64,000 nt of DNA from Marsupella aquatica (GCA_973895155.1 OZ316893.1:17490770-17554769), one strand, 5' to 3'; shown: positions 1 through 64,000, numbered from the stretch's first letter. Notes: a model not told the origin generated them from the letters alone. Program-made: numbers and translations.

Positions 1-955
1 AATCCACTTACTATAATCTACCTAACTGTAATCTACCTATGTAGGGTCGCCGCCCAGCCTTTCCAGGTGTCATCATTTGTTGGAATGGCATTGATGGGAT
101 CGACCTCCTCCTCTTCGGCTTCTCCCTGCCTCCTGTTCTGCTGCTCTGCTGGTTTCCTTGGTGCCACCGACCTTGTTCTTTTTGCCGGGGTGGCCTCTTT
201 GTTGTTGTTTCCTTTCCTCTTCATCTCGGCTGCCGTGGATGTTTCTCCTAGCACAGTTGCCTTTGTCCACCCTTCCGTGCTACCCTTCAACTCCCAGTGC
301 GCGTCGTTGCAGCGGTTGATGGCTTCCCGAATGCCGACGATTCTATCTTCGCAAAATAGAAGGTCATCAAGCTGATTGGCAGTAGGAGTCCACAAGAACT
401 CGGCCTTGATGAGTTCTCCTCCTAAGAAGGCAGACCTCTGCAGCTCCCACAGTCGAGCGAGCTCCTGCCATTCTCAAGCTGCTCTCTCCAATTCTTCATC
501 CTCGTAAGTCCCAATGTACTCAGTTGCCTGTTCAAATAGACATCCCCAAAAATGTGTCGCTTGATTGACGTTGCTCATACCCTCCTTGACTCGATCATTG
601 GTATCTGTTCCCACCCAGAGTGCTTGCCTAAGCAGCTGACAGTATTTGGCCTCCCGTAGTCATCTGCCCAACTCGTGCTTGCAAATGAGCCACTATTCCT
701 CGCGAGCGGTCCTTACCCCTCTCCTCCTCTGGTCTTCCCTCCCGTTGGTCACCCCTAGCCACCAACGCTTAGCGCGCCCTAACCCTAATCGTGTTCTCTC
801 CCCCGACGTCCTTACTTCCAGCCTCGGCCCGGGTTCCATAGTCACCCCTAATTGTTTATATTTTCCTTGTCTTGTTACTATACTAAGGTGTTTCCAGGGT
901 ACACTCCTGCTTTTACCATGTAAACCGGCCTAGTGATTCTTGGCTAGGCATCACA
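1..955 (-). mobile_element. Family A giant-LTR unit, internally deleted copy, truncated by window edge
   Basis: Ends in ...GGCTAGGCATCACA (955) like the other A copies. Bases 1-42 match A at ~8325-8368 and join directly to sequence matching ~11425 onward, i.e. a ~3 kb internal deletion. Confidence 0.85.
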
Positions 956-959
956 TAAC

Positions 960-2309
960 CTATGCATGACTTGCTCCTCATGTGACTCCTCCACTGCTTG
1001 AACATCTGCCCTCCATCAAATCAATAGGATCAGTGATTACACCACTAAATGCTGCCAAAGGCAATGGTGTAGATTTAGGGCCTTCCATAGGTCCACTAAA
1101 TTGCACTGGCAATCTGCTCAATCTAGCATCTCCTGATTGCTAATCAAGTCAGTCTGAAATTGATTCATCCAAAAAATCAAGAATAAATCCCATGGGGTAC
1201 AACACTGTACATCCCACCAACACATCATAGGACTCTGCCTTAGTCAAAATAGCTTGCGTCTGTATGTGAGAGCTATCCTTTGCATGACCCTCCTGAATCC
1301 GCAAGTCAAGTGGTCGTCTGGTGATGTGCTATGTGGGTGTAGGTCCCCCCAATTGGAAAGGGACACTCCTCCAGATCATCTGGATGCAATCCCAATCCTC
1401 GTATTGTAGACTTACCCCAACATCAAGGGCTGGGCACCAGTATCCAATATCACTCTCTCTAGCTGGTATACTGCTCTAGTAGGCCCAACTGATTGTAAGA
1501 TACCACTCCGATTATCCAATGACACAATGCTAGGTTTAAATCTAGTCCTCTCAAATGTAGGGCGTGCTAGCAAATCCATCAAATTTGTTGCTGCATCATG
1601 CCATGTCTCACTAGTAGCAATAGGTGGTGTCAACTCTGCTACTATATAACTACATGCTGCCTCTACATGAGAAGCCAAAACTGGAGTATCCTTGCATGAT
1701 GTGGCTGCCAATCTAAACACATCAACTGGACTAACCCCCAATGTCAGCATATTTGTCACTGAAAATAATGGGGTGCGCACTATGGTGGTAGCCGCCCCCA
1801 ACAAGGTACCCGTCATCCCTATTGCAATATCATGTGATTCAACCAACCTACTCACACCTTGGTTTGTCCAAATCGGGTTCATAGAGGCAGTCTAAACTGT
1901 CTCTAATAATGTAAAAGACTGAGAAGCTTGGTCCGACAACGTCCATCCCCCCTTTGTGGATCTAGCTCCACTACTGCTCCTTCGAGATGAAGAGCTTTGG
2001 CTGCCCCATGTGTCAAAACTGTTGATGCATCAATATGCATAGTGCCACACATGAATCCCATGGTGGTAAGGTCTCCATCAGCCCCATAGGATGTGGAAGC
2101 TCCATGAGATGTAGAAGCTCCATCACCAGAAGCAAGTCTCACCTGAGAACTAGCCATAGCAGCTAGTTGTTGCTCCAATTGAGCAATCTTAGCGTCCTTA
2201 GGATTTGTGGTCACAATAGGAGTAGCATCACCTAGCTCCCTATCTCCCTGCATGTGGCATACCTTGGCCACGACCACCACCTCTACCTCCTCTTCCCTGA
2301 TCATGTGTG
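960..2309 (-). pseudogene. Gag C-terminus plus retroviral-type aspartic protease of LTR retrotransposon family F (decayed)
   Basis: ORF 1412-1882 ends in ILDTGAQPLMLG (D-T-G protease motif). Homologous to 20940-21084/25797-26395. Multiple stops. Confidence 0.75.
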
Positions 2310-2314
2310 CATTG

Positions 2315-5300
2315 TGTCACGTCGTCAGCCTTGGCCTTACTCGGGCTTCGGCTTAAACAGGCACATCCTTTGTCAAAATGAGGGTTCGGGCAGGGAGGGA
2401 GGCACGGAATGCACCCAACTTACGTAAAATAGCGCTAAGTGCGCCTATCCTCATATACAGACACCTCCTAGGTATGATTTGTGTTCTGCCGCCGGAACGT
2501 ACCTCAATCGATAGTAGGATCGACCCTAGCTTAAGGGCTTCTAAGCCTTCGTATTGTCCGCCTTCGATCCGGATTTTGGTGATATGGGTGCTCAACCCGG
2601 GCTCGCAACCATGTACACGTGCACCCCGTGCACTACTTGGGTAGTGCATTCGGCCAAGCGTTGGCACCTATACACGAGATTCACACACATACATACGCAC
2701 AAGCATAAAATCTCGATTTACACAAAGGAAATAACGGGAAGGGATTTACTCCATAAGAGGCATACGCGTACACTTAGTTGACCCGAATGCTCTGGAGTGA
2801 ACAGGTCCGAGGCCGAGGGTGTACACTACAATGGAGCCCGGCTCCGCACTCGCCCAACGAGCTTAGTCTTACACCCTCCCCTTGATACTCTTTCATTCCC
2901 AGAGGTCGGGACTCCCCGCACATACTGCGGATGTCCAATACTGAGACTAAAAAAACCCCCTGCCTCTACCGAGGGGTGCACTAAATACTAAGGGCAGAGG
3001 AACGGAGTGTCCTCCCGCCCGAAGATTTGATGACTTAGGTCCTAACTAATCTGACTGTCAGGCCAAAAAACGGTTGTGTCTTATTAGAAGATCCTACCCT
3101 ACGCAGGCTGGACAGCATGGCGGTGCTGCTCTAACTAGGGCAGGTTCCTGTCCCCATAGCCTGATTTAGCTATTCCTAACCCTATTCTATTCCTACTCCG
3201 CCACTAATGCCTGGCACGCTTGCCAGAGCCGCCCGAGTGGGAGCGGCCATCCCGCTGCTTACGAAGTCTGTCATTGTCCGCCTTGAGGAGCTGGACCTGG
3301 TCCAGCAGAGATTCATTCTCTCACTTCGCCGCGTCCGTCTCCTCCGCTGTCTCCTGGCATGCCTCCTCCAGCTACTGGGCGTCGCTCGTCAGATTGCCCG
3401 CCAACTGGTCCTGCTTCTCGGCTTTGGTTTGGAGCCGTGCCACTTCGGCCTATAGCATGGCTATCTCCGCAGTGTTCCGCTGGGCCCGTTCTTCGGCCTC
3501 CTCCAGGTCTTTCTGCCAGATGACAGTTTGATTCTTCAAACTATCAATCTGGTTCCGGAGTCGTGCAATCTTGGCCTTGTTCCCAGCTTTGGCCTATTCG
3601 GCTAGGGCGGTAAGGGCATGCGCCTTCGCTAACAACTCATCGGCAGCTGCAACTTTGGGTCGTAGTTGCAGAAGCTCAGCCTCTTGAGTCGCAACTTCGT
3701 TCTTTAAGTATACGGACTCCACCCGGTACTGCTCTATCCTCTGAAGGGCCTCTGACTGGGCCCGACCTGCCTTTACTGCGGCAACCAACTCCTGATTGAA
3801 GAAACAGGCTACTATCCGGGCCATGAACTCCCCGGTATCCCGGGCAATTTGATGAGAGAAATCTCCCAAAATCCCGTTCAGAAATGTACCCGGTACGAAG
3901 AGTTTCGGGTGGTCCAGGTTGTGCCTCTCCGGAGTTGGGCACGGGCAGACGTCAACACGCGCGGGGGCCGGGGCAGTGACATCCAGCCCTGGGGACGTAG
4001 TGTTGGAAGGGGTTGGAGTGTCCTCCTGCAGCAATGTCCGGTCCTCCGAAATAGCCACCGGTGGGTCTTTGGGAGACCCGGGCTCGAGTAAGGCCTCCGC
4101 TGTCCCGACTTTTGTACTTGGCCCAGCCTGGTTGATCACATCTACGGTTGCGATTACCGACCCATCCGGTACCTCCTCGGCCACGGCTATAGCTACTTGT
4201 GGAGGTGGGGTGGGTGAAGCCTGCGTGGCCGCTGGACTTCGGGCCTCGGGTTGGGGCCGTCTCTCCAAGGCCGGGAAAACCCACCTAGCTGGGACCAGCT
4301 TTGTTATGTTGACACGGGGAAGGGTTCATCGATCAAACCAAGTGTACCACTCGAGAATGATCTCGATGTGGCTAGCGAAATATGCCTTCCCGCCAATGTA
4401 TAGTGTCTTTCTTCGCTGCTCCATCTCTTCATGGAATTTCTTAGCAAAGTACGACGCCCACTTCCTAGGTCGATAGTTCTTGACCTGGATAACCTGGGCA
4501 GCGGAGATCTCCCCCCAGGGTTCCATCATGTGGAGGGCGTACCTTTGGAACTCCAGTCGCTCAGCTATCTCGGGGATGAGGCAGGTCCTCATCACGAACC
4601 CGTTGTCCACTGATCCCTTGGAGGGAAAACTCGAGGATTGGTACTTGGCTCCCTTGCCCCCGAGAGCCCATGATTCGACTCGGTGGTCACCTTCGGGTAA
4701 CCCGAAGATCATCTTGAGCCGTTCTTCCGTGAGGGACATATTCCTTCCCCGCAGCCAAGTATGTTGACGTGCGTCAGCATAATTCTTGACGAATTCCGTC
4801 ATGTCCTCCCCATAGTACTTGCAAGTGTTTCAGGGGAGAGAGGCGAGGTGCTCGAATCCCTGAGTTTTCAGGTACACCGCATGTTTGGGATGGAGGATGT
4901 TTTTATGCACGTTTTCCCCCATGCGGTGCATTGTCACCTTGGCCGCGGCTACCGTGGCCATTGGTAACCCAGATGCAGCAGCGGGTTCCTTCCTCTTCTT
5001 CCCCCGTGACTGGCTCGGGGAGGGTGACACCTCCCCATCCTCTCGATCGGCCATAGGTAATGCTACCACCGTTAGTATTGGGCCCTGGGGCGGCCACGGT
5101 CACCGTGTTGTCTATTGGAGCCGCTCCTTGGGTCCGGACATGGGGAGGGGACGATGTAGTGCCGGCCCCCTGAGTGTTCGCTCCTCTGGGCTGCCTGAGC
5201 AAGGGTGGGGTAGCCTCGTCGTCGTCGCTAAGGTCCACAACGTTGATGATGGAGCGTACTTGTATTGGCGGGGCGATCGGCGGTGTGTGTTGGCTAGGCT

Positions 5301-6308
5301 GAGGCTGAGACTGAAACTGAGCCTGAGTCTGCGTTGGTGCGGGTACGGGTATGGGGTCGACTGGGCCGGCGCCGGCGGTTGAGGGTCTAGTTCCCATGAA
5401 GCTCTGCAGGTGCTGGTAGAAGTTCTCCAAAGCAAGTGCAGACGGCCTTGTCGAACGGGTAGTGCTGGACTCGCTGTTGATGATAGCCCGAACCTGAGCA
5501 GGGATGTGGTCGAAGTGATGTCGTTGCAAGTCGATCGTACCCGGGATATTGAAGACCTCGTCCGGAAGCCGAAGCAATGCTTCCCAGAAACCGATATATT
5601 TGTCTCCGTTGAAGAAATACCCAGATACCTCTGCTGGTCGGAAAATCTCGCTCTGAGATGGGTAGTCAAAGTTAAGGATATAGTGGTGTCATCCTGCTAG
5701 GCGGATGGCTCTCTTGTACTCGTGTTTGATTTTGTATCGGCGCGGGTTGGTGTGTTTCAATGAGTCGGCCAAGTGTCTTCCGGTAGATAGGAACTGCGTC
5801 CAAAATCAAATGGCCGAATTGGAGAGGATTGTGTGCGACATTCAGAGAAGATAGCAGTGGCGACTAAGAGAGAACGAGAGAGCTGGGGTCAAAGCTGGCG
5901 CCTGGACTGATGGACTGGTGCACTACAAAGGGTCGGCTCCCTTTTTATACCTTGAGGGCTCGTCGATCACCCGACGTCTCCTCGTTGCCTATAGGCTGAA
6001 CCGTTCACGCTTATAGTGTACCGGCCACTCTGCCGGTCTGAGTCAGCGCGTGTCAGTGGCCGCTTCTCTAAGTCCGTTATACGGACCCGAGGGAGGGGCC
6101 CCTCCACGCTCGCAACCCGGGCGTGCAAATGGCGACATGCCGCCAGTCCAAACATGAATTCCCTTTATTGACTAATGATTTCCTACTCATAATGGTTACC
6201 TAAATACTGTCGTTATGCTAATAATAGCGGCCTAAGATACCCCTAATGCGCATGCTAAGCGCGGTCTAGACTGAATTACTCATTACTCGCTGTACCGGCG
6301 GCGTCACA
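2315..6308 (-). mobile_element. Family B giant solo-LTR-like unit (3994 bp), copy 1
   Basis: Termini TGTCACG...GCGTCACA (+ strand). Exact TSD CATTG at 2310-2314 and 6309-6313. Flanks rejoin into the family F gag. Confidence 0.92.
3204..5841 (-). pseudogene. Family B LTR-borne ORF (~880 codons): N-terminal HHFDH domain, plant-transposon accessory domain, coiled coil
   Basis: Stitches ORFs 4903-5577, 4830-5069, 4326-4802 and 3594-4268. Collinear with the B copies at 13690-17730 and 43704-49073. Interrupted by stops and frameshifts. TATAAAAAGG upstream at ~5940-5949 (minus). Confidence 0.8.
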
Positions 6309-8549
6309 CATTGTCCTCCTCTCTATAACTCATTATGGAGTGAGAGACACAATCGTGGAACTTGACTACCTTAACACTTAGCTCCGGCGTTGCTGACTCC
6401 GACGCCAAGCTCCCTTATGGTCCAGGCCCGAATAGGCCATCAAGGGAGGACTTAGCATGGGGAGACTTGTGGGCAATGAGACGTGGTGCTAGCAAAGGCA
6501 AGGAGCCAAGCTGGTGACACACACTAAGGACTTGGACTAGCTAAGAGCTGGTTGGGTCAAGGGGAAATGGGTCGGGCTCAAGGACGACTGTCCGGACCTC
6601 CGGATGGACTTTGAGTTCTGAGGGCTTGAGTGTGAGCTCCTCTTGGGCCCAAGGCCAAGGGAGTTGACGCCATGAGCAATGGACGCTTGGGGCGCAAGTT
6701 ATGGCCCGATCCAGGTTGGGCCGATCGGGAGCCCCAAGCGGCAATGAGACCTGAGGACCTAGGTATGAGCACTAGGTCGGCCCAATCACAATGGGCTAAG
6801 GCACTCCGCTTGCGGATGCCTAACAAGAAAGTTATGGGCGTTGCCAGTTGGTGGCACGCCCATTATGCGCAATAGGATGAGGGTTGGGGGCCAATGTTTA
6901 GGGACCAAAGCTGATACGGGGGTGGTAGGTCTCCAGAAGCATATATGAGAGGAGTGGTGTCTCCCTGGGGGCTAAGGGCGAGCCGAAGCCGTGAGCCGCG
7001 GCGGTCGCGACACTAAGGGAAACCGTCAAACGGAAACGGCGATATCTTCCCAACGGGAAATCCGTTGGATAACTTCTTGGGTGCGTTGGAAAAATCTCAA
7101 CAAGGGCTATGCCCTCCTGAGATCAGATGGGTCTGGGGGAACCATGGGTTCTCAAGGTTTGTGGGTGTTAACTCGCCCGCTTGGCAAGTCCTGCCGAACA
7201 GCAGCCAAGCCGCGTTCAGTCTCCCAAGGGAGCTTGCGTTGGGGAGGCAAGGCCAAATAGGTGTGGAGGTTGAGTTCCAAGAGTTTTTGGCCCCTAGACC
7301 ATCAGTGAGGCAAATTGGGAGTTGGTTGCTAGAGTCGGGGCCATTCTGGTCCCTGCGTGTTGGGACAAGCTACGCTATTTGGGCCATGAGCATGTCCTAG
7401 GATCAGGGCGGTCAGTTGGTGATGGGTAGGTACGAGGGGGAACCCGGGCCGCGCCCAAGGAAGGAGTTATTCTAGACAAACAGTGGGCGTGGGTTCTGGT
7501 TCTGGCTTATGGCATCGGGAGGACCTATCGCTGACCTATTTACCAATGTCTGTTGAGCTTGAGTTAGGATGCTAGACTTGGCGAGTTCTAGATCCTGAAG
7601 GGTTACTTACCGAGGTGCTTGGTTGCCTGTGTGGTGCGTCCCATGGCTCCCTAAACCCAAGAAACCCCCCAGCTCAAGCCGATTCCCGTAGGTTTCGTGC
7701 TTGGCGAGGCCGTTTCCGCGGCTTAGCGGCATGGGACGCTGCTAACCTTCTACTACTACTATTAACATTTTACACACATATACTGGACAGATCCTTCATC
7801 GGGTCATGAGATACGTAGCCGGCCTAATATAGGCCTTCCCCTGTCTTCCCCTGTCTTCCCCTCCGTCTTGTTAGGTATGTTTGGATTCCGCCGCCGGAAT
7901 GATCCCCAATAGGCTTGGTTAAGCCGCTAAGACCTCTCTCAGCTCGACACATCCAACTCTCACTCCCCTGCTTACTTTCCTTCCTTCTGTTGATGTGGGC
8001 ACTCTTCACACAAGTTAATGCGACACACAAATAGCAAAATGACTCATTCTGACTGAGTCATACCATGCACTTGCCATACAAACAGTACATCTCATACACA
8101 AGTTCTGCGAACTAAGCCGTGAGGCCAACTCTATTCAGCTCTTAGGCATGAGGAAACATGAATATACACAAGGGTCACTGTATGACTAACCGAGAGCTTC
8201 TCGTACTACTTGATCCCAGCCCGGCTGGTGCAAACTAAAAACTTGCTAAAGAAGAGGCCCTGAGCTCCCCGCTGCCCAGGTACTTATCCTGGTAGTGGAT
8301 CCGCCATTCTTTGCATCGTAAGCCTAATCTACTTAACAGTAATCTACTTGCCCGAATCTACCTATGTACAGCAAGGCAGGAGCACAAGTGTTGCTCCTAC
8401 CAGTGGGACCGCAATCCCACAAGCTAAGTGTCAGGGCCGCTCCTGGTTCTGATCCTAATCCTAAACGTGGAGATCCGCGCCCGCCCTGCCCACTCACGCC
8501 TCCTCCCTCCACGTCCGCCCTCCCTAAAAGGAATGGCGCCCTTGCACCG

Positions 8550-11500
8550 TCACGACACCGGTGGTGGATCCTCAATGGACGCCCCCAACACTTCCTCCTC
8601 AGCCACTGCCGTTGGCCCGCCTACTGACAGATTACCTGCCCTTGACCGAGTCAACTCTCCATCGGCCTGACTGGGTCCACCTTCGGCTTCAGCCTCGACA
8701 CCGGCCTCGGCAATACCCACGGCTTCGGCCTCAGCCACTCCCACGGCTTCGGCTTCAGCCACTCCCTCGGCTTCGGCTTCAGCCACTCCCTCGGCTTCGG
8801 CTTCAGCCACCCCCACGGCTTCGGCCTCCCCTTCCCCTAGGGTAGTTGGATCCTTAGCCGTGACCCTGTCTGGGGTCGGTGCTGGGTCTACCTCCTTGAT
8901 CACCACGGCCTGTGAAGTCGTATTACTCCTTGACCCTGAAGGTTTCCGCTTCTTCTTCGTTGGTGGCTCGGCAGCTGGTCCCTTCCCCTTCCCACTTACT
9001 TCCGGCACTGGTGCAGGTGGCGCGGCTTGTCCTTCGGCAATTACCACCCCTGGTAACTGGTTTGTCCCAACAGGAGATGGACCTGCTGCAGCTAAGCATT
9101 TAAATACTGCGGCTTGTTTCTTCAGCCGCTCTGTTTGGTTGTCGGCCCGCCGCTGTAGGTTCTCCATCTTCCTCGTGATTTCCTCCAACTCCTCTTGGGT
9201 TTCATCCAGGTCCTTACGTGCCCCCTCCAGCTCGTTTTTGGCCTCCTCCTGCTCCCTGTGGGCTTCCTCCAATTCCTTCTTCAAGGTAGCCCTCTCCTCC
9301 TGGGTTGCTCTTAGCTCCTTGTCGAGCTCTGCAATGATGACAGACTCCATCTGGTTCATCTTGGCGTAAGTCTGTTCGAGCATCTCGTCCTTCTCCCTTA
9401 GGTCGGCCTTGAAGCTGGTCGTCAGGGACGCAAGCTCCTGCTGCAGCGCCATAATCCCTTGATAGGATTTCCCTAACTCGACCTCCTTCTGCTCAAGGGC
9501 TCCGCGGATTTTCTTGAGCTCCCCTTTCAACGCCCATTCCTTTCTTTGGGTCTCCGCCATGGCCCGGCTGTTGGCTGTTATGTGGGCCTCCTCTGTATTC
9601 TTCAGCTCTTGCTTCCACTTTTCCCTCTCTTTGATCGTGTCGGCCAACTCTTCCTGCGTCTGAGTCAGTTTATCCTTGATATTCTGATTATCAGCCTGCG
9701 CGGCGTCCAACTGCCCCTGCATGATGTTCAGCTCATGTCGTTTAATCCGCAGTTCATCTTGGGCTTTCTTGGCCGCCCTTAGATCTTCAATCTCGGCTCC
9801 CATCCTCCTAAGCCGCCGAATGACCTCGTCCTTCTTGCTTCTCTCTAAAGCCACCGCTTCTTCTAATTGGTGCTTCTCCAACTGCTCCCTATGGAAAAAG
9901 GGTCCTACCTCCAACTCCTCTCCAAAGATGCCGAGCGCAAGTTCCCCACACATCTCACCATACTCCATGGCTCTATTCTTAGCGTAGGTGGAGTAAGTAG
10001 AAGTGATCGGCATCGCCCATCGTGGCCTCTGCTCCCAAGCCGTCCTGCGGATCTCTTCAATCGTGGCTAGAGGTTTGCTTCCTTTTTCGGCTAGCCGCCT
10101 GATGTCCTCCGACCAATCTCCTCCTGGTAAATCCTTTTCCTTAGCCAGGGCGGCCTCTTCCTCCTGCTTGATTCGCTCCTGAAATTCCTGCACCGTCTAT
10201 TTTATGTCGTCGAAGCTCGGGGGAGCAACATCTGGTGGGGGAGACTCAGGGCTACTCTGCTGGTTGGGGTCCCCTCGCACTACCCTTGGAAGTGTGGGGA
10301 CAAACCGGCCACAGGTCCTTACTCCTGGAACGTGATGGTCCGACCCATAGTCGGAATTATCATGGCTGCAGTCCTCCACTGCCTCCTCTACCTCTTGGAT
10401 TTCCGGCTTCTCCCTCTCCTCTTCCTCGGTAGGAGCTTCAGGCAATTCTGCCTCAGATTCGGAGCTTGAGGTTCCCACGTACATTCGAACACCTGGCTTG
10501 GATTCCGGCCTGATTCTCTCCTTGTCTCCAGCAAAGGGGTTTTCTCTTGTGAGCCGGTGTAGGCCTACCTCTGTAGTAGTGTCCTGCATTGTTGCCGTTG
10601 CCGTTGTTGTTGCCGATGCCGATTTCTTTTCTTTCTCCAGTAGTTTCAGCAGACTCTGCATGCCTGGTTGCTGCATCGGCAAGTCTTCCTTCCTGGGCCT
10701 AAACACCTGCTCGATCGTAGGACTAACAGGTGGTTGAGGCTTCTCAGCCAACGGCCTCGGCGTTGGAGCTTCCTCGGGTGCCCTTACCTGCAGGGGAAGT
10801 ACCGGGGCAAAAGTCTGACCTCTGGCATACCGGCACAACAGCGGCGTGTGATAGCCAAGCCGCGACACGCTCCCCATGCCGATTACCTGCTGCTCCTCCT
10901 TTAAGATCTTCTTCAATTGGTTGAGGAGGTACCCGTTGTAGTCCCGGCTTGGGTCTGGCCTTTCTGCCAGATAGACCTGTGCCTTGCCGATCTCTGCCCT
11001 CGGCAAGTTACAATGCATGGTCACCCGCAAGAAGTCGATCATCTCTCCTATGTGCGGGTTGGTGCAGGTGTTCCGGAAGAAGCCATTCTTCGTTGATGGC
11101 CCGGGGAACGACCGGAACTCCTTGTCAGGCAAGGTCTTCCTGGTATCAACTTTGGTCTTATTGCCCATCGGCAAGCCAAACACTTCGGCAATCATCTTGG
11201 GAGTAAGATAGAAATCCTTCCCATATATCCTCGTGCAATTGGTCTCGGGTTCCCATGACCCCACGAATTCTAATAGGTCTGACTCCGGTACCTCCGGCTT
11301 CAGCCATGGTAATCTTACAAAGGCCTCCAAGCCGGATCCGGCCATGAAGCCTTGGTACTTCTTGGTCTGCATGGCCGTAAAGCATGCATCCTCCTCCCGT
11401 GCAAAATGTAGTTGCACCTCCACCGGTAGGGTTGCCGCCCAGCCCTTCCAGGTGTCATCCCTGGTTGGAATGGCCTTGATGGGATCGACCTCCTCCTCTT

Positions 11501-12260
11501 CGGCTTCTCCCTGCCTCCTGCTCTGCTGCTCGGCTGGCTTCTTTGGTGCCGCCGACCTCATTCTTTTTGCCGGGGTGGCTTCATCGTTGACGGCTCCCTT
11601 CCTCTTCATCTCTGCTGCCGTGGAGGTTTCTCCTAGCACCGTTGCCTGGGTCCACCTTTCCGTGCTACCCTTTAATTCCCAGTGTATGTCGTTGCAGTTC
11701 TTGATGGCCTCTCGGATGCCGACGACGCTGTCTTTGCAAAACAGAAGATCGTCGAGTTGATTGGAAGTAGGCGTCCACAGGAACTCGTCCTTGATGAGTT
11801 CGCCTCCTAAGAAAGCCGTCTTCTGCAGCTCCCACAATCGAGCGAGCTCCTGCCGTTCTCGAGCTGCCCTTTCTGACTCCTCGTCCTCGTAAGTCTTGAT
11901 GTACTCAGTTGCCCGTTCGAACAGGCATCCCCAGAAATGTGCCGCTTGATTGACGTTGCTCATACCCTCCTTAGGTTGATCGTCGGTATCTACTCTCTCC
12001 CCGAGTGCTTGCCTAAGCAGCTGACAGTAGTTGGCCTCCCGTAGTCGTCTGCCTAGTTCGTGCTCGCAAATGAGCCACCATCTCCTGCAAGCGCTCCTTA
12101 CCCCTCTCCTCTGCCGGTCCTTCTTCCCGTTGATCCTTCCTAGCCGCCGACGCTTAACGCGCCCTAACCCTAATCGGGTTTTCACCCTCAGCCTTACCTC
12201 CGGCCTCTGCCCGGGTTCCATGGTTGCCCCTAATTGTTTATATTTTCCTTGTTTTGTCAC
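8550..12260 (-). CDS. Family A LTR-borne protein (~1236 codons, one in-frame TAG at 10197-10199): plant-transposon accessory domain plus long coiled coil
   Basis: ORFs 10197-12260 and 8550-10193 are in frame and separated only by TAG-ACG. Copy 2 has CAG at this codon. Motif GLEAFVRLPW...LLEFV...IYGKDFYLTPKMIAEVFGLP resembles Athila ORF1/Transposase_32-type domains. The true start may be a downstream ATG (12222 or ~11963). Confidence 0.8.
8680..8830 (-). repeat. 24-bp coding tandem repeat (AEAEA[E/V]GV)n
   Basis: About 5-6 units of CGGCTTCGGCYTCAGCCACTCCCW, seen directly. Absent in this form from A copies 2 and 3. Confidence 0.85.
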
Positions 12261-12539
12261 TATACTAAGGTGTTCCTAGGGTGCCTTCCTGCTTTACCCA
12301 CTTAACCGGCCGAGTGATTCCTGTCTAGGCATCACAGCCTGTGCAGACAGTGAGGACCGTTGAGTAGAGGTCATGTTGGAGAGCAAGTGCGGCTTTGTAT
12401 GGGAGGGGCCGCTGGCGGTGCAAGGGGCACTAGGGTGCTTGCTCAAGGTATTCCGTGGAGGCGTTCGGGCACCAGGGGTACTTAGGCGTGAGTGCTGGGA
12501 TTGGTGAGGGCGCTGGGTGGCTAGGTCCACCACTGACAC

Positions 12540-12793
12540 CTATCTTTGGTGTGTCTAGGAGCTCCACAATGATCACATTGTTGCTGATCAGGTGCTGAGG
12601 CCCCTCCTAGCCCTCTATGACCAGGGAAATATTGCTACGCATGATCCCCACCAAAGGTCCAACATCCTAACTGCTGTCTAGCATAGGAAGGCACAAGTCT
12701 CTGATTTGTAGAATCCCATGTAGTGGGTTTCTCCCTTTGGCTCTTACGTGCAGTAGGTTGTGATGTGGGTGTAGATGCAGCCTTTGGTGCCTC
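12540..12793 (-). pseudogene. Family F gag nucleocapsid segment with CCHC zinc knuckle
   Basis: My translation gives ...GCWTFGGDH...QQQCDHCGAPRHTKDRC. It continues across H into 6314-6345. Confidence 0.75.
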
Positions 12794-15103
12794 CGTCACG
12801 CCGTAAGCTTCGTCCTTACATGGATTTTGGCTTAGACGGGCATAATCTTCATTAGCTTTGAGGGATCAGGCAAGGAGGGATGTGCAAACTGAACCTTACT
12901 CCCGTAATCTAGTGCTAAGTGCACCTAGTCCTACTTACAGAAATGTCATGGGTATAGTTTGTGTTCCGCCACCAGAACGTACCTTAAGTCAATAGCTGGA
13001 TTGACCCCAGCTTAAGGGCTTCTAAGCCTTTGTGCTGTCCACCTCCAATCCGGATCCGATGATACGAGTATCCAACCCGGGCTCACAACCACTATCCATA
13101 GCCGACACCCCGTGCACGGCTCGTATAATGTGTTTGGCCAAGCATTCTCTACCCATATACGAGATTCATACATGCAACTGAACTCACAAGCATTCAATCT
13201 CGGTTTACACAAAGGAAATGGTGGGAAAAGACTTTACTTCAGAACCCGTCATACACATACACATAGTTGACTCGACATCTCTTGAGTGAACAGGCCCAAC
13301 GGCAGAGAGGCGTACACTACAACGGAGCCCGGCTCTGCACTCGCCCAACGAGCTTAGTTGTACCCTCCCTCCTTGGTGCTCTTTTACTCACAAAGACCGG
13401 AACTCCCCGCACATACTATGGATGCCCGGTTTTGAAACTAAAACCCCTTGCCTCTACCGGGGGGTGCACTAAATACTAAGAGCCGGGGCTCGGAGCGGCC
13501 ACGTGCTTGAATCTATGTTATCCAAGATTCTAAACTTTGCTAACTATTAGGCCGTAAAATGGCGTGTCTTACTCTAACATTCTAACTACAAAGGTTGGTC
13601 GGATAGGACAGCGCTGCTAACTAGTTTTGGCGCTTGTCCTTATTGTCTAACTACCCTACTCCTAACTCTATCCTAAACCTACTTCGCTGCTAATGTCTGG
13701 CACGCTTGCTAGACCTGCCTGAGTTGGATTTGGAGCGACCATCCCATTGTCTCCTGAGCCGGTCGGCGTCCTGCTTGAGCAACTGGACCTGGTCCAGCAA
13801 AGATTCGTTCTCTCACTTCACCGCATCCGTCTCCTCCGTGGCTTCTTGGCATGCCTCTTCCAATTGTTGGGCGTCGCTCGTAAGCTTGTCCACCAATTGG
13901 GCCTGCTTTGTGGCTTCTCCTTGAAGCCGTGGCACTTCTGCCTTTGGGGCGCCTATCTCGGTTGCGTCTCGCTAGGCCCGGGCGTCGGCCTCCTCCACAT
14001 CTTTTTTCAGATGGCGGCTTGTCCCTTCATACCGTCAATTTGGGTTTGGGGCCGTGCAATCTCGACATCCTTCCCAGCTCTGGCCTGTTCTGCCAAGGCT
14101 GCCCGGGCCCTAGCTTTGACCACCTAATCTTCTGTGGCCGCTAACTGAGGTCAAAGCAGTTGAAGTTTGGTCTCCTGGGCTAAAACTTTATCTTTCAGGT
14201 GGGTAGACTCAACCCGATACCGCTCTATCCTCTGCATGGCCTCAGCCTGTGCAAACCCTACTTGCACGGCTGCAACCAATTCCTGGTTGAAGAAGTAGGC
14301 CACATTCCATGCCATGAACTCCCCAGTATCTTGCGCAATTTGTTGGGAGAAGTCACCCAGCGACCCATTCAAAACCGTGCACGGTGCAAAGAGTTTTGGG
14401 TACTCCAGATTATGCCCACTTGGGTTCGGGCAAGGGCAGACCCAAGCTCGCGCGGGAGTTAGAGTGGTGACATCCAGCCCTTAAAATATGACGGCAGAGA
14501 GGGCTGGGTTTGCACGGGATGAGCGGTTCTCCTGGATAGTTGTGGAGGGTACCGAGGTGTCCTTTGTAACCAAAGTCTCGGGCCCGGGGCCGGCTTCTGC
14601 TAGCCCGGCTTTGATGGTCGCGCTAACCTGGTTGATCAAATCCAGGGTCGCGATATCCGCATCGTCCGGTACAGACAGAGGGGCGGCAGCAGCTGGTTGT
14701 GGGGCCGGGGTAGTCGTGGGCCTCATAGCCGCTGGACTTCTGGCCTTGGGTTGGGGTCGCCTTTCCCGGGCCTGGAATACCCACCGTGATGGGGTTAGCT
14801 CGGGCTCGTTGAGCCGAGGGAGGCTTTGGCAGTCAAAACGGGCATACCACTTGATGATTATTTCAATGTGGCTTGTGAGGTATGCCTTTCCGCCGAGGTA
14901 CAAGATCTTTCTTCGTTGCTCCATCTCCTCGTGGAACTTCTTGGCAAAGAACGAAGCCCACTTCCTAGGCCGGTAGCTCTCGACCTGGATTACTTGGGCG
15001 GCGGATATCTCGCCCCTTGGCTCCATCATGTGGAGGGCGTACCTCTAGAACTCCAGCTGCTCCGCTATCTCCAAGATAAGGCATGTCCTCATCAAGAATC
15101 CGC

Positions 15104-16501
15104 TATCGTGGAGAGTTTTTGTTTAGTAAGTTCCTCCTAAGTATAGCTTAGTAGTATAGGATAGTAGTTTGAATTCTCGCATTATATGCAGTCTATAGTG
15201 TGCATGCTACCGTGCACGACTTACAGTGTGCATGCTACAGTGTACGATCTATAGTGTGCATGCTACAGTGTACGGTCTACAGAGTGCATGCTATAGTACA
15301 CGATCTACAGTATGCATGCTACAATGTACAATCTACAGTGTGCATGCTACAGTGTACTGCCTACAGTTGCTCCACTCACGTAACTACTAGCACACTTACT
15401 TGCCTTGGATATGTGACACATGGCTTCCATCCGTGTGCCATGCTTGATCCGTGTGCTTGAGGTGTGAGCACTATAAATAAAGAGGAGAGGGGCTTTCTCC
15501 CCTCACTCCCCATCTTTCATCAACTAAGTTGTGAAGTCTTAAAAATCCATTGGACTTGATGACCTCCTCTATGAATATAATCCTTATGAAGTAGACCCAC
15601 TCATACACGCTTGCTTAGAGCTTTGGCTCGGCCAGAGATATTTTGTATGAGTTGGACCTTCAAAAAGTGTTATCATTTGATAGGAGATGGTTATTAAGTC
15701 CTAAAGAGTTGCAAAGTGCTCAGCAATACCTTAACATCATATGCTACTTTTGGATGAAACCCTTATGAAGTAGACCCACGCATGCACGCTGGCTTGGAGC
15801 TTAGCTCAGTCAATGGTAATTTGTATGCGTTGGACCTTCAAATAGTATTTTCATTCAAAAGAAGATAAACTTATTAAGATAAACATCTGCATGTATATAC
15901 TTAGAGTTAACTCAATGCATAGTATTTATTTGAATGAATAATCTTGTTCGTTGAATGATTCTAGATCTTGTCATTAGAATGAATATTAGTTGGATGGAAT
16001 ATTTGATAGTACAATAATGCCTAGACTAGTACCTGGTCTTCCTCTCCCTAATCCTTTCCTTATTAGAATTCATGTACTCCAAAAAGAGATAATGCGTCAG
16101 CATATGACTTTTCACTTTGGAGAAACATTTGCAACTGCAGTGTTAAATTCAATAGAGCCACTTGTATACCCTTATGTAGTTTACGGGGAGGATTGGGCTT
16201 GCACAATTTTTATCTTGTATTGAGATGAATCTCAACAAACCTCCCTCCGATGAATCTTCCATTTCTTTCTCGTTGGGAGATATTTGTTTTGTGACTCGAC
16301 CCAAGGTAGCTACCGAGGAGGCAATAGTCCGTAGGTATGGAAAAAAGGGTTATGTTGTTGTGCTTTCATCCACAGAACCATTCTTTGTGGTGTCTGCTAC
16401 CTAGTCTAGAATAGTAATCATGATTTTAACTTAAGTTCTCTCTTGACACTAGCAGCCATAGGTCCGGTGCTTCCTCAAGGACCACATTTTCCCCCCAGAC
16501 A
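15104..16501 (+). mobile_element. Family E solo-LTR-like insertion (~1.4 kb)
   Basis: Interrupts the B ORF at the DNGF motif. Flanked by CCGC(T)/CCGT(T). Ends ...CAGACA. CTATAAATA at ~15471. Internal duplication 15581-15700 vs 15760-15880. Confidence 0.7.
15197..15365 (+). repeat. 28-bp tandem repeat x6 (AGTGTGCATGCTACAGTGTACGATCTAC)
   Basis: Read directly. Each unit is two related 14-mers. Lies upstream of the TATA box. Confidence 0.9.
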
Positions 16502-18191
16502 CCGTTGTCTACTGCTCCTTCGGCCGAGAAGCTAGAGGACTGATACTTGGCTTCCTTGCCCCCGGGAACCCGTGATTCCACCCGATTTACTCCTTTGGGT
16601 AGGCCGAAGATCATCTTGAGCCGTGCCTCGCTGAGGGACATTACTCTTCCATGCGCACAGGTTTGTTGGTGGGCCTCCTCAAAGTTCTGGATGAACTCCG
16701 ACATCTCCTACCCATAGTACCTGCTAGCATTCCAAGGGAGAGAGGCAAGGTGCTCAAACCCTTGGGTCTTTAGGTAGCATGCATGCTTGGGGTGGAGAAT
16801 GTTCTTGTGGACATTCTCCCCCATGCAATGCATGGTCAGCTTGGCCACCGCAACTGTGGCCAAAGGCAGCCCAGATACAACCGCGGGTTCATTTCTCTTC
16901 CTACCCTGAGACTGGTTTCCGGGGTGACTTGTAGAATGGGACATCTCCCCGTCCTCTCTATCGGGCGGCGGCAGCGCTACCGCCGTAAGTACTGGTGCTA
17001 GGGCTGCCACTATCACCATGTCATCTACCAGAGCCGTCACTCGAGCCTGGGCTTGTGCGGGTGGTGACATGTTGCCTGGCTCGTGTGTGCTTGCCCCTCA
17101 AGGTCGCCAATGTAGGGGAGGATGAGCCTCTTTGTCCTCGAAATTGATGTTCACCGCGTTCACCACGAATCATGCCCAAAGGGGTGGTGCAACCGGTGGT
17201 GGAGATTGGCTTGGCTGAGGCCGAGGTGGTGTTGGTGAGGGCACCGATGAGTCGGCAATGGTTGTAGCTGGAGGAGGCGCCATAAGATTTAGCAAGTCTG
17301 AGGTGAAGCCGAGTGAGGTCAGGAAGGATGTCTCACCCGTATCTGCGTTACCAAACTGATAGTCTATGGAAGCTTGAACTTTGGCGGGGATATGGTCAAA
17401 GTGGTGCCGCTGCAAGTCTATCATGCCTGGGAGTGTGAAGACCTTGTCCGGAAGCCGAGGAGCGCTTCTTGGAATCCGACGTACTTTGGACCATCAAAGA
17501 AGTATTTCTAGATCTTGTTGGCTTGACAAAGCTCGCTTTGGAACGGGAGGTTGAAATTGCCGTTATAGTGAGAGCGCTCGGCTAGGTGGATGAGTCGTTT
17601 GTACTGCCTTTCGGTTTTGTACTGGCGCGGGTTGACTTTGGCCAAAGACTTTGCTAAATGATTTGCGATTGATAGAAATTGAAGCCAAAATCAAAGGGCC
17701 AAACTGGACATATATAATCATGACAGACATACAAGAAACGGCGGTGGATGACTAAGGAGCAAATGAGCAAGCTGGGATCAAAGCTAGCGCAAGGAGTGAA
17801 GTGTTGATGCTTTGCAAGAGAATGGCCCGCCTTTTATACCCCGAGGGCTTGTCGGATGAACGGCCCCTTCCTCTTTCCAATAGGCCAATCCTTTCACGCT
17901 TGTAGTGTACTGGCCACTCCGCAGGTCCGGGTTAGAGTGTGTCAGCGAGCCGCCCCCTTGAGTTGTTATACGGACCCAAGGGGGCATCCCTACACGCTTG
18001 TAACCTAGTGGTACAAATGGCGCTCCGCCGCCAGCCCAAGCGTAAATGCTCCTTTAATGATGTCCTAGTTGTGATTACTACCTACTTTAGTATCGTTATG
18101 CTAATAACTACGGACTACTATGTCCATAGCACGCGTGCTAAGCACGGAGTAGACCGGATCACTCATTAACCGCCGTGCTGGCGGCGTCACA

Positions 18192-19169
18192 CCTTCCTTG
18201 GCAAATCCGGAAGTCACCACTTTCTCATTTACCATATTGAGCTCAATGCGCTCAGAAAGTGTAAAAACAACTGCCAATGTGGGATTTGCATCTCTAAGTA
18301 GAGTGACATCTCTCACTCTATGTTTTTGACCAGAATTGCATACCAAAACTAGACTGCTTGAGCCTCTGTCACTCCCTTGGTGACAGTGATCAATCTGCGC
18401 ATACAAGTGTATGCCTCACATAGACTCTCTCCAGTCTTGCGCTGAAACTCTTGGAGACCTTCAACTTATCAGTCCTCACACCTTGATAGTTATGCTTCAA
18501 TACCTCAAAGAACTCCACCACAGGCTTAAATGCTGGCGTAGCTCCAGCCCCTGCCACAATTGCACCGGTAGGAGTAGCGGTGGATGCTGTTAGAGTGGTA
18601 CTAGTGGATGGTGTGCCACTCTGGCTAATGCTGCTAAAAGAAGCAGCAGCTGTGGCAATGGGTTGGCCCGTGGGTTGGGCAGCCACACTAGTGCCATAGG
18701 TGATGGACACATATTAATTAGGCGACCAATGCTGCCTCCATGCCTCAATCTCAACCAAATGAGCCTTCCAAAACTCATGGTAATCATCCATGGGTGGCCC
18801 CTCCAAATGCTGAAATAATCCATTCCATGCCATGAAAGGGATAAACAACATGACATTGCCCAATGTCTGCATATTGCACCACGTATCAAACTCATGGATG
18901 AAGTCATCCAGATCAATCATGCCAACTACACCAGAGTATTGCCATGGGCCCTTCGTAGCCCCATACATCTCTTCCATATCCCACAACAAAGGTGCAATCA
19001 TCTGATGATGAGGAGAATTGGTCATAGAGTCCTCGTCAAAATCACTATCTGAAGCTACACTGCTAACTGCTACCAATGTCCTTGGCCAAAATTGCACCCC
19101 ACTCCGAGTGAGACTGGTTTGCTGTCCATTGGGTAGCCCCGTAGCACCAGAAGAATCCGTGATGACCAA
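18192..19169 (-). pseudogene. Family F gag N-terminal/capsid region
   Basis: ORFs 18714-19169 (LDDFIHEFDTWC...LFQHLEGPPMDDYHEF) and 18390-18710 are in frame across one stop. They lead through the insertions to the zinc knuckle and protease. Confidence 0.65.
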
Positions 19170-19259
19170 TCACTCAAACCGTTGCCATGAATCTAATCTA
19201 TGTGCTAACCCTAACGGGGAAATCTGTCCTTGCTAGCACCGCAAGCACTCACCATGGTG

Positions 19260-20933
19260 TGTTGGGCATCACTCCAACATCACCATGGGAGAAATACACA
19301 GCACAACTAGAGTGTTCGGTTGCAAACCCAAATCACTCATATGGAATCAAGCGCCCACACAATACTAACATGGCGCATAGGCAGGAAGCGTGTGTGGAGA
19401 GGGTCCAACAACAAAAGTGGATAAATAGCAACTCTCCACATCAAAAGTGATCACAAACCAATCACACAATGTTCATAATGTTCAATGTAGGGCCTTCATA
19501 ATAGGCCTCAAGGATCCAATGTCAAATACCCAAGAATCCATCGCAAACAAGTTCAAATGGAGTATTTAGATAGATTCAGAAGTGCATAAAACCCTTAGGG
19601 ACTCATTCCTTGGACATCAAATGTGGAAGGAAGCATGTACAATGCACCACATAAGAACTAGCTAGTTAAGCGCATGAGGGGAGGAATAGCTTTGGGGTGG
19701 ATGACCTCTCACTTGTCATTATGCACCAGATTCGGCACTCAAAATTGCAACACTTGCAAATTCTCCTCACATACCAGCCCGCCCGCTCTTCTTGCTCCGC
19801 CCTCACGCCCCTCATCCCGAGTAACCACAAGTTGCCTCGAAGCCTCAAAATGCCGAGATGAGCCCTCATCCCGAGTAACCATGAGTTGCCTTGAAGCCTC
19901 AAAATGCCAAGATGAGCCAAAGGATGAGCCCGCTATGCCAAGACTCGGTTCAGATTCTACAACATCCGGGAGCACTTCTTTCACATAAAATGCAGGGTTT
20001 GGTGCGTCCTCACTACGCCCACGGGTGATGTAATCTAGTCAAGATCAGTAACCACAAACGATCGCAACTCAGCAGCAAATCAATTGATTCATCAACATTT
20101 GCAACTGCTTCCTCCACAAAAATGGCAGATCTGCATCTACGACTGTATGGGCGTCATTGATCAAAAAATGGCAACTTTCAAACTCAATTTCCTTCACAAA
20201 ATAGCCAGTCGGCACACCGAGTACTGATCCGACTCGTTCCTTCACAAAATTGCACACTGTCCAAGCGCAAATCAGTAGCAATTGAAGGCAGGGTGCAGAT
20301 CAAACACCGCCACACCCGATCTCAGCCAATCGATCGGCAAGCAAGCAACACAAACGATCTGCACACAAACTTTTGACAGATCTGATACCACACTTCAATG
20401 TGACCCAAATCTGATTAGAGCCGCATAAAGGCTACAAATATGTCAAACCTCCAACTCTAGATCCGCTCAAGATCAAACTCACACGATCTTAACTTGGATC
20501 CACATACCAGTGATCCACTCAAGCAATACAATGCGCGATCCAAGATACCACAAACCGTCGCCAAACACAATCAAACTGAAAAATTGAAGCTCTGTCCAAC
20601 AACAGCAGAGTTCAAGCTCAAATCTTTTGATGTAATTTCAATAGAATTGAACCACAATCGGCGGAAAAATGTACTCAATCCCGTCCGATCCGATCACACA
20701 CATATGTCGAGCCAACGCACCTTGCACTCAAGGAATCCACCCTACATAGAGAGAGCTCTCAGCCACCATAGCTACCACCCGAGCTCTCCTCTCCAAGGCT
20801 CAACATCGAAAGATAACCTTTTGATGCCTCACAAGAGAGAACTACCCTCTCACACAAACCTAACAGAACCTTATCAGCTCACATAGCACACATACTAAAC
20901 ATACGGATCTAGATAGTACAATACACTCTAACA
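19260..20933 (-). mobile_element. Probable 5' LTR of family F (~1.67 kb)
   Basis: TGTT...AACA termini, immediately upstream of the gag start. Contains a ~54-bp tandem duplication at 19809-19920. PBS not confidently assigned. Confidence 0.5.
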
Positions 20934-20939
20934 CTACAA

Positions 20940-23900
20940 TGGTGTGACAGAACACTTCAGTTGGACTAACTCCCAATGCCAATGTATCTGTTGCTAAAAA
21001 TAATGGGGTGCGCACAATGTTAGTGGCCGCCCCCAGCAAGGTGCTTGCTAGCCCTGTTGCAACATCATCCGATTCTACCGACTTATCAATGTGGTGCGTC
21101 CCATGGCTCCCCAAACCCAAGAAAACCCCCTTGCTCAAGCCGATTACCACAGGTTTTGTTCTCGGCGAGGCCGTTTCCGCGGCTTAGCAGCATGGGATGC
21201 TGCTAACTCTCTTTCTACTACTATTAACATTTTACACACATATATTGGACAGATCCTTCATCGGGTCATGAGATACTTAGCCGACCTATTCTAGGCCTTC
21301 CCTTGTATTCCTCTCTTGGTCTTCCATTAGGTATGTTTGGATTCCGCCACCGAAATGATCCCCAATTGGCTTGGTTAAGCCGCTAAGACCTCTCTCAGCT
21401 CGACACATCCAACTCTCACTCCCTTGCTACTTCCCTTCATTGATGTGGGCACTCTTCACACAAGTTAATGCGACACACAAATAGCAAAATGACTCCTTCT
21501 GACTGAGTTATACCATGCACTTGCCATACAAACAGTACATCTCATACACAAGCTCTGCGAACTAAGCCGTGAGGCCAACTCTATTCAGTTCTTAGGCATG
21601 AGGAAACATGAATATACACAAGGGTCACTGTATAACTAACCAAGAGCTTCTCTTACTACTTGATCCCAGCCCTGCTGGTGCAACTAAAAACTTGCTAAAG
21701 AAGAGGCCCTTGACTCCCCGCTGCCCAGGTATTTATCCTGGTTGGGGATCCGCCTGATTCCTTGTAGCGTAAGCCTAATCCACTTACTGTAATCTACCTA
21801 ACTGTACAGCGAGGCAGGAGCACAAGTGTTGCTCCTACCAGTGGATCCGCCATCCCACTAATCTAAGTGTCAGGGCCGTCTCCTGGTCTTGATCCTAATC
21901 CTAAACTTGGAGATCTGAGCCCGCCCTGCCCACTCACGCCTCCTACCTCCACGTCCGCCCTTCCTAAAAGGAACGGCGCCCCTGCACCGTCACGACACCG
22001 GTGGTGGATCCTCAATGGACGCCCCCAACGCTTCCCCCATAGCCACTGCCGTCGGTCCGTCCTTTGACAGATTACCTGCCTCAGACCGAGTCAACTCTTC
22101 ATCGGCTTGACTAGGTCCACCCTCGGCTTCGGCTCCAGCATCGGTCACGGCCTTCGATACGGCTTCGGCCTCCTCGGCATGTTCTAGTGGAGGATCCGGT
22201 ACCTCGGCTTCATCAATAGCTGTCCCGGCCTCGGCCTTGCCATCCCCACCTTCTTCAACAGGTGGATCTATTGCCGTAATCATGCCGGAGGTTGGTGCCG
22301 GGTTGACCTCCTGGGTCACAATGGCTTGGTAAGCCGTATAACTCCCAGACCCATAAGGTTTCCGCTTCTTCTTCTTCTCGTTTCGGTAGCTGGTCCCTTC
22401 CCCTTGCTACCTACCTCCAGCACTGGGGCGTGTGTCTCGGCTTGTCTTTCGGCCAGTACCCCTCCTGGTAACGGAGTTCCCACAATTGGAGTTGGACTAG
22501 ATGAAGCTAAGCACTTAAATACTGCGGCCTGTTTCTTAAGCTGCTCTGTTTGGTTGTCGGCCCGCCGCTGTAAGTTCTCCATCTTCCTGGTGGTTTCCTC
22601 CAACTCCTCCTGGGCTTCCTCCAGGTCCTTCCATCCCTCTTGCAGCTCCTTTCTGGCTTATTCCAATTCCAATTTTAAGGTAGCCCTCTCCTCCTGGGTT
22701 GCTCTTAGCTCCGCTACGACCTCAGACTCCATCTTATTCATCTTGGCATAAGTCTGGTCGAGCTGGTCGTCCTTCTCACGCAGGTCGGCCTTGAAGCTGG
22801 CCGTCAGGGACGCAAGCTCCTGCTGTAGCGTAATAATCCCTTGATAGGATTTCCCTAACTCGGCCTCCTTCTGCTCAAGGGCTCCACGGATATCCTTGAG
22901 CTCTCCTTTCAACGCCCTCTCCCTTCTCTGAGTCTCCACCATGGCCCGGTTGTTGGCGGTTATGTGGGCCTCCTCTATGTCCCTCAGCTCTTGCTTCCAC
23001 TTTTCCCTGTCCTTGACCGCGCTGGCCAACTCTCCTTGGGTCCAAGTCAGTTTATCCTTGATAATCTGATTGCCAGACTGAGCGGCATCCAATTGTCCTT
23101 GCATGATGTTTAGCTCATGCCGCTTAATCCGCAGCTCATCTTGGGCTTTCTTAGCCGCCTGCAGGTCTTCCACCTCGGCTTCCATCTCCCTAAGCTGCCG
23201 GATGACCTCGTCCTTCTTGCTTCTCTCCAAAGCCATCGCTTCTTCTAATCGGTGCTTCTCCAACATCTCCCTCTGGAAAAAAGGTCCCTGCTCCAACTCC
23301 TCCCCAAAGATGCTGAGCGCCAGGTCCCCACACATCTCCACGTACTCCATGGCTCTATCTTTAGCATAGGTGGAGTAAGTAGAAGTCATCTGCATCAACC
23401 ACCTCGGCCTCTATTCCCAAGCCGCCTTGCGGATTTCTTCTACGATGGCAAGAGGGTTGCTTCTTTTTTTGGCAAGCCGCCTGATGTCCTCCGGCCAATC
23501 TCCTCCTGGTAAATCTTTCTCCCTAGCCAGGGCTGCTTTCTCTTCCTCCCTAAGTCGCTCCTGAAATTCTTGTGCCATCTGCTTTATGCCGTCAAAGCTC
23601 AGGGGAGCAACCTCTGGTGGGGGAGACTCGGGGCTACTCTGCTGGGTGGGGTCCCCTCGAACTACTCTTGGAAGCATGGGGATAAATCGGCCACAGGTCC
23701 TTACTCCTGGAACATGATGATCCGACCCATAGCCAGAGTTATCATTGCCGGGATCATTGCTGTAGTCCTCCACCTCCTCCTCCACTGCTTGGACTCCCGG
23801 CTTCCCCCTCTGTTCCCCTGGTCCTACCATGAAAACGGCCTCACAGATCACAGGCTCTTGTTCCTCCTCTGGTTTCCAGGTTGTCCTCTCCCTCTGCTTT

Positions 23901-26395
23901 CCGCGGGAAGGAGCCTTAGGCTGCTTTGCCTCCAATTCGGGGCTTGAGGCTCCCACATACATTTGCACTCCCAACTTGTGTTCCGGCCTCCTTCTCTCCT
24001 TGGCTCCGGTAAAGGGGTTTTCCCTCCTGAGTTGGCTTAGGCCGGCCTCTGGGGCAGTGTCCTGTACCGGTGTCGTTGCCGTTGCTGGTGCCGTTCTCTC
24101 CTTCTCCAGCAATTTCAGCAGATTCTGCATGCCTGATTGCTGCATCGGCAAGTCATCTTTCCTTTGCCAAAACACCTGCTCGATCGTAGGACTAGCAGGC
24201 TGGTTGGGCTCTTCTGTTGCCGGCCTCTACTCCGGAACCTCCTCCGATGCCCTTGCCGATAGGGGAAGTACTAGGGCAAAGATTTGACTTTTGGCATACC
24301 GGCACAACAGCGGCATGTGATAGCCAAGCCGGGACACGCTTTCCACGCCGATCACCTGTTGTTCCTCCTTCAAGATCTTCTTTAGTTGGTTGAGGAGGTA
24401 CCCATTGTAATCCCAGCTTCGGTCTGGCCTTTCTGCCAGGTAGACCTGAGCCTTGCCGATCTCTGCCCTCGGCAAGTTACAATGCATGGTCACCCGCAAG
24501 AAATTGATCATCTCTCCGATGTGCGGGTTGGTGCAGGTGTTCCGGAAGAAGCCATTCTTCGTTGATGGTCCTGGGAACGACCGGAACTCCTTGTCAGGTA
24601 AGGTCTTCTTGGTATCAACCTTGGTCTTATTACCCATCGGCAAGCCAAACACCTCGGCAATCACCTGGGGAGTGAGATAGAAATCCTTCCCATACACCCT
24701 CGTGGAATTGGTCTCGGGTTCCCATGATCCCATGAATTCTAATAAGTCTGAGTCCGGCACCTCCGGCTTCAGCCATGGTAATCTTACGAAGGCTTCCAAG
24801 CCGGATCCGGCCATGAAGCCCTGGTACTTCTTGGTCTGCATGGCCGTAAAGCATGCATCCTCCTCCCGTGCAAAATGTAATTGCACTTCCTCTGGTAGGT
24901 CGCCGTCCAGCCTTTCCAGGTATCATCCTTTATTGGAATGGCATTGATGGGATCAACCTCCTCCTCTTCGGCTTCTCCCTGCCTCCTGTTCTACTGCTCT
25001 ACTGGCTTCCTTGGTGCCGCCGACCTTGTTCTTTTTGCCGGGGTGGCCTCTTCGTTGATGTTTCCTTTCCTCTTCATCTCGGCTGCCGTGGATGTTTCTC
25101 CTAGCATAGTTGCCTTTGTCCACCCCTCCGTGCTACCCTTCAACTCCCAGTGCGCGTCGTTGCAGCGGTTGATGGCTTCCCAAATGCCGATGATTCTGTC
25201 TTCGCAAAACAGAAGGTCATCGAGCTAATTGGCAGTAGGAGTCCACAAGAACTCGGCCTTGATGAGTTCTCCTCCTAAGAAGGCAAACTTCTGCAGCTCC
25301 CATAGTCGAGCGAGCTGCTCTCTCCGATTCTTCGTCCTTGTAAGTCTTAATGTACTCAGTTGCCCATTCAAACAGGCATCCCCAAAAATGTGCCGCTTGA
25401 TTGACGTTGCTCATACCCTCCTTGACTCGATCGTTGGTATCTGCTCCCGCCCCGAGTGCTTGCCTAAGCAACTGATAGTGGTTGGCCTTCCATAGTCATC
25501 TGCCCAGTTTGTGCTTGCAAATGAGCCACCATTCCTCGCAAGCGGTTCTTACCCCTCTCCTCCTCTGGTCTTTCCTCCCGTTGGTTACCCCTAGCCGCCG
25601 ATGCTTAGCGCGCCCTAACCCTAATCGTGTTCTCTCCCCCGGCATCCTTACCTCCGGCCTCGGCCCGGGTTCCATAGTCACCCTTAATTGTTTATATTTT
25701 CCTTGTTTTTGTTACTATACTAATGTGTTTATAGGGTATACCTCCGGTTTCCCCACCTAACTGGCCTAGTGATTCCTGGCTAGGCATCACAATCAACACT
25801 TGGATTTGTCGTAACCAGGTTCATAGAGGTAGTGTGAACTGCCTCTAACAATGTAAACAATTGGGGAAGCTTTGTTTGATGACAAGCCTCCCCCCTTTGA
25901 GGATCCAACTCTACCATTGCTCCTCAAGGCTCAAGGCTCAAGGGGTTTGGTTGCTCCTCGAGTCAAAATTGCCAATGCATCAACATGGGCAGTGCCACAC
26001 ATGAATCCCATGGTGGCTAAGTCTTCGTCAACTCCATGAGATGTAGAAGCTCCATCACCAAAAGTAGGTCTAACCTAAGAACTGGCCATGGCAGCTAGTT
26101 GTTGCTCCAATTGAGCAAATCTTTGCCTCCTTTGGATCTATGGTAGTGGTAGGAGCATCACCTCCTTGTCTCCCTACATGTGGCATACCTTGGCTGCAAC
26201 CACCACCTCTACCTCCTCTTCCCTGATCATACGTATGCAATTCTCCCCGTCGTAGTTCAAGATGGAGTATAAAACACCTATCCTTGGTGTGATCCTAAGG
26301 TCCACAATGATCACATAATTGTTGATCGGGCATAGATGCCCCTCTGGACCCTCTATTATTTGGGCAATATCTTTGTGTATGATCCCCACCACAAG
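20940..26395 (-). pseudogene. Second family F gag/protease-linker fragment, split by A copy 2
   Basis: 20940-21084 plus 25797-26395 align to 1700-2310, 6314-6345 and 12540-12660. Confidence 0.7.
21090..25791 (-). mobile_element. Family A giant solo-LTR-like unit (4702 bp), copy 2
   Basis: Same termini as copy 1. Exact TSD ATCAA at 21085-21089 and 25792-25796. ORF broken into pieces from 21990 to 25681. Confidence 0.95.
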
Positions 26396-29300
26396 GACCA
26401 AAGCGTATGCTTCCACAATATATCTCTCATGTTGAGAGTCACAATAAACAAAACATTCACGTTGAGAAAAAAGGGATGTCTTCATCACTTGACCGCCAAA
26501 GAAAAAGTCAAGAATCAAATCCCCTGGTTTGGACAATGTTTGGATGATCTCTTGGGTCATCCGGGTGGGTTTGGCATGAGGATTCACCCACCCACCGCAA
26601 GCGCCAACAGTCTCAAATCAAGGTGGCATGTGCAAAAGTATTGTCGCCTCTTCTGGGGTCATCACAATTCGTAGATCTTCATCCATTGACTCCTTGTCCG
26701 TGTCCTTTCCCTTTGCCGTTCCATTCCCTTTGATCTTCTCAACCACAAAATCAATATCCTTTTCACCATAAACCCATTTTGGCTTCATTTGGTTGGGCTT
26801 GAACACTTCATCCCAGCTGACGTTTTCTTTGTGAGAAATTCCGGCAAAGATAACTTCTAGAACTATTCCTCTCTTCCAACATGAGTCATGAGGGTGAGGT
26901 TGATCATCTCGATAATAACTCCCATACTCAATGTGAATGCTCAAAGTTTTTGAATGTCCTAATTTACAAAGAGCGCTTAGGACATTTAGTACAAGATAAC
27001 CCGGATGGACTGTTATCATCACAACGATGGTGGGATTCCGTGGTAACTCTACTATATATTGGAAGAGGACCAAAATCTTTGCTTCAGTCCACTCCTTCTG
27101 TTGAAGTCGGCTGAAATCAACAATTGCAAGAGGGCATGTTGGAGATTGTTCTTCCAATGACTCCGGATCCAATGTCTTCATTAGGTTGTTACTAAAAATG
27201 TGACCCATGACTGGGTCTGAGAACTAGTCCCACCACCAAACTTCTGACAATAAATATCATCTAGACGCATCACCAATGTCATATATTGGCAATATCTCAC
27301 TCTCCTTTGTATTATTCTAAAGACTTCAATAAATTTGTCAACCACACTTCACCAGCCGCGCTTCGGCACCTATTCAACTCCAACTCGGCACCTAACAATG
27401 GGAGGACCTCAATTACTTTAACCCAATCAGTATCTCTTGGGAAGTTTTTTGGATCCTTCTTGAAGTAGTAATCTCCAATAAGAGACTTTAGTTTGATCAA
27501 TATCTTCACCTCCTTTGCAAACTCCTCCATTGCTGGAACATCTGACTTATTTGTTGGATCCTTCTTCGATAAAACCTTACCTGACTTCACCTTGTTCAAA
27601 ATTCTGGTCAAATATCTATTTGAGATTTTACCATCAAAACAATGAAACATTGCGACCGTTATTGCCTTTTCGGACCTTTTGTTTCCTTGTGTATAAGCTC
27701 CATCAGGAAGATTTCCATCAATCCACATTTGGCACACTAATTGCCATAACTCAAAAAGATCATTCTTGGTAAAAAGCAACCAGTATACATTTTTCAAGTC
27801 TTTTCTCCCATGGTCATCCTTGCCAATGCCGAATATCCTACAGTAAAAAATTAGGGCAAAATGTTGTAAGTTATCTACAATCAATGAGATTTGACAACAC
27901 ACTATCACTTGCTTGGACGGAGACCATCTCCATTCAAGTCATAACCAAAAGTAGAATGAAGTAAAATCTCTAGAACAGTCGGTCACACTCTTGGACAAAG
28001 ACCATCTCCATCCAAGTCATAACCAGAAATAGAATGAAGTAAAATCTCTAGAACGGACGGTCACACTCTTGGACAGAGACCATCTCTATCCAAGTCATAG
28101 CAAAAAATAGAATGAAGTAAAATGAATGTAACAAACTGTCACACTCTTGGATAGAGACCATCTCTATCCAAGTCATAATCATAAATAGGATGAAGTAAAA
28201 TCTCTAAAACGGACGGTCACACTTGTGGATAGAGATGATCTCTATCCAAGTCATAACAAAAAATAAAATGAAATAAAATGAATGTAACAGACGGTCACAC
28301 TCTTGGATAGAGACCATCTCCATCCAAGTCATAACCAAAAATAGGTTGAAGTAAAATCAATGTAACGGATGGTCACACTCTTGGACATAGACCATCTCTG
28401 TCCAAACAAGAAAAATGTTTCTCACCTGAAATTTTTGATTGTCTTGGGCGTTTGATTTGTTGTCCCCGTGCTTTGGCTTTCTTGGTCTTCCGCTTTCAAT
28501 GAATTGCTTCCTTGCATGAACAATTGTATCTTTGAAGCACAATTGAAACACCATCGTTGAATTGGTGACATTTGATCTCATTGAGTGCTCAACCAGTATA
28601 GCCGATGGTGTAAGGTCCGACAATAATCTAGACTTCCTGTATTTTAACTTTTTTGCCAACATTGTCAGCTTGGCATCAGTTTTGGCCCATTTGAGAATCC
28701 ACTTGGCTGCCCTAGCCGAATGTTGCCCACTGATGGCAAGAAAAACAATCTCGCCTTTCTTCACTCTTGCAAGAAAGTCTTTGTGGTTGTTCTCCGTGCT
28801 TTCAAAATGGAGCAACTTTCTAAGCTTTGGATTGTAAGGAAGCAGGTCTACGACGTGAGGTTCATGTCCAAGGTTTTTCACCATGGATTTGGCTACGTGC
28901 TTCACATGGGTACTATTGAGCATCCTATAACATAATCTTGCCGATGCAGGCATAATTTTCTCCTCTGGAATAGAAAATAGTTCATTTATCCCAAAAGTAT
29001 AGTACTGCTCTATTCTCTAGAGAACATCATTTCCTTCTAAGACCTTCTTCTCCTCAAGGGCATCAAGTTTGTCTCCCTCATCTTTTGGGATCATCTGTAC
29101 TTCCGTAGGGGTTGATCACACAATAGACTTGTCAATTTTCTGTTTCTTCTTCCCTACTGGCTTCTTCTCAGGTTCCTTTGGCAGTGTCTCAGTTTTCTTG
29201 CACTCCTTGCCGTCTCTTTGTCTTTGCTTCCCTACCACTCTTTTGGTGCTTGTCCTAGTCGTTGTTCCTGTGGTCCCTATTGTTGTCTCCTGGGATATTT

Positions 29301-29620
29301 TTGGTGGCTTGGGAACTTCCATGTTAACAACTACTGGTGGAAGCTTGTTCACCGTTACTGGTGGAACATTTGTCGGCTTGGGTAATGAATTTATCCACTT
29401 TTTTGCATTATCCATCACAAACTCCTCATCAAATGCAATTTTCTTGTCAAGCCAAACACCTGACTCTGAAGATAGGAATCCTGCCTTGTCAAGTAGATTA
29501 TTTAAAATCCATGTCACTAGGAATGTATAATTCCCTTGGTGTTTATGGATACTAAGCTTCACATATTGAAACCCATACATTATATGAAGTGGAAGAATCC
29601 CCTTCACTCCTGCAATCACC
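26396..29620 (-). pseudogene. Decayed spliced gene: ParB/Srx-like motif plus beta-class N6/N4 DNA-methyltransferase-like C-terminus
   Basis: FLAISGQHSARAAKW (28357-28953) and NPHAKP...IIQTLSKPGDLILDFFFGG (26480-26590). Intron-like segment 27838-28425 (CAG|GTGAG ... TGTAG|) filled by repeats. Stops and frameshifts present. Confidence 0.55.
27905..28410. repeat. 78-bp tandem array (~6.5 units) with hairpin core TTGGATAGAGA-CCA-TCTCTATCCAA
   Basis: Core starts at 27913, 27991, 28069, 28147, 28225, 28303 and 28381 (period 78). Confidence 0.92.
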
Positions 29621-30094
29621 TTCTAAGTTGAATACAACTTTGGGAAAAAGCCCATTGCCAAAACGCCAAGTTCTCTAGCTGCAGGCCACTCAATATTGAA
29701 CTCTGAAGAATACGCCTTTGATGGTAGATATAGTTTAACCCACCGTAGCCTTTCATGGAGCTCAAGAATGACGGAAAAAATCCTCTTCCTTCAATTCCAA
29801 TGAAGACTACAGGTCCGATTACAAGAGTCTCCCCTTTTGACGTTCTGACCTTTATGCACAATATGGGCTCCTGTCTCTTTGACGTGCTAAGAAAATGAAA
29901 ATCAACTCTAGAGAACTCAAGGCCCCAACAAAAGTCTGGTTTGCTCTGCTCAAACAAGACTCCCTCGGAGCAATCTGCCTTTGAAATTGCTGGTTTTAAT
30001 GCATTGAGATCACTCCCTACAATTATCCCATTCAAGCATATTAGTTTGGAAATCTTAGTTTTGTAAGTGACAAAGATGGGGTTGTCTCTAAGGA

Positions 30095-31260
30095 GGTGTT
30101 TACAAAAGACAGCAAACAGGAAACATGATTTAATAACGGAAACTGCTAACAGGAAAAAAAATTGGTAACAGGAAAATGGGAGGAATTTTTAATTTTTTAA
30201 TTTTTAAAATTATTTTTTTGAGAAAAAAAAGGTTTTTTTTCGGTCGACCAGTTTTTTTGCTAGCGCCCGGCGCTGCTAATAGTAGCGCCCAAAGCTAGCC
30301 AAAAATGTTGCATTGTTAATTTTTTTTTGAAATAACATGTTTTAGGAGACATTTTTAAATTGTCATTTTTCCTGATAACAGTGATTTTTTCCTGGTAACA
30401 GCATATTAAAAACAGGAAAAAAAATTCCTGTTTACCTGTTTCCTGTCTCCTGTCTCCGTCACTATACCCTCTCTAAGTTTGGACAAAGATGATCCCTATC
30501 CAATTGAACAGGAATGATCTATATCCTCTACTTGGATAGGGATCATCTCTATCAAATTCCTAATAATGATCATCAGTATCCTTGGATTGTACATAGTTTA
30601 TCTTTATTAGGAATTGGACAGGGATGATCTCTATCCTCTACTTGGATAGGGATCATCTCTATCCAATTCCTCAAAAAGATCCTCAGTATCCTCTTATTGG
30701 ACATAGATGATCCCTATTCAATTAGACAGGGATGATCTCTATCCTCAATTTGGACAAAGATCACTCTCGTCTACTTTTGGACATGGATGATCTCTATCCT
30801 CTACTTGGATATGGATCATCTCTATCAAATTCCTCATAAAGATCCTTAGTATCCTCTGATTGGACAGAGATGATCTCTATCCAAACCCTAATGTAGATCA
30901 CTCTTGTCTACTTGAACCCTAAATCACTATCCTCTACTTGGATAGGGACCATCTCTATCCAATGAGGCTTTACACCATGCCAAGAAACAAGAGAATTATT
31001 TCCTGTTATGAGCAAAACTAAACTGTTATGAGAAAAAATGAAACATCAAAAATGTCTCATTAAAGCTCAAATTTTTCAAAATATTTTTAAAAACGATCAT
31101 TTATGGCTAGCGCTTGGCGCTACTATTACTAGCTTTGGGCGCTAGTAAAAAAATGTCAAAAATACAAACCAAAAAAAAAGTTTCAAAAAAAATTCTCAAA
31201 AAATTGTCATCCATTTGCTGTTTGTTGTTTGCTGTTTCCTTTTTCTTGTTTCCTGGCACA
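30095..31260. repeat. Foldback-like structure: inverted ~300-350 bp arms around a degenerate hairpin array
   Basis: Arms 30095-30461 and ~30975-31260 are inverted homologues (GCTAGCGCCCGGCGCT / GCGCCCAAAGCTAG, AACAGGAAA runs). The core 30478-30962 repeats TTGGAYAGRGATSATCTCTATCC. A third arm copy lies at 53135-53460. Confidence 0.7.
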
Positions 31261-31261
31261 G

Positions 31262-33561
31262 TGGTTATACATACCCAGATCTTTTGTCTATCGACAAAAC
31301 TTGTGTCAGTAGAACTCAGGATCTTGGATAAGGAGTATGTCCCTCAACACTTCAACCTAGAGGGTAGGATGGACAATAGGTACAAGCAAGGTTTGTGTAC
31401 CAATCTGATCTATATGGAGCGGCTAAACTTCATCCGGACCACCTTACACATGATTGAACCTCAATCCAAGATCTCCCTCTACACAATTATGCAGGTGGAG
31501 CAGTGCAAGAAGTGAAATTGTTCCCAATTCTTTAGCCGCCGGTTCTTAGGGGAGCTTAAGCAGGCTAAGACAAGCCTATTCATTGGCGGAAAAATCTACC
31601 TAGGAAGCCACATAGCGAGAATCCTAGATTGGTACAAACAAAGGCTCGAGGTTAGAGGAAAGAATACCGCAACCTCAATCTTGGCCAGCGCCAGCCCCAC
31701 CCCCAGTAGTAGTACATATAACTTGGGTAAACCCCACCCCTGCTCTATCATGACCTACTCCCCTTCCTACTCCGTTTGGGACTATTGTGAACAATGGACC
31801 TCCACCACCCTCTCCTATTGTGGTGCCCCCGTTGCCCCCAACGCAGCCACCCCTGATTCCACCAACCCCTATAGATCCCATTCCCTCTCCTTGGTGGACT
31901 ACAGAGGAAGCAGTAGCCCCACCCATGGAAGGACCCTTGCCAGAGACTGGATGAGTACCGAGTAGTACCTGGTACCTTAGCCCACGATTTGATCCAAAAG
32001 TTTAGTTGGGACCTTTTGGTGGAGCTAGTGGAGTATATCGCCCTCCAGGTCACTAACTACTTCCAACCGGCCCTCTTCACGTTGGATCACCACCAAACTC
32101 ATGGCCAAGGGGGATGCAATCGAGGGCCTCCAAATGACCGTGGAGCGCTTGGAGTCAGTAGCATCCGCCCACCAAGGGGATTTAGTTTGCGTCTCTGACC
32201 AGTGAGATGGACTAAAACAGGAATTACTTAAGGTTCAAGCGGATTTTAAGGAGAAAAAGGCTGTCATGGCTTAGCTGAAGGAGGAGTCAACGGCTTGGGT
32301 GAAGAGCCTGACCAACCTGAACAACCAGTTTGTGCAGGCTGCTCAAAAGGTGAATACCATCACCTCCGATTGGGATAATAGGTTGGCACAACATCAGGCC
32401 AACCTTAAAATGATCGGTAACCTCAACTTGGAGGGCGCATCTACAAGCCGAGGTGGACAAAGTCTCCAACGAGGCAGAGGAGGCAACTCCGGATAACCAA
32501 GCCTTGCAGGCTCGGGTTACTCTGCCGGTGAGCCAACAGGATAGGGCAGGAAATGCCTTAGTTTGACCAAGGGGCTTGAAGTCCCGGCCCAACAAAAGGA
32601 CAAAGGCAGGGTCAGCGGCAGGCCAGTTGCCATTAGGCGCCAATAGCAGCAGAGTAGAGAGGATTAGGACAAACTTAGTTAGGACCATCAAACATAGGAT
32701 AGGATGCCAATCAACATGTTACAAGGAATTGGAAGTAAGACCTAGGGATTAGGATTGCAGTCAACCACTCTAGCTTGTTGATAGTCAATTGAGTCAGTTG
32801 CTGACAGTCAACTACATTGGTTTTGAGGTCCACAACTAGTTAGGTAATTAGGCAGGGATTTCCTAGGGAGGTAGTGTCTCCCCTGGCCCTTTGACAAGTA
32901 GTATTTAAGGACCCCCCTTCCGCTCAAGAGAGGCGGGGGGGGGGGGCTTTTTGGTTTATTTTGGTAAAGCAAGCTTACATGGTGCATGGGGAGTCCTGGC
33001 CTGAGTAGGACTAGAGAGCACTAAGGAGTGAGAGCCAGAGTCAAGCTTTTTGGGCAAGTGCAAGACAGGGTCAAGTAGAGACTGGGCATCGACTACCGTT
33101 AGGCCTGCTAGTCGCTTAGAAGTCGAGTCAACCATGTACATGTCACTTCTTTATCTAAGTAAAATAGAGTCTTCCCCTCTAATCTTTGCAAGTAATCTGT
33201 GTATTGGGCATGACTTGTCTTTGACAAAGGCGCCATTTCAAAGGATGCACCGGGTGCGGACTAATGGTTGGGATGGTGAGAAAGTGTATGCTGAATATTT
33301 TGCAAGTTCTTGTTGTTGGCAATGGCTTGTAAGTCCCCAAGCCGGGAGTTAGTCCGAGTCACTAATTGTGGATGTATTCCAACGGTGGAATCCAAACATA
33401 CCTATGATATCCATATACATAAATATATCTATATAGTCCAACTTAGACTAACACGTGCCACTACACCCCTCCTTGCCAAACCTCACCTTTACTGGTGGTC
33501 GTGTGCACTCCAGAGCGTTAACCCAGAATTAAGGCCCAGGTTGTTAGTGCGATAGTTGACA
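31262..33561 (+). mobile_element. Family G: 5'-truncated, diverged B-like ORF-bearing LTR
   Basis: ERLNFIRTTLHMIEPQSKIS...LFIGGKIYLGSHIARILDWY aligns to B (ERLEFQRYALHMMEP...LYIGGKAYFASHIEIILEWY). TATTTAA at ~32902. The 3' part matches families B and C. Right end is approximate. Confidence 0.65.
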
Positions 33562-33849
33562 AAAGAGATATGTGGTTCACCTTCTCAAGCTACGTCCACG
33601 GGAACACACAAGAGATCTTTACCAAACTCTAAGCCCATCGGCCATACCAAGTCTCCATAGTGTAAGCTCTCCTTATCTCTCAAGTAGCTCCGTAACAATG
33701 AGCCTTAGTTCCACTTAGTACATCGCTTAGGATATAATGTGCAACTTAGTTAACCTAACCATCATGTCTCCAACTTTGGTTAGCCTAACTACGGTTACAT
33801 GTTGTAACCCTAGACCTAAGAGTAAATACCTAACGAATACTACATTGCC

Positions 33850-34300
33850 TCATCTTTTGCAGAACACAATCCTTGGAGATGGGAAAGTAAGAAGGAATTT
33901 GGACAGCTTATCCGCTACACCACCCGTAAACATTGCAACAACGATCTCAGCCTCCCTTACAAGTCAAAGTTTACCCGACATGCTTACATCGGACAAATTG
34001 TTGGAGCAAGTGCCTCGGTTTTTGGAAAGCCCTTGTTTGGCTCCCCAACTACATCTTCAAACTCCCCGCGATGATAGATTTAAATAGCCACCATTTTGAT
34101 CACTTGCCCGTGAAATTCTACAAGCACGTACGGGAGTTCATGTTGACCCCGGCTGATGCATCAGGCCAATGCCAGGAGCGGCCTGAGGCTCCTCCACAGT
34201 GCTTACTATTGACCAGGCCGGACATCTCATACGTATGTGTACCTGATTTCATTGAAGTAGCACTGAGGACATCCAGGGCTTTGTACACTACAGAGTAATC
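33850..34300 (+). pseudogene. Remnant homologous to the family B N-terminal domain
   Basis: GFWKALVWLPNYIFKLPAMIDLNSHHFDHLP vs B GFWEALLRLPDEVFNIPGTIDLQRHHFDHIP. Confidence 0.65.
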
Positions 34301-35979
34301 AGACATTCTCTTCTCTTAAGAGGCCCAAGGTTGTTGGCTTTGCATGTGTACGTTGCATTACAGAGTAGTCAGCCATTCAATAATCTGGCCAAGGCTATTG
34401 GTTCTAGGGCTTCTTGGCAAATTTCTTTTTGAGATATTCCTACACTGTTTACTCTAGAATTTTACCAAGCTTTTCAATTTGTTACTCTTTGAGGCTTTAA
34501 TTTTGTGGGGGAGTCTCAGTCTTTGTGGCTCTTTGCTATTCTTAGGTTTTACCCTGGTTTTCTCCCCTTTATCTGCATTTGGGATCCTGTTTACTAGGTA
34601 GGCAATTTTAGTTCATTGCCAGAGTGATGTATAGCTTTGTAATTTAATCATGACCTGGGTTTATCTTGTTAGATTGAAAGCAACGATTGAATGTTCAAGA
34701 ATAACAAAAACAACAAAAATTGAAGCACAAGGCCTGGGGCATTCTATTTTACAGGCCATCTATTTAACTTTTCTGGCTTCCCCTTTTAGAGACAATTATT
34801 TGATGCATATAGAATGTAAAGATTATTCCATTTAAAATTTATTCTACGAGGGTTTAGTATTTGTAGTTTTTGCCATTTAGAATTACAGAGAACCCGTTTT
34901 ATGTGTGTTAAGAAATTTATTTATCACTGTTTTACAATCACCCCGTTAATTCTTGCTGTTCTGGGCTAAGCAGGGAGACCCCTCTCAGTAAGTTGGCTAA
35001 ACAAAGTTAAAGTGGAACATTCAGAAACTTGCACACCCAAGGATTGTACAGTAAGTGGACCTCCTCCAACTAGCCAAGGCTCTTACCATTAGGCCCTACC
35101 CCAACTCTGTTGGTTACCTAATAGTTGCTCAATGCAAACCAAATATAGTATGAGCCCCTCTCATAGAGAGCTCCTCGTTTTTGGCCTGCTCTTCTTCCCG
35201 AATGCTGTACCTCCTCCTCAGCTGACAACTTGGATGACCACAATAAATATAATGGTCAGAAAAATATTTAGGTTAATATAGTCCTACATATAGAATAAGA
35301 TTTTAGTTTTGATTCTTACAAACACATCACTTTGTTCAGGAACCCTGTTTTAGTCATTTTCTACTTGTGTTTGGGGAAGACAATAGTGTTAAACGATGAG
35401 GGTTTGATGTTCAACCAAGGTTCAGAGCTTTGAATAGTGACCATCTCAAGAATCTTCAAAATTATAATTCCCAAAATTATCCTTTGCCTGGCCTCTCCAG
35501 GAACTGGCCTGTCATTAAATTTCCGTCCCAACTAGCCGACAAGGAAGATCAGGAAGATTTCTTAGTCACATATTTGCCACAGATATTACAGATATTACAT
35601 ATATCCCCAAATGTATCCTAGGTGGCGACCATAGCCGCTGGTTGCATATGGTTGGTTCAGAGGAACATACAATACAAAAGGATCCACTTATGGAAGAAAG
35701 AACCCTACTTTTCTCAAGACAAGGAGCATCGAGAGAACGCGCGACCACATGCAAATGAACAATATTTTACATAACTCTAGTTAACCTAGTAATACCAAAA
35801 GTAACCATAAAAGCTCTCATTATGTTTACACTACACTCCTATATTAAAACTTTTTTTTGGTTGGTAACACTCTTTCTCCCAGAAGAAAGCAGGGGAGTTT
35901 TAATGAGGTTACACCAATTATAGATCAAAACCCAACATAGACTTAAAGTTATTGCAACACTTCTACCCAAAATGTTGCA

Positions 35980-36166
35980 AAGGGGGAGTGTTATAATACA
36001 TAGGTTAAGTCTAGACTTGGGTTATCTGGACACCTAGGATTAAGTTACCTTAACCTTAGGTAACTGCTGTAACTACCTAGACTTTGGCTTGAACCAACCA
36101 CCATGTATATACTCCATTTGGAACTTGAAGGAAGAACACACTTATCATTGTGTAGTTACTCAAACA
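35980..36166 (+). mobile_element. Polypurine tract plus short putative 3' LTR
   Basis: AAGGGGGAG (35980-35988) is directly followed by TGTTATAATACA... ending CAAACA. No partner LTR found. Confidence 0.45.
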
Positions 36167-37074
36167 TAATACCATCTTTCATGACTTGTTAGACCAAAGA
36201 GTGGTAGTCTTTATTGACAAAATCCTGATCTACTAAAAAATGTTGGAGGAGCATGAGCAAAGGGAAGTATTCTCTTGCCTTTGTAAGGCTCGTCTCTTTG
36301 CTAAACCTAGCAAGTGCGAGTTTGCAATGAACAAGATTTAGTTCCTCGGCCATACCTTCACCCCAAAAGGGATTACGCGTAGTCAGGACAAGCTTAAGGA
36401 GATCAAAGAATGGGGATGCCCGTCCAATGTAAGGCAGGTTAGGGATTTTGTAGGATTTATGGGGTTCTATTGGAGATACATGAAAGACTATGCAAGGATC
36501 GCAAGGCCCCTAAATTCGCTAATGTTGAAAAACAAGGTGTTTGTGTGGACACGGGATTGCAAGTTAGCATTCTTAAAACTCAAGCGGCTAATGATAACGC
36601 CGCCAATTCTAAAGTTACCTGAGATGGGAAAGTCGTTTGAGATTTAGACAGGCGCAAGTGATTATGCCATTGGCGCCTGTCTTCACCAAGATGGGCGTCC
36701 TATGGCCTTTGAGTCATGTAAGTTGGAAATCATTGGATCACCTTGGAAAGGGAAATACACGTTGTGATCTATGCGTTGAAGAAGTGGGAGATTTACTTTA
36801 AGAACGGTCCCAAGGTGATAATACACACTAGATAGCTCGCCGACCAGGTACTTTAGTTCTAAGCCAAGGCTGAACCCCAAGGAAATGCACTGGCAGATGT
36901 TCTTGGCGGATTTTGATTTTGAAGTCTGTCATGTTCCTGGGAAGACTAACACAACAGCTGACACTTTATCGCGTAGGGACCATCATTGTGTCAATGGGAT
37001 CACGATGCTCAAATCCCAGTGGCCAAACATTCTGGCCGAGGCGTATGGGGATGACAGGTTAGCCAAAGAATGGC
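36167..37074 (+). pseudogene. Ty3/gypsy pol fragment (RT C-terminus and RNase H)
   Basis: VVVFIDKILIY, KPSKCEF, FLGH, F.G..GFYWRY..DYARIARPL, ASDYAIGACL.Q, HVPGKTN..AD.LSR motifs, with stops. Confidence 0.9.
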
Positions 37075-40000
37075 TGTAGTTTGCTATGAAGAACTAAAAA
37101 CACACTTAAAGGTCTTCAAACTCGGTATTCGTTCCCGTAAAGAACAAGATGAGGTTGGTTTGATAGATTTAATCAATAATAAAGAACTAAAGATGTTTTT
37201 CACACATAGTAATCAAATTTGATTACTTCACTAAGGTATTTTGAAGATTGCTCCACAGCGGTGAGTAGTTTTCAATGATAACTCAGCATCATGTAAACAT
37301 GAATTAATGAAAAGGGAATGATTAACAAAACACAAGGGAAAATATCTTAAAGTATGCTAAGGGAGTCTGGAATTGACCAAGGTTGCTCCTTAGACATAAG
37401 TTAAAATGAAAAGACTTAAGGATTCAAATCCATATTGCTTTTCAGGTCTAAAATGCTTACTAGAGTACTCCTTTAAAGTGCCGTCAACACGTCTTGTCTT
37501 TTCTTTCTAAGTGGTACTCAGACAAGATCTAAAAGAGTGACTACTTCAACATTTAGATGGTACTAAGCAACCTGAAAGAAAATCCATCAATTTCAATAAG
37601 GCTTAAACTCAATGAATTAACTTTAAGAACTCAAGAGATTGCAATGAGTCACCAACAAGGAATCTGTCATTACAATTCAAAAGATTTGCACAAAAGGAAT
37701 TTTACTTCCTGTGTTTATAATCATAGGTAAAAACACAAGAAGGAGGTAAGTCTCTCCAAATGTTAAACCTGATCTCGAACTCATAGATTCATGATCAACT
37801 AGTTTAACACAAGGAAAAGGCAAAAATGCATAACTTAACCATAAACTGCACTAGTGGGGGAGGGGTCTTATAGTAAAAACCTACAGGGTAAGAGGTCATA
37901 GGGTTGAAGAGACATGCCTCTTCATACTCCTCAAAAAGTCAAAACAGTGATTCAGTAAGTGAAAAGACGGGAAACGGCTAAGTAAGAACCCGTAAAAGCA
38001 TAAAGATGTAAACTCGTAAAAGCATAAAAGTGTAAAGGCGTAATCCGGTGAATGCGGTAGACTTAAAGACTTTCCGAATTCAACTATTTTTAACTTTCTA
38101 CTCCTAGCTTGGAAAACTCTGGAAGTTTGCTAGTGTGTTTCCCTATGCACAGACTACACACTAAATAAGTTTCATAGCTTTTTAAGCTCTATAACTCATT
38201 TTGAAAAATAGGAAAAGATGCACTACTCTTAAAACTAACTAAAAAGACTTAGACTACTCCTCAAGCTTGTTGTCGGATGTCTTCTGGTTTGAGTAGCTCC
38301 ACGAGGGTAACAGTTCGAGCTTGAGTAACTTCCATCAGCTCAGCCTGGCGTGGGGATCCTCGAGAGTAGGGTAGGCATCTCAGTTGCCTTTCAGGATACA
38401 TCAGGGGCATTCTCTTCCTTAGATAACATATGTCTATTCGAAGAGCTTCTCTATATATCCCAATCACATCATAGTTATTACAAGTAGCAGCATATACTTG
38501 GGGATAATGGTATAGGAATTCATCAGAGTTCAGCATCCTGGAATAGAAAGGGTGAAGCCTCCATTTGACATCTCTAAAATACCGGTTGAAGTTGGCTAGA
38601 GTTTGAGAGGTGACATTGTTCCAGATTCTCTGTTTCTCAGCTAATGAACTGGTTGAAACAAGGGTAACCTTGGGCTCTCGAGGAAGGTAAGCGTTCTGGG
38701 GAGAAGTAGATTTCTTACTCTGCATGAGAAAAGAAACCACAAAATCTAGGGCATAAGCTGCCAAATTTCCAAAATATGCCAAAACTAAATCTGGATCCTC
38801 CACCTCTACATCACCCTGAAGTAGCATCACAGCAAGAATGGGCCGGAAATAGAGAGAGTCAGTCCAGAACTCATCAAATTGTGCCATCTCCAGTCTGGAA
38901 GTTCCAAAACACCTGAGGTTGAAGATATAACTAGCCTCTGTCTTCTTGAGATAGTAGTATTTCCAGAACTCTCCAACCGATGGTCTGTTGGCCTGCATAA
39001 TCTTACAGGTCTCCACATACTTGTGCACTTGGGACTCTGGATGTCTCGGGTATCTACTCTCGATGGTGGCATTCCGGGGTGTTTGAGTAGATGAGGTGAC
39101 AACTGCTACTAAGTTTGGATTGGATCTTAAGGCAGTATCAACATCTTCAAATCCCTGCCTTGGGGATGACTCAAGAGAATTATCATGAGATCTATAAGTT
39201 TCACCATCTAAGGGTGGATCAGAGTCTTCAGGTAGATCCTCTCTGTCGTAAGGGTGCTCATATTGTGACCGATTGTAGGTGGGTCCTTTTTTGGGTTCGT
39301 AGTTGGAATCAGGGCTGTAAGGTTGCGAACCTGGGCTAGGAGTGGGACTAGCAGTTGGATATTGTTGGATCAAGTTGCTGACCACGGATGCTATCTGTCG
39401 AGGTTCACACTGAAGTATTTCTAGCAAGTCATCCACAATGGCCACACAGCTGGTACTATCTGCTACTGGAACAGATTCACTTGTTTCTAGGGGAGGGGGC
39501 TGTACAGTGACGGGAGTACAGATCACAAACTCCATTGGTGCTGGTTCTCTTGGGGAAGAGGTCATTCTGACAGGACTTAGCTGATCATGAAATGGTGATC
39601 TCAAACTAACAGCCTCCATTCTCAAATTATTAACAGCATCATATAGTCCATCATCACTGCAACTGAGGAGAGATGTCAACTTATCAATAAGCTGTTGATT
39701 CGACTCTGCCTTCGAAGGAGTGGACCTGGTGGTCACATGAGGAGTAGCATCAGTTGGTGTAGCAACATCGTCTTGTTGATGAATGTTCCTTACTCCTTCA
39801 ACTTCTAGTGAATCTGCACCTATGGTCCGACTGGGAGAATGCTCATCACTCATTGGATGGTAATCGACTTCCCTGCTATGCATAGGAGAATGTGTAGGGA
39901 CTTCTAATGAAGTATCCTCCATAGGAACATCAACATTCTCCTCAATGTTCTGATCATTCGAATTCAATGGGGTGACATGTACAATGTCCTCCATGGGAAT

Positions 40001-41102
40001 TTCTTCTTCAATACCCAGGTCAATCAGGAGTAACCCCCTCTCTGTCTCTTCCTCCAAATATAAATAGTCATGGTTATAATAGAGCTTAGAGAGATAATTC
40101 TGTAAGCAAGTGGTCCTCCCTGCTTCCAAGCTCCTTACTTGATCCTTCATTACATTAAACAGCAGTAGGGCCCAATTTACTTTTATAACTCCACTGTGAG
40201 CAGCTACAATGGTGTTAGCCAAGGCCACAGGACAGAGAGTTGGCTTTTTTGGATGAAGAATGGGTACCAGAAATTCCATGAGTACCCTCAATTCAGGATA
40301 AGTACACTGGGACAAGTTCCAACCATTCTTGGAATTTCGAGTTCCTGAGAAGTATGGAGTAGATAAGTCCTGCTTCTTGGAATATAACGCCTCTCCTTTT
40401 GACGGGCATCCAAAGGCGTAAGCAATTTTCTCAACAGTCCACAGGCTGGGGTGAGCTCAAATCGTTCGCCTGAATTCAATCGGGATGATAGTCCCCTTCA
40501 CAAAATCCTGCAAGTAGGAGTTGAGCTCGACATTCCAGGGGATCTTGAGCAAGCGCTCCAATCCTAAGTGTTGTAAAGAGTCTTGTAAATTAGAAAGACT
40601 ATCAGGCGCTCGTGGTATACGAGCTGTCACTACTTTTGAGACTGCTAGAGCTTCAATTTGATATTGTTCCTTAGCACCCAGGTTCGCCATAGCTGCGATG
40701 GTGATTTGCGTGCTGCGAAGGTTGCTTTCAAAGAGAAAGAGCAAGTGAATAGGGGTGGTGAAAAGACAAGAGTGAGCGCCTGAACTCTGTGCTTGATTCC
40801 TATCAAGGTATGAAGTCTCCGATCCGTTTCTAAGTCCCGTTGCGAAGTTAGTCGTAGCGCTATAACGTACACTTTCCTTAAATGCATAAGGCGTAGGCTG
40901 TAACCCGTATTGGCGTAACTTAAATACCGCGTAAACCCGTAAACCCGTAACTCGTATACGCGTAAACACATAATAGAGTTCTTGTAACTAAGTTGGAATA
41001 AGGTTTACACTTGGCACTTTAACAGCAACAACAGGTTTAAACACTGTAAAAAGTTTAAAATTTTCAGTAATTTCAGGTTTTCGGTATTACCCAATACTCA
41101 CA
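37075..41102 (-). mobile_element. Family D giant solo-LTR-like unit (4028 bp)
   Basis: TGTAG...CTCACA termini (+ strand). Exact TSD ATGGC at 37070-37074 and 41103-41107. Inserted into the pol fragment. Confidence 0.9.
38261..40690 (-). CDS. Family D LTR-borne protein (~810 codons, one in-frame TGA at 40457-40459)
   Basis: ORFs 40457-40969 and 38261-40315 are in frame with 47 open codons between them. GLERLLKIPW...KNGWNLSQCTYPELRVLMEFL parallels A (GLEAFVRLPW...KNGFFRNTCTNPHIGEMIDFL). Confidence 0.8.
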
Positions 41103-41305
41103 ATGGCAAAGCTTTAGTCTCAGTACCAATCTATTACGGAGCTACTAGCTCTATCTGCCCCTCTCAGTTGCTGTGTTTCCTGCCACCCGACAATTTGCTG
41201 CAAACAAGCTCTCTCCCGTTGTATTGCTCTTTCCTCCCTTGGTGTAGGTTCAGTCATTATCTACGCTTCCTTACCTAGATCCATATCTCATGGCTTAAGA
41301 AATGC

Positions 41306-41323
41306 CCCCTCCATCTAGCGCCA
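41306..41323 (-). promoter_or_regulatory. Primer-binding site complementary to tRNA-Asn(GUU) 3' end
   Basis: TGGCGCTAGATGGAGGGG lies 4 nt after the ...CCACA end of A copy 3. It has one mismatch to the plant tRNA-Asn complement TGGCGCTAGAAGGAGGGG (recalled sequence). Confidence 0.8.
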
Positions 41324-44300
41324 AAAATGTGGCGCGTCCCATGCCTCTCTGGACCCAAGAACCTCCCTGAGCAAGCCAATTCCCACCGGTTTCTTGCTTG
41401 CCAAGGCCGATTCCAAGGTTTATCGGCATGGGATGTTGCTTTCCTCTCACTACTATACTAACATTTTAACCACATATACTGGACAGATCCTTCATCGGGT
41501 CATGAGATATGTACCCGGCTTATTCTAGGCCTCACTTCGGTCTCTTCTGTCAGTCTTCCTTCAGGTATGTTTGGATTTCGCCCCCGGAATGATGCCCAAT
41601 CGGCTTGGGTAGCCGCTAAGAGCCCTCTTAGATCAACACATCCAACTCTCCCTACTTGTAACTTACTTTCTCTGCTTAGTTGATGTGGGCAATCTTCACA
41701 CAAGTTGATGCGACACACAATTAGAAAGATGACTCCTACTGACTAAGGTATACCATGCCATTGCCATACAAGGAGTACTTCTCATGCACAAGGTCTGCGA
41801 ACTAAGCCGGAAGGCCAACTCTATTCAACTCTTAGGCATGAGGAAACATAAATATACACAAAGGTCACTGCATAATAACAAACCAAGAGCTTCTCTTTAC
41901 TAACTGATTCCAGCCTTGCTGGTGCACTAAAAACTTGCTTAAGAAGAAGGCCTCGGGGTCCCCGCTGACCAGGTATTTATCTCGGCAGCGTACCTACCTA
42001 TTTCCTTGGTGCGTAAGCCAAACCTACTCCTAAGTGGAATCTACCTATGTATAGCGGGGCAAGAGCACAAGTGTTGCTCTTACCAATGGATCCGCAATCC
42101 CACTAAGTGTCAGGGCCGCTTCTTGGTCCTGATCCTAATCCTAATTTTGGAAGTCTGCGCCCGCTCTGCCCACTCACGCCTCCTACCTCCACATCCGCCC
42201 TCTGTAAAAGGGACGGCGCCCTTACACCGTCACGACACCGGTGGCTGGTCCTTAATGGACATCCCCAATCCTTCCTCGGTGGCCAATGTAGGCCTCCCAT
42301 TCTTTGACAGGTTACCCACTCTTGACCTAGTCAACCCATCCTTGGCGTGTCCGGGCCCCACCACTGCTTTGGCCTCGGCTTCATCGGCTTCTGCCTGTCC
42401 GGTTTCCGCCACCCCGGCTTTTGTCTGCCCAGCTTCCATCTGTGGGGGTCCCACCCGTGCGGCTTCTGTTCTCTCCTTCCCGACATCGGCCACCTTGCCG
42501 TAGTGGTCATCCTCATAGGCTTGTTCTATGAGTCGGGTTGTCTTGTCCTCCCAAGGTAGCGGTAGATGCCGATCAATGGTTGGCAACCTTGGGGTTGGTG
42601 CTTGTCATGGCCTCCCCCAACCGGTCTTCTTGGCCTACCTCCCGTACTGCTTCCTTGACGGCCACAACCTCGCATAAGGCTGGTGCCATGCTCTCCACCT
42701 CAGCCACGATGGCCTGACAAACGGTGTGGCTCCTTGACCCAGAAGGCTTCCGCTTTTTGTCCTTCCCCACCCAAGCAGCTGGTGCCTTCCCCTTGCCACT
42801 TACTTCCGGCAAGGGGAAGGGTACCACGGCTTGTTGCTTGGTTAGTACCACGCCTTGCAACCCTATTGCTGCTACCGGGGGTCCACCTGTTGCGGTCAGC
42901 CGATTTAGCTCCTTGGACTGCTTCCTCAACCGCTCAGTTTGGTTGTCCGCTCGCCTTTGCAGATTCTCCATCTTCTGGGTGGCTTCCTCCAACTCCACCA
43001 GGGTTTTGTCTAAATCCCCACGAGCTTGCTCCAACTCTGCTAGGTTCTCATCCAACTCCTTCCGTAAGGCCGCCCTCTCCTCCTGGGTTGCCTTTAGCTC
43101 TACATTGAGCTCATGGACGACATCAAACTCGATCTTATTCTTTTTGTCGTAGGTTTGATCGAGCATGTCATCCTTCTTCCGCAGCTCGGCTTGAAAGTTG
43201 GCCGACAGGTCCTCCAGGTTTCCCTTCAACTTGTTGATGCCTATGACGCCACCAGCATGGCGGTTAATGATTGATTCGGCCTAGCCCGTGCTTAGCACGC
43301 GCATTAGGGGCACCGTAGGCTATAGTTATTAGCATAACGACACTAAGTAGGTAGTACTTATGACTAGGGAATCATTAGTTAATAAGGGGCATTTATGTTT
43401 GGGGTGGCGGCGGAGCGCCATTCGTACTCTCAGGTTACGAGCGTGTAAGGGAACCCTTTGGGTCCGTATAACAAATTCTTGGAGGCGGCTGCTGACACGC
43501 TTTGAACCGGACCTGCGAGTGGCCAGTACACTATGAGCGTGAAAAGCTTGGCCTATAGGAAGGGAGGAGGGGCCAGTCAAACGATGAGCTCTCAGAGTAT
43601 AAAAGGAGGGCCATTCTCTTGCATTTCACCCACACTCCATTCCACGCGCCAGCTTTGATCTCAGCCACTTCGTCCCTCCTTAGTCGCCCACCGTCACTCC
43701 TAGATGTCTGTCATAATATTGTCCAGTTTGGCCCTTCAATTTTGGCTGCAATTCCTATCCATGGGAAGTCACTTAGCCAAGTCCTTACGCAAAGTCAACC
43801 CCCGCCGATACAAGACCAAACGAGCTTACGAGAGAGCCATTCGCTTAGCCGGACATAATCATTATAACGGCAATTTTGACCTCCCATTCCAGAGTGAGCT
43901 TTGCCGAGTCGACAAAATCAGCGAGTACTTCTTTGTCGACAAGAAGTATGTTGGTTTTTGGGAAGCGTTCCTTCGGCTTTTGGACAGGGTTTACCATCTC
44001 CCGGGCACGATAGACTTGCAGCCGCACCACTATGACCATATCCCCGCCCGGGTTCAAGCATCCATAGATTGTCAGTTTGGCCCTGCCCAAACAAGCAAGA
44101 ATCCTATCTTAACGACACTCGACTTCCCCAAGGACTTCCTGAATCTAATGGCGCCTCCTTTAGCTGCAACTAGCACCAATTTGTCGGTACCTGTGCCAAC
44201 ACCGCCTTGGCCTCAGCCAAGCCAATCTCCACCACCGGTCGCACCACCTCTCCAAGTTTCCAATAGGCACACTTTCCAATATTGGAAAGTGTGCGATCCG

Positions 44301-46018
44301 TGGTAAATGCGGTAAATATTAGCTCCAAAGACGAGGAGGCTCACCCTCCTTTGAACCAATGGCCGCGGGGGTACAAATCAGCATGCGCCAAGCAACCCAG
44401 CGCCACTCCAACAAGCCCAAGGGGATAACACGGTGACTATAGCGGCCCCGACACCAATACTCATGGCGGTAGCGCTACCGCCACCCGACCAGGAGGATGG
44501 GGAGATGTCCCCCTCTTCTAGTCACCTCGGGAATCAGTCCCGGGGTAGGAAGAGAAAGGAACCCGCAGCTATATCCGGGTTGCCTTTGGCCACGGTTGCG
44601 GTGGCCAAGCTGACCATGCATTGCATGGGGGAGAATGTTTGCAAGAACATCCTCCACCCCAAGCATGCATGTTACCTGAAGACCCAAGGGTTTGAGCACC
44701 TCGCCTCTCTCCCTTGGAATGGAAGCAGGTACTACGGGCAGGATATGACGGAGTTCATTCAGAACTTCAACGAGGCCCGCCAACAAACCCGAGCGCACGG
44801 GAGAGTGATGTGTCTCAATGAGGCACGTTTGAAGATGATTTTTGGCCTACCCGAAGGAATAAACCGGGTAGAGTCGCGGGCTCCTGGGGGCAAGGGAGCT
44901 AAATACCAGTCCTCTAGCTTCCCAACCGAGGGAGCAGTGGACAATGGATTCTTGATGAGGACGTGCCTCATCCCGGAGGTAGCAGAACGCCTGGAGTTCC
45001 AGCGGTATGTCCTCCACATGATGGAACCACAGGGCAAAATATCCGCCGCCCAGGTCATATAAGTAGAGAACTTTCGGCCTAGGAGGTGGGCGTCCTTCTT
45101 TGTCAAGAAGTTCCACGAGGAGATGGAGCGGAGAAGGAAGACCTTATACCTTGGCGGAAAGGCGTACTTTGCGAGCCACATTGAGATCATCATCAAGTGG
45201 TACGCCCGTTTTGACTGCCAAAGCTTCCCCCGTAGCAACAAGACTGAATTGACCCCGTCAAAGTGGGTATTCCTGGCTCAGGAGAGGCGACCGCAGCCTG
45301 AGGCCCAAAGCCTAGCAGCCGCAAGCCCTGCTTCCCCGGCCCCGCAACCAGCCGCTACCGCCCCACCAAGCGTACCCGTAGATGCAGTTATCGCGACCCT
45401 AGATGCGATCAACCGGGTCAACTCGATTGAAGTCGGGCCGGCTGAGGCCAGACCCAAACCCGATACTACGGTGGCCGAGGAGATCCTGCCACCCCCCACG
45501 GCTGTGCAAGAGAACCGCCCAGCCCCAGTGGAACTAGCCCCTTCGACCGACTTACCTCAAGGGCTGGATGTTTCCACTCCAACTCCCGCGCGGTCTGGGG
45601 TCTGTCCATGCCCAAATCCAGATGGGCATAGTCTGGACCACCCAGAACTCTTTGCACCGGGCATGTTTCTAAACGAGTTGTTGGAAGATTTTGCTCAACA
45701 GATCGCACGAGATACCAAGGAGTACACGGCACGAAAGGTGGCCTACTTCTTCAACTAGGAGTTGGTTGCGGCCGTAAAGGCAGGACATGCGCAGGCTAAG
45801 ACGACGCATAGGATAGAGCGGTACCGGGTTGAGTTTGCCTACCTGAAGGACAAAGTGGTGGCCCTCGAGACTGAACTCCAACAACTGCGACCTCAGGTAA
45901 TGGCCACGGAGGATCAGGTTGCCGAAGCCAGGGCCCGGGTAGCCTTAGCAAAGCAGGCCGGGTTCAGAAAGGACGCCGAGATCGCACGGCTCCGTACCCA
46001 TATTGACGGTTTGAAGGG

Positions 46019-48754
46019 TGTGACGCCGATGACATGGTCCTTATTCTATGATCTGATTAAGTAGGCTACTGTATGCAAGGAGTAGCTATTGATATTGCAT
46101 AACAATTAGCAAGCTGGCAAGAATAAGGGCAATCATGGCGTTAAGAGTAGGGATAAAGGTATTTCAGCTTGAAGACTGCACAACCAAGGCAGACACAGTT
46201 GAGGTAGTCATTGTCAAGGCCACAAAGGAGAAACTAGGAAGAGAGGATTCAGCTCTTCAAGCATACCATCTTCTTGACAAGCAAGATGGAGCATGGAGGC
46301 TCTTCAAGACGCCGGTACGAAGGTAGGCGTGGTAATTCAAGGAAGCGAGTCTCCATAGCTGAATATGAAGTTGTGGGCTATGGTGATTGTTCTCAGGATG
46401 AAATCTAAATGTCTTGGGTGTGTAGCTTCATTTTGTTAGTTAGGTTAGTGGTTCATAGTCTAGTCTTAGAATGTTAGGGAAATAAAAGGCTATGTCGCGG
46501 GTGGTCGGCGACCATATCTCGTTCATTACGTCACCAAATCCGGATTTGTAAAGAGCATTGGAAAGATCTGGTCAAGGCGAGTAAAATCAATATAAAACAC
46601 TTGGGAAACACAGGTGTATTAAGAAAGATACGGTCTGATTAGTGTGATTGGTTAACTTGTGGCTGGAATTAGCGGATTCGGCTTCGGTTTCGGGTTAACC
46701 TAAGCTCGGCCACGGCTTAGCTTATGTGAGCTCGGCTTCAGCTTAGCTCAGGTCAGCACAGCTTCAGCTTAGCTCAGGTCAGCATGGCTTCAGCTTAGCT
46801 CAGGTCAGCACGGCTTCAGCTTAGGACCCGGGTTCGGGTTAGATTGAGCCCGAGTTAGACTGAACTCGGGTTAGCCTAAACTTGGGCTCGGGTTAGCATA
46901 GATAAGCTCGGGTTTGGGCTCAGCTTAGCCTAGGTTACCGGATAGCGGGTAGCGGCCTAACCCGAGACCACGGGTTAGCTCTACTCGGGTTAGATAAGAT
47001 AGCTAGGTTAGTCGAACTCGGGTTAGCATAGCAATGAGTACCCCCTCTCGGTTGCGGGGGCATAACTTTCTCTGTATTTGCCCAAATCGGCTATAATTGA
47101 CCTCGTTGGAAAGAGGAGCTCAAGCCGCTTCCAACGCTGCTATCCACGCAACAAATGGTTGAATAGAGAAACTGGGAGAGGAGGCGCAAGCTCGCAAAAA
47201 CCATGGAGGAGGGCCAAATCCGAAGTACATAGCCAATTCAAGATAGAAATAAAGTTGTGAGTTAGGGTTCAGTAGTTAGAGATAGTGGCGGCTCTATTTG
47301 GGCTGGGATGGGGCTCTAGCAGCATAGTATCCACCCATTTGGGCTCAGTATGAGAGTATATAGAGCAACCCCCGGTAGAGGCAAGGGGGGGGACTTCAGT
47401 TGTGTGATCTCACGTAGACTGAGCAGCAGGGAGGAGCTCTGTGCAAGGAAGGTTGGGCTTGGAAACTATGTGTTGGGGAGAGCTTGGTTGTGCTATTACT
47501 TAGGGAGTAATCAGCCATGCTTCACAACAACAGTTGGCCAGGTTTGCAAGCTAGATTGTGGCTCTTTCTAGTAGACAACACAACTGGGTTCTTTTCCCCC
47601 GATATAGAGCCTTGGTGATAGGTGATGTGCTGGTGATTGTAAACTGTGGGGAGGATTTCAATTCAATTTGCGGCGAGCACATTAGGAAGGCTGAGACACT
47701 GATTGAGGGGCAGCAGGAGGAGCATGTACAGTTCAGTCTGGCAAGGCTACGTGATCCATGGGGAGTCCCGGCCTTTGTCTGGTAGAGAGCACTAAGGGAT
47801 TTATGGCCAGAGCTGAGCTTGCAGGGCAAGCATGAGGCCGGGCCTCATTATAGTTTGGGGTAGATCGTCGTTAGGCCTGGTACCAGCTTTGAAATTGAGT
47901 TAATTGTGCATGCGTAACTTGACATTCTGAAATGGAGGTGTGAGATCTGTGCGTGCCCCCAAGAATGAAGTGCAGTGAAGGAGGTTGAGTTCAGGATTGA
48001 GTTTGCAAGGCAAGTACAGGATTGGTTGGAGTCCAATCTGCCGTCGCAATCTGGAGTGAGCCGGGCTCAGGTTCAGGATTGAGCTTGCATGGCAAGTACG
48101 TCGCAATCTGGAGGAGACAGCCTTTGGGCCTATTGTTCGGATCAAGTGTTCTCAGTGAACTATTGTGCACATCTTTGAATCTAATTGAGTTTTCCTCTCA
48201 TGCCTCATTTCTCTCATGGATGTGTGTGTGTGTGTGAGGCAATCTGAGTGTATGATGGGACTAGCAACACCACTGAGAGGTGTACCAGGTGCATTAAAGT
48301 GGGTTGGGTGAGGGCTATCACATCTCTGATTGCTGAGAGTGGAATGGCAGAGTGGTGGGGCAATGGCTTAGAAGTCCCTAAGCCGGGAATCAGTCAAGAG
48401 TCATTGGTTTATGGGTACATTCCGGTGGTGGAATAGAAATATACCTATGACAGTAAGCATACGTATAGACATATGCACACTGTAGCACTAGGCCCTGTGT
48501 GTACGGGCCCGATATGAAGACTCCTTCTCACTAGAACTATCATGAGCACTTGATCTGATTCCCAACCTTGGTTCCTAGGGATTGAGCTTGGGTGATGTGT
48601 GACAGAGTCTTGCTATGATAGTTTGGTGTTAAGGGCATAAACTGGTGTTTACCGGACTTCACAGCATCCCTTTGTGATCCTCAGGTACAAGGAGATGGTT
48701 TTGGCACCCAATAGTGACGTTTTTGGTGTTAAGACCCATGTCAATCGCGTGACA
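46019..48754 (+). mobile_element. Family C solo LTR (2736 bp), non-coding relative of B
   Basis: Exact TSD AAGGG at 46014-46018 and 48755-48759. Imperfect 19-bp terminal inverted repeat TGTGACGCCGATGACATGG vs TGTCACGCGATTGACATGG. TATATAG at ~47357. Confidence 0.9.
46675..47030 (+). repeat. 26-bp tandem repeat x3 and degenerate CGGGTTAG repeats in the C U3-like region
   Basis: GGCTTCAGCTTAGCTCAGGTCAGCAC units at ~46734-46824, followed by many CTCGGGTTAG variants. Confidence 0.8.
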
Positions 48755-51700
48755 AAGGGACAAGCCATCATTTGGCATAAGGATCTAGAGGAGGCTGACT
48801 CTCGGTCCCAACGAGACGCAGCCAAGATAGACGCCCTGAAGGCGGAAGTGGCACGGCTCCAAGGAGAAGCCACAAAGTAGGCCCAATTGGTGGATAAGCT
48901 AACAATCGACACCCAACAACTGGAGGAGGCATGCCAGGAAGCCGTGGAGGAGACGGATGCGGTGAAGCGAGAGAACAAATCTCTGCTGGACCAGGTCCAA
49001 CTACTCAAGCAGGACGCCAACAAACTCAGAAGGCAGCGGGATAGCAAGCTCTGGCAAGCGTGCCAGGCATTAGCGGTGGAGTAGGATTAAAATAGAGTTA
49101 GGAGTAGCTAAATCAGGCTATAGGGACAAGCGCCTACCCTAGTTAAAGCAGCGTTGCCATTCTGTCCAGCCTGCGTAGATTAGAATCTTCTAATAAGACA
49201 AGCCGTTTTCCGGCTTGATAGCCAGCTTAGTTAGGATCTTAGTTAGTGAATATTCGGGCACGAGGCCACTCCGGTCCTCAGCCCTTAGTATTTAGTGCAC
49301 CCCTCAGTAGAGACAAGGGGGGGGTTTTAGTCCCAGAGTTGGACGTCCGCGGTATGTGCGGGGAGTCCCGACCTTTGTGAGTGAAAGAGTACCAAGGGGA
49401 GGGGGTACGACTAAGCTCGTTGGGCGAGTGCAGAGCCGGGCTCCGTTGTAGTGTATGCCCCTCGGCCTTGGACCTGTTCATTCAAGAGCTGTCGGGTCAA
49501 CCGAGTGTAAGTGTATGATGATTCATGTAGTAAAATCCTTTCCCATTATTTCCTTCGTGTAAATCGAGATTGTATGCTTGTGTGTGTGTGTGCATGAATC
49601 TTGTGTATGGGTGCCAACGCTTGGCCGAACGCACTGCCCAAGCCGTGCATGGGGTGTAGCTTGCGGATAAGTGGTTGTGAGCCCAGGTTGAGTGCCCCTA
49701 TCATTGGATCCGGATCAAAGGCGGACAACACAAAGGCTTAGAAGCCCATAAGCCGGGGTCGATCCTACTATTGACTAAGGTACGTTCCGGCGGCGGAACA
49801 CAAATCATACCTAGGAAGTGTCTGTAGGTAACAGTAGACGCACTTAGCGCTAGTTTACGGGAGTTAGGGGCATTTCATGATTCCCTCCCTGCCCGAACCC
49901 TCATACTAACGAAGGAAATGCTTGTCTAAGCCGAAGCTTGGGTTAAGACCCAGACTGACGACATGACAATGCCCTTGTAGGTCTCATCAAGTTCAGCTTG
50001 TTTTTGTTGAAGGGCCTTGCGGCATTCTTTGATCTCATCCTTGAGTGCCCGCTCCTTCCTCTGGGCCTCGGTCATGGCTCTATTGCAGGCCGTTATGTGA
50101 GCTGCCTCTGCCTTCTTCAACTCCTGCTTCCACTTCTCCTTCTTCTTGAGGGCTTCGGCTAAGTCTTCCTGAGTCTGGGCTAGTTGCCCCTGCATGATTC
50201 TTATTTCATGCTTCCTAACTCGAAGCTCATCCTGGGCCTGCTTGACCACCTTTAACTCTCCGGCCTTGGCTTCCTTCTCTCTTAGCCGCCGAATGACTTC
50301 CTCCTTCTTCATCCTCTCCAAAGCCAGTGCGTCCTCCAATCGGCTTTTCTCCAACATGTCCTTATGGATGAAGGCTCCCGTTTCTAACTCGTCACCAAAG
50401 ATGTCGAGGGCGAGTAGCCCGCACATCCTCCCATATTCCAGGGCTCTGGAACATGCATAGGTGGAGTGGTTAGGAGATGTTGGCATCTCCCAACGTGGCC
50501 TTCTTTCCCAAGCCGTCTTCCGTATCTCCTCAAACGTGGGCAAAGGCCCGGCTTGAGTCCCTCCCAGTTGCCAAATATCCTTCGGCCATCCACCGCCTGG
50601 CAAGTCCTTCTCCTTGGCTAGGGTTGCTTCCTCCAGATCGCTGAATCGCTGCTGCAACTCGTGATTGGCCTGTTGTCTTCCGTCAAAAATTGGTGGAGGT
50701 GCGTCCGGTGGGGGAGACTCCGGGCTCCCCTACTGTTGTGGACCCTACGCACCACTCTTGGTAGTCTGGGGATAAAACGGCCGTAGGTCTGCACCCCTGC
50801 TACCGAGCGATCCAACCCATAACCCAAGTCCTCGTGGTATTCCTCCATGTATTCCCTGGCCTCTGGGCGTCCTGGTGCCTGCTTGTCCTCTCTAGGACTA
50901 GCCGTAAACCCGGCCTCCTACCAGGGATTATACATGCGTGCGGCTTGCCCTTCCAGCTCCTGCACCTTACTTTTGCACTCCTTTTCAGGACTGGGAACCC
51001 TGGGTCCCAGTTCCTCTGATTCTTCACTAGAGACTCCTACATACATCCGCACCCCTGGCTTGTTTTCCGGCCTGCTTCTTTTTACGGCCCCGGCCATGGG
51101 TTCTCCTCTAGCGGTTCTTCTGGTGCCCGCTGTTGCTGCCTCTAGTGCTAGAGTTGCCTTCTCCTTATTCAGTATGTGCAGGAGGCTCTGCATTGTTGGT
51201 TGTTGCATCGGCCTGGCTTCTAGCACCTGTCGGAAGACCTGAGCTATCGTGGGGCTGTCGGGCGGGTCGGGCTGCTTTGCTGTCGGCCTCGGTTCTGATT
51301 CCTCTTCTGGCGCTCTCGCCTGCAGGGGAAGGATCGGGGCAAAGATTTGACTCCAGGCATACCGGCATAACAACGGCATGTGATAACCAAGCTGGGACAC
51401 GCTCCCTTGGCTAATCACCTGTTGTTCCTCCCTTAATATCTTTCTGAGTTGGTTGAGGAGGTACCCATTGTAATCCCGGCTTGGGTCTGGCCTCTCTACC
51501 AGGTAAACCTGTGCCTTGTCGATCTTCGGCCTTGGCAAGTTGCAATGCATTGTTACTTGTAGGAAATCAATCATTTCTCCAATATGCGGGTTGGTGTAGG
51601 TGCTTCGGAGGAAGCCATTCTTTGTTGATGGCCCGGGGAACAATCTAAACTCCTTGTCCGGCAAGTTCTTTTGGGTTTCTACCTTAGCCTTGTTGCCCAT

Positions 51701-54081
51701 CGGCAAGCCAAACACTTTGGCAATCACGTTGGAGGTGAGATAGAAGTCCCTCCCGTCGATCTTGTGGTCCCATGATCCCACAAATTCCAGTAAGTCTGAT
51801 TCTGGCACTTCCTTTTTCAGCCACGACAGTCTTACAAAGGTCTCCAAGCCTGATCCGGCCATGAAGCCCTGGTACTTCTTGGTCTGCATGGCTATAAAGC
51901 ATGCATCCTCCTCTCATGCAAAATGTAGTTGCACTGCCAGTGGTATTATTGTCGCCCAGCCCTTCTAGGTGTCATCTTGGGTAGGGACGACATTGACTGG
52001 GTTGACTTCTTGTTCCTTGGCTTCCTCCTCTCTCTGCCTCCCTTGTTCGGCTGGCTTCCTTGATACTGCCGACCTCGTCCTCTTGGCCGGTGTGTTTTCT
52101 TCATTTTGGCCATTTTCCTCTTCATTCTCAGCCGCACCTGACAATTCTCCCAACACTATTGCTTTCATCCACACCACAGTGCAACCTTTTAGGTCCCAAT
52201 GTTCGTCGTTGCAGTTGTTGATGGCTTGCCGGATGCCGACAATTCTATTGTCTCAAATTAGAAGGTCGTCAAGCTCGTTGCTTGTAGGTGTCCACGGGAA
52301 TTCAGCCTTGATGAATTCTCCTCCTAAGAAGGTTGTCTTCTGCAGTTTCCACAGCCGAGCAAGTTCCTATCGCTCGTGGGCTACTCTTTCTGATTCTTCC
52401 TCCTCGTAAGTCCTGACGTACTCACTTGCCCATTTGAACAGGCATCCCAAAAATGTGCTGCTTGATTGATGTTGCTCATTCCCTTCTCTGGCGTTGCTTG
52501 GTAGCTGCTTGTGCCCCCCGTGTTCTCCTCTGCAGCTGACAATTGTTGGCTTTTGCTTGCACTCTGCTTGCTCGAGGTGCGAATGTGAGCCGTCACTCCT
52601 GGGTTGCCTTGCCTTACCCCCCCTTCCTTTTGGCTTGCGCTGTATGTTTTGGTACCGATTACCGGCAGCCGCCAGGGTTACGTGCCTTAACCCTAATCTT
52701 GACCTAGTGACCATTACTCCTCTTTCGGCCTCGGCTCTGGTTCCATGTATGCCCTTAATTGTTTATGGTTTTCCCTGGTTTTCTGCCCTCATACTAATGG
52801 TTTATTGTATACCCTCCTATTTTACTCCTAATATGGCCTAGTGATTCCTGGCTAGGCATCACACCTTCTCAATTAGGAAACATTGGAACAACTTGAACCC
52901 GACTAATATTTGAGTGACAAAATTATGGAATTTTACCCAAAGTCCCAAATTGAAGAACATGGAGATCTTGCTCCAACGGTAAACACATTATTCTCCTTTT
53001 TTTATCCTTGGATGGTTTCAAGGATTGAAACAGAACCAACACATGAATCTTTAGAAAAATCTATATAGAAAATGCAAGGTTATTACAAGCCTCCGTTTTC
53101 CAAGATTCAGGTTATTCTTATGCCAATTCACATGGGGGTATTTACAAACGACAGGAAACAGCAAACAGTAACAGAAAATAGAAACTGGTAACAGGAAAAT
53201 GAGTGGTAATTTTTTTTGAATTTTTTTTTGGGATTTTTTTAAATTTTTTTTCAAAATTTTATTTTATTTGCTAGCGCCTGGCGCTGGTAATGCTAGCGCC
53301 CAAAGCTAGCCAAAAAATGTTGTAACTTAGATTTTTTTGGAAAATGAGACTTTTTAGAAAATATTTTGACATGGTTATTTATCCTGGTAACAGTAACTTT
53401 TTGCTGGTAACGGAAAAAAAATTCCTGGTACCAGTAATCCTGTTTCCTGTTTACTGTCACGCGTGCCATACCCATTCATATGAGTGGGCATTGGAGTTTG
53501 GTTGTCATATGTTTGGATCGATCTCAATCTTTGATCCAAATGTATCATCTCGACTCACTTGCTAATCGTCTGCATGAAACTTGTCTAATCGAATCGGCAT
53601 TGAAAAGGTGAAGACTTAACTTTATCTTCTACTATTTATTTTTTATATGAGATTATTTATTCATGTGATTATAAATGCCACTGACTAAGGAATTACTTTC
53701 AATGACTTGCAGATATTTCACAATAGAATGAGAACTATTTTTTGGAAAAGTGTCATTGGGTGTTATGGAGATGTGGAATCCAAAGGTATATGATTTGTTT
53801 CATTTTTTTAAAAACTTTTTGGTTGGAAAACACATTTATGAATTGTACTAAAATACACCATGTTTTTTATCAGGTGCCCCAACAACCAAATACCCAACAG
53901 ATTGTGGTTTATTTGTCCACAGATTGAGTTCAATGGAGTATTTCAAAATATATATCCGTAAAGTCTTTATTTACAAGAGATTGGTACAACCCCACTCAAG
54001 CATGTCACCTGAGAAAGGTGATAAGAGATAGAGTTATCAAATTAATGCATGTATCTACGTAATTTAATTAGTAAATAAAAC

Positions 54082-56240
54082 TCAATCTTCTGAAGATATA
54101 GAACCTCGCTCTAAAATAACAGCCTCTATAATCTTTTTTGTTTTTGCTGCTATTTGATTATTTGTCAAAAGCGCAAAATTGTATGTATATATTGTTGTTG
54201 ATGACAAAACAAGTTCATCTTGAATGAGTCTATTAGATACATTATCATTCTCTGGAAGATATTTTCCATCAATTGCAGTCTCAGCACTTGGCTCAGTTGT
54301 GTACCACGTGATTTTGATTCTTTCCAGAATATCTCCTCTTTTTGTCAAAATCTTTGACACCTTCGCCATCCAAAATAATTTGTCCTCTGGATCTTTGTGT
54401 GCTGCTACGCATATCACTGAACATTTGTTGTTCACTTCCATATCTTTGAAATCCCCAAGTTCAGCTGGCTTTCGCCGAGGGCCTGAGTACATAATCCTCT
54501 ATGATCCTGCAACTTTATCAACTAGAGTTGGGTCAATAGAGTTGGGTCAACACCTTTGGACGTCAAAATCTGATAATTTGTTGACACACCACCAAGAGTG
54601 GACCCTTCATTTTGTTGTGGCCAAACCCATTCAAATAACCAATCACCCTCCTCTAAGTGGTTTTTGATAACATCATTTTGTTTCTCAAAGAATGTCATCC
54701 ACCATAGTTTATCTTCATTGTCAAAGTAATTGAATCTCTCTTGAATTGCTTTTTGATATTTCACCATAATGGATAATGCACCATTTGAGTCCATCAGATC
54801 ATCATCCCGTTCTAAACCTTTTGCTGACTTTAGTGACATTTGTGCTGCAACCCACATTCTCGAAGTGGGGATGTAGTTCACAAACGCTACCACGTCTCCC
54901 CAGTCAAAGGTTGCAAATAGATGTTTCCCATGAAACATGGTCACTTCATTGTCATCTACAATGCCTCGCTTGAATCTAATTGCCTTTGAAAAGTTATGAG
55001 ATTGAGATCTCTCAAAACTCAACCTGAAACTCCATTGTCATTTGGTTGGTCGGTCTCATTCACAAACTTTCTAAAGTCCACAACTTCATCCACAAAAATT
55101 ACATCTGCTTGAGGAGAATATGCCGTTGTATAATATTCACGAGAGTATCTAAGCAAAATGCCTTATGCTTATTTAATCTAGATGAGAACTTGCTAAACAT
55201 CTGATCTATTTGGTCATGCGTATGACCAACCAACAAAAAACCAACTTTTATCTTGTCAAAAACCTTTAAATCTACCAACATATGTAGATAAGCCATCAAG
55301 AACTTATTCTTGTTCTCCCTAGTGGTATTATCCAATTGAAGATATAATACCCGTGGCAGTATCCCATCCCATGTATTCAAAATATTTTGAATAACATGAA
55401 TGGTGAGATTTGCATCATTGTGGATGTTGGGGTAGGTCAGAAATACTTTGGCTGCAAGCTTTCTATTAAAGATAAGACAACCCACAACATGTATAGGGAT
55501 GAAATATTTCTCATCCATGTTCTTTGGACAGCGAATAAAATGTGGTAGCTTAGTTTTCTTTTGATCCATACCGTCAATACAAATACCCAAATACTTGTTG
55601 GGTTCATCATAGCATTTCTTTCGATGCTTTGCCAACTTCATCCTCTCGAGTGATTGTACTCTTCGATGCTCCATAAGAGCATTGATATACTTTCTTGCAA
55701 TAATACAATCATACATAATCAATAAATTATCTATTCATCATTGTGTCTAACTTATCACTATCTTACTTAGGCACAAAATGTGAGGTTACAGTGAACTTAC
55801 TTTTATCTTCTTTTGTTGTTGCTTTGTCTCGAAGAGCCTTGAATTCGGTACATGGACCACAAGTGAAAAACTGACTCATTTTGGGAATCCGCACATTCAA
55901 AAACTTTTTCTTCCAAACGCGCAAGAAATAAGAATATGTAACATATTGATCTTCTCACAAGATTGTTTCGGCAAGAAAGATTTCATGAATCTCTTGCTTT
56001 GTCCAATTGTCTGGCAAGTGATGAATTTCTTTATGGGGAAGACTATCCATGTTTTTTTGAAAGAAATCTTTCAACAATTCCACCAAGTTGAGAAATGAAG
56101 GTGAGTCTTCCTTGCAGAATGTATCTCGTTCAATCCTGGTGAACATATTTGCATGGATTGTAGCCAACCTATTATTCCCTATAGAATATAGTTTCTTGAA
56201 ACCTCCTCTACAAATAATTTGTCCATTCACACGGGTATGA
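54082..56240 (-). pseudogene. Sola-like / DUF7869-type DDE transposase, spliced, decayed
   Basis: ICIDGMDQKKTKLPHF, LYLQLDNTTRENKN and GFLLVGHTHDQIDQMFS motifs (55099-55722). Upstream ICRGGFKKLYSI and a Cys-x2-Cys-like region. Splice donor GTAAGT at ~55800. Confidence 0.75.
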
Positions 56241-56961
56241 TAGCCATGACAGAAAACAGAAAACAGAAAACCTGTTACTAGGAAAGTTTTTGCTGTTAAC
56301 AGTCAAATTTAAATGTTACCAGTAATCGATTCCGTGTTACCATTTTTACATCAATCATAGCCCTTTGGTCCAAATGAAAAACTACGCTAATCACAGAATT
56401 TTTCTTTAGTGAATTAGGTTTAAAACAAACAATTATTGTGTGCCATCCGATGGATGAAGAGTACTAGCAATCCTCCCTTGCAACAACATTTTGATCTGGA
56501 AGATAATTGAACACGGTATGGGGGACTATACTCAATGAAACATTCATTCAAATATCACTATTCGTCCAAGCTAAAAAGTGAACCTTAGGGTGGGACCCAC
56601 CATAGAACAAGTGAAGAGTAGTGTCCAAATGAACTCAATCAAAATGAGTTCACTTAAATGGACCGAGTACCGTGACAAACAAATGACAAAACACCTCATA
56701 ACGATTTATTTTAGAATAATTGAATAAACGCGGCTTGAAAGAAAAAACAGAATGATATCAACTTACAAATTTTATATAAAACATGTTGTAATGCTTACAC
56801 TACACGCATACATAATAAAGCAAGAAAAATAAGATTTTTGGAAGCAGCGCCTGGCGCTAACCAAAAAATACTGAATAAAACAAGTAACATATCCATTGGG
56901 TAAAGACAAAATAGTGACTATCCGTTATATTAAACGACCTATATGGAAGTTTCGGCCCCTA

Positions 56962-59900
56962 TTATAAGCCATTCAAGTTCTGCCTCTCCAAGACAAGCCT
57001 GACTTCGCCCACAGTCAAAATTGGTTGGCTACAAAGAGTCGACTCCTCAACCTCAAGTTTGAAAACATTTATGTACACCCAGTATAGATGTTTACAAGGC
57101 ATGTACGACTTGCCACGCGAATGTCGTAGGAAGAAGTCCTCACAAGAGCAAGCAGGGAAGATACAGATTTGCACGAAGTACGTGCTTGGTGATCGAAGGT
57201 TCTCATGGGTTCGAATTCAAAATTGCTTTCCAAAAGCATTTCTAGTCCGAACATTCCATTCCCCATCCAAAGTCATCGCTTCTTGTCGTGCAGACTCCAT
57301 TCGCTTAGTGTGACCCACAGTGAGATTAGACCGAGGTCTTGAGTTCCTCCCATTCCGACTACCCAGCCGGACATTTGGCTCCAAAAACCTTATTGTTTTT
57401 GGGAACACGTTCACATTTATCCTGAGGTCAAACGAAGATGGCGCAGATCGACTGGATCCTGTTGTTTGGGCTAAGACAAGTCCTTGCTCTTCAAGGAACG
57501 TGATTTTAGAAGGAGATAGGCTCGTACCCTTCAGAACAGGCAAAATTTCAGGAAGAGGAGGAAGCTGATGAACACCACGACACGGACGACTCTTATAATA
57601 GGTTTGGTTTGGGCATAACCAAATCATTTCGGAGATCGGTTTGCCCCTGAAGAGAAGATGGCCCTTCACGACAATTCCAACAACACCGTCAGACAAATGG
57701 AAGCCAACCTTCTTGATATGATTTCGACACTCATCGCGATCAGAACTCCCATTGAGTGTCCCATTACACTGGGGACCTGCTATATACTTGGACGTCCGTC
57801 GCAGCTGCCATTGTCCCAGAGGGACATCCTTCTCTAGCACAATCGTGCGTGGAAGTGTATTATGAAGTGAGGCTGGTGCACTGAGCGGAGGTTTTGTGGA
57901 TCTTGTTGTACGGGTTGTTTGAGGGGTATTGTCCAGTGAATCAGTATCACCATCTGATGTGTCCATACCAGAGAGATTCACCACTCTTGTCACAGGATCA
58001 TTAGAATTTGAGGGAATGGAGGCAAAGTCAGTTCTGTTTAGGTTTTTCCTTTTCAAACCACGAGTATTTGGTGTGGTTATGAGAACGGTGTCATGCCGAT
58101 GGGAATCTTGTGGAGAGACAGTCCCAGTTGCATGTCCCTTTCTCTTCATTGACTTGGTCACAATATCTCCGTTAAGGGGAGTACTTCTTTCCAAATCAAA
58201 GTCCGCCGCGTTGGAAAGAAGCATGTTGGTCGCATCTTCAAATAACCTTGGCGAACCTGCTTGATCGGCGGAACGGAACGCCAATTCCCATATAGTCGGT
58301 CCCTTTCCTATGTTCAACCCTTTTCAATATGCATTGTATCCCGCAACTTGAGATAGGGCTCGGTTTTGGTCCACTTTGCATACTTCAAAAAGACCAACTT
58401 TTTTCTTTGTAGCCTAGGCTTTCATAGACGCATGCCTTGATTCTGACCCTGTACAGTTGGGAATCAAGGCCCTTCTTCTGCGCTTTTGCTCTGCCATAGT
58501 CCGAATGCAATAATCAGTACTAGCATTGTATTACCAGCGCCCGGCGCTGGCACTGACAAGTATTTATAACATACGTGAAATACAATTGCAAGTATGATTC
58601 TGGAACTTTATAGACATGTTGGACTCAAATACGAGCAAATCATACCAGTGCCTGGCGCTAATATAAAGTTGATGGAAATGAAAGACAAGAGAGGAGATGG
58701 ATGTCATACCACTCAAATAAAATTGCCCCACTGGCGCCATCGAACAACCCACCAGGATATCCAGCTTTGTAGCATCATGAGCTTTCCAAGGACACAGTTT
58801 CCTGATTGCCACCAAACTACAATCTCTCGGGACACGCGATACGCTACCACAAACGTTGGAGCGTTTCTTAGTTTCTCCCAAAGTCTCCAATGTTCCAATT
58901 GACATTCTTCGAGTACTCCTTCCTTGGAATGCCGATGGAAAGATTGATAAAAGTGAAATGCATCACAGCGCTCCCTCTCCGGGTCTGGGTATCCACTAAA
59001 AAAAACATTACGCACAACATTCCATCCAGCTTGTGCATTGTCCGCCATAAACCCTTGGATGACAACCTCCTGTAATCCATTCTCCTTGCAAACCTCAATC
59101 ATAACTCTCCAAGCCTTTTTGAAAGACTCAATGTCTTCACCTTTCATCTCGCATGTGAAAATTGTACAAAGTGCACGGAAGTTATGGTCGTAGACATGCG
59201 CTAAAAGTAAACCAATCGATTGTGATACGTTGCATGACATCGAAACTGACCCAAGCTCCTTCGAGTCTTCCACCAAGTTGCATCTGTCTCAAAAGATCCA
59301 CACCGGAACCATGACCCTTCGTGGTCATTTTAAAGATGTGAGGCCTGTCGTCTTGACATCCCTGACCCGGGAGCAAATACCTCTGGAGAAACGACAGGTT
59401 AATCTTCTTTTGCATTTGCGAGAGAAAATCAAGTTCATCCCGACCCTTTTGGTCTATCCTAACGCTCCGACAAAGAGACGCAAACTTCTGGGGAGTGGAA
59501 AGTACCATCAGAGACTTCCATATTTCAGTTTCTTCGATATCAACCATGTCGTCAACATGTTTGCAGAGAGCTTTCACTATGGACCCTGTAGCAAAATTCA
59601 AGATCCCAACTGGTTTTGCCAGAGGATTGGCTTCATGATTTTTTTTAATTAAATCCTCAGCCATCTTCTCCGCACTCCTACAAAAGGTTTTTCTACCTGG
59701 ATGGTTATGCTCACCTATATGAATCGCCAGGCGGGACATATGACTACATGTTTCCGCATCAAGTAATACTTGCGGGTACATATAGAACAAACGGGCAGGG
59801 CAGTACTTGACACAAAAAGGAATCTGATCACAATAATGACACACAACACCGCCCTCTTCAATAAAAGATCTGACAGCATACTGACCACTAAGCTTTGGAG

Positions 59901-60710
59901 TACCCTGCCATGCCTTAGCATTTGCCTTCTTCTTCCTTTGGAAGTACTCGCAGGACTTGTTCCGACATTCAATAAAGCCAGTACAGGTAACCTTTTACCG
60001 AATTGCCAAAGTTTTTTCGGCTGAACGTTTGCGGTAGTTGGAAATATGCATGTCCAAATGTAGCAATCTTTGGCACGGTCCATGTCCCTAAGCCTAGAGC
60101 CTTTAGAGAGCATCTTGTCAATTGTTGGCAATTCAAACATGACGTTCCCATTATACTTAGTTGGAAGACAGAAGACTTGCTCATGTCTGAAATCACCCGC
60201 AGATATGAACCTCGATAACTCGCTATGACCAGTGGATTTGAGTAACGTATCCATCGCACTGCGCCGATACACAACCTCCAACTGGTTGGAGCTTCCTGGA
60301 GTCTCACCTTTAATGACAACATGTTGCGGGACTTTCATTTTCAACGTAGGACTTGGAGTGTGATCCCCATCTTCACTAGAAAAAATCTCGACAACATCAA
60401 ATGGAACTTGGGGGACAGTGGACGGTCCTTCATGGTGTCTTACTTGAAGTGAATACAAAATCCCCGCATATAGATGCCAGAATCGTTCACCATCATCCAC
60501 ATTGAATGTTGTTGCATCTTCGATGTCATCACTGGTTTCGAGCTCTCGAACAATGGCCTCAATATCATTCATCTTCAAATCAAATCTCCCGCAAAGGTAT
60601 CTCTCCTGGACCTGCTGGTACATGTCTTCCATAGGGACGGGGATGGTCACAATATCCCCAGTCCCGAATCGGGATAGAACGATGGACCAAGACATTGCAA
60701 TCGAAAACAA
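56962..60710 (-). pseudogene. MULE (Mutator-like) transposase with C-terminal SWIM zinc finger, decayed
   Basis: WVSFDVMQRI, GFMADNAQAGWN...ERCDAFHF (MULE core) and CSCEDF...PCKHLYWV (SWIM). Frameshifts between ORFs. Intron-like segment at ~58505-58708. Confidence 0.8.
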
Positions 60711-61986
60711 ATAACGAGGGCTGTAATGTTTTGAGGAAGAAAAGTTGATGGTAATATGGAGCTTATATCAGTCGAACATGGGAACTTCACGTTAACATAT
60801 ATACATTTGTATAAGACATAAAACATAGTCGACATAGGATCCGTTGGCGCCATAAATGAATTTTGTCATTTTTCCCCGATAAGTCCGGATGTCAGACGCA
60901 TACATAATGCCAAAAAAGACACCACAAAAATCTTTAACAGACTCTAAGATATTGTATAGTTGGAACAATTTGAGTAGCGCCTGGCGCCAACTAAAATATC
61001 TCAAACATAATGCGCCCCAAATCTCGATATTCCATACTAGCGCCTGGCGCTAGTATACGAAAAAACCCTCCAGATATCCATCAATACTATGAAATAATTG
61101 GATTTAAATGATCAATGAAATTGTGAATTCTTTTAAAACTATTGATGGAAAATACTCGTTATCACTAGCGCCCGGCGCTAGTATAGGATGCAAGTAATGT
61201 TTCCCAAAAACCATTAAAATAATAGACATTTCTTTAAATATGGGGTTGTTTTGACGTAATTTATGTATTCGAGGCACGATTTCAGACCTATTCTATAGCT
61301 GTTGTTTTTACTAGCGCCGGGCGCTGCCATGACAATCATCCCAATTATCTACTTCATGGGAAGTTGTTTATAATAGCGCCCGACGCTAGTATTCAGAGTG
61401 AGGGAGGAAAACGGTCATAACGGTAACATTTAACAATAACTTCTGAGTTCTGTGTGTGTTACGCTTCTTCAACCGCTTGATTTAGCTAATTAAGTTCTCC
61501 GCATACATACGTTCGAATCCGCCAAACTTACGAGCTTCTTGCTTTAATCAAAAAGTTCTGCTGAACTCCACCCTCCTTCTAGAATATATTACACGTTGAG
61601 AGTTGATTAGAGTTCCATAATTTCATTGTATGATAGTTCGTACGCTTCTGGAAGGAAGACGATGGAGGTATTCCCCTCGTCATCTAGAGGGTATAGTGTT
61701 GCTCCTGACCAAGAGCGAGCTTATTCTGAATCCTCGCAGTCTTCGTTTACTGGTTCAGTTTATACACGTTGTGGACCGGCTCAATATAGGGTATGTAAGG
61801 AACTTGTCAATTTTGTTGTTGTTTGTACAAGGAATAGTAAGAAAGTTGTTGTAGTGTTAGCAAAGTACTTAGGATTTGCAACCCTAAGTCACTAGGGAAG
61901 GCTAGTAGGAAATCATGGAAGGGAGAAAATGTGTTGTTCTAAGCAAATGTAAAGGGATAAGTAATGTGATTTTGGTAGGCAGCAAA

Positions 61987-63810
61987 TGTTCCACCCTTAG
62001 TTAGGATAGGCGACTAAGTCGGGACCGGAAAATGACCCGACACCTGACATCTTATTTTTGGCTGATATTTCTCCCATGGGTGCTGGGAGGTCCCTAGGGA
62101 TCCCTGAAAAAGTATGAAGTCAAGTGGGGTCTCAACCTAGGAGTTGAGTATTTTGACAGAAATTAAAATAACCAACTAGCGGGCCCTGGAGAAAATAGCC
62201 AAGGGGTAAATTTTGTGGGTTCGAGGTTATAATTGAGTTTATTATAGACCATAATATCCCTGGATTGTCTCAGAAATAATTTGTCACCTTTTGTTACTTT
62301 TTGGGAACACCTCAAAGATTGGGAATAGTAATGCACTTTAATAGATATGGTCAAACTTATGTATTTTTAGAAAAGTCGTTATGGAGTGTTTAGAGAGTTT
62401 GATAAATTTAGGAGTGAGTCCTATGTCCAAGTATTCCAGAAATGTGCTCAGAAGTACGTTTGGACATTTGAGTGAATTATGGCATAGCCTTCAAGAGGGG
62501 CCAGTATAACTGTTTCTCCTGAGAGGAAAACGAAATTTTTCTAAGTGTCAAAACGCGTCGACGTGGCTGCGACCAGACTAGCACGAGGTCAGGCAAGCAC
62601 GACATGGGTAGGAATGCACGAGGTGGGCTAATTGAAGGGTTGGTGCTCATCAAAATAGGCCACTCTTGATCTGAATAGGCAGATGTGGGATTGAATTGAG
62701 CTAGCTGTTGCTGAGAAGGACTTGACCCAGTTGCTACTGTGAAATTGAATTGTGAGCTATGGTTGCTGATTGGAATAGGGAGGCTGGCTTTGAATTGGGA
62801 AGGTTGCTTGCTGCTATGGCAGCGGCACAATAGATTAGAGGTGCTGCTATTAATCAGGCATGAGATGCTCACGAGAATTGGCTGGCTGCTGCCTTGATGC
62901 TGCTGAATTGATGGATGTTGCTGCTAGCTGCGAAATTGCAGAGGTGGGCAGCTACAAAATTGAGAAGAGAGACCTGTTTGGCTAAGTGATTGGAATGGAG
63001 CTAGTTGTTGAGAAGGAATCAAGCTATGGCTGCTGCTGCTGTGCTTTGAATCAGCTGCTATGCTTCGAATCTGCTGCTGTGTTGTTGTGCTGCAAGCTGC
63101 GAATTGGTGGGCTATGGCTGCTGCAAAATTCTGCTGCGATTTTGAATCACTTGCAAGGCTGGATGGCTATGGAGGTGGACTGAGAAGGGTGCTGTAGACC
63201 TGGCTGAGCTATCAATTGACCTGCTGTCATTCGATCCAATAGAGAATGTTGCCGTTTCAGATTGAATTCAAGAGAGAGGAAAATGCTGCAAAAATTGGTG
63301 TCCTTATCAATCTTCTTCATAAGAAACGTGAGTATAATGAGAGTACTCTCCCCTCATGACACGTGGAATCCCCATAAGGGGCGTGTAAGGTTCAAGTGTA
63401 ATCTGGTCGCCGCTTACACCCACTTTACACCAAAAACAGGCCTTGGGAGAATGGGCATAACTTTGGCTAGGGGTATCCGTTGGGGCCCAAATGTTTTTGT
63501 GCTGAGTTAGGGGAAGGTAAGGCACTCCTTGGTGAAAGTGGAAACCCAGAAAAATAATCACTCAAATATATTTTTAGCGGAGGCCACGAGGGGGTCCCCA
63601 TAGCTTGCAAACAGGAGTTGGCATGGGGGAAGTAAGACCAGGTTTTTAGGCCGACACTTCTTGCACCCGTGTCACCCAAGTTAGGATACATGGAGAAGAG
63701 AGTGCCTCAGGGTAAAGGTGCAAGGCCGTTAGGGTAAGGAAAGTAAGTTGATAGGTCGGGGTAGTAAGTAAGAACTAGTAAATAAGGAGCCAACTTTGAC
63801 ATGACACAAC
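61987..63810 (+). repeat. LTR-like fragment with low-complexity (GCT)n/GAATTG tract
   Basis: Begins TGTTCCACCC. GCT-rich tract at 62700-63250. No TSD or coding homology recognised. Confidence 0.3.
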
Positions 63811-64000
63811 TTGAGACTCACTCACTCTTTTTGCAAGCTTTCAAGTGGGTTGGGAAGCTGGTGAGGAGGACCATAAGTGAGAGCAGGTTTGGAGGTCAAA
63901 GCATGCAACTCATGTGTGGCATATTCCAGGGCTTGGAAGGAGTCAAGCAATAGGTTGTAGAGTGAGCTACAAACTATAGAGTTGGACTTTGTGTATTAGG

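Follow-up and report, generated by a model that had tools for sequence, protein, structure and literature searches.

A probable 4.7-kb LTR in Marsupella aquatica that carries a selected accessory gene with a predicted VANC21/PMD fold

The 64,000-nucleotide stretch of Marsupella aquatica DNA analyzed here (the window) contains a 4,707-bp unit that carries a selected accessory gene and most likely represents an LTR from a Ty3/gypsy element of bryophyte non-chromovirus type. The product of this gene is predicted to be a DNA-binding protein of VANC21/PMD fold, which likely shields the family from host silencing. We consider this reading as a whole probable, though well short of certain.

Ends, copies and junctions of the 4.7-kb unit

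The unit (family A copy 1, 7630-12336, minus-strand LTR polarity) has TG..CA ends with short inverted termini and is flanked by an exact 5-mer match, GCCTG, at 7625-7629 and 12337-12341 (plus strand; random expectation ~0.001), in line with the 4-6-bp target duplications of LTRs and solo LTRs. Self-BLAST of the window identified three other copies on the minus strand. Copy 2 (21090-25791), which is 83-85% identical to copy 1, has a different target site duplication (TSD), ATCAA on both sides, and a broken ORF; it and copy 1 are likely solo LTRs. Copy 3 (41328-52863), from a divergent subfamily with 67-79% identity to copy 1, is split by a nested insert at 43242-49968 and is likely the 5' LTR of a truncated element. 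Copy 4 (41-955) is partial, consisting of the 5' end only, and was overlooked in the preliminary description of this DNA. That description had reported the TG..CA ends of copy 1, the TSDs of copies 1 and 2 and a unit free of internal direct repeats and of gag/pol, all of which was borne out: the first and last 1.5 kb of copy 1 share no repeat, and a Pfam scan of the frames of the unit found no gag/pol families.

The comparison of unit ends bears on whether these units might be LARD/TRIM-like internally deleted elements, with short LTRs that have eroded and an ORF that is an ordinary internal extra ORF. Their size (4-4.7 kb) would suit such elements, as would the normally internal position of extra ORFs (PMC7264820). 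However, the two ends lack similarity in 4/4 units, though ends are well conserved between copies, and the primer-binding site (PBS) lies outside the unit. The absence of direct end repeats in 4/4 units largely refutes this explanation, and we give it almost no weight.

The GCCTG duplication is a genuine insertion mark, since contigs from 4/4 public runs (10, 10, 3 and 1 contigs per run) contain the empty site: the flanks meet directly and 4,712 nt are missing, which equals the length of the unit and one TSD together. The insertion target of copy 1 is itself a high-copy repeat.

Read on the minus strand, copy 3 runs directly into TTTT and then into TGGCGCTAGATGGAGGGG (41306-41323), a PBS-like sequence that presumably pairs with tRNA-Asn. 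The preliminary description had placed such a sequence there instead of a TSD, and it is indeed present, 4 nt past the end of the copy; PMC6317226 gives TGG at 0-5 bp downstream of the 5' LTR as the spacing of a PBS. We mapped contigs of runs X1, X2, X3 and X7 on 40940-41540. Summed contig depth, which is not equivalent to copy number, was 160,793 (X1), 455,346 (X2), 360 (X3) and 0 (X7, whose contigs do not cover the junction) in the PBS bin, and 311,000-440,000 (X1), 793,000-1,035,000 (X2) and 570-610 (X3) in the best-conserved LTR bins. Position 41333 lies five nucleotides into the unit; there, the base found in copies 1 and 2 accounts for 160,408/162,019 (23 contigs) and 198,142/204,391 (33 contigs) of the depth. 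These contigs are anchored on the PBS, as depth falls on the LTR side, and four X2 contigs extend from the PBS junction into copy-1 sequence. Together, the base at 41333 and the X2 contigs indicate that copy-1-type ends are joined to the same PBS sequence as copy 3. The LTR-end/PBS junction is abundant, not a one-off.

Past the PBS lies the start of an internal region (41130-41305, minus strand) that is multi-copy in the runs. It continues for ~180 nt and near 41130 breaks into an opposite-strand pol fragment (RT_RNaseH_2 Pfam match at 36342-36644). No continuation of this internal region was found elsewhere in the window, and neither paired family A LTRs nor a family A gag-pol was seen within it. 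A polypurine tract (PPT) is absent at all four family A 5' ends in the window, which is expected for solo or 5' LTRs; the copies scanned include no 3' LTR. The LTR/solo-LTR reading put forward earlier is supported by the TSDs, the empty site and the abundant PBS junction with copy-1-type ends, and we conclude that the family A unit is very probably an LTR. Five units in the window with matching TSDs, only one unit there with a PBS, and the lack of a visible paired LTR and PPT there could also be accommodated if the units were self-standing non-autonomous cassettes, reverse-transcribed or excised and then integrated singly by a borrowed integrase. We regard this as highly improbable: the abundant unit-end/PBS junction leads into a multi-copy internal region, and the unit has no internal repeats, PBS or PPT that would permit its own reverse transcription. 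Moreover, solo LTRs that outnumber full elements are ordinary (2.6:1 for Retrosat2; PMC3485330).

The accessory gene and its place in the probable LTR

In copy 1, a minus-strand frame extends from 12275 to 8550 with one in-frame stop at 10197-10199. It spans 1,241 codons from stop to stop, or 1,223 (78% of the unit) when counted from its first ATG. The in-frame stop is likely a minority state, because in 4/4 runs a codon other than that of the window accounts for 90-100% of contig depth at this position. The ORF of copy 2 is broken by 6 stops and 3 frameshifts; 8 of its 11 indels are multiples of three. Nei-Gojobori dN/dS between family A copies is 0.35 for copies 1 and 2 (1,180 codons, CI 0.29-0.42; core 0.13) and 0.23 for copy 1 and the 5' part of copy 3 (core 0.14). 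As controls, shifted frames gave 0.9-1.4 and the antisense frame sharing third positions gave 0.33-0.39. The preliminary description had proposed a functional ORF with dN/dS as its check; the values are far below 1, and the gene is almost certainly selected as a protein.

The first ATG was rejected as the start because codons 1-86 counted from it show no coding constraint: pN/pS is 1.24, 0.74 and 1.12 in three comparisons, and stops are common to copies. Codons 87-170 have pN/pS of 0.15-0.24, and Met87 is kept in 4/4 family A copies. From this switch in constraint, the coding part likely starts at 11963 and comprises 1,137 codons with the one in-frame stop (8550-11963, minus strand, 72.5% of the unit), preceded by a likely non-coding 5' leader (11964-12221, minus strand) that is open in frame from the upstream ATG. 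The earlier claim of one ~1236-codon frame filling ~80% of the unit thus stands as to a long frame, but the frame is not intact and its likely coding part is shorter. Similarly, only the frame can be said to persist as a gene cassette: each of the four copies in the window is either broken or incomplete. An env-like ORF was also considered and rejected, as there is no transmembrane segment (maximum 19-residue Kyte-Doolittle mean 0.98).

The 920-bp non-coding part past the stop (7630-8549, minus strand) is better conserved than synonymous sites, with divergence of 0.09 and 0.21 against dS of 0.37 and 1.1 in the copy comparisons. By its position it likely holds the LTR promoter, R and U5. About 260 nt past the stop is a TATA-like box, previously described and confirmed here, whose sequence is ATAAGTA in copy 1 (8281-8287, minus strand), whereas copies 2 and 3 have ATAAATA. 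A pyrimidine run follows ~30 nt downstream, and the box is a candidate LTR promoter. A second TATA-like box, TATAAA at 12242-12237 (minus strand), lies upstream of the gene and had been overlooked. Present in 3/4 copies, with CATAAA in copy 3, it is a candidate promoter of the accessory gene and would imply a leader of ~250 nt.

We think it likely that the family A gene lies in U3 rather than in R. In that layout, a dedicated promoter close to the 5' edge (TATAAA at 12242) would produce a transcript ending at the polyA site of the LTR itself, and genomic RNA would start at the downstream box near 8285. With each cycle, reverse transcription would place the gene in both LTRs; solo units such as copies 1 and 2 would then retain it after recombination between the LTRs. 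Alternatively, the gene could lie in a giant R, in which one promoter near the 5' edge would give rise to a short mRNA polyadenylated in the same LTR and to a read-through genomic RNA carrying the gene twice. In favor of this, each of the three complete families of the window has a TATA-like box ahead of the gene (nt 95 in A, nt 354-360 in B, nt 177 in C), the leader ahead of the Met at 11963 is unconstrained, no ATAAATA-type box was found past the stop in family B, and TGTA/GT runs, which are typical of plant polyA regions, abound in the 3' part. However, family A does have a conserved ATAAATA past the stop, with the pyrimidine run 30 nt downstream; Gag would be separated from the cap by over 4 kb and a long ORF; and a 4-kb strong-stop DNA would be unusual. 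We therefore judge a giant R unlikely.

Accessory genes in or overlapping U3, copied into both LTRs, are known from MMTV sag and lentiviral nef, vertebrate retroviral genes of ~200-320 codons that encode immune-related membrane proteins. The family A gene, given its putative U3 placement, resembles them in being an accessory gene in an LTR that is copied into both LTRs, but it has ~1,140 codons, encodes a soluble protein and resides in a plant. The extra ORFs of OTA elements, namely Athila ORF1 (PF03078), Ogre PMD (PF10536) and Retand Transposase_28 (PF04195), either precede gag or lie between pol and the 3' LTR, and tRNA-Asn PBSs occur in Athila (12%), TatII (15%) and Retand (4%) (PMC6317226, PMC7264820, PMC11963269). 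The latter two papers describe these ORFs as internal and of unknown function. The OTA elements described there share with family A a Ty3-type 5-bp TSD, LTRs up to ~5 kb and a large accessory ORF, whose PMD-like domain and SMC-like coils have predicted counterparts in family A. Athila/Tat elements use tRNA-Asp/Asn/Arg/Lys PBSs, and the Asn type presumed for family A is among those listed for Athila, TatII and Retand. Unlike these internal ORFs, the family A ORF is enclosed by the TG and CA termini of the unit, to the LTR side of the PBS, and is retained in solo copies; it also has no Pfam match and a bryophyte host. Retrosat2, RIRE3 and RIRE8 (Tekay, grasses), with 3.2-kb LTRs and an ORF0 upstream of gag-pol (PMC3485330), are similar in having LTRs above 3 kb, many solo LTRs and one extra ORF, but they are grass-specific chromoviruses whose ORF0 is treated there as separate from the LTR. 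We read the family A gene as the accessory gene of an OTA/Athila-like Ty3 element, with a predicted VANC/PMD fold, that was probably relocated into the LTR. It may have begun as a sense extra ORF of Athila/Tat type, located ahead of the 3' LTR, which an upstream shift of plus-strand priming drew into U3. We found no plant gene of ~1,100 codons lying wholly inside an LTR in the literature searched, which covered papers outside subscription.

Predicted fold and role of the product

The protein has a conserved globular core (aa 182-381; 10821-11420, minus strand) with a predicted VANC21/PMD-like fold. Downstream, an E/K/R-rich helical segment (9100-9870, approximate limits, minus strand) is likely a coiled coil, with heptad-like windows at aa 701-950 and a sub-threshold ATG16 Pfam match. 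Structure prediction covered the unbroken core. The predicted core matches the VANC21 fold at 9-10% sequence identity, and VANC21, an anti-silencing factor, is the only solved structural relative that was found. A first model (pLDDT 66) had no Foldseek match in the PDB and one in BFVD (E 0.006, TM 0.33). From the modeled core, the product is predicted to be a DNA-binding protein of this fold.

Sequence searches placed the protein in no known family. PDB sequence searches returned nothing below E 0.9. Pfam searches of 129 long frames gave no informative family for the ORF, only sub-threshold coil matches, and 149 of 181 short frames gave none of gag/pol type. PMD (PF10536), ATHILA (PF03078) and Transposase_28 (PF04195) matched 0/21 members at E≤5 and 0/22 proteins at E≤0.1; an Atlas lead reached 0.86 only, and an Atlas search with the domain from the window gave no usable match. 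Protein homologue searches yielded 0 matches for the N-terminal half of the ORF and 2 for A2, and HMMER over representative proteins yielded 21; P0005, P0006, P0018 and P0021, which are multi-stretch and repeat-like, were left out of alignments. Searches for the context of relatives returned 0 for the metagenome DNA pattern, 0 confirmed of 74 in a metagenome protein scan and 0 of 5 in viral sequences.

VANC21 is encoded by VANDAL21, a Mutator-like DNA transposon of Arabidopsis (PDB 9LNK/9LNJ; PMC5735166). Family A differs in being a retrotransposon rather than a MULE and in having a non-eudicot host; the likeness comes from the predicted fold, and no tandem target array was found in family A. 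The TG..CA ends, 5-bp TSD and neighboring PBS of the unit argue against a VANDAL/Mutator-like DNA transposon as its carrier. By way of VANC, the predicted fold puts the core in the same structural family as the plant mobile domain proteins MAIN and MAIL1 (PMC13547354). These are host genes acting in silencing, described from angiosperms (PMC5418596), whereas the family A protein is element-borne and has no HMM match. The same paper reports gypsy-encoded PMDs (PMD-A clades) and speculates on anti-silencing for MULE-borne PMDs.

As to role, we lean toward counter-silencing. The core would bind a family-specific DNA word and the coiled segment would oligomerize; a protein acting in trans would continue to be supplied by intact solo LTRs. 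In the target-word scan, no 6-mer in family A 3' parts exceeded shuffles, a hand-picked set of TAG motifs was mildly raised, and no 7- or 8-mer was convincing. An Rfam search gave 0 matches. The gene could instead serve the element by tethering integration, by nuclear import of the pre-integration complex or by activating LTR transcription. This is possible but rather doubtful, given that the sole solved relative is an anti-silencing factor and that the combination of domain and coiled coil resembles VANC21 as described in PMC13547354. In addition, an LTR position with a likely promoter of its own suits a trans-acting factor made independently of Gag-Pol. Both this alternative and a giant R are compatible with the unit being an LTR.

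Related families and implications

A core profile search of the window identified nine domain pieces, which extend the layout beyond family A. Family B copy 1 (2315-6308, minus strand) is a 3,994-bp TG..CA unit with TSD CATTG/CATTG, TATAAAA at nt 360 and a broken ORF with a core domain of the family A type. Two further copies lie at 12797-18191 (broken, TSD imperfect) and 43242-49968 (TSD ATGCC), the latter being the insert nested in family A copy 3. Family C (37075-41102, minus strand) is a 4,028-bp TG..CA unit with TSD ATGGC/ATGGC and an ORF at 40690-38261 with one stop, whose core is homologous by hhalign (P 93%, E 3.5e-7). Family D (about 31270-33700) is truncated. Family E (46019-48754), a 2,736-bp TG..CA unit with TSD AAGGG, has shared 3' motifs, and none of its frames exceeds 97 codons. 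Close to their 3' ends, families A, B and D carry a common 40-nt motif (7872-7910, minus strand, in copy 1), oriented alike in all three (z 4-6 for copy 1, 26-35 for B-D) and absent from C. Core identity between families is only 22-25%, so this layout is an old one that persisted through long divergence; the N-terminal parts of families A and B have no BLAST similarity.

A broader scenario, which we offer tentatively and hold to be somewhat short of an even bet, is that an old bryophyte Ty3 clade moved a VANC/PMD-type counter-silencing gene and its promoter into the LTR, such that LTR-LTR recombination leaves working trans-acting genes. Families A, B, C and D would each have their own DNA word, and gene-less relatives such as family E would ride along. 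If true, VANC-like factors would be carried by retrotransposons of non-vascular plants, outside the eudicot MULE system, which they would probably predate. VANC has been proposed to originate by capture of MAIN-like host proteins in dicots (PMC13547354); VANC-like folds in bryophyte LTR elements would favor an older pool of transposon-borne PMD-type factors. The function of extra ORFs in plant retrotransposons is an open question (PMC7264820, PMC11963269), for which a VANC21-like fold provides a concrete, testable role. Standard LTR finders and gene predictors would label such units as host 'hypothetical proteins'. The solo LTR would be recast as a retained gene, more than a promoter remnant. 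LTR-LTR recombination is the main way in which the host deletes such elements, and, if the scenario is true, deletion leaves anti-silencing genes behind.

Host element and family B units

Families A and B have inserted repeatedly into a decayed host element of the gag-protease type, which lies on the minus strand in pieces at 955-2314, 6309-7629, 12337-12796 and 18192-19200. It carries an ILDTGA motif at about 1440; a Pfam search of the pieces gave no match. A second copy of this element (20951-21085 and 25799-26400) surrounds family A copy 2. Family B (2315-6308, 12797-18191 and 43242-49968) consists of 4-kb TG..CA units with TSDs. Their ORF is broken and encodes the same core domain, the conserved globular part, as the family A accessory ORF; a clear TATAAAA and a CT-rich leader lie upstream.

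Related units, with and without a gene

The 4,028-bp family C unit (37075-41102; TSD ATGGC) lies in an integrase region, and its ORF of 810 codons, with one stop, has a different C-terminal domain. Family D is a 5'-truncated plus-strand unit (31270-33700) that has both the core domain and a coil, and its 3' part resembles that of family B. Family E (46019-48754, plus strand; TSD AAGGG), a 2,736-bp TG..CA unit with no long frame, is a relative without the gene, at the third nesting level. Its termini resemble those of family B, and it carries shared 3' motifs.

Other transposon-like ORFs

Broken minus-strand ORFs occur at 26177-29600, split by a 78-bp tandem array (27912-28405). Their final piece matches N6_N4_Mtase close to the threshold (E 8e-6); they are possibly a DNA transposon with a methylase fragment. 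Transposase-like DUF7869 ORFs occupy 54522-55734 (minus strand; E 9e-43). Frameshifted Cys/His-rich ORFs at 58713-60767 (minus strand) look like a DNA-transposon transposase; Pfam returned nothing above threshold for them.

Family A unit and its core domain

Within the family A unit, a 24-bp tandem repeat (8702-8828) that encodes an AEAEGV-type tail varies in length from copy to copy. In X2, one of four public sequencing runs, a joint connects the unit's interior (10840) with its end (7630), which may reflect one copy inserted in another. The first structural model of the core domain matched BFVD A0A890CAY5, an unnamed viral-library entry of 805 aa (E 0.006, probability 0.97, TM 0.33). A0A890CAY5 might be a Metaviridae accessory protein.
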